In this document: piece after piece, positions 1-64,000 of the stretch
How the letters are laid out: the number at the start of each line of letters is the position of its first letter
Position numbering within the stretch: position 1 is the stretch's first letter
Virus record (IMG/VR): IMGVR_UViG_3300034358_000032
Location: 5,581-69,580 of that record
Source of the DNA: a virus
Strand: one strand, 5' to 3'
DNA length: 64,000 nucleotides
Translations under genes and position numbers: made by a program
The notes under the pieces: generated by a model
What the model was told of the DNA's origin: nothing
Seen by the model: only the letters and a program-made list of their open reading frames with translations
Database searches by the model: none

Positions 1-1
1 G

Positions 2-1486
2 GGCGAGTGGGCGGGGCAGAGCATCGAGCTTGAGCCGTGGCAGGAGTTCACGGTCGGCAGCGTGTTCGGCTGGAAGCGCAAGAACAAGACCCGGCGCTTT
101 CGGATGGTCTACGAGGAGATCGCTCGGAAGAACGGGAAATCGACCAAGCTATCGGGGATAGGGCTCTATTCCCTGGTAGCCGACCGCGAGGCCGGAGCCG
201 AGATATACGCCGCCGCAACAAAGAAGGATCAGGCGCGCATTATTTTCGACGAGGCGCGCCGGATGGTGCTTTCGTCGGAGGAATTGCGGCGCAAGGTCAA
301 CGTCTATCGGTTGAACCTGTCGGTAGACCTGACCGGATCGAAGTTCGAACCGCTATCGTCCGACGACCGGACGCTGGACGGCCTGAACCCGCAGACGCTG
401 CTGGTCGACGAGCTGCACAAGCACAAGTCCCGCGCTCTGCTCGACGTGCTCGACACCGCGATGGGCTCACGGCGGCAACCGCTAATTTGGATTATAACTA
501 CATCCGGCGACGACAATCCGGAGAGCGTCTACGCCGCCGAGAACGACTACGCGATCAAAGTGCTGGAGCGGGTTGTCGAGGACGACAACTACTTCGCCTA
601 CATCGCGACGATCGACAAAGCCGACCAGTGGGACGATCCGAAGATATGGATCAAGGCCAATCCCAACCTTGGCGTCAGCGTCAAAATGGACGACCTCCAG
701 CGCCAGGCGCTGAAGGCCAAGGGTTCGCCCCCGGCCAAGAGCGCCTTCATGCGCTTGCGGCTCAATGTTCGATCCTCCGGGGCGGACAGGGCTCTCGACA
801 TGGAGCAGTGGGCGAAAAACAGCCTCGGGAAGTTCGATCCCGGGCACCTGGCGGGCCGCAAGTTCTACGGCGCGCTGGATCTGAGCTCCAAGATCGATTT
901 GACGGCCTGGGTGAAGGTTTTCCCGCCAACCGGCGACAACGACCCGCGCTGGCGCATCGTCCCGCGCTTCTGGCTACCTGCTGACACCGTCGAAGAAAAA
1001 TCCGACCGCGACCGCGTGCAGTACCGGCGCTGGATCGACGAAGGTTTTATCGAGACGACGGCTGGCAACACGATCGACCACAACGAGATACAGGCGGCGG
1101 TGCAAGAGGACTGCCGCATCTACGAGGCGCTTTCCATCGCCTACGACAGTTGGAACGCCGCCCAGTTGGCGAACACGTTGCTCGCCGAGGGCCTGCCCAT
1201 GTTCGAGTTCATCCAGGGCGTTCGTAGCTACAACGGGCCGATGAAAGAGCTTATGGCGATGGTCCTCGCCTGCAAGTTGGACCATGGGGACAACCCGGTG
1301 CTGACGTGGATGGCGCACAACCTGCACATCACCAAGCCCGATAAAAACCAGAATTACATGCCGTCGAAACAGCATTCGACGGGGCGCATCGACGGCATGA
1401 CCGCCACGATCATGGCCATAGGCCGGTCGATGGTCGCCGAAGAAGGCGTCACGTATCTGAATACCGACGAGATCATCAGCTTCTAA
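2..1486 (+). CDS. terL: Terminase large subunit, 5'-truncated by the window edge
   Basis: Frame open from base 2 (GEWAGQSIELEPWQ...); Walker A ARKNGKS, Walker B LLVDELH, coupling motif ITTSG, nuclease motifs ALDLSS and RIDG. Confidence 0.97.
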   Translation, partial: GEWAGQSIELEPWQEFTVGSVFGWKRKNKTRRFRMVYEEIARKNGKSTKLSGIGLYSLVADREAGAEIYAAATKKDQARIIFDEARRMVLSSEELRRKVNVYRLNLSVDLTGSKFEPLSSDDRTLDGLNPQTLLVDELHKHKSRALLDVLDTAMGSRRQPLIWIITTSGDDNPESVYAAENDYAIKVLERVVEDDNYFAYIATIDKADQWDDPKIWIKANPNLGVSVKMDDLQRQALKAKGSPPAKSAFMRLRLNVRSSGADRALDMEQWAKNSLGKFDPGHLAGRKFYGALDLSSKIDLTAWVKVFPPTGDNDPRWRIVPRFWLPADTVEEKSDRDRVQYRRWIDEGFIETTAGNTIDHNEIQAAVQEDCRIYEALSIAYDSWNAAQLANTLLAEGLPMFEFIQGVRSYNGPMKELMAMVLACKLDHGDNPVLTWMAHNLHITKPDKNQNYMPSKQHSTGRIDGMTATIMAIGRSMVAEEGVTYLNTDEIISF

Positions 1487-1501
1487 ACGGAGATCATACC
1501 T

Positions 1502-2788
1502 ATGGGGCTGCTCGCGCGGGCCAGGGCGGGAGTGCGCGCCTTCCGCGGCGGCCGTGAGGTGAAGGGTTATGTCGACGATCTGCTGGCGCTGCTCAGCAGG
1601 GGGTGGGTGGCGAAATCGGGCGCGACCGTCGATACCGATACCGCACTGCACACCGCTGTCGTCTTTGCTTGCTGCCGGGTGATCGCGGAGGGCGTCAGCA
1701 TGATGCCGGTCACCATGAACAAGACGCTGGACAATGGATCGTCCACGATCGTCCGAGACGATCCGCTGTACCGGGTGCTCGCGAAGCAGCCGAACGAGTG
1801 GCAAACGTCATTCGAGTTTCGCGAGATGCTGACTTACCACTCCATGCTCACCGGCAACGGCTACGCCTACAAAAACACCGACGCCAAGGGCAAGCTGATC
1901 GAACTGATCCCCCTCGTCCCTACCCGGGTAAGGACGGTGCAGGATCAGGAATGCAAGATTACTTACAAAGTCCGCGATGCCTACGGCGCGGAGATGACGC
2001 TGCGGCAAGATCAGGTCTTCCACCTCCGCGGCCCGTCTTGGGACGGCGTCAAGGGGATGGAATGCGTCCAGCTTGCCCGCGAGGCGATCGGCCTGAACAT
2101 TGCACTCGAAGAAAGCCACTCCAGGCTCCATGCCAACGGCGTGTCCCCGAGCGGCATCTACTCGATCGAAGGCACTTTGGACAAAGACGCCCGGACCCGG
2201 TTCCGGGAGCGTATCCAGGAGATGAACGAGGGCCTGGCCAACGTCGGCCGCATCCTCATCCTCGACAGAAACGGCAAGTTCCAGCCGACCGCCATGACGG
2301 GCGTCGATGCACAGCACCTCGAAAGCCGCCGCTGGCAGCTTGAGGAGATATGCCGCTGCTTCCGCGTTTTTCCCCAGATGATCGGCTTCCAGGACAAGGC
2401 CACTACGTACGCCAGCGCCGAGCAGTTCTTCCTGGCGCACGTCGTGCACTCCCTGAACCCCTGGGTAGACCGGTGGGAATCAGCCATTTTCCGCGATCTG
2501 GTCGGCGATCGGGGCTTTGGTCCCGGCTACGAGATCGCCGCGAAGTTCAATATGTCGGGCCTCATGCGCGGCGACAGCGCCGCCCGGACCGCCTTCTACG
2601 CCGGGGGCATCGCCAACGGCTGGCTGACCCGCAACGAGGTCCGCGCCTTCGAAGGCCTGATGCACCTGCCCGGCCTCGATGAGCCGCTGACGCCGCTCAA
2701 TATGGGCGGCAAGAACGACCAAAATGGCCAAAACGGCGCCAAGGACAGCGCCAAACCGCCCCCGGCGGCCGAAGGAGAAGATTCATGA
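1502..2788 (+). CDS. Portal protein, HK97 family
   Basis: Follows TerL; VFACCRVIAE, PNEWQTSFEF, GNGYAY, VFHLRG and GWLTRNEVR motifs. Confidence 0.96.
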   Translation: MGLLARARAGVRAFRGGREVKGYVDDLLALLSRGWVAKSGATVDTDTALHTAVVFACCRVIAEGVSMMPVTMNKTLDNGSSTIVRDDPLYRVLAKQPNEWQTSFEFREMLTYHSMLTGNGYAYKNTDAKGKLIELIPLVPTRVRTVQDQECKITYKVRDAYGAEMTLRQDQVFHLRGPSWDGVKGMECVQLAREAIGLNIALEESHSRLHANGVSPSGIYSIEGTLDKDARTRFRERIQEMNEGLANVGRILILDRNGKFQPTAMTGVDAQHLESRRWQLEEICRCFRVFPQMIGFQDKATTYASAEQFFLAHVVHSLNPWVDRWESAIFRDLVGDRGFGPGYEIAAKFNMSGLMRGDSAARTAFYAGGIANGWLTRNEVRAFEGLMHLPGLDEPLTPLNMGGKNDQNGQNGAKDSAKPPPAAEGEDS

Positions 2789-3477
2789 GCCGCGTCGAAT
2801 TTCTGTCGCTCGGGCTTGGGCAAATCGACCTGAAATTTGCCGGCGGCGCCGATGAACCCGGAACCTTCGAGGGCTACGGCTCGGTCTTCAACGTGCGGGA
2901 CAGTTATGACGACGAGGTGGCCCCCGGAGCGTTCATGAACACGCTCACTCAGGCCAAGGCCTCGGGGGTTTGGCCTGCGATGCTGCTCCAGCACGGGTCA
3001 TTTCTTGGCGGCGACGATGATATGCCGGTCGGGATCTGGACCCACATGGACGAGGACGAGCGCGGCCTGCGCTGCGTCGGCAAGCTGGCCGACACCCAAC
3101 GCGGCCGCGACACTTACAAGTTGCTGACGATGCAGCCGAGGCCGGCGATTTCCGGCCTTTCCATCGGCTTCATGGCCAAAAAGTTCACCTTGGGCACGAA
3201 AGCCGGGCAACCCCGGCGGACGCTCGAGGCGGTTGACCTGTTGGAATGCTCGATTGTGACCTGGCCGGCAAACGCCAAGGCTCAAATCGACGGCGTTCGG
3301 TCAATCAGAGGATTGGAGCAAGTCCTGCGTGACGCCGGACTGTCCCGACGCGAGGCCAAGGCTCTGTTGAGCGGCGGATATCGCGAAATCGCCCCGCGGG
3401 ATGTGGGAGCGGAACTGAACTCGTTGTTGGACACGCTGCGGCGCGCCAACGGCGGGGCACTCCCCCCCATAACCTGA
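2785..3477 (+). CDS. Prohead maturation protease, HK97 family
   Basis: FEGYGSVFN, MLLQH, GLSIGF and ECSIVTWPAN motifs; lies between portal and capsid. Confidence 0.95.
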   Translation: MSRVEFLSLGLGQIDLKFAGGADEPGTFEGYGSVFNVRDSYDDEVAPGAFMNTLTQAKASGVWPAMLLQHGSFLGGDDDMPVGIWTHMDEDERGLRCVGKLADTQRGRDTYKLLTMQPRPAISGLSIGFMAKKFTLGTKAGQPRRTLEAVDLLECSIVTWPANAKAQIDGVRSIRGLEQVLRDAGLSRREAKALLSGGYREIAPRDVGAELNSLLDTLRRANGGALPPIT

Positions 3478-3487
3478 GAGTAGAACC

Positions 3488-4849
3488 ATGCCAGACGGTG
3501 GAATCGTCGATCCCTCTGTGATTGAGGCGATCGGCAAGGAAGTCCGCGCCTTCGGCGACGGACAAAAGGTCCTGAAAGACAGCCTGGAACGCGATCTCAA
3601 GGCAGTCCGCGACCTCGCCGAAGCCAATGCGAAGGCGGTCGGCCCGGAAGTGAAGTCGCAGATCGACGCGCTGACGGAATCGGTCCTGCAGAAGCAGACC
3701 GCGCTCGAAACGGCGATGTCCGACCGCATCGGCAAGGTCGAAGCGGGCATGAATCGTCGCGGAATGGGCGGCGGAGACGAGCAGACCGAAGCTGAGCGGC
3801 TGTCCGAGCGGCGTTATGCACGCGAATTCCACAAGATGAGCCTCGCGGCACGCGGGCAGCTCAAGGCCGGCGTCGCAATCAAGGACGAGGACATCGATTT
3901 CGCGGGAATCAAGGCGTGGAGCGACGCTTTCCCGATGTATCTACGCGCGAAAGACGATCGCGCCGTGGAGCAGCGGGCGCTTTCGGTCGGCTCCGATCCG
4001 GACGGCGGCCAGTGGGTTCCGACGCAGGTTTCGGCCCGCATTCTGACCCAGGTCTACGAATCGTCGCCCATTCGTCAGTATGCGACGGTCGAAAACATCT
4101 CCACCGACGCTTTGGAGATCCCGACTGACTTCGGTCAGGTCGATTACGGCTGGGTTGGCGAGCAGGCGCCCCGCACAACCACTGCTACCTCGCAGATCGG
4201 GACCATCCGCATCCCGACCTTCGAGATGTATGCCCAGCCGGCCGCAACTCAGAAGCTCCTCGAAGACGCCAGTGTCGACGTTGAGCGGTGGCTGTCCAAC
4301 AAGATTGCCCAGCGATTCTCCCGCGTCGAGGCAACCGCCTTCTGCTCGGGAACCGGTGTGGGTCAGCCGCGCGGCTTCCTGACGTATGCCAACGGCAGCA
4401 CGCTTCCGGGCACCATCGAGCAGGTCCATTCGGGTCATGCCACGGCGCTGACGACCGATGGCCTGATCAACTGCATGGTCAGCCTGAAAGAGCCCTACGT
4501 CCCCGGTGCGATCTGGCTGATGCGGCGCGCAACGGTCGGCTCGATCATGCTGCTGAAAGACGGCGACGGTCAGTACATCTGGCGCGCCGGTATCGACGGC
4601 GGCAAGCCATCCGTCCTGCTCGGGAGCCCGGTTGTCCAGGCGGCCGACATGCAGGCGGTCGGCGCGGGCGGCCTGCCCGTGGCCTATGGCGACTTCCGCC
4701 AGGGCTACACCATCGTCGATCGGCTCGGGATCACCACGCTCCGCGACCCGTTCACCGCGAAGCCCTTCGTCCTGTTCTACACCCGCCGCCGCGTCGGGGG
4801 CGATGTGACGAACTTTGAAGCGATCAAGCTTCAGATTGTCGCGGCGTAA
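3488..4849 (+). CDS. Major capsid protein, HK97 fold, with N-terminal coiled-coil delta domain
   Basis: GSDPDGGQWVP, YAQPAATQKLLED and GDFRQGYTIVDRLG...RDPFTAKP motifs. Confidence 0.97.
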   Translation: MPDGGIVDPSVIEAIGKEVRAFGDGQKVLKDSLERDLKAVRDLAEANAKAVGPEVKSQIDALTESVLQKQTALETAMSDRIGKVEAGMNRRGMGGGDEQTEAERLSERRYAREFHKMSLAARGQLKAGVAIKDEDIDFAGIKAWSDAFPMYLRAKDDRAVEQRALSVGSDPDGGQWVPTQVSARILTQVYESSPIRQYATVENISTDALEIPTDFGQVDYGWVGEQAPRTTTATSQIGTIRIPTFEMYAQPAATQKLLEDASVDVERWLSNKIAQRFSRVEATAFCSGTGVGQPRGFLTYANGSTLPGTIEQVHSGHATALTTDGLINCMVSLKEPYVPGAIWLMRRATVGSIMLLKDGDGQYIWRAGIDGGKPSVLLGSPVVQAADMQAVGAGGLPVAYGDFRQGYTIVDRLGITTLRDPFTAKPFVLFYTRRRVGGDVTNFEAIKLQIVAA

Positions 4850-4862
4850 GGAGGCAAACCCC

Positions 4863-5342
4863 ATGGCAAACCGCGAACTCTCCACGCACATCAACCCGCG
4901 CCCGCTGATCAATCCGGCGGCTGCGGTGTCGAACAACACCGCGATCGTCTCCTCGCTGCTTGACACCCTCGGCTACGACAGCGTGACCCTGGTCATTGCC
5001 GTCGGCGCGGCCGGGACGAGCTCCGCCACGTTCACCGCGTCGCTGACCGAAGGCAACCTTGCCAACGGCTCGGACCAGGCAGCCGTGGCGGCGTATGAGG
5101 TGACCAACGGCGTGACGGTCTACTCCAACCCGCCGCCATACGCGGCGATCGGAGCCGGCCTGACGCTCGCGAGCTTCACCGGAGCCGCCACCAACAGCGT
5201 GTTCAAGCTGGCCTACGTCGGCAACAGCCGGTACATCCAGCTTACGATCACGCCAGCCGGCAACTCGGCCGCCGCCTTTATCTCCGCGGTAGCGATCCTC
5301 GGCCATCCGGACGTGCGCCCGACCCCGAACCCGCCGGCCTGA
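4863..5342 (+). CDS. Putative capsid decoration/cement protein
   Basis: AAGGAGG RBS before ATG 4863; beta-rich 159 aa protein directly after the capsid gene; function inferred from position. Confidence 0.6.
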   Translation: MANRELSTHINPRPLINPAAAVSNNTAIVSSLLDTLGYDSVTLVIAVGAAGTSSATFTASLTEGNLANGSDQAAVAAYEVTNGVTVYSNPPPYAAIGAGLTLASFTGAATNSVFKLAYVGNSRYIQLTITPAGNSAAAFISAVAILGHPDVRPTPNPPA

Positions 5343-5370
5343 CGCTCAAGTCTGAGCCTTTGATGCCGAA

Positions 5371-5406
5371 CGCAGGCGGTTCGCCGCCTGCGCTCCCCCC
5401 TCTTTT
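5371..5406 (+). terminator. Hairpin, possible weak terminator or mRNA stabiliser after the capsid genes
   Basis: Perfect 9-bp stem CGCAGGCGG-TTCG-CCGCCTGCG followed by a pyrimidine tract ending TTTT. Confidence 0.5.
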
Positions 5407-5421
5407 GCAAGGAGCATCGCC

Positions 5422-5811
5422 ATGGTGGCGGATCCTACCTATCAGGCCAAAAACTACGAAGCAGAGGGCGCCGCCTCCTGGGTTGTCGGCGGCACCCTTG
5501 AGATCGCATCCGGCGGGACGCTGGTCGTAGCCTCCGGCGGCTCAGTCAGCTATGGCGGCGCCTCCAGCACCGGCGCCACCGTGGCAGGCAAGTACACGGT
5601 TACCGCGGCCGACGTGACCGCCACGCACACCGCCATCCCGACCGGCATCACGACGCTGTCGGCCCTGATTATCCAGATCCTCCGGACGGGCAAGATTACG
5701 ACTACCGACGCCGCCCCCGCCCTGGTCTCCGGCGCCATCCAGGTGTCGTCCGGATCCACTTACACGCTGACCGCCGGTGACATCGTGCACTGGATCGCGG
5801 TGGGCGTCTGA
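5422..5811 (+). CDS. Putative head-associated structural protein
   Basis: AAGGAG RBS; Ala/Gly/Thr-rich beta protein in the head module. Confidence 0.6.
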   Translation: MVADPTYQAKNYEAEGAASWVVGGTLEIASGGTLVVASGGSVSYGGASSTGATVAGKYTVTAADVTATHTAIPTGITTLSALIIQILRTGKITTTDAAPALVSGAIQVSSGSTYTLTAGDIVHWIAVGV

Positions 5812-6008
5812 TGTCCGCCCCGGTCCCGGTCACCGTCCTCAAGTCGTTTGTCTGGATCGACGACGGCGAGCGCAAGGTAGCCGAGGTCGGGACGAGCATC
5901 CTCGTCTCCCGGCGCATCCTTCCCGGCCTGGTTGCGGGCAAATACGTGCAGGACAACAGCCTGCCGCCGCCGAAGCCCCCTGCTCCTGCGAAAGCACCGG
6001 CAAAGTGA
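5811..6008 (+). CDS. Small hypothetical protein
   Basis: Stop/start overlaps on both sides; Pro/Ala/Lys tail typical of small genes preceding head-tail adaptors. Confidence 0.65.
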   Translation: MSAPVPVTVLKSFVWIDDGERKVAEVGTSILVSRRILPGLVAGKYVQDNSLPPPKPPAPAKAPAK

Positions 6009-6682
6009 CAGTCGAAACCATCCTGAAGGTGCTGACGCCGGCCGCCAGCTACGACCTGACGACGCTTGAAATCGTCAAGGACGAGCTGGGCATCACGGAC
6101 AGCTCCTCGGACACCACGCTCGCGCGGTGGATCGCGGAAAGCAGCCACAGGATAGCCGCCTACACCGAACGGGTCTGGGGCCTCGAGACCGTCCGCCAGC
6201 TTTGGCGCTTCGATCATCACCAGTTCCAGAACGCGTACTTCGGCTGGGAGAACCGTGCCAACCCTCAAGGGCTGCGGTTCGACCGCTATCCAATCGCGAC
6301 CATCACCTCACTGGTCGAGGATGACGTCTATACGCTGGTTGAAGGCCAGGATTACGAGGTCGATCAAGCCGCTGGCGTGGTCTACCGGATCTTCCAGGGC
6401 GGCGTGCCGAATAGCGAACTCCGCTGGCGCTGGCGGCGCAAGGTGGTCGCCACCTATACCGCCGGTTACCAGCTTCCCGCGGCCGTGCCGCTGCGCTTGC
6501 AGCAGGCGACGACCGAACTCATCAAGGGGCGCTGGGGCAGCCGCACGCGCGACCCCGCGCTCCGCTCCTTCAGTATCCCCGGCGTCATCGAGAAGACCTA
6601 TTGGGGCGGCGGTTCCTCCGATGGAGACCTTCCGCCAGAGATCGTGTCCATCCTCGACGGCCTCATTGATCGGCAGTTCTAA
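6005..6682 (+). CDS. Head-tail connector (adaptor) protein
   Basis: GTG overlapping the previous stop (GTGA); LTTLEIVKDELGI and YTAGY...VPLRLQQA pattern of gp6-like adaptors. Confidence 0.8.
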   Translation: MTVETILKVLTPAASYDLTTLEIVKDELGITDSSSDTTLARWIAESSHRIAAYTERVWGLETVRQLWRFDHHQFQNAYFGWENRANPQGLRFDRYPIATITSLVEDDVYTLVEGQDYEVDQAAGVVYRIFQGGVPNSELRWRWRRKVVATYTAGYQLPAAVPLRLQQATTELIKGRWGSRTRDPALRSFSIPGVIEKTYWGGGSSDGDLPPEIVSILDGLIDRQF

Positions 6683-7035
6683 TGGCTCTTTTTATCATTC
6701 CGAACGTGGCGCCGCAGGAGATCGAGGCGGCGCTTGCCGAGGCCGGACAGGCCGTGGTGCTGCGGCGCGTGGGCGTCCCCAACATCGACGTGGCCCTGGC
6801 CGGCCGCCTTGATGACTACGCGCCCGAGGACATCGGCGGCGGCGTGGTGCAGGGCGACCGCCGGGTGATCATCGGCAACTGGGTCATTGTCGAGGAGGGC
6901 TGGCCGGGGCCGCCCCGGCGCGGCGATCAGATCATTTGGGGCCAGGGCACCAAGACCGCGACAGTCATGGGCGTGGCCACGGTATCGGTCGGGAATGTGG
7001 ACGTCCGCCATAACCTGCATGTGCGCGGATCCTGA
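6682..7035 (+). CDS. Putative head closure/stopper protein
   Basis: Position and size; GGVVQGDRRVII...PRRGDQI pattern. Confidence 0.65.
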   Translation: MALFIIPNVAPQEIEAALAEAGQAVVLRRVGVPNIDVALAGRLDDYAPEDIGGGVVQGDRRVIIGNWVIVEEGWPGPPRRGDQIIWGQGTKTATVMGVATVSVGNVDVRHNLHVRGS

Positions 7036-7743
7036 ATGTTCACCCAGGAGGCCATGCAAGGCTTCATCAACACGGTCTCGCTCGCCAGCCTGAACCTCCC
7101 GGCGGAGGCCTCCAAGGCGCTGCTGATCCAGACCGCCTACAAAGAACGCGACCGCGTGCTGACCGAGGCGCGGACCCGCTCGGGGCTTGTCCCGCAGTAC
7201 CGCCAGATCGTTGATGGCGTGCTGGACGCGCCGATCGAGGCCGTAAAGCCTTTCGGGACCATCGTCTTTTCCTGGCATTATTTCGCCGAGGTGGTGCGCG
7301 AGATCGTGCACACTCTGGCTGATCGCTCGCCGGTTCGCACCGGGGCCTACCTCGACAGCTTCGTGGTGTTCGTCGATGACGTGCCGGCCGCCATGGGCGC
7401 GCATGACGAGATCCACCTCCGCGAGATCAACCTTGCAAGCAAGCGGATCGTCATCGTGCCGCAGGTGCCCTACAGCCGGCGCCTCGAGGTCGGCAAGCTG
7501 CGCGACCGGTTCGGGCGCGTCACCGATATCCCGTTCGTGCGCCAGGTCAGGCCGCACATCGTCGAGGAGACGGCGATCGTCTCGGCCAAGCTGTACCGGG
7601 ACCTGGCCGATATCAGCTTCAACTATGTCGACCTGTCGGACCCTTGGGTGATTAAGCGGCCGTATCACCGCAGCCGGCGGCACGACCGGATGAACAGCAC
7701 GGTCCGCTATCCCGCCATCATCATCGAGCCCCGCATCCTATGA
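7036..7743 (+). CDS. Putative neck/tail-completion protein
   Basis: SPVRTGAYLDS and PYSRRLE motifs reminiscent of HK97 gp10-like proteins; position. Confidence 0.55.
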   Translation: MFTQEAMQGFINTVSLASLNLPAEASKALLIQTAYKERDRVLTEARTRSGLVPQYRQIVDGVLDAPIEAVKPFGTIVFSWHYFAEVVREIVHTLADRSPVRTGAYLDSFVVFVDDVPAAMGAHDEIHLREINLASKRIVIVPQVPYSRRLEVGKLRDRFGRVTDIPFVRQVRPHIVEETAIVSAKLYRDLADISFNYVDLSDPWVIKRPYHRSRRHDRMNSTVRYPAIIIEPRIL

Positions 7744-8054
7744 CCGCAACGCTCAACATCAAGCAAGGTGCGACGCTGCAGCTGCTGATCGACGTCCAGA
7801 ACGCCGACAAGACCCCGCTGGACCTGTCCACGGTGACCGTCAGCGCGGCCGTCAATGATCAGCACGGCCAGCCGGTCGACACCCTGACGCTGACGCCGAC
7901 AAGCACCGCAGGCCAGCTTTGGGTGGCGCAGGACACCGCCGCATGGCCGCTCGGGCAGCTCTACAGCGACGTCAAGTTCGTCTCCAAAGCGACCGGGTCG
8001 GTGCTGAAAAGCGATACGTTCTACATCCAGGTGCTTTCAGCGGTCACCCCGTGA
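7740..8054 (+). CDS. Small beta-sandwich structural protein (BppU N-terminal-like)
   Basis: IKQGATLQL...PLDLS...YSDVKF...SDTFYIQV pattern; ATGA coupling. Confidence 0.5.
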   Translation: MTATLNIKQGATLQLLIDVQNADKTPLDLSTVTVSAAVNDQHGQPVDTLTLTPTSTAGQLWVAQDTAAWPLGQLYSDVKFVSKATGSVLKSDTFYIQVLSAVTP

Positions 8055-8953
8055 CGCAAAACCTGACGATCACTCAGGTCGGGGCGGGCTTTACCGACTC
8101 AGCGGTTATTGCCTCCGCCCTGAGCCTGACGATAACGCAGTTCTCTACCGAGACCGAGATCCTCGGGGCCGATGCCGGCGCGAGCAACGCGCAGCTTGCC
8201 CAGTCCATCGCGCTCATTGTCGCGGTGCCGGCCGCGCCGCTCGGCATCGGCCTGACGATCGGCCCGGCAGCAACCGTCTCCCTGGCGCTGCCCGGGTCCG
8301 TCATTTGGGGCGAAGGCGGCGGGTCGGCCTATGACAATCCCGCCTATCCGGCGCTGACTACCATCAACGACGCGCTGGATTACCTGCTCTACGTGCCGCC
8401 CGCGATCACCGGCTTCACCAACACCGTCGGCACAGTCGAAATCGGCTCCACGGTCACGGCGGTGACCCTGTCATGGCATTTCAACAAGACGATGGCCTCG
8501 GTGACGTTGAACGGCGCCGCGATCTCGCCGCTGCTGACCAGCGCCAGCCTGACCGGGCTGCACCTCACCAGCGACACCAGCTACACCCTGAGCGCGAGCG
8601 ACGGGCAGCAGGCCGCGTCGGCCGGCACCAGCGTCGCTTTCCGGGCCCGGCGCTGGTGGGGCACGTCTGCGCTGACGACACTCGGCTCGGCTGACATCCT
8701 GACACTCAGCGGATCCGAGTTCGCAACTGGCCGCGGGCAGTCGCGCAGCATGTCAGCGTCGGCGGCCTATCTCTACTTCGCGTGGCCCAGCGCGTTCGGA
8801 GCGCCGACGTTCACCGTCAACGGCCTGCCAAGCACCGCGTGGATCAAGACCACTGTCATGGCCACGAACGCCGCCGGCTACGCGCAGAACTATGACGTCT
8901 ACCGCAGCCAATACATTCAGAATGGCTCCGGGATCGCGGTGGTCGTGTCGTGA
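8051..8953 (+). CDS. Putative virion structural protein
   Basis: GTGA overlap start; Ala/Ser/Thr-rich with an Ig-like middle region. Confidence 0.65.
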   Translation: MTQNLTITQVGAGFTDSAVIASALSLTITQFSTETEILGADAGASNAQLAQSIALIVAVPAAPLGIGLTIGPAATVSLALPGSVIWGEGGGSAYDNPAYPALTTINDALDYLLYVPPAITGFTNTVGTVEIGSTVTAVTLSWHFNKTMASVTLNGAAISPLLTSASLTGLHLTSDTSYTLSASDGQQAASAGTSVAFRARRWWGTSALTTLGSADILTLSGSEFATGRGQSRSMSASAAYLYFAWPSAFGAPTFTVNGLPSTAWIKTTVMATNAAGYAQNYDVYRSQYIQNGSGIAVVVS

Positions 8954-9408
8954 GCAACAACGTTGGCACGCTCATCACCGCGCCGGTTCGGCCGCAGTCG
9001 AGCGCCGACACCTATCCGACCGCGTATGCGACGGATCTGCTCGGCGGGCATCAGCAGTTCGCGCTTCTCGCTGAGCGTGACGCCATCCCAGCCGAGCGGC
9101 GCCAGGAGGGCATGACGGTTTGGGTTGTCGAGACCGCCACGCTCTACGTGCTGTCGGGTGGCATCGATAACGTCAATTGGACGCCGTTCAGCGGCGGAGG
9201 AGGCGGCGGCGGTGCATCGACTTTTGTCTTTGTGCAGGCTCTCCCGCTGGCTGACTGGAATGTGGTGCACGGGCTTAATCAGTTCCCCGCCGTGATCACC
9301 GTCGATAGCACCGGCGCGCAGGTCGAGGGCGACGTGACGTACGTCAACGCCAACGAGATCACCGTCAGCTTCGCCGGGCCGTTCTCCGGCATTGCATATC
9401 TGAATTAG
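8950..9408 (+). CDS. Putative virion structural protein
   Basis: ERDAIPAERRQEGM and WNVVHGLNQFPAV motifs seen in phage fibre/collar proteins; Gly linker. Confidence 0.65.
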   Translation: MSNNVGTLITAPVRPQSSADTYPTAYATDLLGGHQQFALLAERDAIPAERRQEGMTVWVVETATLYVLSGGIDNVNWTPFSGGGGGGGASTFVFVQALPLADWNVVHGLNQFPAVITVDSTGAQVEGDVTYVNANEITVSFAGPFSGIAYLN

Positions 9409-9419
9409 AGGTCAGGATC

Positions 9420-10841
9420 ATGGCGCGTTCATTCTTAACCGGCATCAACCTCAATCAGAACCAGATCATCAGCGGTGTTCTGGAAAGGGCGGCGACTGCT
9501 CCAAGCTCGCCGGTGTCTGGACAGGCGTATTTCGACACGGTCCTGCTGAGCAGCTACGTCTTCAACGGGTCGACCTGGCAGCCGTGCGACGCCTCGAAAT
9601 CCACGATCATCCCGGCTGCCGCGATCACCAATCTCGCGACGACCGTCAAGGCATACCACCTCAACGAGTTCGCGGCTCCGACTGCGAATATTCCAATGGC
9701 CGGGTTCAAGTTGACCGGCCTCAACACCGCGCCCAACACGGCGGGAGACAGCGCCGAGTATAGCTGGGTCGTCGGGCGTAACCTCAATACGATCGCCAAC
9801 GCGACCGCCAACACAGCCAATATCCCGATGGCTGGCTACACGCTGACTGGCCTCAATACTGCGCCAAACGCCTCCGGTCAGGCCGCGGAATATAGTTGGG
9901 TCCTGGCGCGGCCGCTCAGCGCCTTTGCTGCTCCCGCGGCTAATATCCCGATGGCGGGCTACAAGTTCACCGGCTTGGGCACGCCGACGGCAACAGGCGA
10001 CAGCGCCGAATATACCTGGGTGCTCGGCCGCTCGCTCTCGGCGTTTGCGGCGCCGACGGGCAATATCCCGATGGCCGGCTACAAGCTGACCGGGCTCGGC
10101 GCGCCGAGTGCGGCGGGTGATTCTGCGACCTATGACTGGGTGATTGCGCAAGTCCAGGCCGCCGCTGCGGGCATCGCCTCGAAGCCTCCCGTGCAGTGCA
10201 TTGGAACCGCGAACCTCACGCTGAGCGGCCTACAAACGATCGACGGCTACACGACGCTGGCCAATGACCGCGTGCTCTGTGTGGGGCAGACGACGCAAAG
10301 CCAAAACGGTATCTATCTGGCTTCGGCTGGCGCCTGGACCCGCGCGACCGACGATGGCCCGCCCCCCGGCGAGCTTGAGCCCGGTGCCATGTGGCTGTCC
10401 GTCAATGGAACGGTCAACGCGGGCACCCAATGGCGGTGCAGCAATACGACCGCGATCACCGTTGGCACGACCGCGGTCACCATAGTCCAGTTCGGCGCCG
10501 CGTCGGTCTACTCGGCCGGGAACGGGATCACCTTCACCGGCTCGGTGATTTCGGCGAACGTGGTCGGCAGCGGTGGCGTGCTGGTAGGCGGCTCCGGGCT
10601 GTCTGTCGATACAAGCATAGTCGCGCGCAAATGGTCCGGCACGATCGGCGACGGCAGTGCGACGTCGTTTGTTGTGACGCATGGGTTGAATACCCAGGAC
10701 GTGCACCTGAGCGTCCGCCAAGCGGCGACGCCATACGCCATCATCGACTGCGACATGGCGGCGACCAGTACGACGACCGCGACGATCGCTTTCGCGACAG
10801 CGCCGACGTCAGGCCAGTATCGTGTGACGGTCATCGGCTGA
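9420..10841 (+). CDS. Fibre-like protein with four internal repeats
   Basis: Four ~40 aa repeats (PTANIPMAGYKLTGL...GDSAEYxWV), then an LSGLQTIDG...QNGIY...WTRATD fibre domain. Confidence 0.8.
   Translation: MARSFLTGINLNQNQIISGVLERAATAPSSPVSGQAYFDTVLLSSYVFNGSTWQPCDASKSTIIPAAAITNLATTVKAYHLNEFAAPTANIPMAGFKLTGLNTAPNTAGDSAEYSWVVGRNLNTIANATANTANIPMAGYTLTGLNTAPNASGQAAEYSWVLARPLSAFAAPAANIPMAGYKFTGLGTPTATGDSAEYTWVLGRSLSAFAAPTGNIPMAGYKLTGLGAPSAAGDSATYDWVIAQVQAAAAGIASKPPVQCIGTANLTLSGLQTIDGYTTLANDRVLCVGQTTQSQNGIYLASAGAWTRATDDGPPPGELEPGAMWLSVNGTVNAGTQWRCSNTTAITVGTTAVTIVQFGAASVYSAGNGITFTGSVISANVVGSGGVLVGGSGLSVDTSIVARKWSGTIGDGSATSFVVTHGLNTQDVHLSVRQAATPYAIIDCDMAATSTTTATIAFATAPTSGQYRVTVIG
9661..10142 (+). 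repeat. Four coding repeats (~117-126 nt) in the fibre gene
   Basis: Recurrent AATATCCCGATGGC-type core near 9687, 9819, 9942 and 10062. Confidence 0.85.
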
Positions 10842-10844
10842 TCG

Positions 10845-13800
10845 ATGTCGCGCCCGTTCCTCACATCGATTGATCTGAACAAAAATCAGATCCTTAACGC
10901 GGCGTTCCAAAGCCTTGCGGCCGCGCCGAGTTCGCCGGCGGTCGGGCAGGTCTACTACAACACGGTCAATGCTCAGCCCTATTGCTGGAATGGCACGACA
11001 TGGCTGTCGCTGAGCGCAGTCGGGACCTATTTGCCGCTGAGCGGCGGGACACTCAGCGGCGGGGTGACGATTAACGATCCAAGCACCACGTCGCTCGGAT
11101 CGTTCCAAGTGGCGGCCACGTCCGACACAAACGGCGTCAATATAAAATTCACCGGCAACGGCACCACCACGCCATCAAAATACATCCGGGTCATCGGTGG
11201 CTCGTTCCAGATCCTGAATAGCAACTATTCGCAGGCAATCCTCACCCTCAGCGATGGCGGCGATCTCGCCGTAGCGGGCGGAACGACGCTGCTGGGCACG
11301 CTTTCGGTTACCGGCGCAGTAAGCGGGGCTGGATTTACCTCGCTGCTGGGCGGCTATCTACCGCTGTCGGGCGGGACGCTGTCGGGCCAGCTACAGGGAA
11401 CGTCGTTTCGCGCAGCGGGGGCGTGGCAGGGTTTCCAGTGTTACGACGGCACCCAAGGCGCTAACGCTAAATACTCGGATATAGTCGAGCATGGCGGTAT
11501 TGTAGACTTTCGGCTGGTCGATGACGCTTACAGCACGTCTACTTCGTATCTCACTGTAAGCCGCACCGGCTATACTGTCGACGCTGTCAATATCTATGGC
11601 GCGTCCATCAACCTCAATGGCCCCGTTAACTCAACCGGCGAAATATCCGGCGTGACGCTGTCTTGGAGCAACAACCAGAGCGGGGTGATCCCCGGCACAA
11701 ACACGCTTGGCGGGCGGATAACCGAAAACTTTTCCAGCGGCTGGGGCGAGACGGACTTTTGGAACCTCTACGCAAGCGCTACGCAGTCGTTTGCTTGGTA
11801 TCAGCGCACCGGCACGCCGACCGCCTCACTGCTGGCCACACTCTCGCCTGTCGGTAACCTAGCCGTTTCCGGCGTGCTCAATGTCAACGGCGGGTGGGCG
11901 GGCATCAGCGGCGTGGCCGGGTCCTGGCGGGCGCTGGCGTTCTCGTCGGTCGGGTCTACGCGCTGGAATGTCTTTGCCGACAGTGCGGCCGAAGCCGGGA
12001 GCAACGCGGGGTCGAACTTCCAGATATCCAGCTACAACGATGCGGGGAACTGGCTCGCGTCTCCGCTGACGATCAATCGCGCGTCCGGCGTCGTGACGCT
12101 GGCCTCGCTCTCGACTAATAACGGCACGTTCACCGGCTACGATTCCGGGGCGTTCAACTGGCGCGTCATCGGCGGTAGTTACGGCGCTGGCATCCGCAAC
12201 GACGGAACAACCGTCTATCTGATGTCCACCGCATCCGGTTCGCCGAACGGCAGCTACAACGGGCTGCGGCCGTTTTATTGGAATTTGTCGACCGGCACTG
12301 TCGGCATCGCGGGAGATGGCGCGGCTACATCGGTTGGTGGTTCGCTCGCGGTCGCGGGTACGTCCTTGACCGTGCTCGGGGCTTCAAATGTCACGCTGAC
12401 GTTCCGTCAGACCGGCGGCGCGGCAGATGCCAAAGCCTATGACTATATTTACGACTCTGGCACCGCTTACTTCCGCTTCGTCAACGACGCCGGGACGGCC
12501 GCCACAAACTGGCTGACCGCGGAACGGTCGGGTTATGCTGCGTCGCTGGTCACGATCAATTCGCCGACGCAGATCAGTGGCACGATGGGAGTTAGCGGCT
12601 TTTTCTCCCTCGTGAACGGGGGCACTATCGGCGGTGCGGGGGCGTGGTTCGGCTCGAACGCCGGTTATGCGGCTGGCTGGAAATACGTCAAAACCGATTT
12701 TGCGTGGTATCTGCGCTCCGGTGGCTGGACCGGGGATGTTGTCTCGCTGAATGTGGCCCCGAGTGGCACCGCTGGCGCGACCATGACGCCGATCAACGTC
12801 TTTACGGTCGATCAGACAGGCGTCGTGACGTTCTCGCAGCCCATCGTCGGCGCTGGCGTCACGGCCAACTTCGCCGCCCCGCCACCGATCGGTAGTACAA
12901 CGCCGAACAGCGGCGCGTTCACAACGCTCAGTGCGACCGGGAACCTGACGGCTGGTGGCACCGTGACTGCGAGCGGCGGCACTGTCACGGCAATTTATGC
13001 AAGTTCCGGCTATATCGACTTGCAAGCAGGGAACCCGACAAACACTGGCTATATCGCGCTCTATAACGCCGCCGGGGTGCGCCAGGGCTACATCGGTTAC
13101 GCCGCCGCCAGCGGATTGATCCAGCTTGCGAGTGAAGGCACCGCGACCGGATACAACGTCTCGGGCAACCTCAATGTCGTCGGGAGCATCAACGCCGCAT
13201 CGGGCAATGTCTTCAACGCCATCGGCCGCAACCGCGTCGATAACGGCGATATGTCCCTCGCGCAACGAACCCTACCAATAACAGCTAATTCCTCCCATAA
13301 TCTCGACCGCTGGATACACACGTTCAGCGCCGGGACGGCATCGATTTCTCAGTCCAGCACGGCGGGATATACCAGCCGAAACCAGCTACGAGGCGTGTTC
13401 ACGGGATTGACGGCTGGTGCGGTCGCTACTTTTACCCATCGCATCGAGGCAGCGCGTAGCTATGATTTGGCCGGGCAGCAAGTTACGATATCGCTCAATA
13501 CGGCGTATACCGTCTCGGCCGGTTCGACGAGTTTTGCTGTGCGGCTCTACTACTGCAACGTAGCGGACACCTTTTCCGCCGTGACGGCGATCGGCTCAGC
13601 AATCGGATTTACGCCGAGCGCGACGCCGGGTACGTATTCGGCGACGTTCACCCTACCGTCGGCGGCAACAACAGGGCTTCAGATCGGTATCGCTGCTACG
13701 CAGGCAACTGCGACCGGAACACTGACTTGGGCGATTACGTCGGTGCAGCTAGAGCAGGGGACGGTCGCCACCCCCTTCGAACGGATAGATCCTCAGCTTA

Positions 13801-14084
13801 ACAGGATTCGGTGCTGGCGTTTCTATCAAGCGATCAACGCGCTTTGTCACGGGTATACACAGGCCGCGAATACCTTTTACTCGTGGGCTCCGTTTACCGG
13901 CGGCCCGATGCGGTCAGGTCCGACGATTACCTATGTCTCAAGTTCCGGGTCGTTGAACGCCAACACATTAGCCGCCTCGGCCAACGACAATCGCGGCGCA
14001 ACGCTGTCGGCCGTCAACTCCACTATCGGGCCTACATACTGCTGGGCCTGGATCTCGTTCACAGCCAGCGCGGATCTCACATGA
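10845..14084 (+). CDS. Long tail fibre / receptor-binding protein (1079 aa)
   Basis: Gly/Ser/Thr-rich mosaic; YLPLSGGTLSG twice; C-terminal NGDM...DRW...QLEQGTVATPFE...CWRFYQ domain typical of fibres. Confidence 0.85.
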   Translation: MSRPFLTSIDLNKNQILNAAFQSLAAAPSSPAVGQVYYNTVNAQPYCWNGTTWLSLSAVGTYLPLSGGTLSGGVTINDPSTTSLGSFQVAATSDTNGVNIKFTGNGTTTPSKYIRVIGGSFQILNSNYSQAILTLSDGGDLAVAGGTTLLGTLSVTGAVSGAGFTSLLGGYLPLSGGTLSGQLQGTSFRAAGAWQGFQCYDGTQGANAKYSDIVEHGGIVDFRLVDDAYSTSTSYLTVSRTGYTVDAVNIYGASINLNGPVNSTGEISGVTLSWSNNQSGVIPGTNTLGGRITENFSSGWGETDFWNLYASATQSFAWYQRTGTPTASLLATLSPVGNLAVSGVLNVNGGWAGISGVAGSWRALAFSSVGSTRWNVFADSAAEAGSNAGSNFQISSYNDAGNWLASPLTINRASGVVTLASLSTNNGTFTGYDSGAFNWRVIGGSYGAGIRNDGTTVYLMSTASGSPNGSYNGLRPFYWNLSTGTVGIAGDGAATSVGGSLAVAGTSLTVLGASNVTLTFRQTGGAADAKAYDYIYDSGTAYFRFVNDAGTAATNWLTAERSGYAASLVTINSPTQISGTMGVSGFFSLVNGGTIGGAGAWFGSNAGYAAGWKYVKTDFAWYLRSGGWTGDVVSLNVAPSGTAGATMTPINVFTVDQTGVVTFSQPIVGAGVTANFAAPPPIGSTTPNSGAFTTLSATGNLTAGGTVTASGGTVTAIYASSGYIDLQAGNPTNTGYIALYNAAGVRQGYIGYAAASGLIQLASEGTATGYNVSGNLNVVGSINAASGNVFNAIGRNRVDNGDMSLAQRTLPITANSSHNLDRWIHTFSAGTASISQSSTAGYTSRNQLRGVFTGLTAGAVATFTHRIEAARSYDLAGQQVTISLNTAYTVSAGSTSFAVRLYYCNVADTFSAVTAIGSAIGFTPSATPGTYSATFTLPSAATTGLQIGIAATQATATGTLTWAITSVQLEQGTVATPFERIDPQLNRIRCWRFYQAINALCHGYTQAANTFYSWAPFTGGPMRSGPTITYVSSSGSLNANTLAASANDNRGATLSAVNSTIGPTYCWAWISFTASADLT

Positions 14085-14518
14085 CACAACCATATCAAAT
14101 GCTCGCCCCGTTCATGGGCCAGCCGCCGAATGTCCTGCGCATCGATGACGGCGCGGTGATCCCGCCCGATGAGGATAACGGCGACTACCGGGCGTTCCTA
14201 GCTTGGGTTGCCGAGGGCAACGAGCCTGACCCCGCGCCCGCACCGCCCCCTGCCGCTGTTCCGTCGCAGATCAGCAGATGGCAGGCGTGGCAGATCATGC
14301 TTCAGACCCCGAGCAAGATCCACCCGGCCCCCGCAACGCTGTTCAGCGATGTCCAGGCGATTGTCACGGCGACCGGCGGGCTGATGCAACTGGCATGGGT
14401 CAATCAGCAATACCTCTACCGCAACGGCCCGTTCATCGGCCCCTTCAAGGCGCAGGTCGGTCTTTCAGACGAAGAAATCGATGCGCTGTTCATCGCCGCG
14501 CAAAGCCTGCCGCTTTAA
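14081..14518 (+). CDS. Putative fibre assembly chaperone
   Basis: ATGA coupling to the fibre gene; DGAVIPPDEDNGDY..FLAWVAEGNEP and GLSDEEIDALFIAA motifs. Confidence 0.7.
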   Translation: MTQPYQMLAPFMGQPPNVLRIDDGAVIPPDEDNGDYRAFLAWVAEGNEPDPAPAPPPAAVPSQISRWQAWQIMLQTPSKIHPAPATLFSDVQAIVTATGGLMQLAWVNQQYLYRNGPFIGPFKAQVGLSDEEIDALFIAAQSLPL

Positions 14519-14530
14519 GGAAAATCCTCA

Positions 14531-14929
14531 ATGGCCCTGCAATTTTCCACTTTGGATCGGACGGCGTTCGCCGCGCAACTCGTCGGTGCCCTCGCCGGCG
14601 GCACCGTCAAGTTCTTCTCCGGCGCGGAACCGGTGAATTGCGCCGCGTCCGATCCGTCCGGTCTGCTGGCCACCGGCACCCTGCCCGCCACGGCCGCGGC
14701 CGCGTCGTCCGGGGTGCTGACGCTCTCTGGCGTATGGCAGGCCGTGGGCTCCGCTAGTGGCACGATAGCCAGCTTCCGCCTCTACGACAGCGGCTCAGTC
14801 TGCCGCATGCAGGGATCAGCCGCGATCACGGGCAGCACGGGTTTTGACATGCTCGTCGATAATCCGTCGATCACGCCAAGCCAGATCGTCACGGTGGCAA
14901 CCTTCACGATCACCATGGGCAACGCCTGA
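14531..14929 (+). CDS. Putative virion structural protein
   Basis: AAGGAA RBS; small beta-rich protein in the structural operon. Confidence 0.65.
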   Translation: MALQFSTLDRTAFAAQLVGALAGGTVKFFSGAEPVNCAASDPSGLLATGTLPATAAAASSGVLTLSGVWQAVGSASGTIASFRLYDSGSVCRMQGSAAITGSTGFDMLVDNPSITPSQIVTVATFTITMGNA

Positions 14930-16122
14930 TGGCCGACAACAACGAGAGTTTCGTCCAGCTTCCGGCCGACGGCGACGGTAAGGCGGTCGATGGCTTCCTC
15001 GTCGATCCCGGAGAAGGCGCTGACCCGCAGTTTCGGCAGACTGTGGTTGTCGGCGATCCGGCCGACGCCAAGCGTGTCGCGAACGTCAAGGCACCCGGTG
15101 AGAGTGCTGACGGCAGCGAATACGGGCTGGTGGTGCACGTCAGCCCGGACACGCCGCTAAAGCTCGACCCGACCGTGCCAGCGATCATTGGTGGCATCGG
15201 GCCGGACGGGGCGACGCGACGCGCTAGGGTTGGAATGGACGGCGGCTTGCAGCCGACGGATGCGGTGTCGCCAGGGACGTACGTCGGCAACGCGATCGGC
15301 AATCTGTGTATTCTCGACACGACGGGCTACAATTCGATCTCGCTGCAATTGGTGGCAAGCTCCAACTGGACCGGCACGTTCCAGTTCTCGATTAGCAACG
15401 ATGGGCAGACCTGGGTTAACCAACTCGGCTCGTCGATCAGCAATCCCGGCTCGTATAACGTCCAAGCATCGACATCCAATATTTTCCTGTTCGCCGTGTC
15501 AGCCCGTTGGTTCCGAGTGTCCATCGTCGCCTACACCGCCGGTCAGACAGTCGCTATTCCATACTTGCGGTCAAATCCAAGCCCGCCGATCGCGATGAAT
15601 ATCGGTGCAATCAACAGCGTCCCGATATCGACCCTTGGTGCTGGCGTCGGAAATTCGTCGCTCCCGGTCGGCGGCAGCGATGTCAGCTCGGCGCTGCGCA
15701 CGCTCAGAACAGATCCTCTCGGCAACCAAGTCGCGGCAGGAGGTCTCACTCAGGGCTATCAGATCGGCGCGTACAACGTCACGTACACGCCCTACACAAC
15801 GGCCATCTCAACTCTGACGACGTTCAATGCCGTGCAAAGCGCCCTCTCGCCGGTCGTTGTCGGCGGCACGGATCAGACTAATGCGGTGCGCCGGATGCTA
15901 ACCGATAACCTCGGGAACGTTCAGGTCACCTCGGCCCCGGCAAACCAAGCGCAGCAGTCGATCCAAGACCTTCTGGCGCAGATCGTCGGGCTGTTGCGCG
16001 TCAATAACCACTACCTCTACGAAATCCGCTCGGCAGCCGCCGGCGTGACGGGCGATGAGCCGGACTCATTGCTCGGCGACTACACAAACCCGGCCGCGTC
16101 GCTCGTCAACATGATTAACTAG
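14929..16122 (+). CDS. Putative virion structural/fibre-associated protein
   Basis: TGATG coupling; beta-sandwich middle (WTGTFQFSISNDGQTW) and a duplicated VGGxD...R.L.TD.LGN segment. Confidence 0.65.
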   Translation: MADNNESFVQLPADGDGKAVDGFLVDPGEGADPQFRQTVVVGDPADAKRVANVKAPGESADGSEYGLVVHVSPDTPLKLDPTVPAIIGGIGPDGATRRARVGMDGGLQPTDAVSPGTYVGNAIGNLCILDTTGYNSISLQLVASSNWTGTFQFSISNDGQTWVNQLGSSISNPGSYNVQASTSNIFLFAVSARWFRVSIVAYTAGQTVAIPYLRSNPSPPIAMNIGAINSVPISTLGAGVGNSSLPVGGSDVSSALRTLRTDPLGNQVAAGGLTQGYQIGAYNVTYTPYTTAISTLTTFNAVQSALSPVVVGGTDQTNAVRRMLTDNLGNVQVTSAPANQAQQSIQDLLAQIVGLLRVNNHYLYEIRSAAAGVTGDEPDSLLGDYTNPAASLVNMIN

Positions 16123-16131
16123 GAGATTACG

Positions 16132-16773
16132 ATGCTCATCCAATCGCAAGCAGGCTCGCTACCGAGCTCCCGCCAGAGCGCGGGAACGCCGAACAACCCG
16201 GCCGGGGGCTTCGGCGAAGCGCTGATGTCGGAACTCGCACCTCAGTATTATACGCTGCTCAAAGCCGGTCGCGTCTTCACCGTATCGTCGCTCGCGGTCA
16301 ATCCCGCCGCATTTGTCGGCGCTGCGGCCGGCACGCCTTTGATCGGTCTTTACAACCCCGTAGCATCCGGCGTCGATCTGGTGATGTTGCAAGCGCGCAT
16401 TGTGGTGCGCACCACAGGCACCGCCGCAGCATCGACCGGGCTGTCATTCTTTGCGTGTAACCAAGGCGGGGTCGCGGTCACCGGCACTCAGACCCAGTGC
16501 CGAAATATGTATTCACAGGCGAACACGGGGTCGGTGATCTACGCGATGGTCAACACGGCCAACACCGCCGCATTGGCGAGCACGCTGGTGGCCCCGTCTC
16601 TGTCGATCGGCACGGTGACGACAACCCCAGGCGTTATTGCGGGCAACCTGGTGGACGAAATTCGCGGCGTGATCGTACTGTCCCCGGGGTGCTATCTCGC
16701 CTATGGGCTGGCCGCCGCACTGACTGCCGGCTCACTCGACGCTTCCCTGATGTGGGCTGAAATCCCGGCCTAA
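16132..16773 (+). CDS. Putative virion structural protein
   Basis: AGGAG RBS; 213 aa Ala/Gly-rich ORF in the operon. Confidence 0.65.
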   Translation: MLIQSQAGSLPSSRQSAGTPNNPAGGFGEALMSELAPQYYTLLKAGRVFTVSSLAVNPAAFVGAAAGTPLIGLYNPVASGVDLVMLQARIVVRTTGTAAASTGLSFFACNQGGVAVTGTQTQCRNMYSQANTGSVIYAMVNTANTAALASTLVAPSLSIGTVTTTPGVIAGNLVDEIRGVIVLSPGCYLAYGLAAALTAGSLDASLMWAEIPA

Positions 16774-16777
16774 GCTG

Positions 16778-17260
16778 ATGCTGCTCGTCCTACGATCGTT
16801 ATTCGCCTGGGCGAGCCGCAACGCTGTTCTCAACGAGGCTGCGGCCGATGCTACCCTCACGGCAACCGCTCAGGCCGCCGTCAGTGCGACGGAAGCCAGC
16901 GCCGCCGCCAACGCCACCTTTGCGTCAACCGCTCAGACCGCCGTCTCGGCAGCCCTCACCAAGACAGCGGCCAACGCCGTTCCGGCGGCAACCGCGATGG
17001 TGGCCGTCAGTGCGGCGGAAACCGGCGTCGCGGCCGACGCCACCCTGGTTGCCGCTGCCCATGCGGTGCCGCAGGCCAGCCTCACCGCGACGGCTGCCAG
17101 TGCAACGCTTTCGGCAGCCGGGACCGTGGCTATCGCGGCTCGAACAGCCGCAGTGGCCGCAAGTGCGGTGCTCGCCTCAACGGCATTCGCGACAGCCAAC
17201 ATAGACCCGAACGTCCGAGTGCATATCACCATCCGACTGCCTCCGACGCTGTCACCGTAA
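16778..17260 (+). CDS. Ala/Thr-rich repetitive structural protein
   Basis: ~26 aa periodic AAADATLxATA repeats. Confidence 0.6.
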   Translation: MLLVLRSLFAWASRNAVLNEAAADATLTATAQAAVSATEASAAANATFASTAQTAVSAALTKTAANAVPAATAMVAVSAAETGVAADATLVAAAHAVPQASLTATAASATLSAAGTVAIAARTAAVAASAVLASTAFATANIDPNVRVHITIRLPPTLSP

Positions 17261-17275
17261 GGGAACCTGCCTGTC

Positions 17276-17728
17276 ATGACGGGGCTATATACCGATGTCC
17301 GGGCGCTCATCCTGGCGCAGTGGGCGGCCGGCTGGACCCGAACGGACGTGCCAGCCCACTGGCGCGACAACGACCCGGAACCACTGCCGGACCCGTCCAC
17401 GACCCCGTATTTCTTCCGGAATGAGATAGACTTCGGGCGAGAACGGGTGCGGGCGTTCGGCGGCGGCCGGTTCGCCAATGAGCGCGTGAAATACGGCTCG
17501 GTCCTGCTGCGGGTCTTCGCAGCGAGATACCTGCAAACCGATACCGAAGCCCTGGACTTGCTGTGGGCGGCGGAGAGCATCTTTAGGTCTACCCGACAGG
17601 GCAACCTGTCGTTCATCGGCGGAGCTTCGGGGTTCGACGTGGACACCGAGCAGAAGCCGGAATGGGAAGCGGGCAACTGGTACATGCGCGCGTCCTTGGT
17701 TGTCTTCGAGTACCGCTTCATCGGCTGA
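17276..17728 (+). CDS. Putative tail terminator protein
   Basis: Immediately upstream of the tail tube gene; size and W.ND..P...G...RVF pattern. Confidence 0.65.
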   Translation: MTGLYTDVRALILAQWAAGWTRTDVPAHWRDNDPEPLPDPSTTPYFFRNEIDFGRERVRAFGGGRFANERVKYGSVLLRVFAARYLQTDTEALDLLWAAESIFRSTRQGNLSFIGGASGFDVDTEQKPEWEAGNWYMRASLVVFEYRFIG

Positions 17729-17776
17729 TCAGCGCGGTAAGCGCCCGCCTCCCCTACAAACTGAAAGGAATTCGCT

Positions 17777-19024
17777 GTGTCTCTCGCAGAAGGCGTATCC
17801 GCGCGCGTAGCCTACAAATTCTACACGTCCGGAGCCATCACCACCAACGCACTCGACGATATCGCAACCGCTCCCGGTGCTACCGGCGGCCAGATTCTTC
17901 GCCGCGTGTCGAGCACAATCGCGCTGAAGAAGGCGACATACCAGTCGGCCGAAGTCCGTATCGACCGCCAGATTGCCGACTTCCGCCACGGCGTCGGGCA
18001 CGTCGAAGGCAATATCTCCGGAGAGCTGTCGCCGGAGACTTACATGGACTTCTTCGAGGCCGTGCACCGCGATACCAAAACAGCGTCGCTCACCCTGCTC
18101 CCAGCCACGCTTACCTCCGTCGCCTTCTCGCACTCGTCCTCGACGATCACCTTCGCCGCCGGCAATCCGGTCACCGCCGGGCTGTTCGTCGGCGACATCA
18201 TCAACTTCACCGGCCTGACCACGACACCGGCCAACAACAACGTCAACTTCACCATCATCAGCTTCGGCGGCACTACCAACGAGACGCTGACCGTCACGCC
18301 GGCGCCGACCGTAGGGGTTGCGGATACGACCTTCACGCTGACCCGCCCGGGTGCAGCCACCATCGTTCCGCGCACCGGCCACGTCTCGCGCAAGCTGGCG
18401 GTCGAGGTCTACCACGAGGATCTGGATATCGCCCGGCTGTACCAGGAGAACCGGCTCGGCAGCTACAAGATCACCGTCCCGGCCTCGGGCATGATCACCT
18501 GTGAATTCGGCGTCCTCGGCCGGGCCGCGACCTCTCTGACCAGTGGTGCCGCGCCCTACTTCACCGCCCCCGCCCTGCCGCCTTCCGCCCCGGTCGTAGC
18601 CTCGGTCAACGGGGTTCTGCTGCTCAACGGGGTGAGCGTCGGCGTCATCACCGCCATCGACTTCACCATGAACCTCAACCCCAGCCAGGCCGACGTGGTC
18701 GGGCAGAACTTCTCCGCCGAAATCTTCCTCGGGCGCTCCAACCTCTCGGGCCAGATTTCCGCCTTCCTCGCGGATACCACGCTGTTCGATGACTTCACTA
18801 ACGAGAGCAGCCTGCAAATCCTGCTGACCCTGACCAGCTCGTCAGCGGCCAACAGCCCGGCGATTACGTTCTTCCTCCCCTACGTCAAGCTGGGGAGCGC
18901 CGATCTGAACCTGACCGGCGAGGCGCAGCAGACCATCTCGTCGTCGTTCCAGGCCCTGCTTTACCAGGGCACCACGCCCGGCGTGCCGATTACGACTGTC
19001 CGGATCCTCGACACCGCGGCTTAG
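17777..19024 (+). CDS. Major tail tube protein
   Basis: AAAGGAA RBS; LRRVSSTIALKK.YQSAEVRIDRQIADFRHG...GELSP motif; lies before chaperone and TMP. Confidence 0.88.
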   Translation: MSLAEGVSARVAYKFYTSGAITTNALDDIATAPGATGGQILRRVSSTIALKKATYQSAEVRIDRQIADFRHGVGHVEGNISGELSPETYMDFFEAVHRDTKTASLTLLPATLTSVAFSHSSSTITFAAGNPVTAGLFVGDIINFTGLTTTPANNNVNFTIISFGGTTNETLTVTPAPTVGVADTTFTLTRPGAATIVPRTGHVSRKLAVEVYHEDLDIARLYQENRLGSYKITVPASGMITCEFGVLGRAATSLTSGAAPYFTAPALPPSAPVVASVNGVLLLNGVSVGVITAIDFTMNLNPSQADVVGQNFSAEIFLGRSNLSGQISAFLADTTLFDDFTNESSLQILLTLTSSSAANSPAITFFLPYVKLGSADLNLTGEAQQTISSSFQALLYQGTTPGVPITTVRILDTAA

Positions 19025-19036
19025 GACAGTCCGCAA

Positions 19037-19117
19037 TCTCGCCGACACGGGAGACTTGGTGCCAAGCCGGACGAGGCGGGTGTCGGCCCGCCTCGTCACA
19101 ACCCCTCCGACAAGGGA
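19037..19117 (+). promoter_or_regulatory. Multi-hairpin intergenic RNA element upstream of the tail chaperone RBS
   Basis: Perfect 11-bp stem 19070-19097 with loop TGTCGG; complementary CCGACA at 19042-19047 and 19107-19112. Confidence 0.55.
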
Positions 19118-19125
19118 CAAATCAC

Positions 19126-19608
19126 ATGAGCAGCCTTCGCGACCAGCTTTCGTCGCTGATGATCAGCGTCGATCCGCCTAGCCGTATGACCATCATCAAC
19201 CCCTACACACGCCAGCCCGTGCGGGGAAAGGACAACGAGGACACCGCTTGGGTGGAAGTCCTGTCCGAAAGCAGCGGCCCCGGCCGCGCCTTCCTCCGCG
19301 ACCAGACCGACCAGATCATGATGCGCAAGGGGCGCGTGGCCCGGTCCGAGGACCTCGAGGCGAACCTTTCCGACAAGGCCGCCCGGCTGACCGTGGGCTG
19401 GCATCTGCTCGGGCTGGATGGCGGTGCCCCGCTGCCCATTCCCTTCTCCCTCGGCAATGCCCGCGACCTCTATGCCATGCCGGAAATGGCCTGGCTGCGC
19501 GATCAGGTACTTGAGCATGCGGCCGACCTGGGAAACTGGCGCCAGACGAGCTTGACGACCTCGTCGCATACGCAGAGCACCAATTCCGTCTCGACAGAAT
19601 CGGCGTAG
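19126..19608 (+). CDS. Tail assembly chaperone (gpG-like)
   Basis: Lies between tube and TMP; contains slippery site G-GGA-AAC near its 3' end. Confidence 0.85.
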   Translation: MSSLRDQLSSLMISVDPPSRMTIINPYTRQPVRGKDNEDTAWVEVLSESSGPGRAFLRDQTDQIMMRKGRVARSEDLEANLSDKAARLTVGWHLLGLDGGAPLPIPFSLGNARDLYAMPEMAWLRDQVLEHAADLGNWRQTSLTTSSHTQSTNSVSTESA

Positions 19609-19934
19609 ACGGAACCTCCGAGCGCGATCACCTCGAAAGCGCACAGCGGCAACTTGGTAAGCCGCTGGACGCCCTGATCGGCCCGCCGCTACCGCCGATC
19701 TGCCGCCACCTCTGGCGCTGGTTCACTGAGCTATCAGTCGCCAGGGGCGGCAACGGCTTCGGCCCCAACCCCATCCGCTATGTCGATATCGCCGCATGGT
19801 CCGACACCATGGGCACGGTGATTCACCCCGGCGAGGTCCGCGTCCTGCTCCGGCTGGATCAGGTCTACCTCACCGCCGTGGCAGTGGCGCAGCCGAAGAA
19901 ACCCGCTCCCAAGCCTCCCGCTAAAGGGCGCTGA
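19530..19934 (+). CDS. Tail assembly chaperone -1 frameshift extension (gpGT-like); absent from the ORF track
   Basis: G GGA AAC at 19530-19536; the -1 frame stays open to TGA 19932-19934 and encodes HLWRWFTELSVARGGNGFGPNPI. Confidence 0.85.
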   Translation, partial: GKLAPDELDDLVAYAEHQFRLDRIGVDGTSERDHLESAQRQLGKPLDALIGPPLPPICRHLWRWFTELSVARGGNGFGPNPIRYVDIAAWSDTMGTVIHPGEVRVLLRLDQVYLTAVAVAQPKKPAPKPPAKGR

Positions 19935-19949
19935 AAAGGCAAACTCACC

Positions 19950-22900
19950 GTGGCACTATCGGTCGAACAGCAAACCATCATCACCGCGACGATGAATGCG
20001 TCTGGCTACGTCACCCCGGCGCAGAAGGTGGCAGCGGCGAATAAGGAGATGGCGGCCAGCGGCGAGGTCGCCGTCTCCACCACGGCCAAGCTGACGAAAG
20101 CACTGCTCGAAGGCCGCAATGCCTACGAGCGATTCGCCCTTCAGTTGGATACTTCCATCCGGGCGGCGAACTCCTATGACGCCGTCATCAACCGCATGGC
20201 CAAGAGCCACCAGAACGGATGGTCGACACTCAGCCAGGTCAACGCCGTCCTCGGCGTAGCGGCTGAGAAATACGCCCAGGTCACGGCCGCATCCTCCCGC
20301 ACCATCGAGCAGCTCACCACCCTCTCAGCGGCCAACAGCGCCCGCGCCGCGCAGCAGGCCCGCGCGATGGACGCCACGGCCAGGGAGATTGCCCTCCTGC
20401 AGAACTATGGCGCGTCGCTGGATAAGGTCCGCGCCTCCTACAATCCGCTGTTCGCGGCCGCGCAGCAGTTCACCCTGGCCCTCGCCCGGGTAGATGACGC
20501 GCAGCAGAAGCAGGCGATCACCGCGCGAGAAGCCGGGCTTGCCCGCGATCGGGAGACGGCCGCCTACCGCGCCGCCATCGCTGCCCATCGCGAGTATGCC
20601 GCATCGCTTGGCGGCACTATCGGGGCAAAGACGCTCTCCGGGATTGACGACTTCGAAGCGGCAGGTCTCGACGCTTCCAAGATCAAACTGATGCGGAGTG
20701 AGTTCGCCAAGGGCATGGCCCCGCCGAAGCCTCCGCTCGAGGACCTCGATGCACTGAAGGCCCGCTACGACCGGCTGACCGATGCATCCAACCGATATCT
20801 CAAGGCACTTAGCGATATCGACAAGCTGGCGCAGGCCGGGCTGGTCAATCCGTCGCAAGCCAAGATGATGCGCGAACGGGCGGGCGAGGATCACCCGCTA
20901 TCCCCCAAGAACACCGCCAAGGCCGATGACGACCTCGAAGGCCTGAAGCGGAAGTGGGACAGCCTCTATGCGGCGTCCATGCGCTATGCCGAGGCCGTCG
21001 AGGATATAGACAGGCTGCAAGCCAGAGGGGCGGTATCCCCGGCTCGCGCTCAATTCCTGAAGGACCAGGCGGCGCAGGAGCATCTCGCGCCCGGCAAGAT
21101 GGCGGTCGAAAAGGAAAAGACCGAGGACCTCGACAAGCTGCGGATGCAATACGACAGCATCTACGCCGCATCCAAGCGGTACGAGCGGGCGCTTGCCGAT
21201 ATCGAAAAGCTGGAATCCTCCGGCACCGTCAAGGCCGCGACAGCCGAGCGGCTGCGGGAGGCCGCGGCGACGGATCACTTGACTGAAACCACCAAGCGCG
21301 CGGGCAAGGAAGCCGATAAGACCCGGTATCTGACCGGCGGCGCGATCCGCGAAATGCTCGTCCTCGGCCATGAGTCGCTGTTCGGCTACTACTCCCGAAT
21401 CCCCGGCTCGCTCTGGGTGCTGATGGAACGCTTCGGCGCCATGGAAAAGATCATGGGCCACGCCAAGCAATGGCTGGTCACTCCGTTCGCCATGGCCACC
21501 GTCGCGATCACCGCGACCGTCGCCGCAATGGCGCTGCTGGGCTATTACGCCGAGGTCAACGAGCGCCGTCTCAACACTCTCCGCGATCGGCTGTCAGGCA
21601 TCCGCACCGATTCCACTGCGATGGCATCGGCGGTTGATTCGTCCGCCCGTTCGATGGCCCGCGATCTGCCCGGCGTCTATCGGGACGACGCCCTGGCCGC
21701 CGCACAGTCGTTTGCTCAGCAGCCGAACTTCCATGGGGGCGCGAAGCAGCTTGCTACCCTCGGGGCGCTCACGCTGCAATTGTCCCGCGCGCTCGGCGAG
21801 GACTTCACTGAAGCCGCCAAGAAGATGGCCGAGAGCTTCAGCGATCCGGTCAAGGCAACGCAGGATATGATCGGCCACCTGCGCGGGTTCGATCAGGCCC
21901 TGGTCGATACCGTCAAGGCGGAGGAGGCGTTGCACGGCAAGGACGCGGCAACCGTCATGTTCCTCAATGCGGTTCGGCAGGCGGCTGACCAGGCCGGGCC
22001 GACGCTGACGCGACTGCAAACGGCGCTGCATGACCTCTATGTCGAGTTCAAGGGCACCAAGGATAGAGGGGTGGACTTTGCTCACGCCCTCGGCGGCCTG
22101 GTGGATGCCGGCGCCGCGGTTGCGATCGAAACCCTGACCGGCCTGCTCCGCGATACGCGCGAGATGTATAACCTGATCAAAGGCCTCGTTCCCGGGCTGC
22201 CGAACATCGGCTCGGGACCGTCTTTCAGCGATGCCCTCCGGCTGGCGATCAATCCGCTCGGCACAGTGATCGGCGGGATCCGCACCGCACAGCCGAATGT
22301 CGCGACCGGCGATCCCGGCGGGATACCGGTGTATGGACCCAACGTGCACCACCAGGTGCATGGCCAGATGGTCGACGAAAGGGCCGTCGGCGCGTTTCAG
22401 GTCCTGCCGAGCACGGCGGCCGGCATGGGCATGTCGGAGACTGACATCGCCACGATTGGCGGCAACGTCACCGCCGGGATCAACGACCTCGTGCAGAAGT
22501 TCGTCCGGGCGGGCGGTAACCTCTCCCCGCAGCCAGGCATGGATCAGTCTGCCGCGCTCTTTCAGGCGATCAAGGGATACTCCGGCAATTCGACGGACGC
22601 AGGCGCCGCCGGCTATCTGGCCAAGGTCAAGGCCGCCAGCCCCGACGCGGTAGACCCCGCCGTCAAGGCCGCGATCGACGCCGCCCTGGCCACGCGCCAG
22701 CTTCCCCCGGAACTCGAAGGCCTCATCCGTCGCATCCCCATGGTTGAGTCGAGAGGCGGGCGGCAATACCAGAACCCCGGCGCGGGGATGGTAGGCCCCG
22801 AGGCCGGGCCCGGCCGGACCGGCAGCAGCACCGGCAGCGCCGGGCTCAACGCCAATGACCTCGGCACCGGCTATGACAGCGACCAGCGGCAGCAGGACGC

Positions 22901-24617
22901 CGCCGCAGCCCGGGAGACCATGGGCCTGCTGACCCGCCAGCGGCAGGCGAACCTCGAGGCTCAGCAGAAGCAGGAAGCGGCGATGAAGGACGCCGCGGGC
23001 TCGATCTTCGATCCGGCGAAACCGAACTCCGCCAAGCAATACGCCGAGGCATACGAGGCGCTTCAGAAGCTCCGCGGCGAGATGACGAACCTGATCACCG
23101 CGCAGGAAATGCTCGCGCGCTCCGCGACCGACGCAACCCACCAGCTATCCGCCGAGGCAGGCGCAGCACGCGAGATGGCCGCCGTGCGCCAGCAGTTCGA
23201 GGAAGCCAGCCGAGCCTCCGGACAGCCGATCGATCAGGTGGCGTTGCAAGCCGCTCTGGCCGCCAAGCAAATGGAGCTGACGACCGCAGCGAACGACGCC
23301 ACCGCAGCCATGAATCGCCAGAGCGACGGCGAGGCGCGGCTGATTGCGCTGCATGAGGCCGGCGGCGCGACATTGGAGCACGCGATCAACCGCGAGCACG
23401 CCCTGATCGAAGCCCGCAAGACGGCAGAGCCGGGCACCGCCGAATACAGGCGTCAGGTGGACGCGATCACCGCCGCACTCGACCGCCAAGGCCGGATCAA
23501 GCGCGACATCGCCGCGGCCGAGGACATTCGTCGGCTGCGCGAGGAAATCCAGTTCATCAGCGAGGAAACCCGCCTCCTGACGGCCTCGGTCGAAGTCCGC
23601 ACCCGCGAACTCGCCATTCTTCGGGCACGCCAGTCGCTTCACCTGGCCCCCGGCCAGAAGCCGACCGGCGAGGAACAGAAGAAACTCGACCTTGCCGGGC
23701 AGGAAGCAGACCGCCAGACCCAGCTTATGAAGACCGAGGACAGCCTTAACGAACTGGAAAGCTCGACCAGCCGGATCGCGGACACCATCGGCAACGGCCT
23801 ACAGGAAGCCTTCCACAAAGGCCGCGATGGCGCGCAGTCGCTAAAGGACACGGCGGTCACCGTCCTCAAGGAGATCGAGGCCCAACTCATCAAATTGGCG
23901 ATCATCAACCCGATCATGAACGCCCTGTTTCCCCAAAATCACCGCCAGACGATCGGCGACATGGGGGATGCGATCTCCCGTCAGTGGGGCGGCGGCAAGG
24001 ATGCCTGGTCCTCCCCGGGAGGCGGCAACGGCTCCGGCAACGGATCCAACGACAATGGCTCTAATGGCTCCAACGGCTCCGGCTCGAACAGCAGCAGCAT
24101 ATTCGGCGGCGCCGGACTGCTCGGCAACCTCATCAACAAGGTCGGCGGCGCCGGGTTCTATCAAGGCGGCGGCTTGATCGGAAAGCTGTTCGGCGGAGGA
24201 AGCAGCGCCGCCAGCAGCATGGTCGATACCGGGACGTGGGACTTGGGCAGCGCCGCCAGCGGCGCGATCGGCGGCAGCTTCGCCATGCACAGCGGCGGCC
24301 TGGTCGGCACGGATGGCTCCCCGAGATCCGTCCCGGCCTACCTGTTCGCCGGAGCCCCGCGCTACCACAGCGGTCTCAACAACGACGAGTTCGCCACCAT
24401 TCTGCAACGGGGCGAGCGCGTGCTGACCGCCAATCAGAACAACCAGGCGACCGGCCAGCTAAGGGCGGCGGCGAGCGGCGGGGGTGGCGGCACCGTCAAC
24501 CACCACTGGAATATCACGACGCCGGACGCCGACTCCTTCCGGTCCTCACGCCCGCAGCTCACCGCGAAGTTCGCTGCCGCGATGGGCCGCACCAACGCGC
24601 GGAACTCCATGACATGA
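19950..24617 (+). CDS. Tail tape measure protein with an embedded lytic transglycosylase-like region
   Basis: 1555 aa Ala-rich helical protein; C-terminal HSGGLVG...APRYHSG...ILQRGERVL; internal ~63 aa repeats. Confidence 0.92.
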   Translation: MALSVEQQTIITATMNASGYVTPAQKVAAANKEMAASGEVAVSTTAKLTKALLEGRNAYERFALQLDTSIRAANSYDAVINRMAKSHQNGWSTLSQVNAVLGVAAEKYAQVTAASSRTIEQLTTLSAANSARAAQQARAMDATAREIALLQNYGASLDKVRASYNPLFAAAQQFTLALARVDDAQQKQAITAREAGLARDRETAAYRAAIAAHREYAASLGGTIGAKTLSGIDDFEAAGLDASKIKLMRSEFAKGMAPPKPPLEDLDALKARYDRLTDASNRYLKALSDIDKLAQAGLVNPSQAKMMRERAGEDHPLSPKNTAKADDDLEGLKRKWDSLYAASMRYAEAVEDIDRLQARGAVSPARAQFLKDQAAQEHLAPGKMAVEKEKTEDLDKLRMQYDSIYAASKRYERALADIEKLESSGTVKAATAERLREAAATDHLTETTKRAGKEADKTRYLTGGAIREMLVLGHESLFGYYSRIPGSLWVLMERFGAMEKIMGHAKQWLVTPFAMATVAITATVAAMALLGYYAEVNERRLNTLRDRLSGIRTDSTAMASAVDSSARSMARDLPGVYRDDALAAAQSFAQQPNFHGGAKQLATLGALTLQLSRALGEDFTEAAKKMAESFSDPVKATQDMIGHLRGFDQALVDTVKAEEALHGKDAATVMFLNAVRQAADQAGPTLTRLQTALHDLYVEFKGTKDRGVDFAHALGGLVDAGAAVAIETLTGLLRDTREMYNLIKGLVPGLPNIGSGPSFSDALRLAINPLGTVIGGIRTAQPNVATGDPGGIPVYGPNVHHQVHGQMVDERAVGAFQVLPSTAAGMGMSETDIATIGGNVTAGINDLVQKFVRAGGNLSPQPGMDQSAALFQAIKGYSGNSTDAGAAGYLAKVKAASPDAVDPAVKAAIDAALATRQLPPELEGLIRRIPMVESRGGRQYQNPGAGMVGPEAGPGRTGSSTGSAGLNANDLGTGYDSDQRQQDAAAARETMGLLTRQRQANLEAQQKQEAAMKDAAGSIFDPAKPNSAKQYAEAYEALQKLRGEMTNLITAQEMLARSATDATHQLSAEAGAAREMAAVRQQFEEASRASGQPIDQVALQAALAAKQMELTTAANDATAAMNRQSDGEARLIALHEAGGATLEHAINREHALIEARKTAEPGTAEYRRQVDAITAALDRQGRIKRDIAAAEDIRRLREEIQFISEETRLLTASVEVRTRELAILRARQSLHLAPGQKPTGEEQKKLDLAGQEADRQTQLMKTEDSLNELESSTSRIADTIGNGLQEAFHKGRDGAQSLKDTAVTVLKEIEAQLIKLAIINPIMNALFPQNHRQTIGDMGDAISRQWGGGKDAWSSPGGGNGSGNGSNDNGSNGSNGSGSNSSSIFGGAGLLGNLINKVGGAGFYQGGGLIGKLFGGGSSAASSMVDTGTWDLGSAASGAIGGSFAMHSGGLVGTDGSPRSVPAYLFAGAPRYHSGLNNDEFATILQRGERVLTANQNNQATGQLRAAASGGGGGTVNHHWNITTPDADSFRSSRPQLTAKFAAAMGRTNARNSMT

Positions 24618-25255
24618 CCACGTTTGCAGAAATCCAGTTCCCCCCTGATATCTCCCAGGGGGCAACCGGCGGGCCGAAGTTCAGCACCTCCATCATCGTC
24701 CTTTCCAGCGGCGCCGAGCAGCGCAACCGGAACTGGACGACGGCGCGGGGCGAATGGGATGTCTCCAAGGCGCTGCAAACCCAGGCCCAGGTTGAAGCCC
24801 TCATCGACTTCTTCACCGCCCGCGCCGGCCGGGCGGTCGCGTTCCGCTTCAAGGACTGGACGGACTATCAGTTGCCGCGATGGATCAACACCCCCGGCGA
24901 TCTGGTGGCCCTGCCGACGCTGTTCACGACCGACGGCCACACCGCGACGTTCCAACTGATCAAGGTCTATGGCGACATCATCGCGACCTATTCCCGCGTG
25001 ATCACCAAGCCGGTCGCGGGAACCCTGGTGCTCTACAATAACGGGGTGGTCACATACGATTTCACGGTCAACACCGCGACCGGGGTTGTCACCCTCGGCG
25101 GCACCACGACCGCCACGACAGGCCATGTCATCACCGGCCACTGCGAGTTCGATACCCCGGTCAGGTTTGACGTGGACGAGCTCAAGATCACCATCGACAC
25201 CCTCGACATCCTGAAGTGGAACGCGATCCCGGTTGTTGAGGTGCGTGATGTCTAA
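24614..25255 (+). CDS. Distal tail protein, DUF2460 / GTA-type
   Basis: FPPDISQGATGGPKFST...SGAEQRN.NW, FRFKDWTD and EFDTPVRFD motifs. Confidence 0.92.
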   Translation: MTTFAEIQFPPDISQGATGGPKFSTSIIVLSSGAEQRNRNWTTARGEWDVSKALQTQAQVEALIDFFTARAGRAVAFRFKDWTDYQLPRWINTPGDLVALPTLFTTDGHTATFQLIKVYGDIIATYSRVITKPVAGTLVLYNNGVVTYDFTVNTATGVVTLGGTTTATTGHVITGHCEFDTPVRFDVDELKITIDTLDILKWNAIPVVEVRDV

Positions 25256-26594
25256 GGCGATCTCCACGGCGCTGAAGACGCACCTGGCCGGCGCGGTCAC
25301 CACGCTCGCTACCTGCTGGCAGATCATCCGGCTCGACGGCGCGGTGTTCTCGTTCACCTCCTGTGACCGGGACCTCGTCATCGAGGGCACCACCTATTCG
25401 TCGATCATCGGCTTTTCCCGCACCGCCATCATCTCCGGCTCAACCGGACAGGTCGATAATCTGGAAGTCATCGGCATGTTTGCCGAGGGCGGCGTCACCG
25501 AACAGGACATGAAAAACGGCTTGTTCTATTGGGCGACGATCTACGTTTTCATCGTCAATTGGGCCGACCTCACCCAAGGCATCCTGCGCATGCGCCGGGG
25601 CTGGCTGGGCGAGACCACCCGCCTGCCCAATGGCACGTTCAAGGCCGAGCTGCGCGGGCTCACCCAGGCCTTGGTGCAGGAGACCGGCAACGTGATCTCA
25701 CCGCTCTGCCGCGCTGATCTCGGCGACCGGAAGTGCCAGGTCCCGATCCTTCCCGGCTCGTGGACGGCCACCACCCCCAAGGCCGCCGGAGACTGGATCT
25801 CCCCGGCCGTCAAATCGACGTCGGCGCTGAAGGTCGCAATCTTCGAGTGCACGTCCATCGGCACGACCGGCACCACTGAGCCGTCCTGGAACACGGCGAT
25901 TGACGCCACCACCAGCGACGGCACCGCGGTCTGGACATCGCGGGCGCCGATGCGGCTCATCGGCACCGTCGGCACGCCGATCTCCCGGCACCAATTCACC
26001 TGTTCCCCTGCTCTGGTTTACCCGGCGGGCCAACTCGGCACCGAGGCGGCGATCGACGTCCACAACAACGTCTCGGGCGGCACCGCGCTTGAGGTCAGCG
26101 ACGGCGTCAACACGGCCAACGCGATATGGCTGTTCGACGTGTCGGGAAGCCTGGCCGCGATGCAGCTTGTCGATCAGATCATTGCCGCCGGGCTCAACAT
26201 GACCGTGGTCAACGATTCCGGCAGGATCACGCTGACGAACCACACCGGCAAGCAGGGCCACATCAGCAAGACCGGCGATATCGCTGACCCGCCCGCCTTC
26301 CTCATCAACGACTTTGCGCCGTTCTATCTCGACCAGGGGACAATTGTCTGGATCACGGGCTACAATGCCGGGGTCGCCTGCGAGTTGAAAACCTATGACA
26401 TCAACACGACCTCGGTCGTCTTGTGGCTCGGGATGCTGTTCCCGATCACGGCCGGCGACACGTTTTTCTACTATCCCGGCTGCGACAAGAAGCGCGAGAC
26501 GTGCCTGCAAAAATTTAACAACATGCTGAACTTCCGCGCCGAGCCCGACGTGCCGGGCCTGGATCGCATGCTCGGCTATCCGGACGCGACATAG
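25248..26594 (+). CDS. Baseplate hub protein, DUF2163 / GTA-type, with an internal insertion
   Basis: TTLATCW...DG...FTSCDRDL, CRADLGDRKC and GCDK...C..KFNN..NFR motifs. Confidence 0.9.
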   Translation: MSKAISTALKTHLAGAVTTLATCWQIIRLDGAVFSFTSCDRDLVIEGTTYSSIIGFSRTAIISGSTGQVDNLEVIGMFAEGGVTEQDMKNGLFYWATIYVFIVNWADLTQGILRMRRGWLGETTRLPNGTFKAELRGLTQALVQETGNVISPLCRADLGDRKCQVPILPGSWTATTPKAAGDWISPAVKSTSALKVAIFECTSIGTTGTTEPSWNTAIDATTSDGTAVWTSRAPMRLIGTVGTPISRHQFTCSPALVYPAGQLGTEAAIDVHNNVSGGTALEVSDGVNTANAIWLFDVSGSLAAMQLVDQIIAAGLNMTVVNDSGRITLTNHTGKQGHISKTGDIADPPAFLINDFAPFYLDQGTIVWITGYNAGVACELKTYDINTTSVVLWLGMLFPITAGDTFFYYPGCDKKRETCLQKFNNMLNFRAEPDVPGLDRMLGYPDAT

Positions 26595-27025
26595 TGCTCA
26601 GACAAGAGGTGGTAGCCGAGGCCCGAAGCTGGCTCGGCGTGTCCTATCGCCAAAAGGGGCGCACCGGTAACGGTCTCGACTGCATAGGCCTTATCGTCGT
26701 CGTGGGTCAGACCCTCGGCGTGGAGCATATCGACGAGCAGCACTACACCGACTGGCCGGACCCTGAGCGGCGCATGATCTACACCCTGGACCGCTACTTG
26801 AACCGAACGTCTGCCGACGAGCCGTGGGACGGCACCATCGGCGTGTTCGCGCAGAACGGCTTGCCCGGGCACCTTGGTTTCTTCACCACCAAGCACGGCG
26901 TGCGTCACCTGGTGCATGCAGCCATGGCTCATCGCCGGGTGCTGGAGGAACCGTACGACAACGATCCCGTCACGCGCAAATACCGGCTGATCGTTCGGTA
27001 TCGCTTCCCCGGCTTGGAGGGTTAG
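26594..27025 (+). CDS. NlpC/P60 tail-tip peptidase
   Basis: ARSWLGVSYRQKGR...GLDCIGL catalytic Cys; HLG and HA His motifs; GTA-like position. Confidence 0.9.
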   Translation: MLRQEVVAEARSWLGVSYRQKGRTGNGLDCIGLIVVVGQTLGVEHIDEQHYTDWPDPERRMIYTLDRYLNRTSADEPWDGTIGVFAQNGLPGHLGFFTTKHGVRHLVHAAMAHRRVLEEPYDNDPVTRKYRLIVRYRFPGLEG

Positions 27026-30000
27026 ATGGGTCAGCAGATAGGGCCGATGATCTTCCAGATGGGCGGCACGCTCGTCGGAAGCTATCTCGGCGGGCCCATC
27101 GGCGGCGCGATCGGCGGCATGATCGGCGGCATCGTGGGCGGGCTATTGTTCCGCGCGAAAAAGCCGCTCATCACCGATACGCAGAGCATGAACAGCACGT
27201 ATGGCAATCCCATACCTCTGCTCTACGGGACCGCAAGGCTGCCGGGCGTCATGATCTGGCAGACCAAGATCCAGCGCAGCGGCGGCACCGGCAAAGGCAT
27301 GCCCGGCCCTCCGTCCTCCCACCAGTCCGCCGCCCTGGCGTTCTGCGAGGGACCGGCCCGATGCGTGAAAATCTATCTGGACGGCAAGCTGTTCTGGGAT
27401 TCGACTTCTCCCACGCCGCACGAGCTGACCAAGCACACGTTCATGATCCGCGGCTACGAGGGGACTGAAGACCAGCTTCCCGACTATCAGATCGCGGTGT
27501 GGTGCGCTGACTTCGTGGACGTCGGGATCATGGGCACGCCGGCCTATCGCGGCCTCGCCTACTTCGTCATGGACCGCATCAACCTCGAGTACTATGGGGG
27601 GCGCTTCCCCCAGGTGACGGCCGTCTATACGTCCAACGGCGAGTCCACTACGTTCTTTCACCCCACCATTCCGTTCACCCCCGATGTCACCGGCAGCACT
27701 AACCCGATGGGCGGCGGCATGGGGGTCGCGGTCGATTGGACCCGCGGCGTCGTCTATCAGCTTTCCTCAGACGAATCGCTGCGCGCCTACAGCACCACCA
27801 CGTATCAATGCCTGCTCGCCAAGCCGGTGACCGAACTGCTCAACAGCGGCGCCACCCTGATAGCCGATCCCGACTATGCCGTGCCGCTGCATGGCGTGGT
27901 CTGCGGCAGCGGCGGCAACGTCTTCGTTTGGGGCCGCAAGGAAACCGGGCCGTTCTCATCGCAGAGCACGATCTACGAGTTGGACCCCAACACGTTCGAG
28001 GTCCTCAAGGTGATGTCGATCCCCTGCGACGGGGAAATCTGGTCCGTCGTATGTTGGACGACACCCATTACGCAGGCCGGCGGCACCGGGGACATGCTGG
28101 CCTGCTCGCTCTACAACGGCAGTGGCGACGTCTACGCCTGCATTGTGGTGCCGTCGTTCTACATGGACCCGGCCACGGTGCCGCAGGCGAAACCGACATG
28201 GTTCGTCCATCTTCCCGGCCAATACGGCAGCGGGACCAGCTCACTCCGCTACACGACATTCGGCATCGGCACGCCCGATCCGATCACCGCAACAACCACG
28301 CTCTACACGCTCAACACCGGCTGGATCGCCGGGTTTGATAATGCCCCGCAATACTTTTCCTCGTTCTCCGTCGCCGGGGCGACCATCACCCCCAACTTCG
28401 GCCCCGTGCAGATCAAGGCGGAAACCTTTGGCCTGGCGCCGCCGACGAGCGGCGGATTCACCGCACCCATGCGGATGATCGTGGATCCGGCCGATGGCAA
28501 CGTGGTCTTTTTCGAGGTGCCCTGGTTCCCGGGAACGCAGCAGCCGGTCACCGTCAAGATCGTCCCCGACAGCCAGACCGTCGTCTGGACCGCACGCAAT
28601 TCCCCGAACCTGAGTGCGTTGACAGGCGACCTCGTGAACACCGAGGCCGGGGCCGGGACCTTCGCCGGGTTCAACAATACCGGGGCGGGGTTCCCGGTCC
28701 TCAACCTCGAAACCGGAACCTTCTCCTACAGCCCGATCTCGATAGAGGACGCCGGCATCTACTGCTCGGGCGGCTACGGCGCGATCGGCGCGCGGTCCTG
28801 CTCGGCCGTGGGCGCGATGATCTACTCGAACGGCGGCGCACCGATCATCGTCAAGCTGAAGGGGGTCACCATCAGCGGCGTCTCCGTGGCGTCAATCCTG
28901 CTGGATTTGTGCAATCGGGTCGGGGTCACCGCCGACATGGTCGATGTGTCCCTCGTGACCCAGACGATCGATGGCTATGTGGTGCGCGACAACAAAGCGG
29001 CCGGCTCAGCGATAGCGGAAATCTGCAACATCTTCCTCATCGACATGGTGGAGACCGACTACGTCCTGAAGTTCGTCCCGCGCGGCAGGCCGTCCGTCGC
29101 GACCATCACTCAGGATCACCTCGCCTCCATCGACGGCACCGATCCAAGCCATTTCTGGATGGCGGTCGAGGCGCAGGAGCAGGAAATGCCTCTGCAGATC
29201 AATCTGAAGTATCTCGATCCGGCGCTCGACTATCAGCCGGGCTCGGCCTACTTCCGCCGGACGGCGCTGCCGGTTCCGACCGTCTGGTCCAAGCGCAAGC
29301 TCACCATGGACATCCCGGCGATCGTCAACAACCAGGTTGCGACCGGGCTCGCCGCGGCGATGCTCTACTCCACCTGGGCCGCGCGCGAGACCTATGACAC
29401 CTCGCTCGGGCCGCAATATCTCTGGCTCGATCCGACCGACAACATCACGGTCAATCTCGATAACGGCGACAGCTACACCGTTCGCATCGAGAGCATTGAG
29501 ACCGGCGCCGACCTGACGCTGAAGCTGCACACCGCCGGCGAAGACATCACCGTCTACGAGCCGATCACCGCCACAGGGGTTACCTATGGCAACGGCGGAC
29601 AGGTCATCACCCCCTCGGGCTTCGCCACGCTGCTGCCGCTGAACCTGCCGCTTCTGCAAGACAGCGATGCCGCCGCGCCCGGAGCCAGCCGCATCTACTA
29701 CGCCGCCCTGGCCTCGCTCGCGGGCTGGAACGGGGGGAACGTCGACAAGTCCACCGACGGCGTCAACTGGAACGAAATCGGCACCCTGGCCTCCGGTTCC
29801 AACTATGGAACGGCCGTGACCGCGCTGCCCGATGTCGTGGCGAAGTTCGCAACCGATCGCGTGAACAGCGTCCGGGTCAGCTTCGCTCCGGGAAGCTCGC
29901 TGCCGCACTCCTGCGCCTACTCCGAACTGATGAACGGAGCCAACGCCGCCGTAATCGGGCAGGAAGTGATCCAGTTCCAGACCGTCGTGGACAACGCCGA

Positions 30001-30604
30001 TGGGACCGTCACGCTCTCGGACATCATCCGGTCCCGGCGGGGCACCGACTGGGCGACCGGGCTGCATACCGCCGGAGAGACGGTCCTCCTGCTGCAACCC
30101 GGGTTAGTCGTGGGCAACGTGGTGACCACAGGCGAGATCGGGGTTTCCGAACTCTGGCGACTGGTGCCGCTCGGCCTCGAACCGTCCCAAGCGCAGGCGC
30201 GCAACTTCACCCCGCGCGGCTACGACCTGTTCCCGTATGCGCCGGTGCACTTCGCGCGGGCGGCAGCCGGGTCAGACCTGGTGGCAACCTGGGTGCGCCG
30301 AACCCGCATCGGCGGGCTGCTGGTGGACGGCTCGGATACCGCGCCGCTCGCCGAGGATGCCGAAGCTTATGACGCCTACATTCTTCCCTCGGCCGGCGCG
30401 CTGGCGACCTTCGATCCCGCCAACAGCGCAACCTACACCCGCGCCTTCGCTACGCTGACCTCGGCCACCCTGACCTATACCGCGGCCATGATGACGGCCG
30501 ACAGCTTCACCCCGGCAACCAGCACCCTCTATCTCGTGGTCTACCAGCGTTCCGGCGTCGTCGGGCGGGGGTTCCGCGGATATCAGGCGTTGCCCGCGTT
30601 CTAG
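27026..30604 (+). CDS. Large tail-tip / host-specificity protein (GTA megatron / gpJ-like)
   Basis: STYGNPIPLLYGT.R, PAYRGLAY, EVIQF...RRGT and WVRRTRIGG motifs. Confidence 0.9.
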   Translation: MGQQIGPMIFQMGGTLVGSYLGGPIGGAIGGMIGGIVGGLLFRAKKPLITDTQSMNSTYGNPIPLLYGTARLPGVMIWQTKIQRSGGTGKGMPGPPSSHQSAALAFCEGPARCVKIYLDGKLFWDSTSPTPHELTKHTFMIRGYEGTEDQLPDYQIAVWCADFVDVGIMGTPAYRGLAYFVMDRINLEYYGGRFPQVTAVYTSNGESTTFFHPTIPFTPDVTGSTNPMGGGMGVAVDWTRGVVYQLSSDESLRAYSTTTYQCLLAKPVTELLNSGATLIADPDYAVPLHGVVCGSGGNVFVWGRKETGPFSSQSTIYELDPNTFEVLKVMSIPCDGEIWSVVCWTTPITQAGGTGDMLACSLYNGSGDVYACIVVPSFYMDPATVPQAKPTWFVHLPGQYGSGTSSLRYTTFGIGTPDPITATTTLYTLNTGWIAGFDNAPQYFSSFSVAGATITPNFGPVQIKAETFGLAPPTSGGFTAPMRMIVDPADGNVVFFEVPWFPGTQQPVTVKIVPDSQTVVWTARNSPNLSALTGDLVNTEAGAGTFAGFNNTGAGFPVLNLETGTFSYSPISIEDAGIYCSGGYGAIGARSCSAVGAMIYSNGGAPIIVKLKGVTISGVSVASILLDLCNRVGVTADMVDVSLVTQTIDGYVVRDNKAAGSAIAEICNIFLIDMVETDYVLKFVPRGRPSVATITQDHLASIDGTDPSHFWMAVEAQEQEMPLQINLKYLDPALDYQPGSAYFRRTALPVPTVWSKRKLTMDIPAIVNNQVATGLAAAMLYSTWAARETYDTSLGPQYLWLDPTDNITVNLDNGDSYTVRIESIETGADLTLKLHTAGEDITVYEPITATGVTYGNGGQVITPSGFATLLPLNLPLLQDSDAAAPGASRIYYAALASLAGWNGGNVDKSTDGVNWNEIGTLASGSNYGTAVTALPDVVAKFATDRVNSVRVSFAPGSSLPHSCAYSELMNGANAAVIGQEVIQFQTVVDNADGTVTLSDIIRSRRGTDWATGLHTAGETVLLLQPGLVVGNVVTTGEIGVSELWRLVPLGLEPSQAQARNFTPRGYDLFPYAPVHFARAAAGSDLVATWVRRTRIGGLLVDGSDTAPLAEDAEAYDAYILPSAGALATFDPANSATYTRAFATLTSATLTYTAAMMTADSFTPATSTLYLVVYQRSGVVGRGFRGYQALPAF

Positions 30605-30613
30605 GACACCTCC

Positions 30614-31840
30614 ATGCCAACCCCGATCCTGAACATTCCCGAGATTTCGCCGACGCAGACCGACAAAACCACGACGATGAACGACATGGTTCTGGCGGTC
30701 GAGAACGCGACCCAAAACCAGATGGCCGTATCCTTCGCCGGCGGCAATGTCAGCCTGAGCAACGCGCAGTTCGTCGGCTACACCGGCTTCATCTGCGGCG
30801 GAGCCACGGCCGCGCGCGACCTGATCGTGCCGCTCACCAAGCGCAACTTCTTCGTCGACAACACGGCCGGCGGCTATCCGATCACCACCAAGGGCGCGAG
30901 CGGGGCAACCGTCGTTGTTCCCGCCGGGCAGTTTATGCAGATCCTATGCAATGGGACCGACTGCAAGACCACGACCATAGCCTCTGCGTCCGGCACGGTC
31001 ACCCAGGTCACCGCCGGGGCCGGGCTGTCGGGCGGCCCGGTCACCACGACCGGCACCCTGGCGGCCGACTGGCATGCCGGGACGGTGTCTGCCCTTGGGG
31101 CAAACCTCACCCTCACCAGCGGCACCCTGGCCGCTACGGGCGGCGGAGGCAGCAGCATATGGAACGCCGGCACGGTCACCGCGCTTGGAACCGATGTCTC
31201 AGCGAGCGGCGGAACGCTCACCGTGGCGCAGCACTGGAACGGAGGCACGGTGTCTGCCCTCGGGGCAAACCTCACGCTGACATCCGGAACACTGGCCGCG
31301 ACCGGCGGCGGCGGCAGTAGCGACTGGAACGCCGGAACAGTCACCGCACTCGGGGCGAACCTGAGCCTCACCAGCGGCACGCTCAGCGCCTCGGGCGGAG
31401 GTGGTAGTAGTGACTGGAACGCCGGGACGGTGACCGCCGTCTCCGATCTCCTGACAGTCAGCGGCGGCACGCTGGACGTGGTAACCGCGATGCGCAGTGT
31501 CCCGCTGCCGTTCAGCTTCTCCGGCAAGCCCGCCGGCGGCCAGATGGTGCATGTCGCGCTTCTGAATGACGTCCCGCTTAACATCCCGGCCAGCCTCGCG
31601 GGGACCGCTACCTACGTCGGTTCCGCCCCCTACGCGACCGCCGACTTCGTGCTGGCCAAGGTGAACAGCGGCACGGTGACGACCATAGGCACGATCTCGA
31701 TTGCTGCGTCCGGTTCGATCACCCTGACCGGCTCAGCCTATACCGGCGGCAGCGGCGACACCCTGCGCCTGACCGCACCCAGCCCGCCCGACACGACGCT
31801 GTCCGACGTCTGCATCACCATCGAGGCCAAGCGCCCATGA
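30614..31840 (+). CDS. Tail fibre/spike protein with Gly/Thr repeats
   Basis: TPILNIPEI...QTDKTTTMN N-terminus like DUF2793 fibre anchors; five W(N/H)AGTV.ALG...SGTL repeats. Confidence 0.75.
   Translation: MPTPILNIPEISPTQTDKTTTMNDMVLAVENATQNQMAVSFAGGNVSLSNAQFVGYTGFICGGATAARDLIVPLTKRNFFVDNTAGGYPITTKGASGATVVVPAGQFMQILCNGTDCKTTTIASASGTVTQVTAGAGLSGGPVTTTGTLAADWHAGTVSALGANLTLTSGTLAATGGGGSSIWNAGTVTALGTDVSASGGTLTVAQHWNGGTVSALGANLTLTSGTLAATGGGGSSDWNAGTVTALGANLSLTSGTLSASGGGGSSDWNAGTVTAVSDLLTVSGGTLDVVTAMRSVPLPFSFSGKPAGGQMVHVALLNDVPLNIPASLAGTATYVGSAPYATADFVLAKVNSGTVTTIGTISIAASGSITLTGSAYTGGSGDTLRLTAPSPPDTTLSDVCITIEAKRP
31070..31475 (+). repeat. Five coding repeats WxAGTVxALGxxLxLxSGTL
   Basis: Visible in the translation and as repeated TGGAACGCCGG / GGGGCAAACCTCAC DNA. 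Confidence 0.85.
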
Positions 31841-32301
31841 GCACCCCGCACAGGTGGTGGCGCATTGCGATTGCCAGCACGACCGACAACTCCTACGCGA
31901 CGTTGACCAACGTCGTCATGTCAACCACCCCCGGCGGCACCAATCTGATCGGGTCCGGCACGGCCTCCGCGCAGAACGATTTCGGTTCCCCCTACGTGCC
32001 GAGCGCCGCTGCAACAACCAACCTCAACGACTTCTGGCTGAGCGGCGGCGGCATCCCGGTTTGGTGGCAATACGACTTCGGCACCCCGGTCGATATTTGG
32101 GAGGTGCAGATATCGGCAACCACCTTCACGACCTACAACGAGTTGCCCCACCAGCCGAATAACTGGTCGCTGCAATACTCCGACGACGGCACAACGTTCA
32201 CCACCTTGAAAGCGTTTTTCTCCGGCGTCTGGTCTGTCGGATCGACGCAAGTATTTCAGGTGTCCGCAGCAGGTTCCGGCCGCGCGTTCTTCATCATCTG
32301 A
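31837..32301 (+). CDS. Discoidin (F5/8)-like carbohydrate-binding protein
   Basis: WWQYDFGTPVDI...P.NWSLQYSDDG pattern. Confidence 0.65.
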   Translation: MSTPHRWWRIAIASTTDNSYATLTNVVMSTTPGGTNLIGSGTASAQNDFGSPYVPSAAATTNLNDFWLSGGGIPVWWQYDFGTPVDIWEVQISATTFTTYNELPHQPNNWSLQYSDDGTTFTTLKAFFSGVWSVGSTQVFQVSAAGSGRAFFII

Positions 32302-32366
32302 AACGCCTATTCGGAAGACTTCGACTGCCCGGGGGTATAGATACGATCGCGAAAGAGAGAGCGACC

Positions 32367-32804
32367 GTGATGGGCATCGAACCGGGTTATGACCATGGAC
32401 CGCCGCAGCGGCGTGGCAACCTCATCACCACACTCGGCCTCCCCGGCATCATCAACGCCGTGGTTGTAACCGTAGCCCTCATCGCGTGGCTGGTCACCAC
32501 GCACAACCAGGCCGAAACCGCACCGCGCGATCTGGCGCGAATGGAAGCCGCCCTCACCGAGAAGATCGCCGACCTCCGGGCCGTGGTCACCTCCGGTCAG
32601 TCGGATGTGCGCCAGCAGATTTCGGTGCTTCCCGATCAACGCGCGCGGATTGAAATCCTCGAACAACGCATGGCCGACCTGGATCAGCGGATCAGCTCAG
32701 TCGGCTCGATCGTTGCCAGCCAGGAGAAGACCCAGGCGGAGCACGGGGCGAACCTGAACATCCTCATGAGGACGGTCAACACTCCGCTCGGGAGGACCCG
32801 ATGA
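32367..32804 (+). CDS. Membrane-anchored coiled-coil protein (lysis cassette; i-spanin- or holin-like)
   Basis: One N-terminal TM helix then a coiled coil; precedes lipoprotein and lysozyme genes. Confidence 0.55.
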   Translation: MMGIEPGYDHGPPQRRGNLITTLGLPGIINAVVVTVALIAWLVTTHNQAETAPRDLARMEAALTEKIADLRAVVTSGQSDVRQQISVLPDQRARIEILEQRMADLDQRISSVGSIVASQEKTQAEHGANLNILMRTVNTPLGRTR

Positions 32805-33085
32805 CGACGGGAAAGTGGACTCTACTCGCGCTTTGGCTGCTCGGCGGCTGCGTCAACCAGCAGATCAACACCCAAACGAACATCATCCCTGACGACCTTA
32901 CCTCGTGCGCAACGGTGCGCCCGCTGCCGCTGCCGCCCCCGACACCCCGCACCCCGCAGCAACTCATCGACTGGGCGAAGAAGCTGCAATCGGTTGCGAT
33001 CGTGAACACTGCGAATCTGATGCAGTGCGAGGACCGTCTGCTGCGTCTGAACTTATGGATAACGGAACGCAAGGATTCCCGCTGA
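32801..33085 (+). CDS. Lipoprotein, o-spanin-like
   Basis: Lipobox LLGG-C; Pro-rich segment; IPDDLTSC. Confidence 0.65.
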   Translation: MTTGKWTLLALWLLGGCVNQQINTQTNIIPDDLTSCATVRPLPLPPPTPRTPQQLIDWAKKLQSVAIVNTANLMQCEDRLLRLNLWITERKDSR

Positions 33086-33086
33086 C

Positions 33087-33713
33087 GTGTTGAAAATGAA
33101 CCCGGCGAAAGCCTGCCTGCTGGCCGTCCCCCTGGTCTTCGACGTCGAGGGCTGCGAGCTGCGCGCTTATCTGGACAAGCTGGCGAGCCGGCCGACGTGG
33201 ACCATCGGGCATGGCACCACGCGCATTCGCGGCTTGCCGGTGCAGCCCGGCCAGACCTGTACTCGAGCCGAGGCCGACGCCTGGGCCGCCGAGGATCTAC
33301 GCTCCGCCGCCAGCCAGGTTCTTGCCGTCGTGACGGTCCACCTCAATGACCGCCAACTCGCAGCGTTGACCTCGCTCGTCTACAACATCGGCATCGGCAC
33401 CTTTATGCGGTCGTCGGTTTTGCTATGGCTGAACAACGGTCATTACGCTGAAGCCGCCGCTGGTTTCCTGCTATATGACTGCGCCGGCGGCGTGCCCCTC
33501 GAAGGCCTCCTGACACGCCGGAAACGGGAGCGGGCGCTGTTCCTGTCCGCTCCCGACGAGGTTCTCCCCCTGATCAAATCTACGGTCAAACCATCGGTAC
33601 AACCAGCGCGCAAGAATTCCTTGCAAACTCAGGACGACAGCGACGAAACAGACCGCCTCAACCAGCGCGAACTGGATCGGCTGACGCGCAAACGTATTGG
33701 AGAATTCGAGTGA
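33087..33713 (+). CDS. Endolysin, GH24 lysozyme
   Basis: EGCELRAYLD...WTIGHG catalytic pattern, SLVYNIG and GLLTRRKRERALF. Confidence 0.93.
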   Translation: MLKMNPAKACLLAVPLVFDVEGCELRAYLDKLASRPTWTIGHGTTRIRGLPVQPGQTCTRAEADAWAAEDLRSAASQVLAVVTVHLNDRQLAALTSLVYNIGIGTFMRSSVLLWLNNGHYAEAAAGFLLYDCAGGVPLEGLLTRRKRERALFLSAPDEVLPLIKSTVKPSVQPARKNSLQTQDDSDETDRLNQRELDRLTRKRIGEFE

Positions 33714-34144
33714 GCAGCTTTGCCGACTTTCTGCTGGCGGCCGAGAAGGGCGCCGGAGCGATCTACCACCAGGTGCTGGCGACCGGCGCGGAAATCCATA
33801 CCTGGACGGAAAGCCCGGCCGTGGCTCCGCTGGTAGCAGCCGGGGTGGAACTGGCGAACGGCCTCCTCGAGCGCGTCGGCATCTCGCACAGCACTCTGGC
33901 CATCATCGAGGCCGACATCCACACTGCGCTGAAGGTCATCGCCGCAGCGGATCCGACCGTGCCGTCTTACTCGCTGAGCGCCCTGACCGGGCTCGGTGCC
34001 CGCGTGGCAACTGCCCTGGTGCCCGGCGCCGCGCCGATCGCCACCGGCGCCGCCGCAGTCGTGACCGTCGGCGAGGGCATCGCCAAGACCATTGCCGGGA
34101 TCAGGGCGATGGACGTCTCCAGCGACGAGCGCGCCGACTCCTAA
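33710..34144 (+). CDS. Hypothetical Ala-rich protein, last gene of the late operon
   Basis: GTGA coupling; hydrophobic C-terminal segment. Confidence 0.65.
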   Translation: MSSFADFLLAAEKGAGAIYHQVLATGAEIHTWTESPAVAPLVAAGVELANGLLERVGISHSTLAIIEADIHTALKVIAAADPTVPSYSLSALTGLGARVATALVPGAAPIATGAAAVVTVGEGIAKTIAGIRAMDVSSDERADS

Positions 34145-34701
34145 AGCGGGTCGATCCCCGCCGCCTCCGCCAACTCTAGCCAGCGGGTGACGTCCGTCCT
34201 GCTGGCTATCTCGTCAGCCGCCGTGCGGAGGGGATCGATCAGCGGTCCCTTCCAGCCGGGATCCGCCATCCACTGCCGCAGGTAAAGCCGGATGGCCACG
34301 ATCTGCGCCGTGGTAAGCGGCTCGTGCGCAAGGTAGGCGCTCACCGCCGGGGCCAGCACTCCGCCCTCCTCGTGCATCCAATAGCCGGGCCGACTTGGCA
34401 TCTGGCGCTGATACGTATACGGCAGCACCGAGACCGTGTAGGCGGTCAACGGCCTGTTCGGCCGGCCATCGCACCGGAACGGCGTCGTCTGGCTTTGCGT
34501 CTTCCAATAGGCAACGGCCGCTTCGGTGCTCTTGAAGCGCGCGGCCTTGGCCATGTCCGGCGTCGTCTTGATAGTGCCGCGGCCCTTCCGGGCATCGGCA
34601 TCCAGCGATATCACGAACTGGCCGCTCTGCTCGCACGGCGAGTAGCCCGGAAACGCCGGGTTCGCGAGCCCCATGATCCGGATGACGACCTCGTCTGTCA
34701 T
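34141..34701 (-). CDS. Hypothetical protein
   Basis: ATGA-coupled chain on the minus strand; protein-like composition. Confidence 0.7.
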   Translation of the reverse strand: MTDEVVIRIMGLANPAFPGYSPCEQSGQFVISLDADARKGRGTIKTTPDMAKAARFKSTEAAVAYWKTQSQTTPFRCDGRPNRPLTAYTVSVLPYTYQRQMPSRPGYWMHEEGGVLAPAVSAYLAHEPLTTAQIVAIRLYLRQWMADPGWKGPLIDPLRTAADEIASRTDVTRWLELAEAAGIDPL

Positions 34702-35153
34702 AGCCGTGCCCGCCCCGCTCCCAGCGGCACCTGCCCGATGCGCTCGCCGATCGCCGACTGTAGCCGTTCCCGCAGCGCGTTGGCGGCCTTGGCCTGACCG
34801 GGCGACAGGCGAGGATCCCCGTCGTCCATGCTCGAAAAATAGTCATTCCGTTCGATAGCATCGGTGACGATCAGCTTCTCCAGCGGCCCGATCAGCAGCA
34901 GCGTGTGCTCACTCCGCAGCGTCTTGACCATCTCGCGGGTCCGCCGCACCACGGCCTCGCGCGGCCAGGGCGACACCATCTCGCCCGGCTTAGGGTTGTG
35001 GCAGATGGCATCGACCACGCGGCTGACGTCTGCCATGCGGTACAGCATGAAGGCCCGTTCTGCTTTGCTGAGCGGGATGGTGACCGGTTTCGTCGAGTGC
35101 CGATGTCGGCGCACCGGATCGATCGGTATCTCGATCCCTGGAATATAGTTCAT
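34698..35153 (-). CDS. Hypothetical protein
   Basis: Coupled to both neighbours. Confidence 0.7.
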   Translation of the reverse strand: MNYIPGIEIPIDPVRRHRHSTKPVTIPLSKAERAFMLYRMADVSRVVDAICHNPKPGEMVSPWPREAVVRRTREMVKTLRSEHTLLLIGPLEKLIVTDAIERNDYFSSMDDGDPRLSPGQAKAANALRERLQSAIGERIGQVPLGAGRARL

Positions 35154-35761
35154 CAGGCGTCACCCTCTAGCCCGAGGAACAGGTTCGAAAAGATCGGGTT
35201 GCTGAAGTGGATTGCCTTGTCCGTGTCGCCGGGTTCCCGCTTGCCGACTGAGGCGCGGCCGTCGAGGTCCCGCTCGATCGGGAACATCCGCACCACATGC
35301 TCAGTTCGGTTTGCCGCCGCGACTACGACGACTTCCCGCCGGTCCATGCGCTCACAGGGCGACAGGGCGTTGACCGCATCATCAAGCCCCGCGGTCGCAA
35401 CCCAGGCCTCCGAGGTCACGAAATATCCGTCAACGCCCGCCAGTGTGATCAACGTGGCATATGACGCCGCAAGGTGCATCATCGTCTCCGGGTCGCTGTC
35501 GTCGAGGGTATCCATCATGATCTCAGCGACCGATCCGCTCCGGCGAGCGTAAAACCGGATCACCGGCCTTGCGACTTCCGAACCGACATCAAGCCACGTC
35601 TGCGCGGCTTCACGCCCATGCTCGGCAAGCAAATCGGCGGCGGCCGTCACCGCATTGACGGCTTTGTCGGGCTTGTCCGGAGCCGTTTGGAACTCGTGGA
35701 TTATCCTCGTGCACAGGCTGGACAAGCCCTGCGTGGTCTCAACAATTATGTCGTCAGCCAT
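35153..35761 (-). CDS. Hypothetical protein
   Basis: Overlaps the dnaG stop; YFVTSEAW...DRREVV pattern. Confidence 0.7.
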   Translation of the reverse strand: MADDIIVETTQGLSSLCTRIIHEFQTAPDKPDKAVNAVTAAADLLAEHGREAAQTWLDVGSEVARPVIRFYARRSGSVAEIMMDTLDDSDPETMMHLAASYATLITLAGVDGYFVTSEAWVATAGLDDAVNALSPCERMDRREVVVVAAANRTEHVVRMFPIERDLDGRASVGKREPGDTDKAIHFSNPIFSNLFLGLEGDA

Positions 35762-37008
35762 CGGCTTCCTACCTCATCGAAATAGTGGTTCAGCATCAGC
35801 CGGCGCACGGTCTGCGCCGTCGCGGGATCGGCAATGGCATCGCCCGCCATGGCCAGTCGGTTGCGCCAAGTGCTTAGCGCCAGGTGGTCGGCCTCGCCGG
35901 GCGGCCGGAGGGCTACGACAAGGGCGGGCTCCAGCGGCATGGCGCCAGCCAGCACGGTCCGCAACGCCTCCTGGCCGCCTGACTTCAGCAGGGAGTCGGG
36001 ATCCTCGGGGTCCGGCAGCTTGGCGACCTTCAGCGTGCGGTCCGGCGCCAGCTTCGGCAGCGCCAGTTCCATCGCATGCAGCGCCGCCCGCTGCCCCGGA
36101 GGATCGCCGTCGAACAGCAGCACCGGGGCGGGCGAAAGCCGCCAGAGTTCGTCTAGCTGTTCCTCGGTCAAGGCCGAGCCGAGCGGCGCGATGGTTCCCG
36201 TTTCCCCGGCTTGATGCATGGAGATCACGTCAAGGTAGCCCTCGACCACGACCAGGGGCCGCCCCATGCCCAAGCCCTCGCGCGCCTTGTCCGCGCCATA
36301 CAGAGCCCGGCGCTTGGAGTAGAGCGGGGTTTCCGGCCCGTTGATGTATTTCGGCTGACCGTCGCCCATCGTCCGCCCGCCGAAGCTGATCACCCGTCCG
36401 GCCTGATCGCAGATCGGGAACATCAGCCGGTCCCGGAAGAAGTCGATGGCCACCCCGTCGTCAGCCCGCCGCGTCATCAGCCCGGCTTCGATCATGTCGG
36501 CGATCTGGACCCCGATGGCCTCGGCCAGCACGCCCCTGCCCCGGCCTGACCAGCCGAGCCCGAACGCCTTGACGCTGTCTCGGGTAACGCCGCGAGCCTC
36601 AAGATAGCTGCGCGCCGGGGCGCCGGCCTCATCGTCTAACCGCTGGGCAAACCACCTCTGCGCTTCGTCGAGGATGTTGCCGAGTTCCTTGAGCTGCTGA
36701 CGGGTGGCGGCTTGAACCTGGTCCTGCGGCACCGGCAAGCCCGCTTCGGAGGCGAGCCGGTCTACCGCTGCGAGAAAGTCCAATCCCTCGGCCTGCATGA
36801 CGAAACTGATTGCATCGCCGTGGGCGCCGCAGCCGAAACAGTGAAAGTGGTCGGTATAGACGTAGAAACTCGGTGTCTTCTCGCCATGGAACGGGCAACA
36901 GCCTTTGGCTTCTCGACCTGAGCGAACCAGTCTGACCTTGCGGCCAACCAATTCGTTCATGGGCGTCCGCGCACGCAGCTCCTCAAGGAAATTCGCGGGT
37001 AGCGCCAT
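35746..37008 (-). CDS. dnaG: DNA primase, bacterial DnaG type, with shortened C-terminus
   Basis: CHC2 zinc finger CPFHGEKTPSF...HCFGC, FRDRLMFPI, KYINGPET, TOPRIM VEGYLDV / FDGD and DPDS. Confidence 0.96.
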   Translation of the reverse strand: MALPANFLEELRARTPMNELVGRKVRLVRSGREAKGCCPFHGEKTPSFYVYTDHFHCFGCGAHGDAISFVMQAEGLDFLAAVDRLASEAGLPVPQDQVQAATRQQLKELGNILDEAQRWFAQRLDDEAGAPARSYLEARGVTRDSVKAFGLGWSGRGRGVLAEAIGVQIADMIEAGLMTRRADDGVAIDFFRDRLMFPICDQAGRVISFGGRTMGDGQPKYINGPETPLYSKRRALYGADKAREGLGMGRPLVVVEGYLDVISMHQAGETGTIAPLGSALTEEQLDELWRLSPAPVLLFDGDPPGQRAALHAMELALPKLAPDRTLKVAKLPDPEDPDSLLKSGGQEALRTVLAGAMPLEPALVVALRPPGEADHLALSTWRNRLAMAGDAIADPATAQTVRRLMLNHYFDEVGSRWLTT

Positions 37009-37103
37009 ATTTTTACCGAGCGTTCATCGCGCGCTTCTCGCCGTCGTCGCGCGATCTGTCAACTGCGCGTTGCACGCAAGAAACTACCCTGCGTCATAGA
37101 TCC

Positions 37104-37568
37104 ATGATGACTTTGGTAACCCGTTTCGATACAAACCCATTCCGGCGACGTTTGGTGATTCATGTGTCCCTATTACGTGCTGTGGCGATTGTGCTGGCGT
37201 GCGCGGTTGTGGGGAACGGTGACACAAGGGCAGCGCCGGGAAAACCGCTTGTGGCCTCAAAAACCGTGGGCATTGCTTCCTGGTATGGTGCGGATTTCGA
37301 AGGTAAGCCGATGGCGAACGGCCACCCGTTTCGTCGCCACGCTCTTACTGCCGCATCTCGTGTCATCCCGCTCGGCGAACGGGTTCGCGTTCGCTACAGG
37401 AGAAAAACCATTCTCGTCACAATTACCGACCGCGGACCGTATGTCAGCGGGCGAATCATTGATTTGAGCGAAGCGGCGGCAGCGAGGCTCGGGATTAAAG
37501 ACCTGGGCCTCGCGACCGTCGAAATAGAGCGTCTGAACCGCCGTCGTATCCACCCCCCAAGCCGATAG
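37104..37568 (+). CDS. rlpA: RlpA-like lytic transglycosylase (DPBB domain)
   Basis: GIASWYG...MANG...LTAAS and ITDRGPYVSGRIIDLSEAAA; N-terminal hydrophobic segment; exact start uncertain. Confidence 0.9.
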   Translation: MMTLVTRFDTNPFRRRLVIHVSLLRAVAIVLACAVVGNGDTRAAPGKPLVASKTVGIASWYGADFEGKPMANGHPFRRHALTAASRVIPLGERVRVRYRRKTILVTITDRGPYVSGRIIDLSEAAAARLGIKDLGLATVEIERLNRRRIHPPSR

Positions 37569-37575
37569 GCAAGCC

Positions 37576-38613
37576 GTGCTTCACGCAAACCATTCCGGAC
37601 GCCCGATCCAGGCAAGCGACCTTCACGTCATCGGTGTCTACAGCAACCCCAACCGCTACAAGGTGCGTCCCCGCCTGCTGCGCGAGTGGTTGCCCAAGGT
37701 GCAGGCCTCCGGCGCGTCGCTCACTCTGGTCGAGTATGCCTTCGGGGACCGGACCTACGAGTTCACCCAGGCGGAAATGCCGGACGTTAACCTGCTGCAA
37801 GTCCGCGGCAGTCAGGAGATTTGGCTGCAATACGCGCTCTACAATTTCGGCATCGCGCACCTGCCGAACCATGCGCGCTACATCTGCGTCCAGGACACCG
37901 ATGTCGAACACGTCCGCGAGGACTGGGCGCTCGAGGCGGTGCATATGCTCCAGCACCACAAAGTCGGCCAGACCTGGGGGACGAGCGTCGATCTCAACCC
38001 GTCCCACGACGCCGAGCCCAACGAGCATAAGAACTGGGTTGACCGTTCATTCTGCGCGGCTTGGCTGGTGGGCGATGTCGATCTCGGCAAAGGCCCCTAC
38101 ATTCCCCGCTACAGCCGGGCGATGCTGCCGAACAAGGACAAGGATTGGCGCTCGCACACCGGCTATAGCTGGGCGTTCCGCCGCGAGGTGCTGACCGGCC
38201 TCGGCCGCCTACCCGACTGGCTGATTGCCGGATCCTCGGACTGGCACATGGCGTCCGGCTTCTGCGGCAAGCTGCGCCAGATGTGTGACACCGAGCTCGG
38301 CAAGGGCGGGGCGGGGCGCTACTCCCAGGGCTACTACGACCGGCTGATTGAGTTCGCGCTGCTGTGCGACAAGCACGTTGGCATGGATATCGGGTGCGTC
38401 TCCGGCCTGCTGCTGCACTCGTGGCACGGCTCCAAGCGCCTGCGGTTCTACGGCGGCCGAGAGGCGATCCTGACCGAAGCGAAGTTCGATCCCTACAAGC
38501 ACATGGCCTATGACGTCCACGGCCTGCCCTACATCACCGCGACAGACCCGGCGTTGCGTGAAGGGCTGCGGCGCTACGGGCGGATGCGGAATGAGGACTC
38601 GATTGATCTCTGA
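37576..38613 (+). CDS. Putative glycosyltransferase-like protein (GT-A fold)
   Basis: ALYNFGIAHL...YICVQDTD (DxD), GYSWAFRRE, GSSD and late LLHSWHG; function inferred. Confidence 0.5.
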   Translation: MLHANHSGRPIQASDLHVIGVYSNPNRYKVRPRLLREWLPKVQASGASLTLVEYAFGDRTYEFTQAEMPDVNLLQVRGSQEIWLQYALYNFGIAHLPNHARYICVQDTDVEHVREDWALEAVHMLQHHKVGQTWGTSVDLNPSHDAEPNEHKNWVDRSFCAAWLVGDVDLGKGPYIPRYSRAMLPNKDKDWRSHTGYSWAFRREVLTGLGRLPDWLIAGSSDWHMASGFCGKLRQMCDTELGKGGAGRYSQGYYDRLIEFALLCDKHVGMDIGCVSGLLLHSWHGSKRLRFYGGREAILTEAKFDPYKHMAYDVHGLPYITATDPALREGLRRYGRMRNEDSIDL

Positions 38614-38899
38614 GATGCGCTTGATGCTCCCGGCCCTTTTCCTGTTCCTCGCGGCAGCGGCTATGGCGCTGGCCGGTTGGCGGATCATCGTTGATGGCCG
38701 CCAGACGCAGCACGAGATTGTCGCTAACGAGGCCATCATCCAGGCCCTTCAAATCGACGCGGCGGGTCACACGAAACGGATTGAGTTCCAGGATCGGGAG
38801 CTTGCGGCGCAGCGGCAGTTGCTCCTGGCGGCGGAGGCGTGGATGGCGGCGCGGAAAGCCTTGCCGGCGCCGTCGCCACCCGGGGAACCCGCCCCCTAG
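38603..38899 (+). CDS. Small membrane-anchored coiled-coil protein
   Basis: GAGGA RBS, TTG 38603 or ATG 38615; TM helix LPALFLFLAAAAMALAGW. Confidence 0.55.
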   Translation: MISEMRLMLPALFLFLAAAAMALAGWRIIVDGRQTQHEIVANEAIIQALQIDAAGHTKRIEFQDRELAAQRQLLLAAEAWMAARKALPAPSPPGEPAP

Positions 38900-39533
38900 C
38901 CGTCCCGAGCATAGAGGCTTTGACCCGCGCCATGATCTCGCGGACGCTCGTGCCTTTTCGGGCGATGATGGGCAAACAGCTAGAAGAAGAAGAAGAATCT
39001 AATACATTGCCCATCAGGCCGTCAGGCGGTTCCACGGAGTAGCGTTCGCTACCCTCATCGTACTGAGAACCTACCGTTTGGTTGCCCGGCGAAGGTAAAG
39101 GCGGCTCGGGAAGGGGAGCGGGCGGAACCGGCGCGGTGACCACGATGTCCGGCTCGGGTGCGGGGTCTGCGGGGTCAGACTCGGGCTCGGGAAGCAGGAG
39201 CACGTAACCGTTGGTGGCTTGGTCGGCCTTGACCCGGCGCATCATCCAGTTGAGCAGCCCGGCGGCCTTCAGCGCCTTGATGGCCCGCTCCACGCTCGGC
39301 TCCGACCGGCGAGCCAGTTCACCCAGGCGGGCGTATCCGGGACAGCAGATCCCCTCCAGCGACAGACAGGACAGCAGAGCGCGGGCGACATCCGCCGTGG
39401 CCGAGGCCGTCCCGAAGCGGACGTGAACCTGAAAGGTCCAGCGAGCCCGTTCCCAGGCGTGAAGCGGTTGGCGGGGAGCCGGGGACTCTACTGATCCCGG
39501 TCTGTAGCGACGGCGTGGTGACTGATCTGACAT
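38736..39533 (-). CDS. Winged-HTH protein, putative replication initiator
   Basis: CCPGYARLGELARRSEPSVERAIKALKAAGLLNW...QATNGYVL pattern of HTH_36/Rep proteins; GGAGG RBS. Confidence 0.7.
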   Translation of the reverse strand: MSDQSPRRRYRPGSVESPAPRQPLHAWERARWTFQVHVRFGTASATADVARALLSCLSLEGICCPGYARLGELARRSEPSVERAIKALKAAGLLNWMMRRVKADQATNGYVLLLPEPESDPADPAPEPDIVVTAPVPPAPLPEPPLPSPGNQTVGSQYDEGSERYSVEPPDGLMGNVLDSSSSSSCLPIIARKGTSVREIMARVKASMLGTARGRVPRVATAPARLSAPPSTPPPPGATAAAPQAPDPGTQSVSCDPPRRFEGPG

Positions 39534-39900
39534 CCGAACCTCCTGGCGAGGCCGGGTCGTCTCCGTTCACGAAAGGCGGAACCACACAAAGAGCGCACTT
39601 TCCCGGAGCAACGAGGGGTTGCTTTTGCGGGGTGAGTTGGCGATATTCGGGGGGAAGGGTTGTTCTTTCCTCGTGGCGCTCTTGCAAAGCGTTCCCGAAA
39701 ATCTTTCTAGGTTTTCTTTGTGTGGGTCGTCTCCGTCGTGGGGGACGGCCCAAACTCTTTCTAGGGTTGTAAACTCCGATAACGTTGCGCGCATCCTGCC
39801 GAAGTTCCGGGCGGCCCGCAAACCTTCTGTTGTCATCTGCGGGATTGTCAGCCCCCCGAATCGCCGAATCCGCGGCGACTCGGCGTCAACAACCGGTGAT

Positions 39901-40116
39901 CTACTCCGGCGGAAGCAGCTCGGTATGACACGCCCGCGCAAGAACCAGCAGCCGGGCGCCATGCAGGGCGATGAAGGAACAGGTCTCGCCGGTCTGCATC
40001 TGCGTGCAGAGGGGAACCATTTCCGCGAAGGTGTCGAGGATGAGCCGGTCCTTCAGCGCGCGAACGTCGATCTCTGCGCTGGTGCGTTGCTTGGCCGGAC
40101 GAATGGGCGTGTCCAA
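39901..40116 (-). CDS. Hypothetical protein
   Basis: GAAGGAAGG RBS before TTG 40116. Confidence 0.5.
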   Translation of the reverse strand: MDTPIRPAKQRTSAEIDVRALKDRLILDTFAEMVPLCTQMQTGETCSFIALHGARLLVLARACHTELLPPE

Positions 40117-40178
40117 AATAAACCTTCCTTCTGCGATCAAAACTTATACCGCCGGAAAGGTCTAATAAGTCACTGAAG

Positions 40179-40406
40179 TCATTGTTCCGGACGGGCCGAT
40201 TTCTCAACCGCCACGATCCGGTTCGTGACTATGGATCGATAGGCGCCATCGGCCCCGAGAAGCAAGGGAATGACATCGATGTGCCCCTGGAAGATGCCAT
40301 CGAAGTGCACCATTAGGGAAGCACCGTTCGGCGACGCGAGACCGATCCAGGCGTCCATGGACTGCCCATCCGAAAAGATCGTGACGCCGTCGCCGCGGGC
40401 CCACAT
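40179..40406 (-). CDS. Hypothetical protein
   Basis: ATG overlapping the upstream TGA; IGLASPNGASLMVHFDG. Confidence 0.6.
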   Translation of the reverse strand: MWARGDGVTIFSDGQSMDAWIGLASPNGASLMVHFDGIFQGHIDVIPLLLGADGAYRSIVTNRIVAVEKSARPEQ

Positions 40407-40651
40407 CAATGTTGTGACCGGAACCAGCTCATAGCGGCATCGGAGGCCATGAACACGCGGTAGAGCCGGTTGTCCTCGCCGACCGCGAGCGGGGTGACGT
40501 CGATCAGCCGGACCCAATCCTCCATCAGCAACGCCTCGAAAGCCTTCTGTTCCTCGGGGGTGCCGAACCCGGCGCCGAGCGGGATCGCGAACTTGCCGCC
40601 ATCTGTCGCCAGCTTCAACACCGCAAAGCGGGCGGTCTCATCCTCGGTCAA
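40406..40651 (-). CDS. Hypothetical protein
   Basis: TTGA-coupled to the upstream gene. Confidence 0.6.
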   Translation of the reverse strand: MTEDETARFAVLKLATDGGKFAIPLGAGFGTPEEQKAFEALLMEDWVRLIDVTPLAVGEDNRLYRVFMASDAAMSWFRSQH

Positions 40652-41079
40652 TGAGCGGCCCCGTTGAGCCGCTCGTGGTCAGCCTCGAGGTGCTCGATGG
40701 TCTTCGGCCGACGTGACCCGGGGGCTTTCTCGGGGAGGCCGCGTGCCACACGCAGGTATAGGCGAACCGTCGATGCCGAATCCCTGGCAAGGCTGGCCGG
40801 AGGGTTCTTGCCGACAGCCTTGTGCGCCTCAAGCGACGCTTGGATGGCCGCCGCGATCCCGACCAGATCAAGGTTCAGGATGTGGTCATCGGGGTGCGGC
40901 TGGCGGTCTTCCTCGGTCTTCGGCGGGATCACCATGCCGGCTTGCTCTCCGGCCAGTTTGTGGACGGCATCGGCCATCCATTCGGCCATCGTCTGGTCCT
41001 GTGCGTTGGCGCATTTAAGGGCGAGTTGGCGCACTTTGACCGGCACGTTCTTGATCGTCCACGGGGCTGTTTCGCGCAT
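40648..41079 (-). CDS. Putative ribbon-helix-helix DNA-binding protein
   Basis: PWTIKNVPVKVRQLALKCA....TMAEWMADAV strand-helix-helix pattern. Confidence 0.6.
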   Translation of the reverse strand: MRETAPWTIKNVPVKVRQLALKCANAQDQTMAEWMADAVHKLAGEQAGMVIPPKTEEDRQPHPDDHILNLDLVGIAAAIQASLEAHKAVGKNPPASLARDSASTVRLYLRVARGLPEKAPGSRRPKTIEHLEADHERLNGAAH

Positions 41080-41109
41080 ATTGGCGGGTTCCTTGCGGTT
41101 CCAGGCGGC

Positions 41110-41152
41110 TTAAAAGGATTCGGGGTTTGCCCGACAGTCAAACCGCTTTAGT
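41110..41152 (-). promoter_or_regulatory. Putative leftward promoter with conserved upstream box
   Basis: ACTAAAGCGGT-TTGACT...CTTTTA; near-identical to 44299-44338. Confidence 0.5.
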
Positions 41153-41194
41153 GCGCGTATCGGCCGAAAATGCAACCTTCTGAACGTGACGTTG

Positions 41195-41422
41195 TCATGC
41201 TCGTGATCTGACACGGCGCCGTTTAGGTGGGGCGCGTTCCTCTGACTTGAGCCATGGAAACCCGTCCACCTTGGCGCAATCGAAGCCGCACCAGCAGCGT
41301 TCGTAGGCGTGGCGATCTTGGCCCCACATAGTGACAATCGTCACTCCCTGCCTGCCGCACACTGCGCAGTGCGCGGCCGCCAGGGTGAAGCGGGGCGCCG
41401 GTGTCGGCGCTGCCACGTTCAT
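41195..41422 (-). CDS. Small Cys-rich (zinc-binding) protein
   Basis: CAVC and CWCGFDC; ATGA coupling. Confidence 0.6.
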   Translation of the reverse strand: MNVAAPTPAPRFTLAAAHCAVCGRQGVTIVTMWGQDRHAYERCWCGFDCAKVDGFPWLKSEERAPPKRRRVRSRA

Positions 41423-41658
41423 GCCGTCTCGATAGCCGCTTTCCGCCCGCGCGCCGGGCGCTCGATCGGCTTGGGCTCGGTCCGCTCAGCAGCGCGAAGC
41501 ACATCGACGGCCGACCAATGGACGCGCGGGCCGTCCTCGCTGCCGAGGCGAGCCACCGGAAGTTCCTCGAGGTGACGTTGCAGGTGACCGGTCAGGTCCG
41601 ACACGCTCACCGAATCATCGACCGGAACTCGTACGCGAACATCCAACAGCTTGGTCAT
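41419..41658 (-). CDS. Hypothetical protein
   Basis: ATGA coupling to the ATPase stop. Confidence 0.6.
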   Translation of the reverse strand: MTKLLDVRVRVPVDDSVSVSDLTGHLQRHLEELPVARLGSEDGPRVHWSAVDVLRAAERTEPKPIERPARGRKAAIETA

Positions 41659-42818
41659 GATGCCATTTCCTTTACTTCTGTCCGCGCCCAACTCGCCTTG
41701 ATGGCGACGTCCAACTGCGCGTGCATTTCGGGTTTGTTCTTCTTCAGCCAAGCGACCCGATCCCGGTTCGCCTTGTCGTCCACGATGGCGTAGTGCTCGG
41801 CCCGGAGCTTCACGCCCTCGAACTTGGCGATCAGCTCCGCAAGCGCGGCCTCGGTCTTGGTCGGCGGCTTGGCTCCCTGCTCGGGCTGACCGGCGGGCAA
41901 ACTCGGGGGCGTTTCGGGCAAACCTTCAGGAGTTCCGCCGGGCGGCGGGGGGTCATCGAACCGGTCGGGCGGGGCTTCGTCAGGCTCCGGGGGCGGGGCG
42001 CCCCTGGCCTGGACGGCCGTGGGCCTCGGCTTCTCCGCCTTGGCCTGGCCGTCCGGCTTCTCGCCGCGGGCCCATGCGCCAAGCCTCCGCCCGGTCTCCT
42101 CGTCCATCTGCGCGTTGAGGTCGATCAGGCCGTCCAGCTTGTCGAAGTGCTTGAGCCATGCCGGGACGCCAGGGCGCTTGCCGTCGAAGATGAAGGAGGC
42201 GGTCATCGCGTAGGGGATGTCGCCGCCGCAAATCGGCTGATAGCCGGCATCGGTCGGTTTGGTCTTGACCCGGCCTTGCGCGTCGGTCGTCTGGACCATC
42301 TCGATCTTCTTGTCCGCATGGCAGCAGAGGATGACGTGCATGTTCAACTGCCAGAGCCTTTGCAGCAGGTGCTTATGCTCGCCCTTCGGCTTGATCCAGG
42401 CAGCCATCTTGCAGGCCTCGCGCCGGGCCCAATCGTTGTTCGGGACCATCCGCTGCAACTCGGCCTCGAACATATCTAATAGACCACCAGGCCCTACGTG
42501 CTCGTGCGTGAAGCTGTCGCAGATCCAGACCGCAGCCTTGGCGCGCTGAGCGGAGACGGCCGCCAGTTCGAACTTGGCCGGGTTGAACGGCTCTTTTAAT
42601 TCGAGGTGGAGAAACTCGAAGTCGTCGGCGTAGTGCAGCATCCGGCCGTGCTCGGTGTCGCAGCCGAGGATGGGACCGCCATTCGCGAGCCCGGTCGCCA
42701 CGCGCAGCGCCGACTTGGTCTTGCCGCTGCCGGACGGCCCCGCGAACATCATCAGCAGGCCGCTGTTGCGGCGCTTGGCCGGGCTGTAAATCAGGTCGCT
42801 ATCGGGCGCTTTGCTCAT
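41655..42818 (-). CDS. AAA ATPase (AAA_24 / Sak4-like recombination ATPase)
   Basis: Walker A GPSGSGKT, DTE and ICDSFTHEH; two genes from the RecE-like nuclease. Confidence 0.85.
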   Translation of the reverse strand: MSKAPDSDLIYSPAKRRNSGLLMMFAGPSGSGKTKSALRVATGLANGGPILGCDTEHGRMLHYADDFEFLHLELKEPFNPAKFELAAVSAQRAKAAVWICDSFTHEHVGPGGLLDMFEAELQRMVPNNDWARREACKMAAWIKPKGEHKHLLQRLWQLNMHVILCCHADKKIEMVQTTDAQGRVKTKPTDAGYQPICGGDIPYAMTASFIFDGKRPGVPAWLKHFDKLDGLIDLNAQMDEETGRRLGAWARGEKPDGQAKAEKPRPTAVQARGAPPPEPDEAPPDRFDDPPPPGGTPEGLPETPPSLPAGQPEQGAKPPTKTEAALAELIAKFEGVKLRAEHYAIVDDKANRDRVAWLKKNKPEMHAQLDVAIKASWARTEVKEMAS

Positions 42819-43138
42819 GGGAAATAGGTGATCGGGAGCGTGAGCTGCTGTTGCAGGTAGAGAGCAACGCACCGGGCGCTACGCCGCTCGTTGTTGGTCC
42901 AGAGCGGTGAGGCCTCGGCCGCCTTGATGGCGCGGTCGATCGCGGCCGCAACCTCGGAACGCTCAACCCATCTGGCGGTATCGAGTGGGGGCGGGGGCTC
43001 GGTGCGAACGACGCGCAACGTGGGTTCCTGGCGGCGCCGGTCGGGCTGGACACAGAAGGTGGCGAGCACATCGCCATGGCCCGCTTCCGCCAGTTCCGGC
43101 GGCCGGCGGAAGAACGTCAGCAGGCGGTTGAGGGTCAT
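42815..43138 (-). CDS. Hypothetical protein
   Basis: ATGA-coupled on both sides. Confidence 0.6.
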   Translation of the reverse strand: MTLNRLLTFFRRPPELAEAGHGDVLATFCVQPDRRRQEPTLRVVRTEPPPPLDTARWVERSEVAAAIDRAIKAAEASPLWTNNERRSARCVALYLQQQLTLPITYFP

Positions 43139-44244
43139 CCGGCAAAGTCTCCTGTTTCCACCATCTGAACGCCGATCGGTATCTCGCGCGCCTGACGCAT
43201 CAGGTCTTGCACCCGGGGCGACAAGCCCGCCCGTTCCTCCCACTCGCGCACGATCCACGAGGGCGGATGCACGTACTGAGGCTCGTCCGGGTAGCCTGGC
43301 CAGATGCCGGTATCGAGGCAGTTTTCCCATAGGGACAACCCGGCGCGAACCTTCTGGCCGGCGATGTCCAGGGCAACCGGCGTCATCTCGAACACCGCAA
43401 TCGCATGGGGCGGGTTCTGCTCCACCACGCAGAACTTCATGCCGTCAGGCGGCTCACCGCGCACCATCTCGACGCCGCGCGCGTAGAAGCTGGCTTGCAG
43501 ATCGCCGCCGTTTTCGAATGCGGCCCGCGACCACTTGCCGAGGCTGGCCGCGCCCGCGGTCGTCTTCAGGTCCCATAGCGCGGCCTCGGGGTTATCGGGC
43601 AACCAATCGACCCGAGCACGGCACCAGATCGGACCGTCTCGCCAGATCACGGTCTGCTCCGCCTTGCCCTGGGTGAAGGCTCCGGTCCTGGCGCGAAAGG
43701 CCTCGAGGACATCGATCAGCCGCATGGCTCGGCCGTAGGCCTTGGTCAGCAGCGGGATCATGCCATCGACATAGGCTGCGGCGCGGGCCTCCTTGGCGAG
43801 CTTGGTGCGCCAATCGGGAAAGTCCACGCGCTGAATGATCGACCGGTTTTGCAGGAACGAAGCATGCGCGGCGGAGCCGACATCCATCACTTCGTCATCG
43901 CTGCCGGCGTCCGGATTGTTGAGGCCGCCGAGCCGGGGATGCAGGCAATACGCATGGGCCGGAGACAGGTCCACCAGGCGCTTGAGAATCGACCGGGACA
44001 GCGACGGCTTGACGCAGGGGTCGGCGTGATAGTCGGCCTCGTGCATCTCGTAGATGCCGGGCTCACGAATGATCAACGGCTCCCGAACAGGGATTGTTAT
44101 GATATCGGATGTTTCCGGTTTCTGATCCGTGGGAATATCTACCACGGCGGAACGATCCACGTTTTTGGTGTCCCACCAGTCCGTAAGTGCAGGTTTAACC
44201 AATGGTTTGACCGCTGTTTCTCGTGGAGCGTTTTTTCGAGCCAT
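43135..44244 (-). CDS. PD-(D/E)XK exonuclease, RecE/ExoVIII C-terminal-like
   Basis: YHAD...LSRS, GSAAH, CRARVDW, DLKTT and QASFY motifs. Confidence 0.88.
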   Translation of the reverse strand: MARKNAPRETAVKPLVKPALTDWWDTKNVDRSAVVDIPTDQKPETSDIITIPVREPLIIREPGIYEMHEADYHADPCVKPSLSRSILKRLVDLSPAHAYCLHPRLGGLNNPDAGSDDEVMDVGSAAHASFLQNRSIIQRVDFPDWRTKLAKEARAAAYVDGMIPLLTKAYGRAMRLIDVLEAFRARTGAFTQGKAEQTVIWRDGPIWCRARVDWLPDNPEAALWDLKTTAGAASLGKWSRAAFENGGDLQASFYARGVEMVRGEPPDGMKFCVVEQNPPHAIAVFEMTPVALDIAGQKVRAGLSLWENCLDTGIWPGYPDEPQYVHPPSWIVREWEERAGLSPRVQDLMRQAREIPIGVQMVETGDFAG

Positions 44245-44298
44245 AGCCTACCTTTTTCAGATAAAGCGCGATCCGGAACAAACGGCATCGTGAGCGCC

Positions 44299-44380
44299 TA
44301 AAAGCAATGCTGCGTTGTCATTGTCAAGCCGCTTTAGTTGGGCCTTGCAAAAATGAACGATCCGTTGTCATTAGCGGCGC
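44299..44380. promoter_or_regulatory. Divergent promoter region with candidate operators
   Basis: Leftward TTGACA (44322-44327), rightward TTGCAA (44345-44350); direct repeat CGTTGTCATT at 44313 and 44363; the Cro-like gene has no RBS and may be leaderless. Confidence 0.6.
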
Positions 44381-44725
44381 ATGCCTGAGAAAGCCAACAA
44401 GACGTTCCTCGACGGCTGGATGCGACAGCACGGTGTGACCAGCATCGCGATGGCTGAAACGTGCCAGACGACGCGGCAGTCGGTGCAGATATGGCGCCAA
44501 GGCAAACGCAGGATCGGCGTCGAATACGCGCGCCGGATCAGCGAGGCATACGAGATCCCTCTGCACATGCTGCGACCGGACGTTTGGGACGATCCAGCCA
44601 AAGCCGAGGGCGAGATTCACGCCGCGAGAGGGCAATCCCCCTTGTCCTGTGCTGTGCGTGACGGCGGCGGTCGAAGCCGCAAGGGTCCGGCTCCTGTCCC
44701 GGGGTCGACCGCCGCCAACGCTTAG
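44381..44725 (+). CDS. Cro/YdaS-like HTH regulator
   Basis: MAETCQTTRQSVQIWRQG...IPLHMLRPDVW. Confidence 0.85.
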   Translation: MPEKANKTFLDGWMRQHGVTSIAMAETCQTTRQSVQIWRQGKRRIGVEYARRISEAYEIPLHMLRPDVWDDPAKAEGEIHAARGQSPLSCAVRDGGGRSRKGPAPVPGSTAANA

Positions 44726-44757
44726 TTCCCAACTTCAAAGTCAGAAAGAAGCTCGCA

Positions 44758-45396
44758 ATGGTAGCAAACCTGTCCGAAGCCCGCTCCCACAACGTCGCGC
44801 CGGAGTTGTTCCTCAAGCATTTCCGGGAAATCCGCGATTGCCAAAGAGCGCACGAAGACAGCGGAATGGCTCTGGCCAGGGCGAAGAAGTCGGCGAAGAC
44901 CTCGGGCATCGACATGGATGCCCTCAAGATGTTGGAGCGGCTGGCTAAGAAGGATGACGACGAGGTCGAGGTCCAGCTTCGCCACGCCCGCGAATACGCT
45001 GTCTGGCTCGACATGCCGCTTGGTACGCAGCTTGGGCTGTTCGCCCCCAAGCTGGTGGACCTGCCGGTCGCAGCGGTGAAGCACGGGACCAAAGAGACAC
45101 AGAAGATATGGGAAGCCGGCGCCCAAGGCCTGAAGGCCGGTCGCGACGGCGAAGGTGCGATGGATAATCCCTATCCGGCCGGCACCCCCGGCTTCGTCGA
45201 ATGGTCCAAGCAGCATACCCTCGGCCTGGCCGAGCGCGCGACCGCCGCCCGCATGGGTGAGGACACCGAAGACGAGCGCCCCGCCGACATCGCCCCGGCA
45301 ACACGCCGCGGCAAGCCCGCAGCACCGCGTGGCGCCAAGGCGCAGGCGGCTCTCGACAAGGCCCGTAGCCACCTCGGCGGCTCCGCCCTGAACTGA
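44758..45396 (+). CDS. GapR (DUF2312)-like protein with C-terminal Rmf/CrpP-like segment
   Basis: AKTSGIDMDALKMLERLAKKD...Y..WLDM resembles GapR; G.KAG..G....NPY.....W resembles Rmf. Confidence 0.6.
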   Translation: MVANLSEARSHNVAPELFLKHFREIRDCQRAHEDSGMALARAKKSAKTSGIDMDALKMLERLAKKDDDEVEVQLRHAREYAVWLDMPLGTQLGLFAPKLVDLPVAAVKHGTKETQKIWEAGAQGLKAGRDGEGAMDNPYPAGTPGFVEWSKQHTLGLAERATAARMGEDTEDERPADIAPATRRGKPAAPRGAKAQAALDKARSHLGGSALN

Positions 45397-45402
45397 TGGG
45401 GC

Positions 45403-45837
45403 ATGGCCGTGGCGCGGCGGGCCCCCCTTACTCTCTACGCTCCACAGCAGAGCGAGCATCAACTGCAGGTGGACTGCACGAAGATGCTCAATCTCGTGCT
45501 GATCCCGGACGTGGTGTGGTCTGCGATCGATCATGCCCATTCTCTGGATCGCCGGGCCGGTCGGTACGGGGTGCCGATCGGCCTGATCGAGATGCAGAAG
45601 CGTAAGGCTCGCGGTGTTAAGGCCGGGATCTTCGACTACATCTTTTTCTATCAAAGGCGTGCGTTTCACATCGAACTGAAGCGCGACGCCGACGGCGATC
45701 TCTCAGCCGATCAGATCACATGGGCCAAGGGCCTGATCGCCCAAGGCTTCGAGATCAAGATTTGCTGGACCAAGGATCAAGTCTTCAACACCGTCGCAGG
45801 CTGGGGCCTGACGCGGCCGGGAACCAAACTTCAATGA
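45403..45837 (+). CDS. VRR-NUC domain nuclease (resolvase-like)
   Basis: EHQLQ, GVKAGIFD and IELKR...LSADQ motifs. Confidence 0.85.
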   Translation: MAVARRAPLTLYAPQQSEHQLQVDCTKMLNLVLIPDVVWSAIDHAHSLDRRAGRYGVPIGLIEMQKRKARGVKAGIFDYIFFYQRRAFHIELKRDADGDLSADQITWAKGLIAQGFEIKICWTKDQVFNTVAGWGLTRPGTKLQ

Positions 45838-46088
45838 TGAGTTGGACAGCACGCGCGCAACGTCGTGGCGCCGGAGTAACCTTCTTTCGCCCGCCGCTGG
45901 AACACATGCGGGAAAGCGGATGGCACACCGTCGATACTCCGGATGGCATGAAGTCGCTGCAATGGCGGCCGGGGGTTGACCGATGGATCGACAGTTTCGG
46001 GCGTAAATATACAAGCGAATACGCCGGCGCTAACGGCTGGGTTTACGTCGCGTCGGCTGCCCCGCCGGATCACGCAGCCTCACGATGA
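45834..46088 (+). CDS. Small hypothetical Trp-rich protein
   Basis: ATGA coupling on both sides. Confidence 0.55.
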   Translation: MMSWTARAQRRGAGVTFFRPPLEHMRESGWHTVDTPDGMKSLQWRPGVDRWIDSFGRKYTSEYAGANGWVYVASAAPPDHAASR

Positions 46089-46552
46089 TACCAGAGCGGG
46101 ACCTGCTGCGAGAACCAGCGGCCCCGCGCGCAACCGCGAGCGCAGCCGATCGCGTGCAATGGCTGCGCAACCGCATCCGTCATGTCGCTCGCGATCTGGC
46201 GGTACTCGAGGTATTGGCCATCTTGCCGCCGGATCGGTCCGGCGAAGAACTGGGCATGATAGCCGACGCCTGGGGCGACAAGATCGGCGCCAATGACGAC
46301 GTTATCCGCGCGGCCGTGCAGGCTGAGCGGGAAATCTCCGGCCAGGTAGCGGGCCGTCTCGTAGACCAGTTGCAGCGGACCGTGTTTGCGCTCGGTCGCG
46401 AGCACGCACCTGGACCGGAGATTATGGCAGCGGCGGAGTCACTGTGTGAGCGACTGGCGGTGTTCGTGCCCGCCAAGCTGCTCCTCCGCCGCTGCCAGAT
46501 GATAGCCAACCGCGCGTCCGCGCCCGCATCGCGGAGGCGTCGCTTTGGTTGA
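46085..46552 (+). CDS. Hypothetical protein preceding the helicase
   Basis: Coupled chain; helical composition. Confidence 0.65.
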   Translation: MIPERDLLREPAAPRATASAADRVQWLRNRIRHVARDLAVLEVLAILPPDRSGEELGMIADAWGDKIGANDDVIRAAVQAEREISGQVAGRLVDQLQRTVFALGREHAPGPEIMAAAESLCERLAVFVPAKLLLRRCQMIANRASAPASRRRRFG

Positions 46553-47792
46553 TACCGGGGATCCGTTTTGGGACGACATGCCGGAGGACATCCGCAAGGG
46601 CGGGCATCTGCGGGCAATCGATGGCGTCGACACCGAACTGGTGTTCCGCGAGGCGCGGCTCCCTGATCCGACTACGATCCCGCCACGTCCCTGGCTCTAC
46701 GGCACGCAGCTCCTACGCGGCTTCGTCTCCGTGCTGGTGGCGCCGGGCGGGGTAGGGAAGACAGGCTACGCAATGGGGGTGGCGTTGGCCCTGGCGTCCG
46801 GCCGCCCGATCTTCGGAGAAAAGATTTTCGTCCGCTGCAACGTCGCGGTGCTGAACCTTGAAGACCCGCTGGATGAACTCGAACGCCGGCTCGCGGCGCT
46901 GATGATCCACCACAACATGGACCGCGAGGAGATCAAGGGCCGCTACTTCCTCTACTCCGCCGATGACCGCCGCATCACCATTGCCTCCCTGTCTGACGAC
47001 GGCTCGGACATCGTCCACCCCGACGAAGCCGCGATGATCCGGGAGATCACCTCGCACAAGATCGGCGTGCTGGTGGTCGATCCATTTGCCGAGAGCCACG
47101 CCCTCGACGAGAACAGCAATCCGCAGATGATTCGCGCGGCTGCGGCGTGGCGGCGGATCGCGCGCGCGACCGGCTGCGCAATCCTGCTGATCCATCATGT
47201 CCGCAAGGGCCTGGTCACCGACATCGACAGCGCCAGAGGGGCCAAGGCTTTGACCGACAGCGCCAGGGTCGGCCTGTTGCTGGCACCGATGACGGTCGAA
47301 GAAGCCCACGAATTCGATATCCGCATGGAGGACAGGACCGGGTTCGTGCGCCTCGATGACGCCAAGGCCAACATGGCCAAGAAGGCCGGCGTCGCGCGCT
47401 GGTTCCAGCTTGAGACCATAGAACTGCGCAACGTCTCGGAGGACTATCCGAACGGCGACCGGGTTGCCGCCATCGCCCGCTGGACCCCGCCATCCGTGAT
47501 GGGCGAACTGACCACGGCTCAGTGCTGCGACGCACTGGACGCGATCGACAAAGGCCCGCGCCCCGGCGTCCGCTACACCAACCATTCGTCCGCCAAGGCG
47601 GCCAAGCGTTGGGCCGGACAAGTGCTCATCGAGCTCTACGGCGTCTCCGAGAGTCGGGCGGCCATTATCGTCCTGACGTGGATCAAAAGCGGGGTTCTGG
47701 AAGCCCGGCAATACCACGACGACGAACAGCGCAAAGAGCGTTCCGGTTTGTTCTCAGTCGCAGCTAAGCGTCCGGGGAATGAGATCCGATGA
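46545..47792 (+). CDS. AAA_25 / RSF1010 RepA-like replicative helicase
   Basis: APGGVGKT, NLED, VVDP, IHHVRK and ARGAKALTDSAR motifs. Confidence 0.9.
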   Translation: MVDTGDPFWDDMPEDIRKGGHLRAIDGVDTELVFREARLPDPTTIPPRPWLYGTQLLRGFVSVLVAPGGVGKTGYAMGVALALASGRPIFGEKIFVRCNVAVLNLEDPLDELERRLAALMIHHNMDREEIKGRYFLYSADDRRITIASLSDDGSDIVHPDEAAMIREITSHKIGVLVVDPFAESHALDENSNPQMIRAAAAWRRIARATGCAILLIHHVRKGLVTDIDSARGAKALTDSARVGLLLAPMTVEEAHEFDIRMEDRTGFVRLDDAKANMAKKAGVARWFQLETIELRNVSEDYPNGDRVAAIARWTPPSVMGELTTAQCCDALDAIDKGPRPGVRYTNHSSAKAAKRWAGQVLIELYGVSESRAAIIVLTWIKSGVLEARQYHDDEQRKERSGLFSVAAKRPGNEIR

Positions 47793-47924
47793 CGTTCCGT
47801 GCCGAATGTGCATACCGGCGCAGAGACGGCCGTTCACACCATAAAAACGCCGAGTATCGGCGCGTAAAGGCGGGTATTTCGGCGCAGAAAATCCGGGTCA
47901 AATCGGGCCCTGGCGCATTCGCAA

Positions 47925-48662
47925 ATGGCCCGTAGCAAGACCGGCGAAGACCTGAATCTGGTGGCGTCGCCCCTCCTGATTTCGATCGGAATCCGCGACC
48001 AGCAGGCGCTTGGTTGGATCAAGGTCAAAGCACCGGTGCTGCTGGCGATTGCGATGCAGCCGTTGCGGGACAGCAAGGCCGAGGCTGCCGCCGAACAGCA
48101 GGCGAGGGTGCAGCGAGTCGGCCGCGATCCGCTCGGCGTGGTTGACCTGGCCGACTACGGCCACTCGATCCGGCAGGTCGCGGTGCTGGACCATCGCGGG
48201 GTGACGCTGCGCGGGCCGGACGTCGAACTGTCGGAGGCCGCCGACGTCTCCGCGCCCAATCGCTGCGTGCGCCGGGCCCGCCGTTCCGATCCGCTGCTGA
48301 CCCTCGAACGCACCGGCTGCATCTCCTCGCTTCAGCTCGAGGCCGCCGAGCGGCTACGCGACGACATCGAACGCAGCGCCGCCAGCATGCCGGCCGGGAC
48401 GATGCCGGCGGCCCGCACGCCGCCGTGGGACAGGACGGGGGTCAGCGAGGCCCAGGTCGGCGCGATGGCTGCCGTCCGCGACGCAATAGCCGAGGTCGAT
48501 GAGAACGACCGCCTGGCGCTGCTGTGGATGCTGGCAGGGGGCTCCGTAGCCGGGTTCTCCCGCATAGCCCGCCAGCACCACCAAACCGTCACCAATAGCC
48601 TGAGAACCGCCCTGGCGGCTCTGGTCAGGCATTACCGACTGCACCGATGGAGAGAGACTTGA
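47925..48662 (+). CDS. DUF6456-like transcription regulator / antiterminator
   Basis: DPLLTLERTGCISSLQLEAAERLRDD...LRTALAALVRHY pattern; Q-like position after replication genes. Confidence 0.6.
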   Translation: MARSKTGEDLNLVASPLLISIGIRDQQALGWIKVKAPVLLAIAMQPLRDSKAEAAAEQQARVQRVGRDPLGVVDLADYGHSIRQVAVLDHRGVTLRGPDVELSEAADVSAPNRCVRRARRSDPLLTLERTGCISSLQLEAAERLRDDIERSAASMPAGTMPAARTPPWDRTGVSEAQVGAMAAVRDAIAEVDENDRLALLWMLAGGSVAGFSRIARQHHQTVTNSLRTALAALVRHYRLHRWRET

Positions 48663-49285
48663 GCGAGACCAAACGAAAGCCTGCGACACGACCGCGGCTG
48701 TCCGACATTTCCATACCGACGATCGAGATGGTGGCCGTTGCGGATCTCCGGCCGAACCCCAAGAACCCCAACAAGCATCCCGAGACGCAAATCCAGATGC
48801 TAATGGCGTCGCTGCAAAAGGACGGTCAGACCCGGCCGATTGTCGCCCGGCTCGCCAACAAGTCGATCATCGCCGGACATGGGGTGACGACAGCGGCGCG
48901 ACGCCTCGGCTGGACCGAGCTGCGTACCGTGCTGCTGGACGTCGATGCGGAGACCGCCAACCGGCTGATGCTGGCGGACCAAAAGCTGACGACCCTGTCC
49001 GAACTGGAACGCGGCCGCGTCGCCGAACTGATGAGCGAGATCGGGGAAGGGGACTGGTTCTCGACCGGCTATTCGATCGAAGAAGCGGCGAAGGTCCTGC
49101 AAGGGTTTTCGGAAAAGGAATTGGAAGTCTTCGAAATCGAAACCGCCACGGTGACCGATCTCTACTGGATCACGCTGCGCGGGCCACTGGCGGATCAGGC
49201 CATCGTCCTGCAAGCGGTTCGTAAGCTGGTCAAGGAACGCTTCCCTTCTGCGTCGATTGAACTCGGCACGACGGAGGATCAGTGA
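48659..49285 (+). CDS. ParB/Srx N-terminal domain protein
   Basis: LRPNPKNPNKH...G...PIV...IIAGHG...AARRLG. Confidence 0.88.
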   Translation: MSETKRKPATRPRLSDISIPTIEMVAVADLRPNPKNPNKHPETQIQMLMASLQKDGQTRPIVARLANKSIIAGHGVTTAARRLGWTELRTVLLDVDAETANRLMLADQKLTTLSELERGRVAELMSEIGEGDWFSTGYSIEEAAKVLQGFSEKELEVFEIETATVTDLYWITLRGPLADQAIVLQAVRKLVKERFPSASIELGTTEDQ

Positions 49286-49286
49286 T

Positions 49287-49553
49287 GTGGCAAGACGGGC
49301 TGCGCCGGTCAAACCCGTCGCGAAACCGACGCCGCACGGAACAGCGGGGGCTGACGACGTCCAAATCTGCTTTGCCTGCATGCGATGGCACCACGGACCG
49401 ATCCCCTGCGACCATGATGCAACGCTGCCGTGCTTTACTTGTGGGAAGCCACGAGGTTACCGCTTCTCCGGCCCCACGCGCGAGCTGCTCGGCCGCGCCA
49501 ACGAGTGCTTCAACTGCTGGTGGGCTGCGCAGCCGCCCGGCTCAATCCGGTAG
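49287..49553 (+). CDS. Small Cys-rich protein
   Basis: CFAC, CFTC and CFNC pairs. Confidence 0.55.
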   Translation: MARRAAPVKPVAKPTPHGTAGADDVQICFACMRWHHGPIPCDHDATLPCFTCGKPRGYRFSGPTRELLGRANECFNCWWAAQPPGSIR

Positions 49554-49557
49554 GAAC

Positions 49558-49839
49558 ATGGCAGACACACCACGTCTCTGCGACCACTGCGGCTACCTGA
49601 TGACCGTCAACCACGCGGTTGACCCGGAGGCGAGGCCTCCCGGGGACGGCGACATCTCGGTCTGCGGCGGGTGCGGCTATCCGTACAGGCGGAACGCCGG
49701 GGCATGGGAGGCGATGACGCTTACCCACCTGCTGACGCTGAGCAGTGCCGAGCTGCACGAAATCGTGGAACTGCGCCTCATCGTCCTGAACTGGCGAGAG
49801 ACCCAACCGGTGCCTGAGCCAAAAGGGAAACCGTCATGA
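49558..49839 (+). CDS. Small zinc-ribbon protein
   Basis: AGGA RBS; CDHCG and PGDGDISVCGGCG. Confidence 0.65.
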   Translation: MADTPRLCDHCGYLMTVNHAVDPEARPPGDGDISVCGGCGYPYRRNAGAWEAMTLTHLLTLSSAELHEIVELRLIVLNWRETQPVPEPKGKPS

Positions 49840-49982
49840 TAGTCACTCTCGGGATCGGCTTTGTCCTGGGCTACTGCTGGAGCGTGGCCCTGGACAACAT
49901 GGAGGACGGCGGGGTTCTGGTCTTTATCATGCTGGCGTCGATCGGCGTGCTGGCGCTGATCTTCCTGTGGTCGGCGCAGTAG
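49836..49982 (+). CDS. 48 aa two-TM membrane protein; absent from the ORF track
   Basis: ATGA coupling; MIVTLGIGFVLGYCWSVAL...VLVFIMLASIGVLALIFLW. Confidence 0.55.
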   Translation: MIVTLGIGFVLGYCWSVALDNMEDGGVLVFIMLASIGVLALIFLWSAQ

Positions 49983-49983
49983 C

Positions 49984-50610
49984 ATGGACATCTCCGGCGA
50001 CCTGCTGCGTTACGGGAAAACCGACAACTCCCCGGCGGCGAACACGGCAAAGATACGGATCCGCGAAAACGTCCTGCAGATGCTCGGCGAGCAGCAAAGC
50101 CATGTGTTCGATGCCTTTGCGGGCGAAGGCACGATGTATCGCGGGGTCTGGAACCGGGCTGCTTCCTATATCGGGTGCGATAAGGGCGAGTTCGACGACG
50201 GCCGGCTCGCTTTCGCAAAGCTGGACACCCATCGCGTGCTTCGCGCCGTCGATCTGAGCCGGTGGAACCTGTTCGACATCGATCACCACGGTTCGCCCTG
50301 GGAAGCGGCCTACATCATCGCCCGACGCCGGCCGAGGCTTGAGCCGGGCGAGCTGCTCGGGGTCATCCTGACCGAAGGCACCGGGCTTAAGATGAACATG
50401 GGCGGGGTATCGAAAGCTCTCGCGACCATGGCGAAGATCCGCGTGCAGATGCCCGGGATGGGCGCCGCGCGCGGGGAGATCATCGACCGGGCGTTGATCG
50501 AATTGGGGCGCATGATGAACGGGGAGATTGTCAAACGGTGGCAGGCTAACAGCGGCAAGGGGTCGCGCGTCGCGTATATCGGCCTGGTTTTCAAAGGTAT
50601 TGGCTCATGA
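49984..50610 (+). CDS. SAM-dependent methyltransferase-fold protein
   Basis: Motif I VFDAFAGEG; FDIDHHGSPW resembles the DxDPxG motif of Trm1/TcmP-type MTases. Confidence 0.7.
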   Translation: MDISGDLLRYGKTDNSPAANTAKIRIRENVLQMLGEQQSHVFDAFAGEGTMYRGVWNRAASYIGCDKGEFDDGRLAFAKLDTHRVLRAVDLSRWNLFDIDHHGSPWEAAYIIARRRPRLEPGELLGVILTEGTGLKMNMGGVSKALATMAKIRVQMPGMGAARGEIIDRALIELGRMMNGEIVKRWQANSGKGSRVAYIGLVFKGIGS

Positions 50611-51050
50611 GTAGCGCGGCAACCGTTGTGCGGGAATTCGAGACGCTGGCGAACTCGCCCGCGATGACGATGGCAGTCACCGCCTGGCGTGATCTGCTGA
50701 TCGCAAACCACATGGACAGCGACCAGTTCCCGGTCGGCTGGGACCATCGGGCGCTCATCGCCTTTCGGGAGGAAAAAGCGATCGGCTTCCTGACATGGTC
50801 CGACCTGGCGTGGTCCAACACGCTCCACGTCGTGCTGGCCTATGTCGTGCCCGCGTGCCGCCGTCAGCACGTCCATACGCTGATGTTCGGCGAGCTGGTG
50901 CGCCGAGCGCAGGAGTTGCAGCGGCCGGTCATCACCGGCGGGACGAGCATCTACAACAAGGCGATGCGTGCGACCTTCGCCGCTCAAGGCCGACAGGAAA
51001 CCGCGGTGATGACGCGCTTTGTGGTGCCTAAGCCGGGAGCCCGACCGTGA
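50607..51050 (+). CDS. GNAT family N-acetyltransferase
   Basis: AYVVPACRRQHV motif A and N.AMRATF..QG motif B. Confidence 0.8.
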   Translation: MSSAATVVREFETLANSPAMTMAVTAWRDLLIANHMDSDQFPVGWDHRALIAFREEKAIGFLTWSDLAWSNTLHVVLAYVVPACRRQHVHTLMFGELVRRAQELQRPVITGGTSIYNKAMRATFAAQGRQETAVMTRFVVPKPGARP

Positions 51051-51556
51051 GCAAAATGCCGTGGATTGACGATCCGGTCACGACGCCGCCCAGCCTGACG
51101 GGGCACTCGCGGGCATGGCGGGTTGACCTTGCGAAGATCAAGGCGTCCGGCCTCACGGTCGACAACGGGTGCGTGGCGTGCTGGCTGGTCGAGGCCCCTT
51201 GGGCGCATCCGATCTGGCACAGCTATCGGATTTCGGTGGCCCACCTGCACCCGCTCGCCCGGGTGCCTGATCCGGTGATTTACCGGCCGGGGGCGACGCA
51301 CGAAATGGTCGTCCTGGCGCTGGATCCGAGGGCGCCACGACAGCCCTTGCTCGATCGCGGCGAGGGGGAGCCGCTGTTCCCGGTGAACTTCGCAGCACAG
51401 ATGATCGAAACCAATGACGCAACGGCTGCGCTAAAAGTTGAACGGGCAGTCGAAATGATAGTGGCTGGTCGCCTCAGTCCTGATACTGACTTTTTGAGCC
51501 ATTGGAGCGCCCTTTTTGGCGACGACATGATGCTCGATCGGAGACTGAAACAGTGA
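51047..51556 (+). CDS. Hypothetical phage protein
   Basis: APWAHPIWHSY...GATHE...LSPDTDF; coupled. Confidence 0.75.
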   Translation: MSKMPWIDDPVTTPPSLTGHSRAWRVDLAKIKASGLTVDNGCVACWLVEAPWAHPIWHSYRISVAHLHPLARVPDPVIYRPGATHEMVVLALDPRAPRQPLLDRGEGEPLFPVNFAAQMIETNDATAALKVERAVEMIVAGRLSPDTDFLSHWSALFGDDMMLDRRLKQ

Positions 51557-51894
51557 ACATGATCGAACCGAAAGACATCGGGCGACCGGTGATTTATCGG
51601 AGCCACGGCGGCGACAAGAACGAAGCAGGGATCATCTGCGGACTGAACAGTGCGGTAATCTTCGTCAGGTATGCAGGGCGCCAGCATTTGGAGGCGACCT
51701 ATCCGCGAGACCTGGAATTTATCCAGCCCGCGACGTTGTGCAGCGGCGGCTCGGCTGAGCAGAAGGCACGGCACTTCTACGACCAGGTGCTGGCGAAGAC
51801 GTCGCTTGACCCCTCGCAAATCTCAAACGCGATTGATCAGGACTGGACTGCGTATCTGCCTCTGGTGGTGGATGCGATGCCAGTAGCGGCCTAA
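51553..51894 (+). CDS. Hypothetical protein
   Basis: GTGA coupling; DIGRPVIY SH3-like N-terminus. Confidence 0.65.
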   Translation: MNMIEPKDIGRPVIYRSHGGDKNEAGIICGLNSAVIFVRYAGRQHLEATYPRDLEFIQPATLCSGGSAEQKARHFYDQVLAKTSLDPSQISNAIDQDWTAYLPLVVDAMPVAA

Positions 51895-52119
51895 ATGAGC
51901 TACCGCGTTTCAACCCATCGCGCCGGTCACTCGCTCTGGTGGTGGCGCGATAACACACCCATTCCAGCCGATCACGACAGTATCCGCCCGGCGACGCAGG
52001 CGGAGGCGGCGCTGATGGACAAGATAGTCGAACAGGACGCCCGCCTCGGGGCGCCGCCGCTCGACATCTCGATCAGCCTGCTGGCGCTGATGGGCAACGC
52101 CAAACGACGAATCAACTAA
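51895..52119 (+). CDS. Hypothetical protein
   Basis: Abuts the previous stop; last rightward gene of the block. Confidence 0.55.
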   Translation: MSYRVSTHRAGHSLWWWRDNTPIPADHDSIRPATQAEAALMDKIVEQDARLGAPPLDISISLLALMGNAKRRIN

Positions 52120-52346
52120 AGCGAGTCGATTTCTTCGGCGGCAAGGTCAAACCGGGCGAGCCTCATCGGAAACCCGGTTTGCTCCTTTACCAACTCAGCG
52201 TATGGGCGCAGGGAGCGCATCCGGTCGAGATCGGCGCCGACCAGGGGCATCCACACCGGCTTTCCATCGACCATCAGCGCAGCTCCGGCGACGCCCTCGC
52301 CGTCGGGTTCGGTCACGACCCAGGCGTAGAGGCTGGTGATGATCAT
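52116..52346 (-). CDS. Hypothetical protein
   Basis: WMPLVGADLDRMRSLR; coupled. Confidence 0.7.
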   Translation of the reverse strand: MIITSLYAWVVTEPDGEGVAGAALMVDGKPVWMPLVGADLDRMRSLRPYAELVKEQTGFPMRLARFDLAAEEIDSL

Positions 52347-52585
52347 GGCTCGTATTCCACAAAGAAAATCTCACCGGTCGTGGTGTTGGCAGCGTATTTC
52401 CGGCCTTCCGGCAGGCCGTGCTCGATAGCCGCCTCTCGGACCCGGTGATGCGGCAGCGTCTTGTCGATGATCGTTATCCCGGTCTCGAGGTTGACGGTGA
52501 ACGTTGGGTTCTTAGCGGCATCCTTGATGCGCGTGGCCTGCTCGGGCGTCAGGCGCTTGCCCGTGTCGGTTAACTTGGGTGTCAC
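52343..52585 (-). CDS. Hypothetical protein
   Basis: 4-nt overlaps on both sides. Confidence 0.65.
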   Translation of the reverse strand: MTPKLTDTGKRLTPEQATRIKDAAKNPTFTVNLETGITIIDKTLPHHRVREAAIEHGLPEGRKYAANTTTGEIFFVEYEP

Positions 52586-53214
52586 TGCGACATCTCCACC
52601 CGAACGGCCTTCTGCATGATGGCGCGTTCCTGATCCGTGCGGGCAACCACCTGGCCGTCACGCACCTCGTGCCATTTCCCATCTTCGGACATAGCCGGCG
52701 GGAACACCGTCATGGCCCGGCGGCTGCTCCAGCGGACGATCGTGGCGTAGCCGTGCTTCTCGCCCATCATCGCCATGAACTCGCGCAGCTTCGGATCTTT
52801 GTGCGCGTCGGGAAATGCCGGATCGACCCATACCTGGATGACGTCGATCTTTTGCGTGCCGCGCTCGCCCGTTATCGTGACGTAGTCAACCTCCATGTCG
52901 ATCACGTAGTGGACGCGATCCGGTCGCTGCAAGCCGGCGGCTTCGGGATCAGATAACCAGCGGCATGCCCAGGTCTTGCAGGCGTTTGGCCGCCGCGGAT
53001 AGATCGTGCATCCACGCCCGGCGCTCGAATGCTTGCACTTCTGCCCGGCGGCCTTGTTCAGCGGGAACACCGGCACCGGTAAGAGCTTGCAGCACAAGGT
53101 GCACGTTCCGCAGACACGGCCCGTTCCCTTATCGTCGAACGTCACTGTAAATCCGCCGTCGGCATCCGTGGTAATCTTCATGCGGTCGCCCGCCAGTTCG
53201 AATGACGGGGTCAT
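52582..53214 (-). CDS. CxxCxxCC (YkgJ-like) cysteine-cluster protein
   Basis: CGTCTLCCK...CKH...GCTIY..RP.AC...C. Confidence 0.8.
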   Translation of the reverse strand: MTPSFELAGDRMKITTDADGGFTVTFDDKGTGRVCGTCTLCCKLLPVPVFPLNKAAGQKCKHSSAGRGCTIYPRRPNACKTWACRWLSDPEAAGLQRPDRVHYVIDMEVDYVTITGERGTQKIDVIQVWVDPAFPDAHKDPKLREFMAMMGEKHGYATIVRWSSRRAMTVFPPAMSEDGKWHEVRDGQVVARTDQERAIMQKAVRVEMSQ

Positions 53215-53429
53215 TTGAAGCTCGCGATCCAGTCGCGCACGGAGGCCGGGCCCTTCAGCGCGGCGATTGTTCCAGCGCGGATCACGGCGAGGGGCGTGAA
53301 CTGGCCCCTGAGTTCGTCGTGCTTGTTGATGTCTGAAACCAGAGAGGCGGCAGCAGCCGCCGCCTCTCCGGCGTTGAGATGCTCTGCCGCCCTGGCTTTC
53401 GCCCAGGCAAGGTGTTCGTCGCGGGTCAT
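53211..53429 (-). CDS. Hypothetical protein
   Basis: MTRDEHLAWAKARA; coupled. Confidence 0.7.
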   Translation of the reverse strand: MTRDEHLAWAKARAAEHLNAGEAAAAAASLVSDINKHDELRGQFTPLAVIRAGTIAALKGPASVRDWIASFK

Positions 53430-53779
53430 AATTTGAACCTCGTCAGGATTGCTTTAGCTGAGTCGATCTTGCTCTGCGGAACTTCCATGCACGCCGCCCA
53501 GGCCGACGCGACCTCGCTTAGCAGCCGATAGTCCGATCCGCTCATCTCAAGTTTCCAGCGTTGCGCGCAGGCCAGGCAGCGGTCGTGCAGGCCCTTGTTG
53601 ACCTGCACCCATTTGTCGTCATCGCTCATCGGGGGTTCTCGTTTCCGATCTTCGCAGTGGTCGGCCCACAGCTTGCCAAATGCACCGACGTTCCAGTGGT
53701 ATTGGCACTTGCCCTGACCGGCGATCAGTCCGGGGACGCCGGGCTGACCGCAGATCGTGCATGGGTTGTTCGTCGTCAC
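53426..53779 (-). CDS. Hypothetical protein with N-terminal Cys/His motif
   Basis: CTICG...CQYH; coupled. Confidence 0.6.
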   Translation of the reverse strand: MTTNNPCTICGQPGVPGLIAGQGKCQYHWNVGAFGKLWADHCEDRKREPPMSDDDKWVQVNKGLHDRCLACAQRWKLEMSGSDYRLLSEVASAWAACMEVPQSKIDSAKAILTRFKL

Positions 53780-54261
53780 GGTTGCTTCTTCGCCGGATCG
53801 AACTGCCCAAAGACTTCGCCCGTCCTGGCGAGAACCGCCTTCTCGACCGTGCCATCCGGGTTGAACGAGTAGATTGTCGACGCCGGCTCCGAGGCGTTCG
53901 CCTTGGCCCAGGAACTCACCTGTTCCGGCGATCGGAACTCCACCATGTCAGCGACCTGCTCAACGGTCAGAGCCACGTCAGCGTTGCCCATGTAGTCGCC
54001 GTCGGTGTCGTTGATCTCAAGGCCGACGATCACGCCGTTGCCCGCAAGCGGCTGATCCGGCCGGACGGTGATGCGGAAGAACTTATCGGGGGCCTTCAAC
54101 AGCCCCTCCTCGTCCACGAACAGCACATCGCCGCTTGGCCAGCCGTAGGCGGCCTGGATGTAGCCGCCGACCAGGGTCCGCAGCGCAGTCCAGTCCGAGG
54201 TTTTCAGTTCGACGAGGCTGATCTCCCGCTTCGTCGCGTCGATGAAGATTACTTTGCTCAT
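53776..54261 (-). CDS. DUF3846-like protein
   Basis: LVGGYIQ...LFVDEEGLLK...LAGN. Confidence 0.75.
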   Translation of the reverse strand: MSKVIFIDATKREISLVELKTSDWTALRTLVGGYIQAAYGWPSGDVLFVDEEGLLKAPDKFFRITVRPDQPLAGNGVIVGLEINDTDGDYMGNADVALTVEQVADMVEFRSPEQVSSWAKANASEPASTIYSFNPDGTVEKAVLARTGEVFGQFDPAKKQP

Positions 54262-54563
54262 TGGATGATCCTTGGCTTGGCGTAGCGCGGCGTGAACAGG
54301 CCATCGAGGCGGCCCTTGTCGCGGTCCATGTGTGCGCTGATGCCATAGATATCGTGGACGAAATTGACCTCGTCAGCATCGCGCAGGTCCAGCAGCCGTA
54401 GCGGCGTGGTGGCGTGGCAGGCCGCCAGGTCAAGCGCGAGCGTAAAGGCGTGCAGCGGATGGCCCAGCCGGTCGGCCGTCTCCATCGCGCGGCGATGGAT
54501 GTCGCGGATGATCTCGGCCTCCTGCTTGGTGACGGCGAAGTTGAACTGGCACGGATCGATCAT
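54258..54563 (-). CDS. DUF6874-like small phage protein
   Basis: LDLAACH...PLRL..L.DADEVNFVHDIYGI..H.DR..G.L...F.PR. Confidence 0.7.
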   Translation of the reverse strand: MIDPCQFNFAVTKQEAEIIRDIHRRAMETADRLGHPLHAFTLALDLAACHATTPLRLLDLRDADEVNFVHDIYGISAHMDRDKGRLDGLFTPRYAKPRIIQ

Positions 54564-54814
54564 GACGGCCGAACCAATTCTTCAAGCATGGACATGCACT
54601 CCGAAACCTTGAGCCGGGCGAGTGTTTTCTCCGCGTCAGTGGCGGCCAGCATCCTGCCGACCGCTTCGTATTGCTCCATTGCTTCATGGATGATCATGCG
54701 GCGCAGATCGATGTTCATTGTGATAGCCCTTGTTCCATCGCCGGGTATGTGTGGCTGCTTCGAAGCCCAGGCTCTGGCGACCGCAAGAACCGTTTCTTTC
54801 GGAAAGCGTCTCAT
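54560..54814 (-). CDS. Hypothetical protein
   Basis: GGAGAG RBS before ATG 54814. Confidence 0.6.
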   Translation of the reverse strand: MRRFPKETVLAVARAWASKQPHIPGDGTRAITMNIDLRRMIIHEAMEQYEAVGRMLAATDAEKTLARLKVSECMSMLEELVRPS

Positions 54815-54874
54815 GCCTTCTCTCCATGCGCAGTGACCGGCCGGGGCGCGCAACCCCGACCGGTCGTTGTGGTC
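54815..54874 (-). promoter_or_regulatory. Hairpin plus conserved RBS block
   Basis: 12-bp stem 54835-54865; CTGCGCATGGAGAGA identical to 55751-55765. Confidence 0.55.
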
Positions 54875-55744
54875 TCACATCAGCGGCGGTTGAGCCAGCA
54901 GAAGGTGCTCCGGCATCGGCACCGGATCACGCGGCCCCGCCCGTAGCGCCTCCCATAGCCACGGGTTGGCATCCAGCCGCAGCCGCGCCGCGTCGGTCGC
55001 CTCGGCCTCCAAGTGGTGCAGGCGCATCATCGGCACCCGCTTGCCCTTGCGGTCGTGGACGGTCTGCTCGGCCCGAACTCTGAGCACATACCGCAGCGCA
55101 TCCACCGGGCTCGCGTGATCCGGCATGATGCCGTCCGGCACATCGATCCGCGGCTCGGCACCGATCCACATCAGCCGCGGATCAATGGCTTCCAGAAAGG
55201 CCTCGTCGGCAAATACCCCGCGCCAAACGCCGAGAACCGGGATGAAGCCGAACCACAGCAGGAAAGCGCCGGGGCGCGACCAGGACGGCACCGTCCCCAA
55301 CTCGGCCCTCAACTCCGCGATCAGATACTCCCTCGGGTTGCGGTATTTGCGCTCAACCTCCTCCTCGACCTCGTTCGGATCAGGTTCGGGCGCTTCGGGA
55401 TCGACAACCGGCGTCGGGTTGAGCAGCCGTTCCACGATGTCGATCAGCGGCTCCAACCGCTGCTTGCGCAGCTTCCACAGCGGCGAATCGTAGTAGGGCC
55501 TGCCCATTGAGACGCGATCCCGCCGGGGCTTGTTCAGTAGCTCATCGATCTCGTCGCAGACCTGACTTATGGCGATCACACAAGAGGCCAGATCGACCGG
55601 CAAAGCAGGCTTTTCGGGCTCCGCGGGAACGCTGACCACATCAGCAGGTTTGCCCGATTTGGCCCTCGGTTTGCCGGGCGGTTTGCCCTTGCTGAGCGGC
55701 TTGCCCTTCCAGACCGGGGCGGTCTTGATTGCACGTTTAGCCAT
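54875..55744 (-). CDS. Hypothetical protein
   Basis: GGAG RBS before ATG 55744; Lys/Pro-rich N-terminus. Confidence 0.7.
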   Translation of the reverse strand: MAKRAIKTAPVWKGKPLSKGKPPGKPRAKSGKPADVVSVPAEPEKPALPVDLASCVIAISQVCDEIDELLNKPRRDRVSMGRPYYDSPLWKLRKQRLEPLIDIVERLLNPTPVVDPEAPEPDPNEVEEEVERKYRNPREYLIAELRAELGTVPSWSRPGAFLLWFGFIPVLGVWRGVFADEAFLEAIDPRLMWIGAEPRIDVPDGIMPDHASPVDALRYVLRVRAEQTVHDRKGKRVPMMRLHHLEAEATDAARLRLDANPWLWEALRAGPRDPVPMPEHLLLAQPPLM

Positions 55745-55843
55745 GACGCATCTCTCCATGCGCAGATGCCGGGAACCGCCCGGCGCGGGTGCCGGAGGCA
55801 CACAGAGGGAGGCAGCGAACCGCCTCGCTCCGCGCGCTCCCGG
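55745..55843 (-). ncRNA. Structured leader element, copy D (divergent)
   Basis: Same P1 / alternative P2 / P3 / GGAG architecture as copies A-C; G-U pairs fit the minus-strand RNA. Confidence 0.55.
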
Positions 55844-56728
55844 TCAGAGCAGGCCTGTCGGGTTCATCGCCGCCTTGATGTGCTCGAAGGCCTCCGGCAG
55901 TTCCCGGAAAATGCTCTTGTCGATGGTCGCCCCGCCCTTCTCGTCCGGCAGCAGTTCCCATCCATTTTCCACCAACCAGGCGAACTTGCCCTTTACGCCA
56001 TAGTGGTGCGGGGCTTGGTCGAGGTTGGGGTGACTGCCGATCGTGCCGTGCTGCTTGAGCCAGACCGCGGACCCCACCATGGCGGCGGCCTCGAGCGCGC
56101 CGACCAGCGCATGCCGCGACATCCGCCGGGCGCGCGGGCCGCTCTCCCCGCCGATGATCACCCAATTCATGTCGGTGAAGTTCAGCTTGTCCGAAGTGCC
56201 GATCAGCGGCTCGGCACTGACAAAGAACGTCCCTGCCCCGACCCGCTGCTTGACCGTGCGCCAGATGTCCAACCGCTTGGCAACCTCGTCTCCCTCGACG
56301 GTCACCCCGACCCAGATATGCCGCGGAATGCCTAAGCCGCCGTAGCGTTGCACCAGCAGCTTGCGCGCCCGCACCGGCCGCTTCGTCAGGATCTGGAACA
56401 CGATGGTCGGGTGCTCCTCCATCACGTCCAGGCACCGGAAAATCACGTCATCGGGGATAGCGTCATGCCAAAAGTCGGACAGGGAATTGACGAAGACCAT
56501 GTGCGGCCGCAACCCCCTCTCCGTTCTCATCGGCTTGAATTTCCTAATATCCGCGAGCCGTTCGAGCCGCAGGCGCACCTCGTCAAACTTCTGGCGAAAT
56601 GTCGCGGGCCGCAGGTTGACCAGCGTTTCCGCGTAGCAATTATCGCAGCCAGCCGAGACCTTGGTGCAGCCGATGGCGAGCCCCCATGTCGAATCACACC
56701 AACTGATATTCGAACCTATGTTCGTCAC
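55844..56728 (-). CDS. DUF5131 (phage Gp37/Gp68) radical-SAM-like protein
   Basis: ISWCDSTW...GCTKVSAGCDNCYAE (Cx6Cx2C), FVNSLSD, FQILTKRP, SAEPL, WVIIGGESG and KQ; AAGGAG RBS favours GTG 56728. Confidence 0.92.
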   Translation of the reverse strand: MTNIGSNISWCDSTWGLAIGCTKVSAGCDNCYAETLVNLRPATFRQKFDEVRLRLERLADIRKFKPMRTERGLRPHMVFVNSLSDFWHDAIPDDVIFRCLDVMEEHPTIVFQILTKRPVRARKLLVQRYGGLGIPRHIWVGVTVEGDEVAKRLDIWRTVKQRVGAGTFFVSAEPLIGTSDKLNFTDMNWVIIGGESGPRARRMSRHALVGALEAAAMVGSAVWLKQHGTIGSHPNLDQAPHHYGVKGKFAWLVENGWELLPDEKGGATIDKSIFRELPEAFEHIKAAMNPTGLL

Positions 56729-56877
56729 GTCGACTCCTTCTTTGAACTCCGCCCCGCTATAGTCCACAGCGTCCCATGAGGGATCGCCGCGCGCAGCGGT
56801 GCGTAATGCCTGTTCCTCGGCAGACACCGGGCATTGCGAGGTGCGGCGCCGGTCTCTCCACCGGCGCCGCTATCGCC

Positions 56878-57183
56878 TTACTCGATTATGCTGCCGCCCA
56901 GATCTTTCAGATCGTCGGGAAGGTCGTGCCCATTCCGGAACAGCCATGCAGCCGCTTCGCTTGGGGTCAGCCAGCGGGCCGCATCAGGTTTGTTGGCCCA
57001 CTGAGACGTTGAGACAACGTAGTAACGGCCCTTGGAACTGACGTGCAGCTTTTCGTGGTCAAGGTTCGATCCGGTAGCCTTGCTGACGTTGTTGGAACCG
57101 TCGAACCAAGTGTCCTCATCCCAACTATCGGTAGCGAGAAAGGTGTCGACCACCTTCCCGTCATCCATTGCGTAACGTGCCAT
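56878..57183 (-). CDS. Hypothetical protein
   Basis: GAGGGG RBS; HEKLHVSSKGRY...EAAAWL. Confidence 0.7.
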   Translation of the reverse strand: MARYAMDDGKVVDTFLATDSWDEDTWFDGSNNVSKATGSNLDHEKLHVSSKGRYYVVSTSQWANKPDAARWLTPSEAAAWLFRNGHDLPDDLKDLGGSIIE

Positions 57184-57196
57184 AATCATCCCCTCG

Positions 57197-58264
57197 TTAG
57201 TGAACAGTGCTCGGGCTATCCGTCCCGGCCGGCATCGGCAACTCCTCGGCCTCCGGAGCCTCGATCTGCGGAGCCGCCGGAGCCTCGATCTTGACCGTCG
57301 GGGTCCGCCCGATCAGGTCATCGACCCTGGCTTTGAACCCTGCAGCTTTGGCGAGCGCGATTGCCTTCTCGCCCTCGTCCGTGCTGGCCTCCGCCCGGTC
57401 CAGCCAGCGGGTTTCATGAGCCCGCAGCGCCGCAACCGTCAGCTTGACGGCCGGGGCGAGCACCGGCTGCGTCTCCTTGTCGATCGGGAGATACCCGGCC
57501 GGAATGGGTTGCAACAGCAGCAGCGCACCCGGCCATTGCGGGAAGTCGAACACCTTCAGCGAGTGCTCGGAGCCAGTGAAGGCCCGGATCACCATGCCCT
57601 CTTTCGGCCGGCGATCCTTGGGCAAGCCCGCCTCGAGCAGCTTGGCGATGTCCCCGCAGTATTTCAGCGACTTGCTGCTAAACCCCACGGCTTGCCAGTC
57701 GCGGCCGGAGGCCTCGCCGTCCATGTCCATGTTCGTAAAGGACGCCGCGGTCAGCAGGTGCTCGTATGGGGGAAACCGTCCCACATGCACGGTAGCCGCC
57801 TTCATGGTCGCCGACTTGCTGGTGTCCGACAGCTCGGCGCCCATGGTGCCCTTGGCATGGGTGACATTGACGATCAGCGCCCCCTCGACCTTGGCCAGCA
57901 TGCCAACCCGGGCCTTCAGGTCGTCCCGGTGCAGCATCAGCCCCGAGGCCAGCCAGCTAGGCGTGGTGCCGGAGATCGGGAATGAGCCGATGAACACCCT
58001 TCCCGCGTCCCGGGCAATGATCCGCGCCTTGCCCTGGTCCACCTGGTGCAGCACCACGCCGTGCAGCCGGTCTTCTTCCTTCGGGGCCTTGGCCGCCACG
58101 CTTTCGGCCGCCAGCAGCAGCGCCGCCGGCACGGCCAGGGTTTCCATGATTGTCGCTTTGGGGGTCTTGGCCTTGGCCGGGACCTTGCTGCGCTTGGCCG
58201 AGGTATCTTGCAGCAAAGCCTTTGCGGCGGGCTTCCGCCCTGCCGCTTGCGTTCGTTTAGCCAT
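57197..58264 (-). CDS. Divergent sliding-clamp (DnaN)-like protein
   Basis: LHGV, IIARDAGRV, GRFPPYEHLL, GFSSKSL and LLLQPI echo clamp motifs LNGV, ATDGHRL, G.FPDY, GFN..YL and MPM. Confidence 0.5.
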   Translation of the reverse strand: MAKRTQAAGRKPAAKALLQDTSAKRSKVPAKAKTPKATIMETLAVPAALLLAAESVAAKAPKEEDRLHGVVLHQVDQGKARIIARDAGRVFIGSFPISGTTPSWLASGLMLHRDDLKARVGMLAKVEGALIVNVTHAKGTMGAELSDTSKSATMKAATVHVGRFPPYEHLLTAASFTNMDMDGEASGRDWQAVGFSSKSLKYCGDIAKLLEAGLPKDRRPKEGMVIRAFTGSEHSLKVFDFPQWPGALLLLQPIPAGYLPIDKETQPVLAPAVKLTVAALRAHETRWLDRAEASTDEGEKAIALAKAAGFKARVDDLIGRTPTVKIEAPAAPQIEAPEAEELPMPAGTDSPSTVH

Positions 58265-58361
58265 CTCACTCTCCGGATTACGGCGGGCTAGTTCCCGGCC
58301 GTTCTGCGCTTTCCTGGCGCATACCAAGCGGGGCGACCGAAGCCGCCCCGCGCCGTATGCG
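58265..58361 (-). ncRNA. Structured leader element, copy A
   Basis: CGCAUAC/GUAUGCG stem with C-UUCG-G apical hairpin, then CGCAGA, P3 and GGAG; homologous to 60887-60987. Confidence 0.75.
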
Positions 58362-58802
58362 TCAGATTGCCAGTGGTTTGAGGATGATGTTCTCCTCGTC
58401 CGTCAGCCGAGCCTCGATAGCCTTGAACTCGTCCACCGTTGCGTGGCTGGCGAACTGTTCCATCAGCAGCGCATAGGTGGCCCGGGTCAGCATGGTCAGC
58501 CCGTCGTCCTGACCGAACTTCTTGACCGTGATGTCGGTTACCCGTTTCAGGGCGTGCATGCAGCGATCAATGGTGAGCAGTTCCTCCATCGTGTAGTCGA
58601 GTTCAGTGTCGTCGGGATCGACGGTGACCTCGAAGTCGTCCAGGCATCCGATAGCCACGGTTGCGTGGAACTCATCCAGTGCGGCTTCCGAACTCCGGGC
58701 TTCGATCTGATATTCGCCGGACGGATTGGTGATCCGATCGTCCGGCTTGCTCAGTTCGTGGTCAGCAACAAGCTGCTTCACGGTTATGGTGTAGGCCGTC
58801 AT
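58362..58802 (-). CDS. Hypothetical acidic protein
   Basis: EAALDEFHATVAIGCLDDF; RBS present. Confidence 0.7.
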   Translation of the reverse strand: MTAYTITVKQLVADHELSKPDDRITNPSGEYQIEARSSEAALDEFHATVAIGCLDDFEVTVDPDDTELDYTMEELLTIDRCMHALKRVTDITVKKFGQDDGLTMLTRATYALLMEQFASHATVDEFKAIEARLTDEENIILKPLAI

Positions 58803-58803
58803 G

Positions 58804-58959
58804 TCATTCCCCCTTGTGCTCGCGGCCGAGCGCCTTCAGGGCCAGCCGGTAGGCTTCGTCCACGTTGGACCAATCGACCGATCCGCCGTCTCCGCTCGCT
58901 TTGTCGTAGGCCTCGACCAACTTTTCACAGGCACTTCGCGCGCGCCCAAGTTCAGCCAT
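58804..58959 (-). CDS. 51 aa hypothetical protein; absent from the ORF track
   Basis: MAELGRARSACEKLVEAYDKASGDGGSVDWSNVDEAYRLALKAL...; fills the gap; may start at TTG 58971. Confidence 0.65.
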   Translation of the reverse strand: MAELGRARSACEKLVEAYDKASGDGGSVDWSNVDEAYRLALKALGREHKGE

Positions 58960-58967
58960 TTCCACGG

Positions 58968-59384
58968 TCAATACTCCGACGGCAACATGATGACCCAGGC
59001 CTTCAGGCCGCCGTCCTTGGCGACGAAGAACCTGATCTCCTCCAGCGGGAAATCGGTGTATTCGATCTCCTGCTTGGCGATCGGCGGGGTGTCGTTGCCG
59101 TCCGTCACGCTCAGCAAATGAGGCCGGTTGGGTGCATGATCATCGATCGACCGGATGAACGTCCAGGTCTGGAACTCCTCTTGTTGCAGTCGTTTGTTCG
59201 TCATCAGGTGGCTGGCAATGGCGTCGATCAGCCAGAAGCATTGAGCGTTCTTGCAGAGCCACACCACGCCGTCCGTCATCAGCAGCGCACGACCCATAAC
59301 GGATCCTGCGGTGTATTCGCCGGTGCCGGTGAACTGCGCCAGTCCCGTCAGGAGATCAGCGCGCGATAGTTTCTTGTCGGTCAT
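58968..59384 (-). CDS. DUF6876-like protein
   Basis: FTGT, TDGV, WLIDAIAS, EEFQTW, DGN, YTDFPL and LPSEY. Confidence 0.8.
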   Translation of the reverse strand: MTDKKLSRADLLTGLAQFTGTGEYTAGSVMGRALLMTDGVVWLCKNAQCFWLIDAIASHLMTNKRLQQEEFQTWTFIRSIDDHAPNRPHLLSVTDGNDTPPIAKQEIEYTDFPLEEIRFFVAKDGGLKAWVIMLPSEY

Positions 59385-59758
59385 GCCTTGCCTCCATCGT
59401 CCAGCACCAGGCCCTTGCCGCGATAGTCCAGGCTGATCCACTTCCGCATGATCCGGTAGAACGCCTTGCGTTCTTCCAGCGTCATCCGAATGTGCTGCGG
59501 AAATCTCACGATGTTCTGCTCGAGGTCCTCGACCGAACCAATGAAAGCGCCGGAGTGATAGTTCCCGTGTGCGTCCACGTAGCTACAGATCAGAAAGCCG
59601 TCCGACATTATGCTCGCCGTGCCGACATATCGCTGATTATCCGACCGCGTGTAGCCCGCCGGAAACTCCTTCGCCAACTCCAAGGCTTCCGCCACGATGG
59701 CACCGAACATCGTGTCCCGCGTGGCTTCTACCGTCTTCTCCTGCCATGTTTTCGTCAT
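59381..59758 (-). CDS. Hypothetical protein
   Basis: ATGA-coupled. Confidence 0.7.
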   Translation of the reverse strand: MTKTWQEKTVEATRDTMFGAIVAEALELAKEFPAGYTRSDNQRYVGTASIMSDGFLICSYVDAHGNYHSGAFIGSVEDLEQNIVRFPQHIRMTLEERKAFYRIMRKWISLDYRGKGLVLDDGGKA

Positions 59759-60357
59759 GACATCCCTCTCTCAGCATTGCGGCCGGCGACCGTGATCGCT
59801 CCGGCCTCAGTCAACAGTTTCTTCGTGACCAGCGCGGTCTTAGCCGTCGCCCATTCGGCACGACTGGGAAACCTCTCCCCCGGCTCGAGCTTTACGCGCA
59901 TCGAGAACAGGTCCTCCTTCGCCATCTCGTACCGCGTCTTGCCGTTGTAGGCGGCCTTGAACCAAGCCGAGGCCCGCAGCACGATTTGCTCGTGGGAGGT
60001 CAGCGTGACCGGAGCCGGCAGCATCGGCGCTGCATCCACCGGGTGCATGAAGAACGTCAGCCCCATGTCCCGACCGCGGCTGATCGTGTGGCGAACCACC
60101 ACCAATCCCTGCTGCAGCGTGACTTCGCGCTCCGCCCTGCCGGCATCCCATGGCGGGGAGACCTGATCGGACACCGGCACGCGGTTGCCTGACTTCAGTT
60201 CCACGGCCCAATAGGTTTCCCTGCTGCCGTCGTGCCAGTTGCCCGCGGACGCCGGTATGTCCACCTTGTCGCCGAGAACAGCCTGATACATCCGGCCTCG
60301 ATAGCTGCCGCGCAAATGCTCCGGCACCATCTTGGGTTCGAGAAAGATCGGTTTCAT
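59755..60357 (-). CDS. Hypothetical protein
   Basis: WHDGSRETY...GRDMGLTFFMHP...GAITVAGRNA; coupled. Confidence 0.7.
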   Translation of the reverse strand: MKPIFLEPKMVPEHLRGSYRGRMYQAVLGDKVDIPASAGNWHDGSRETYWAVELKSGNRVPVSDQVSPPWDAGRAEREVTLQQGLVVVRHTISRGRDMGLTFFMHPVDAAPMLPAPVTLTSHEQIVLRASAWFKAAYNGKTRYEMAKEDLFSMRVKLEPGERFPSRAEWATAKTALVTKKLLTEAGAITVAGRNAERGMS

Positions 60358-60698
60358 GTGTGCACGTTCCACGAATGAACCGAACGGCCGCCCGACAGCC
60401 GACCGATGTTGACGGTCAACGAAGGGAAGGAACCATCGCCCGGAGCGCCGGGGCCGTCGTAAACCCAGCCGCCGTTGAAGATGAACCGCTCGCCGTCGAA
60501 GATCGCAAACCGCATGCTGAACGGGGCAAAGTCGCTGCCCAACACCGCCTTGCGGTCGTTGTCCTTGGTCATGCCGACGGTCAGTGTGCGCAACAGCCGG
60601 ATCAGGTCGCGGCCGAGCTGGTCGGTGCAGCCCGCTTGCTCCGCGAAGTCGATCGCCGCCCGCAGGCCAGCCGGATCGGTGATGGTGATCTCGCTCAT
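60354..60698 (-). CDS. Hypothetical protein (DUF4120-like)
   Basis: DFAPFSM.F...NGG..Y.G...WNVHT C-terminal pattern. Confidence 0.65.
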   Translation of the reverse strand: MSEITITDPAGLRAAIDFAEQAGCTDQLGRDLIRLLRTLTVGMTKDNDRKAVLGSDFAPFSMRFAIFDGERFIFNGGWVYDGPGAPGDGSFPSLTVNIGRLSGGRSVHSWNVHT

Positions 60699-60886
60699 CT
60701 GCGCACCATCACGTTGAGGGAGAACTGCACGCTCTCAATGCCGGGAACATCCCGCGCACCACGAGAACTGGCAAGTAACAGGGTTGATCCGGTCTTCGAT
60801 GGTTGGGCGCTTCCGATCTTGCTCGGAGAACAATCGATCTCCAAGACCAGCGTGTGACCGCTGACCTTTACCTTGATATTATTCAA
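60695..60886 (-). CDS. Small conserved-type hypothetical protein
   Basis: LVLEID...PSKTGSTLLLASSRG...LNV; GGAG RBS with TTG start. Confidence 0.7.
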   Translation of the reverse strand: MNNIKVKVSGHTLVLEIDCSPSKIGSAQPSKTGSTLLLASSRGARDVPGIESVQFSLNVMVRR

Positions 60887-60987
60887 CGCTTTTACTCCAA
60901 ATCTACGGCGGGAAAGGTCCCGGCCGCTCTGCGCTTTGCCGGCGCATACCGAGCAGCATGGGGCACCATGCCGCTCCGTATGCGTCG
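60887..60987 (-). ncRNA. Structured leader element, copy B
   Basis: Same CGCAUAC/GUAUGCG stem as copy A, with a different but fully paired apical stem. Confidence 0.75.
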
Positions 60988-61185
60988 TCAGTTCGGCTTT
61001 TGACGTTCAATCTCCGCCATCACGGAAAGCCCTTCGATCAAAGCCTCCGAGTGGTCGCCCATGTCATCACTCCCCCATGCCACGATCAGGTGCATCATCG
61101 ACCGGATCAGTTCCGCATGATCCCAGTTGGCATCAACGGCGATCTGCCTGACCCGGTCTTCCAGTTCGTCCGGCTCAAGCGTCAT
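60988..61185 (-). CDS. Hypothetical protein
   Basis: Overlaps the upstream stop; acidic and helical. Confidence 0.6.
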   Translation of the reverse strand: MTLEPDELEDRVRQIAVDANWDHAELIRSMMHLIVAWGSDDMGDHSEALIEGLSVMAEIERQKPN

Positions 61186-61735
61186 CGGAAGTCTCCTGGC
61201 TCAACGCCGACGACAGCCAGGCCGCCTCCGACTTCCAACCCTCGAGCACCTTCAGCCGTAGCTCCGGGGACAGCGCCCGCCGAAGCCAATCGCTTGCACG
61301 CTCGCGCCCCAGGGCAACCAGCAGCGCATTGGTCATGCCGCCCAAAGCCATGATCTCGATGGTGTCCTTCGGGGTCCTGAACCGCAGCACGCCCACCTTG
61401 GCGATCCACTCGTTCCAAGGCTCCGGGGGATCGAGCGGCGGTTCCGCACCTAAATCGCTCTCAGTCAGCATCGGCAGGGGAAACTCCACGACCTTCTGGC
61501 GCGGGTCCATCACGGTCCCGGACATGGCTAAAACTCGCCGGGCATGCTCATAGGTGACGTGCAAGTCAGGCCACTCATCGATCAGGCCAAGGGCCTCCTC
61601 GCCCGGGTAAACGTCCTGAATGTCCCGGACGAACTCTCGCAACACCTCCAGCGCCCTGGTCAATACAACGGTCATCTGTCCTCCAAAGGAAATGCCAGGG
61701 AGCACGAGGCCCCCGGCGGTAGGCTTAGTCGTCAA
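61175..61735 (-). CDS. Hypothetical protein
   Basis: Coupled; EWPDLHVTYEHA. Confidence 0.6.
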   Translation of the reverse strand: MTTKPTAGGLVLPGISFGGQMTVVLTRALEVLREFVRDIQDVYPGEEALGLIDEWPDLHVTYEHARRVLAMSGTVMDPRQKVVEFPLPMLTESDLGAEPPLDPPEPWNEWIAKVGVLRFRTPKDTIEIMALGGMTNALLVALGRERASDWLRRALSPELRLKVLEGWKSEAAWLSSALSQETSDDA

Positions 61736-62058
61736 TCAACCCGGAACTCAGCGAGCAAAGCGTCAACGCTCTCAAACGTCCTGCTCGTGAAGTTCTCGAA
61801 CACTTCCGCCCAGGTCGGATTGCGACCGGTCTTCGCCTTCAGCCCTTGGGCGATGCCGTCCAACTGGAACAGAATGGCGAAGTAGATCGTGGGCTTGGGA
61901 TCAGCGGCAGCGAACATCACCGCGCAGCCATCGGGGTCCTTCAGCCCGCCGCCGTCCAGCTTGACCAGCGGCAACAACGGATAGCGTGGCCACTCCAAGG
62001 GGTTGGCGATGAACTGCTTTGCCCGGGCAATGGCCGCGGGCTCCTGCTTGCTTGCCAT
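61732..62058 (-). CDS. Hypothetical protein
   Basis: PLEWPRYPLLPLVK...FESVDALLAE.RVD. Confidence 0.7.
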   Translation of the reverse strand: MASKQEPAAIARAKQFIANPLEWPRYPLLPLVKLDGGGLKDPDGCAVMFAAADPKPTIYFAILFQLDGIAQGLKAKTGRNPTWAEVFENFTSRTFESVDALLAEFRVD

Positions 62059-62061
62059 GGC

Positions 62062-62301
62062 TCAGCCCTCGACCTTCAGCCATTTGCCGGCGTGCTCAGA
62101 GCCTTCCGGCTGCTTGACGTATCGCTGGCCAAGTCCGGTCCCCAGCTTGCCGCCGCGCCGCTTGAACTCTTGCGGCAGGATGCAGCCCCATCGGCTGTCG
62201 CCCGGCACGCGGCCGTCGACAAAGCTGTCCACGATGTTGGCGCCGGTCAGATCACAGTGCGCAGGGATCGTGCCGAACCAGAACTTCGGTTTCGTCGTCA
62301 T
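62062..62301 (-). CDS. Hypothetical protein
   Basis: FVDGR...WG...GGKLGTGLGQRY...WLKVEG; GGAG RBS. Confidence 0.75.
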   Translation of the reverse strand: MTTKPKFWFGTIPAHCDLTGANIVDSFVDGRVPGDSRWGCILPQEFKRRGGKLGTGLGQRYVKQPEGSEHAGKWLKVEG

Positions 62302-62397
62302 CGTTTGTGCTCCAAGTTACCAGAGGAAAAGTCCGCCTGGCTCTGCGTCGGAAACGCATAGGATGCCGGACCGGCCAAAGTCCGGCGTCCCATGCCC
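62302..62397 (-). ncRNA. Structured leader element, copy C
   Basis: GCAUG/UAUGC stem, UGCGU/ACGCA alternative hairpin, CGCAGAG, GGA-CUUU-UCC P3 and GGAG. Confidence 0.7.
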
Positions 62398-62435
62398 TTC
62401 GGAATATTTTCGGGAATAATCGGCGCAGCTAAATC

Positions 62436-62897
62436 TCATCGGGCCGAGCGCCGAGCCATTGCCGCCATGATCTTGGCCAGCGCCGTGTCGCCGTCCTCGG
62501 CCGCCGGCGTGATGACCTTGGGCGCAGCCTTCCGCTCCCGGACCCGCACGGTGCCATCGTCCCAACCGCCCCAGGGCGTCTTGTCCACCGACCAACGCGG
62601 CCGGGGCAGAGCCTTGCCGCCCGGCCGGTGCGGAGCGTTGATCCGGTCGTGCACCGCAGCCCGAGCCGCGTCCGACTTGGGTTGGCTCGCCGCCTGCACC
62701 CATTCCGTCGTGGCCCGCTTGGTGGCCGGGCGTGGCTGGTTCAAGCAAGCCGCAGTTTCGGTGACCGCGAACAACGTCCCATCGGAGACCATCGCCATCC
62801 TCACCTGCCGGACCAAGTCAGGCGAGGCCTCGACCCCTGCCCTTTTCATCGCCGCCCGGAGTTCCCGTTCGGTGTATCGCCTCGTGTCCTGTCCCAT
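62436..62897 (-). CDS. Hypothetical basic protein, first gene of the leftward operon
   Basis: GAGGAG upstream; directly downstream of the leftward promoter. Confidence 0.6.
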   Translation of the reverse strand: MGQDTRRYTERELRAAMKRAGVEASPDLVRQVRMAMVSDGTLFAVTETAACLNQPRPATKRATTEWVQAASQPKSDAARAAVHDRINAPHRPGGKALPRPRWSVDKTPWGGWDDGTVRVRERKAAPKVITPAAEDGDTALAKIMAAMARRSAR

Positions 62898-62941
62898 CGC
62901 TCGTCTCGTCTCCTCTGATCCGATCTATCAGGATCACAGGA

Positions 62942-62970
62942 ATATTAGCACATTTTGACGCAAAAGTCAA
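62942..62970 (-). promoter_or_regulatory. Sigma70-type promoter, leftward
   Basis: TTGACT-17 nt-TAATAT with extended TG. Confidence 0.8.
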
Positions 62971-63042
62971 GTAAAAGCGTTGCCCCGCGAAGTAGAGCGG
63001 GCGTAGCGACGACGCCTATAACGTGTCGAGACGGGGGCTGTA

Positions 63043-63071
63043 TTGCAATCCGCAAGTAAATGTGCTAGTAT
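63043..63071 (+). promoter_or_regulatory. Sigma70-type promoter, rightward
   Basis: TTGCAA-17 nt-TAGTAT with extended TG. Confidence 0.75.
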
Positions 63072-63120
63072 TACTCCGGTTTGGTGTAATCTTGCCCTTA
63101 CCGAATTGGAGCGTTGAACA

Positions 63121-63459
63121 ATGATAGATGTCGATGACCTGGCTATGGCTCGGATGAAAGAGATAGCCGCCCACTACGGTTGGAACGAGGCGGACTGCCT
63201 GTATCGCCTGTTCAATGCACTGGCCAATGGTAGCGAGCCCTTCGATATAGCCACGCTACTGTGGGGCGTGGATTTCGTGGCTTGTGAGGGACAGCCGCGG
63301 TTCACGGTGAAGAAGCAGATGTTCGATGCAACGCTGCCAGCCAATCGCCCGGCCGATCCGATCTATGACCACTACAAGGACCGCGTTAAAGCCGCCCGCA
63401 GATCGCCGCTCATCCTTCGCCGTGGTCGGAATGCTCGCCGCTTAAAGCACCAGGCGTAG
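63121..63459 (+). CDS. Hypothetical protein in a stand-alone transcription unit
   Basis: Has its own promoter, GGAG RBS and terminator. Confidence 0.7.
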   Translation: MIDVDDLAMARMKEIAAHYGWNEADCLYRLFNALANGSEPFDIATLLWGVDFVACEGQPRFTVKKQMFDATLPANRPADPIYDHYKDRVKAARRSPLILRRGRNARRLKHQA

Positions 63460-63468
63460 AAAGCCCGG

Positions 63469-63502
63469 AACCCCTGGCGGGGAAATCTCGTCAGGGGTTT
63501 TT
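63469..63502 (+). terminator. Rho-independent terminator
   Basis: CCCCTGGCGGG/CTCGTCAGGGG stem with G-U pairs, followed by TTTTT just after the stop codon. Confidence 0.8.
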
Positions 63503-63522
63503 CACGACCAACTCTCGTCGCA

Positions 63523-63658
63523 CTAAATCTCGTGACTAAATCTCACGAGCTAAATGTCGAACGACTAAATCTCATCGACTAAATCTCAAGGCACTAAATC
63601 TCACGCACTAAATCTCAAGCAGCTAAATGTCGTCGGCTAAATCTCACGACTAAATCTC
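63523..63658. repeat. Array of ten CTAAAT(C/G)TC 9-mers with 4-6 nt spacers
   Basis: Starts at 63523, 63536, 63550, 63565, 63579, 63594, 63608, 63623, 63637 and 63650. Confidence 0.95.
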
Positions 63659-63746
63659 ACGGCGTTCTGTCGTCGGCCTTGATAGCGTCGAGGTCCGCGG
63701 CGGGGTCGCTATCAGCGCCGGTCAACGTGCGTCGGGCGTGCGTTGT

Positions 63747-63846
63747 GCGTGCGATTGCGTGCGGACGCCTGCGATCGTATGCGCTCGGCGTGCGATTGCG
63801 TGCGAACAACATGCTATGGCGTGTGGCGTGCGTGCGATTGCGTGCG
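63747..63846. repeat. Three identical 17-mers GCGTGCGATTGCGTGCG separated by 24 and 25 nt
   Basis: Copies at 63747, 63788 and 63830. Confidence 0.9.
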
Positions 63847-63874
63847 GCAGGGCGCCATTGACGCCGCCAGCCTG

Positions 63875-64000
63875 CCCCGCCCTGGTCCAGCCCCGCCCTG
63901 GTCCAGCCCCGCCCTGGTCCAGCCCCGCCCTGGTCCAGCCCCGCCCTGGTCCAGCCCCGCCCTGGTCCAGCCCCGCCCTGGTCCAGCCCCGCCCTGGTCC
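63875..64000. repeat. Perfect 16-nt tandem repeat CCCCGCCCTGGTCCAG (7 full copies plus a partial; runs off the window)
   Basis: Directly visible. Confidence 0.97.

What the first reader, a model, noticed from the sequence alone, without database searches (positions are those of the whole stretch)
55745..62397. Family of four covarying structured RNA leaders with two mutually exclusive helices punctuating the leftward operon
Seen: the 52.1-62.9 kb leftward genes overlap or abut except at six gaps, and four gaps share one design on the minus-strand RNA (A 58265-58361, B 60887-60987, C 62302-62397, D 55745-55843). Each has a long P1 stem with an internal mismatch or loop, then a short P2 hairpin whose 5' arm is the 3' end of P1, then a P3 hairpin, GGAG and the start codon. 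P1 base: CGCAUAC/GUAUGCG in A and B, GCAUG/UAUGC in C, GCGCGC/GUGUGC in D; the apical stems differ in sequence yet stay paired. P2: UGCGC/GCGCA in A and B, UGCGU/ACGCA in C, GUGCC/GGCAC in D, i.e. compensatory changes. P3: ACGGC-C-GGG/CCC-GCCGU, GCGGC-C-GGGA/UCCC-GCCGU, GCCAG-GC-GGA/UCC-U-CUGGU. The linker CGCAGA is kept in A-C. None has a U-tract, so they are not simple terminators. Inference: since both P1 and P2 appear maintained but cannot fully coexist, this may be a repeated RNA switch. Options are RNase III-type processing that refolds into a protective 5' hairpin (cf. T7 early mRNA sites), a put-like antitermination RNA (cf. HK022), a translational control site, or a homology joint for shuffling gene cassettes. 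I do not recognise it as a known family.
Basis: partly seen in the sequence, partly recalled or inferred. Interest (0 to 1): 0.85.

Follow-up and report, generated by a model that had tools for sequence, protein, structure and literature searches.

The report
Repeated three-hairpin RNA in phage operon
A roughly 100-base RNA element with three hairpins, two of which compete for the same bases, recurs between genes of the early operon in a group of uncultivated phages and matches no known RNA family; it probably marks where the long early transcript is cut and stabilised.

Summary
The four elements (A–D) fold as described. They belong to a family of at least 57 copies in about 20 related phage and prophage sequences.

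- **Placement:** every copy lies on the gene strand, between genes of a single early operon.
- **Structure:** covariation supports P1, P3, the short P2 hairpin, and the base extension of P1 that overlaps P2. Both competing helices are therefore under selection.
- **RNA, not DNA:** G·U pairs outnumber A·C (86 to 20), and UNCG/GNRA tetraloops are enriched. The structure sits on the coding strand.
- **P1 length:** full P1 is held at about two helical turns (17–23 bp in 45 of 48 copies).
- **Novelty:** no Rfam match, and none of six literature searches returned a description.
- **Function:** untested. My best reading (about 40%) is an RNase III-type processing mark like those in T7 early mRNA. After the cut, the freed 3' strand of lower P1 would refold into P2, capping the downstream mRNA.
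- **Less likely:** unmasking of the ribosome-binding site, intrinsic termination, a host repeat, a sigma-70 promoter, or a DNA-level role all fit the data poorly.
- **Still open:** put-like antitermination and a protein-binding site.

The parts
58262..58365 (-). Element A. It runs from the stop codon of the upstream gene (TGA, 58364-58362) to the ATG of the clamp-like gene (58264-58262).
   Evidence: R2 score 101.4 bits, E 7.5e-20.
58314..58365 (-). Element A, full P1: CUG/CAG extension, an A·C mismatch, the 7-bp CGCAUAC/GUAUGCG stem, an internal loop, then a 10-bp upper stem with a UUCG loop. 21 bp in all.
   Evidence: dG -38.5 kcal/mol.
58305..58321 (-). Element A, P2: UGCGC / GCGCA with the loop CAGGAAA. 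Its 5' arm and loop are the 3' strand of lower P1.
   Evidence: Forcing P2 costs 4.8 kcal/mol.
58280..58302 (-). Element A, P3: ACGGC-C-GGG / CCC-GCCGU. GGAG follows at 58274-58271.
60884..60990 (-). Element B: stop TGA 60990-60988, full P1 60937-60990, P2 60930-60946, P3 60905-60927, GGAG 60898-60895, TTG start 60886-60884.
   Evidence: R2 score 91.2 bits.
62299..62401 (-). Element C: full P1 62351-62400 (extension GAAG/UUUC), P2 62344-62358 (UGCGU/ACGCA), P3 62319-62341, GGAG 62313-62310, ATG 62301-62299. The upstream stop codon lies 37 nt before the element.
   Evidence: R2 score 44.3 bits, E 3e-7.
55742..55846 (-). Element D, a diverged copy: stop TGA 55846-55844, P1 55792-55843 (22 bp), P2 55789-55801 (GUGCC/GGCAC), P3 55768-55784. 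A further hairpin at 55746-55763 carries GGAG in its loop. ATG 55744-55742.
   Evidence: R1 E 0.011; R2 E 0.0102; not listed at E<=0.05. Relatives carry a clear copy at the same junction.
62942..62970 (-). Sigma-70-like promoter TTGACT-17-TAATAT with an upstream TG. It is the only such site on the operon strand between 51.5 and 64 kb and is the likely start of the early transcript.
   Evidence: This is a consensus match only.
61694..61717 (-). Terminator-like hairpin followed by a U-rich tail. It lies inside the operon, in the 56-nt gap, and is not a family member.
   Evidence: The fold of the gap is no better than shuffles (z -0.18).
52116..62897 (-). Early leftward operon of about 24 mostly small genes. 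They include a sliding-clamp-like protein and DUF6876, DUF5131, DUF6874 and DUF3846 proteins. The four elements punctuate this operon.

Best explanation
**What it is.** The element is a cis-acting part of the long early mRNA. It is an intercistronic mark of about 100 nt. It starts at or just after the upstream stop codon and ends at the next ribosome-binding site.

**Proposed mechanism.**
1. In the fresh transcript the element folds into full P1. This is a double helix of about two turns with a conserved lower half and a free-varying upper half. Next come about 11 unpaired bases, then P3.
2. I propose that the host double-strand-specific nuclease RNase III recognises full P1 and cuts near its middle.
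3. The upstream message then ends in the upper P1 hairpin, which would shield its 3' end.
4. The freed 3' strand of lower P1 folds with GCGCA into P2. The downstream message then begins with two adjacent hairpins, P2 and P3, just ahead of GGAG. These would shield its 5' end and help the two products part.

**Shown:**
- the three helices and the competing extension, each with covariation
- RNA-strand specificity
- the length constraint on P1
- confinement to a single operon
- conserved positions across relatives

**Inferred:** that cleavage occurs, which enzyme does it, where it cuts, and any effect on mRNA stability.
For: **1. A real, selected RNA structure.**
- P1+P3 form standard pairs in 89.8% of 1074 cells, against 58.3% in shuffles. 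All 26 of 26 pairs show changes on both sides. Slid controls give 36-45.5%. That alignment was fitted to the model.
- P2, on an independent MAFFT alignment of 43 copies, is 87% paired. Pair 8:20 reads GC 36, AU 6, GU 1, with no mismatch. Seventeen cells have a change on both sides, against 5.9 expected (0 of 500 shuffles reach this).
- The P1 extension is 81% paired against 67% in shuffles, with 8 double-change cells against 1.4 expected. Variants include GUG/CAC, CGG/CCG, GAAAC/GUUUC and GUUG/CAAC.

**2. RNA of the coding strand.**
- G·U-type cells number 86 against 20 A·C-type. A gapless count gives 27 against 13.
- 14 of 27 P1 tetraloops are UNCG or GNRA.
- All 57 hits at E<=2.5e-4 lie on the gene strand.

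**3. A two-turn helix.**
- Full P1 has 17-23 bp in 45 of 48 copies (median 20). The 5' arm is 20-25 nt in 44 of 48 (mode 23). This holds although the upper stems share no sequence.
- The idealised E. coli RNase III substrate is 22 bp (passages of PMC3867540).
- The join between the conserved lower stem (about 11 nt) and the variable upper stem lies at the middle of the helix.

**4. Context like T7 early mRNA.**
- There is one promoter-like site for an operon of about 11 kb.
- Each whole phage record carries 3-4 copies (4, 4, 4, 4 and 3 gene-strand hits in five records of 68-70 kb). All lie within one stretch of 2.5-6.7 kb near one end of the record.
- T7 has five RNase III signals in a polycistronic early precursor of about 7000 nt. 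Single-strand cuts there leave stabilising 3' hairpins (PMC3867540 passages).

**5. The design explains P2.** The strand released by a mid-helix cut is exactly the 5' arm of P2.

**6. Not a host repeat.** In four bacterial genome assemblies of 4.9-8.3 Mb, all 22 hits lie in the prophage early regions.
Against: - No cleavage data exist. No RNA sequencing run holding this stretch was listed, so RNA ends could not be mapped.
- The host is unknown, so the base-pair rules of its RNase III cannot be applied.
- A mid-helix internal loop is present in the CAUAC-type copies. It is absent in the GGGGAUGC-type copies, whose helix is nearly continuous over 16-18 bp.
- The constant length of P1 could partly reflect common descent, because compensatory substitution keeps length unchanged.
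- In 14 of 43 copies P2 is already in the lowest-energy fold, and the median cost of forcing it is only 1.5 kcal/mol. Many copies may therefore sit in the three-hairpin form without any cut, leaving a helix too short for a two-turn ruler.
- The partly conserved P3 loop (RAUYNN) and the conserved GA linker have no role in this model. They hint at a further binding partner.
Confidence: 0.4

Rival explanations
1. A switch that senses translation termination. A ribosome stopping at the UGA at the foot of P1 melts the lower stem of about 11 nt. The freed 3' strand then forms P2, so the fold reports whether the upstream gene is being translated. The readout could be protection from a nuclease or help with re-initiation. 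This could act together with the cleavage model.
For: - The upstream gene's stop codon lies exactly at the first base of the element in 23 of 46 copies. It lies within -14 to +7 nt in 41 of 46.
- 31 of 46 copies begin with UGAC.
- The lower stem is about as long as the stretch of mRNA a terminating ribosome covers. That figure is recalled, not tested here.
- The two folds are close in energy (median difference 1.5 kcal/mol).
Against: - In 5 of 46 copies the stop codon lies 37-90 nt upstream, yet P2 is kept. Examples are C and L020:2480, both with UGCGU/ACGCA.
- UGAC is kept in several copies where it is not the stop codon in use, for example L026:1812, L020:6211 and L032:5190. It is therefore conserved for pairing (CUG/CAG). 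The closeness of the stop codon may simply reflect tight gene packing.
- Masking the first 13 nt does not change predicted access to the ribosome-binding site. The median unpaired fraction is 0.52 against 0.50. Of 44 copies, 3 rise and 7 fall by more than 0.2.
Confidence: 0.15
2. A processive antitermination signal. The nascent RNA binds RNA polymerase, either alone as HK022 put RNA does, or together with a phage protein as lambda nut does with N. The polymerase then reads through terminators across the 11-kb operon.
For: - The operon is long and has a single promoter-like site. It contains a terminator-like hairpin with a U tail (61717-61694), about 0.6 kb downstream of element C.
- The first copy follows the first gene, as nutR and putR do (recalled; putR lies about 270 nt downstream of its promoter according to PMC9378689 passages).
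- P2 and P3 are adjacent hairpins with a linker of 0-2 nt. Put RNA consists of two stem-loops.
Against: - Put acts over at least 10 kb and does not need to stay tethered to the polymerase. HK022 has one put per early operon (PMC9378689 passages). Here there are 3-7 copies per operon, always at gene junctions.
- P2 loops vary from 2 to 9 nt and share no motif, unlike a boxB loop.
- No conserved N-like protein was found. The first gene has relatives in only 2 of 16 loci, the conserved part is its C-terminal half, and the other first genes are unrelated.
- This model does not explain the two-turn length of P1 or the competing helices.
Confidence: 0.15
3. A binding site for a phage or host RNA-binding protein that sets translation or stability of each sub-operon without cleavage. 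Alternatively, the hairpins act only as barriers: P1 blocks 3' exonucleases after an RNase E cut in the single-stranded linker, and P3 protects the new 5' end.
For: - The P3 loop is partly conserved (RAUYNN, for example GAUCAU, GAUUAA, AAUCCC). P3 also has a regular bulge or mismatch above a lower stem of 4-5 bp.
- P3 ends about 15-18 nt before the start codon in A-C.
- In the full-P1 fold, an A-rich unpaired stretch of about 11 nt lies between two stable hairpins. This is a layout typical of RNase E sites (recalled).
Against: - No candidate protein was found. The operon proteins matched only domains of unknown function, or nothing.
- The ribosome-binding site is not enclosed by P3, and in half the copies it is predicted to be more than 50% unpaired.
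- A pure barrier role does not explain the conserved lower-stem sequence or P2.
Confidence: 0.2
4. A DNA-level element: a recombination joint for swapping gene cassettes, a single-stranded-DNA hairpin (promoter or origin), or a palindromic operator.
For: - Gene content between elements differs among relatives.
- The operon carries domains of unknown function that I recall seeing in the leading regions of plasmids. This is recalled, not tested here.
Against: - Pairing is kept by compensatory change while the sequence varies freely. A double-stranded DNA site would not show this.
- G·U outnumbers A·C on the coding strand by 86 to 20. A hairpin on the template strand would show the reverse.
- RNA-specific tetraloops are enriched.
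- P2 arm spacing varies from 2 to 9 nt.
- Copies sit at orthologous junctions across phages with only 26-64% protein identity. They are therefore old and fixed in place, not recently moved.
Confidence: 0.04

Closest known systems
RNase III processing signals of bacteriophage T7 early mRNA (R0.3 to R1.3)
   Same: - Both comprise several copies of an irregular hairpin of about two helical turns.
- Both sit between genes of one long early transcript made by the host polymerase.
- Neither has a U-tract.
- In T7 the cut leaves protective hairpins. The PMC3867540 passages give five signals in an approximately 7000-nt precursor, a 22-bp ideal substrate, and single-strand cuts that leave stabilising 3' hairpins.
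   Different: - There is no sequence likeness, and no Rfam model of these sites matched.
- The element here has a conserved lower stem and a free-varying upper stem.
- It has a second helix (P2) that reuses the 3' strand of the lower stem.
- It has a third hairpin (P3) with a semi-conserved loop at a fixed distance from the ribosome-binding site.
- Cleavage is not shown here.
- The details of the T7 R1.1 architecture are recalled.
HK022 put RNA (putL, putR)
   Same: Both are cis-acting structured RNAs in the early operons of a temperate-type phage, made of adjacent stem-loops with minimal linkers and without a dedicated known protein (PMC9378689 passages).
   Different: - Put is about 70 nt with two stem-loops, one per operon, and acts over at least 10 kb.
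- The element here is about 85-100 nt with three hairpins and competing helices. It occurs 3-7 times per operon, always at gene junctions.
- Binding to RNA polymerase was not tested.
Lambda-type nut sites (boxA, boxB) with N protein
   Same: Both include a short GC-rich hairpin in early transcripts after the first gene.
   Different: - P2 loops vary in length (2-9 nt) and in sequence, whereas boxB has a fixed loop read by N (recalled).
- No conserved N-like protein was found.
Promoter-early stem-loop (PeSL) cassettes of T4-type phages, and start-associated sequences (SAS/ESAS) of Cluster K mycobacteriophages
   Same: All are repeated intergenic motifs that punctuate blocks of small early genes, lie close to start codons, and are oriented with transcription. 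The descriptions are recalled. PMC4503421 and PMC3203893 were seen only in a search listing.
   Different: - PeSL carries a sigma-70 early promoter, and none is detected in these elements.
- SAS/ESAS are conserved sequences. As far as I recall, they lack the covariation-supported three-hairpin fold shown here.

Membership tests
Any Rfam 15 family | Match to a curated covariance model at its gathering score | tested here: not met
   There were 0 matches in the 64-kb window. At E<=10 in 52000-64000 there were 6 matches. The best scored 22.9 bits against a gathering score of 50. All were eukaryotic snoRNA, miRNA or lncRNA models, or CcsR1 at 16.3 bits against 65.3.
T7-type RNase III processing signal | Intercistronic position in a polycistronic phage early mRNA | tested here: met
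   There is one promoter-like site for the operon. The elements lie between a stop codon and the next ribosome-binding site.
T7-type RNase III processing signal | Helix of about two A-form turns (about 20-22 bp) | tested here: met
   Full P1 has 17-23 bp in 45 of 48 copies, with a median of 20. The 5' arm is most often 23 nt.
T7-type RNase III processing signal | Internal loop or mismatch at the cleavage region that directs a single-strand cut | tested here: inconclusive
   A mid-helix 1x1 to 2x2 loop is present in the CAUAC-type copies, including A and B. It is absent in the GGGGAUGC-type copies, whose helix is nearly continuous.
T7-type RNase III processing signal | Cleavage by RNase III in vivo or in vitro | not testable with these tools
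   No RNA run holding the stretch was listed. No isolate or host is known.
HK022 put RNA | About 70 nt, two stem-loops, one copy downstream of each early promoter | tested here: not met
   The element has three hairpins over about 85 nt plus the ribosome-binding site. There are 3-7 copies per operon. The put features come from PMC9378689 passages.
HK022 put RNA | Binds the zinc-binding domain of the RNA polymerase beta-prime subunit and suppresses termination | not testable with these tools
   This needs transcription assays.
Lambda nut/boxB | Hairpin with a fixed loop recognised by an arginine-rich N protein encoded nearby | tested here: not met
   P2 loops are 2-9 nt long and share no motif. 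The first-gene product is not conserved across relatives.
Intrinsic terminator | GC-rich hairpin followed by a U-tract | tested here: not met
   None of A-D is listed by the terminator scan. P1 is followed by GCGCCAGG, and P3 by UAAUCC, UAGAUU or UAACUU.
Host repetitive extragenic palindromes (REP-like) | Copies scattered over the bacterial chromosome | tested here: not met
   In four genome assemblies of 4.9-8.3 Mb, all 22 hits lie inside the prophage early regions. Only 150 first-look candidates per genome were scored.
PeSL-type promoter cassette | Sigma-70 early promoter next to the stem-loop | tested here: not met
   The only promoter-like sites on the operon strand are at 62970-62941, upstream of the first gene. 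This was a consensus scan only.
Single-stranded-DNA hairpin (plasmid ssDNA promoter, integron attC) | Structure selected on the DNA strand that serves as template or substrate | tested here: not met
   On the coding strand, G·U numbers 86 against A·C 20. UNCG/GNRA tetraloops are enriched, 14 of 27.

The most novel reading that the evidence does not exclude
The element is a translation-gated processing switch of a kind not described before.
- Only transcripts whose upstream gene is not being translated to its end keep the full two-turn P1, and these are cut.
- A terminating ribosome flips the lower stem into P2 and makes the site uncuttable.
- Each gene junction of the early operon would then couple mRNA survival to ribosome traffic.

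A still bolder variant is also not excluded. The three-hairpin form might itself be active, either as a small self-cleaving RNA or as an RNA that modifies the polymerase, re-armed at every junction.
Probability: 0.15. Interest if true: 0.85.

Novelty: new variant of a known kind. Interest (0 to 1): 0.66.

Why it matters
- **New RNA family.** This is a well-supported structured RNA family from uncultivated soil and peat phages. It has at least 57 copies, and two competing helices are each kept by compensatory change. Cases where both alternative folds of a bacterial or phage RNA show covariation are uncommon, and they usually mark true regulatory switches.
- **Possible generality.** If it is an RNase III-type mark, the T7 strategy of cutting a long early transcript into protected pieces would extend to an unrelated lineage of phages that also occur integrated in bacterial chromosomes. 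The design adds a built-in refolding step.
- **Practical use.** The element is compact (about 100 nt) and modular: stop codon, three hairpins, ribosome-binding site, start codon. It could serve as an insulator between genes in synthetic operons.
- **Annotation.** It gives a covariance model for annotating the early regions of this phage group.

Tried and rejected
**Close relatives**
- A blastn search of 8 kb and a tblastn search with the clamp-like protein against GenBank phages found nothing.
- A single-protein pattern scan and an exact 19-base core pattern in IMG/VR found nothing.
- Relatives were reached only through an alignment of clamp-like proteins.

**Looser core pattern in IMG/VR**
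- The pattern TATGCGCCAG, a gap of 0-7, then CGCAGAAC gave 12 stretches.
- Two of them are contigs already known to carry the element.
- The other 10 have no match to model R2. On inspection they are unrelated, and five are copies of one AT-rich sequence. They were rejected as chance matches.

**RNA evidence**
- No RNA holder was listed. The seven runs found are DNA runs from peat metagenomes.

**Unmasking of the ribosome-binding site by a terminating ribosome**
- Rejected. Predicted access shows no systematic change.

**N-like protein**
- The first gene product begins with an arginine-rich stretch.
- However, only its C-terminal half has relatives, in 2 of 16 loci.
- The other phages have unrelated first genes.

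**tRNA-like or RNase P reading**
- This reading takes the lower stem followed by GCCA as a tRNA-like end.
- It was considered from the sequence alone. CCAG is explained by pairing with CUG, and a helix of 20 bp or more is unlike an acceptor/T-arm stack.
- It was not tested further.

**Known ribozymes or riboswitches**
- There was no Rfam match, even at E<=10.

**Sigma-54 or sigma-70 promoter inside the element**
- Reading the sequence found no fit, and the scan found none.

**Pairing between the P3 loop and other parts of the element**
- I looked by eye in A and B and saw no consistent partner.

**Literature**
- Six searches returned no description of this motif.
- The preprint 10.64898/2026.09.22.753630 was read in passages. 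It describes a different prophage RNA array.
Motif lists in supplements, for example those of PMC5737381 (seen only in a listing), could not be checked. I recall that those motifs are in Rfam, which was searched.

**Rows dropped before counts**
- Identical copies from overlapping metagenome contigs were counted once (for example L027 and L037 are the same as L026).
- Opposite-strand echo hits were removed.
- Three of 46 unique copies lacked both sequence anchors (L031:3707, L032:589, L031:7594) and were left out of the P2 alignment.

Full report
**Setting**

The window is bases 5581-69580 of a 69,580-bp virus record with 120-bp identical ends, rated complete. It is a tailed phage. It encodes a portal, an HK97-type major head protein, tape-measure and tail proteins, a primase, a helicase-like protein and an exonuclease.

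The finding lies in a leftward block of about 24 mostly small genes (52.1-62.9 kb). Most of these genes have no family match. Those that do match are DUF6876, DUF5131, DUF6874 and DUF3846. One further protein is sliding-clamp-like: two of its 28 relatives carry the PF02767 domain.

One sigma-70-like site, TTGACT-17-TAATAT, lies at 62970-62942. It is the only promoter-like site on this strand between 51.5 and 64 kb. The block therefore looks like one early operon of about 11 kb.

**The observation**

Reading the minus strand confirms the six gaps and the four elements at the stated coordinates.

Folding gives the long P1 hairpin and the P3 hairpin in the lowest-energy structure of all four:

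| Element | z-score | Shuffles folding as well (of 200) |
|---|---|---|
| A | -3.54 | 1 |
| B | -4.48 | 0 |
| C | -4.19 | 0 |
| D | -3.02 | 0 |

- P2 is not in the lowest-energy fold of these four copies.
- A and B share 77% identity over 85 nt, although their flanking genes are unrelated.
- Of the two other gaps, 56726-56877 is strongly structured (z -4.81) but different in design. Gap 61676-61731 folds no better than shuffles (z -0.18). It holds a terminator-like hairpin with a U-rich tail.

**No known family**

Rfam 15 gives no hit at gathering score in the whole window. At E<=10 it gives only six far-sub-threshold hits, to eukaryotic or unrelated models.

**Relatives**

- GenBank phages hold no relative, by DNA or by the clamp-like protein.
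- The large protein collection holds 28 relatives of that protein at 40-60% identity.
- An alignment of 19 of them retrieved three sets of loci:
  - 12 loci in IMG/VR
  - 5 loci in bacterial genome assemblies. By their record titles, three are from an uncultured proteobacterium, one from an Acetobacteraceae bacterium and one from an assembly labelled Acidobacteriaceae. All lie inside long chromosomal contigs, so they look like prophages.
  - 23 metagenome loci

**The family**

- A covariance model built from A and B only (R1) found C, D and about 20 copies in six related loci, all on the strand of the genes.
- Over 40 sources it found 57 matches at E<=0.01. Fifty-five lie on the gene strand. 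The other two are opposite-strand echoes of the A and B palindromes.
- Over 17 non-redundant loci, 43 of 43 matches lie on the gene strand.
- A second model built from those 43 (R2) gives 57 gene-strand matches at E<=2.5e-4 over 31 sources. The eight opposite-strand rows are weak echoes that overlap P1.
- In five whole phage records of 68-70 kb, the gene-strand copies number 4, 4, 4, 4 and 3. In each record they are confined to one stretch of 2.5-6.7 kb near one end.
- In four bacterial assemblies of 4.9-8.3 Mb, all 22 matches lie in the prophage early regions. Only 150 first-look candidates were scored per genome.
- The element is thus specific to this operon of this phage group. It is not a host repeat.

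**Conserved positions**

A tblastn map of the window's operon proteins onto 16 loci shows that the copies sit at orthologous junctions. Protein identity across these phages is only 26-64%.

| Junction (gene that follows the element) | Number of loci | Corresponding window element |
|---|---|---|
| 79-aa gene | 4 | C |
| 63-aa gene | 4 | B |
| Clamp-like gene | 10 | A |
| 289-aa gene | 4 | D |

D is thus a diverged orthologue. The copies are old and fixed in place, not recently moved.

**Anatomy**

The consensus, read, is:

(C)UGAC - lower P1 5' strand - variable upper P1 hairpin - lower P1 3' strand (C/G)UAUGCGCC-AG - P2 loop - GCGCA-GA - P3 (ACG.. / ..CGU, with a bulge or mismatch and a loop RAUYNN) - 4 to 7 nt - GGAG - 6 to 9 nt - start codon

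- 31 of 46 unique copies begin with UGAC.
- The upstream gene's stop codon lies exactly at the first base in 23 of 46 copies. It lies within -14 to +7 nt in 41 of 46, and 37-90 nt upstream in 5. This used a longest-ORF heuristic.
- In several copies UGAC is present but is not the stop codon in use. It is therefore conserved as RNA.

**Covariation**

*P1 and P3.* These were counted on the model-fitted alignment of 43 copies.
- 89.8% of 1074 cells form standard pairs, against 58.3% in shuffles.
- All 26 pairs show changes on both sides.
- 314 cells carry a double change, against 93 expected.
- Slid controls give 36-45.5%.

*P2.* I avoided fitting to the model. Each copy was cut at two independent sequence anchors and aligned with MAFFT (43 of 46 copies). 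Results:
- 87% of cells are paired.
- Pair 8:20 reads GC 36, AU 6, GU 1, with no mismatch.
- Pair 9:19 reads CG 27, UA 4, UG 3, GC 1, other 8.
- 17 cells carry a double change, against 5.9 expected (0 of 500 shuffles reach this).
- Slid controls give 9-69%.

*P1 base extension.* In this extension U1 and G2 pair with the A and C of the P2 loop.
- 81% of cells are paired, against 67% in shuffles.
- 8 cells carry a double change, against 1.4 expected.
- The folds show variants such as GUG/CAC, CGG/CCG, GAAAC/GUUUC, GAAG/UUUC and GUUG/CAAC.

*One copy that discriminates.* In L026:1812 the shared strand reads UGCAC. The 3' arm of P2 has the matching U, but the 5' arm of P1 keeps C, so one P1 pair is lost.

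Both competing helices are therefore under selection.

**RNA, not DNA**

- At the 26 paired columns, G·U-type cells number 86 and A·C-type 20 (the cells are not independent and the alignment is model-fitted).
- A gapless count that treats both kinds as mismatches gives 27 against 13 in P1.
- Of 27 four-base P1 loops, 7 are UNCG and 7 are GNRA. By my arithmetic about 1.3 would be expected from equal base use.
- The structure is therefore selected on the coding strand, that is, in the transcript.

**A measured helix**

- Folding each copy from 3 nt upstream through the CCAG of the P2 loop gives a full P1 of 17-23 bp in 45 of 48 copies (median 20).
- The 5' arm is 20-25 nt in 44 of 48 copies (mode 23).
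- The apical loop is 4-5 nt in 36 of 48.
- This holds although the upper stems share no sequence.
- Three copies are longer (25, 25 and 31 bp). None is shorter than 17 bp.
- The conserved lower half (3 bp, an A·C mismatch, then 7 bp) and the variable upper half (about 10 bp) meet at the middle of the helix.

**Energetics**

- Forcing P2 costs a median of 1.5 kcal/mol (range 0-7.2).
- P2 is already in the lowest-energy fold in 14 of 43 copies.
- In that form P1, P2 and P3 stand side by side with linkers of 0-2 nt.

**Mechanism**

The features I can show are these:
- several copies in one long early transcript
- no U-tract
- a two-turn helix
- a conserved half and a free half meeting at mid-helix
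- a second helix that reuses exactly the strand a mid-helix cut would free

These fit best with an RNase III-type processing mark. The known parallel is the set of five signals in the T7 early precursor of about 7000 nt. The idealised substrate is 22 bp, and single-strand cuts leave 3' hairpins that stabilise the product (passages of PMC3867540).

On this reading, P2 and P3 cap the 5' end of the downstream message, and the upper P1 hairpin caps the 3' end of the upstream one. I put this at about 0.4. Cleavage, the enzyme, the cut site and the effect on stability are all inferred.

**Rivals**

- *Ribosome-gated switch.* This fits the position of the stop codon and the length of the lower stem. 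It fails for the five copies with distant stop codons that still keep P2. Predicted access to the ribosome-binding site does not change when the first 13 nt are masked (median 0.52 against 0.50; of 44 copies, 3 rise and 7 fall).
- *Put-like or nut-like antitermination.* This fits the long operon and its internal terminator-like site. However, put is about 70 nt with two stem-loops, occurs once per operon and acts over at least 10 kb (passages of PMC9378689). P2 loops vary freely. No N-like protein is conserved.
- *Protein-binding operator, or an RNase E site with barrier hairpins.* This remains open because of the semi-conserved P3 loop.
- *DNA-level roles.* These are unlikely given the strand asymmetry.

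**Novelty**

- There is no Rfam match.
- None of six full-text searches returned a description.
- The one recent preprint on prophage RNA arrays, read in passages, concerns a different system.
- I class the element as a new variant of a known kind, namely intercistronic marks in phage early mRNA.
- The unusual feature is that two alternative helices are both kept by compensatory change.

Noticed in passing
window 63523-63659 and 62429-62438: The 10-base motif CTAAATCTCA occurs 9 times with at most 1 mismatch, all on the + strand, against 1.25 expected. Eight copies cluster upstream of the early promoter region. One overlaps the stop codon of the first operon gene, just before element C. It may be an operator, iteron or partition-type site array.
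   Followed up: partly
window 63839-63998: There are seven or more tandem copies of a 16-base unit (CCAGCCCCGCCCTGGT) at the very end of the record. The 120-bp identical ends of the record fall within this array, so the 'terminal repeat' may be an assembly effect of the tandem array.
   Followed up: no
window 63735-63847: There are three copies, about 41 bases apart, of a 30-base unit containing GCGTGCGATTGCGTGCGG. They lie between the 10-base motif array and the 16-base tandem array.
   Followed up: no
window 56726-56877 (minus strand): The 152-nt gap before the DUF5131 gene folds into three hairpins (z -4.81, 0 of 200 shuffles as good). It does not match the element model. Its role is unknown.
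   Followed up: partly
window 61694-61717 (minus strand): A terminator-like hairpin with a U-rich tail lies inside the early operon, about 0.6 kb downstream of element C. If it is active, the operon would need read-through.
   Followed up: no
window 57197-58264 and 54875-55744 (minus strand): The genes after elements A and D both start MAKR... and have lysine- and arginine-rich N-terminal tails. Several orthologues after other copies start the same way (MAK...).
   Followed up: no
L015, L017, L019 (ORF ending at the first element of each locus): In three prophage loci the gene just before the first element encodes a very basic protein rich in alanine, lysine and arginine, of about 105-137 codons. 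It is unrelated to the window's first operon gene.
   Followed up: no
window 9681-10123, 16829-17044, 31054-31443: There are internal direct repeats of 42-135 bases within structural (tail-region) genes. These are probably repeated protein domains.
   Followed up: no
G005 (the genome holding L015 and L016), around 1.33-1.35 Mb and 7.25-7.27 Mb of its 8.3-Mb chromosome: One bacterial chromosome carries two copies of the related prophage region, each with three elements with identical scores. This is probably a duplicated prophage.
   Followed up: no
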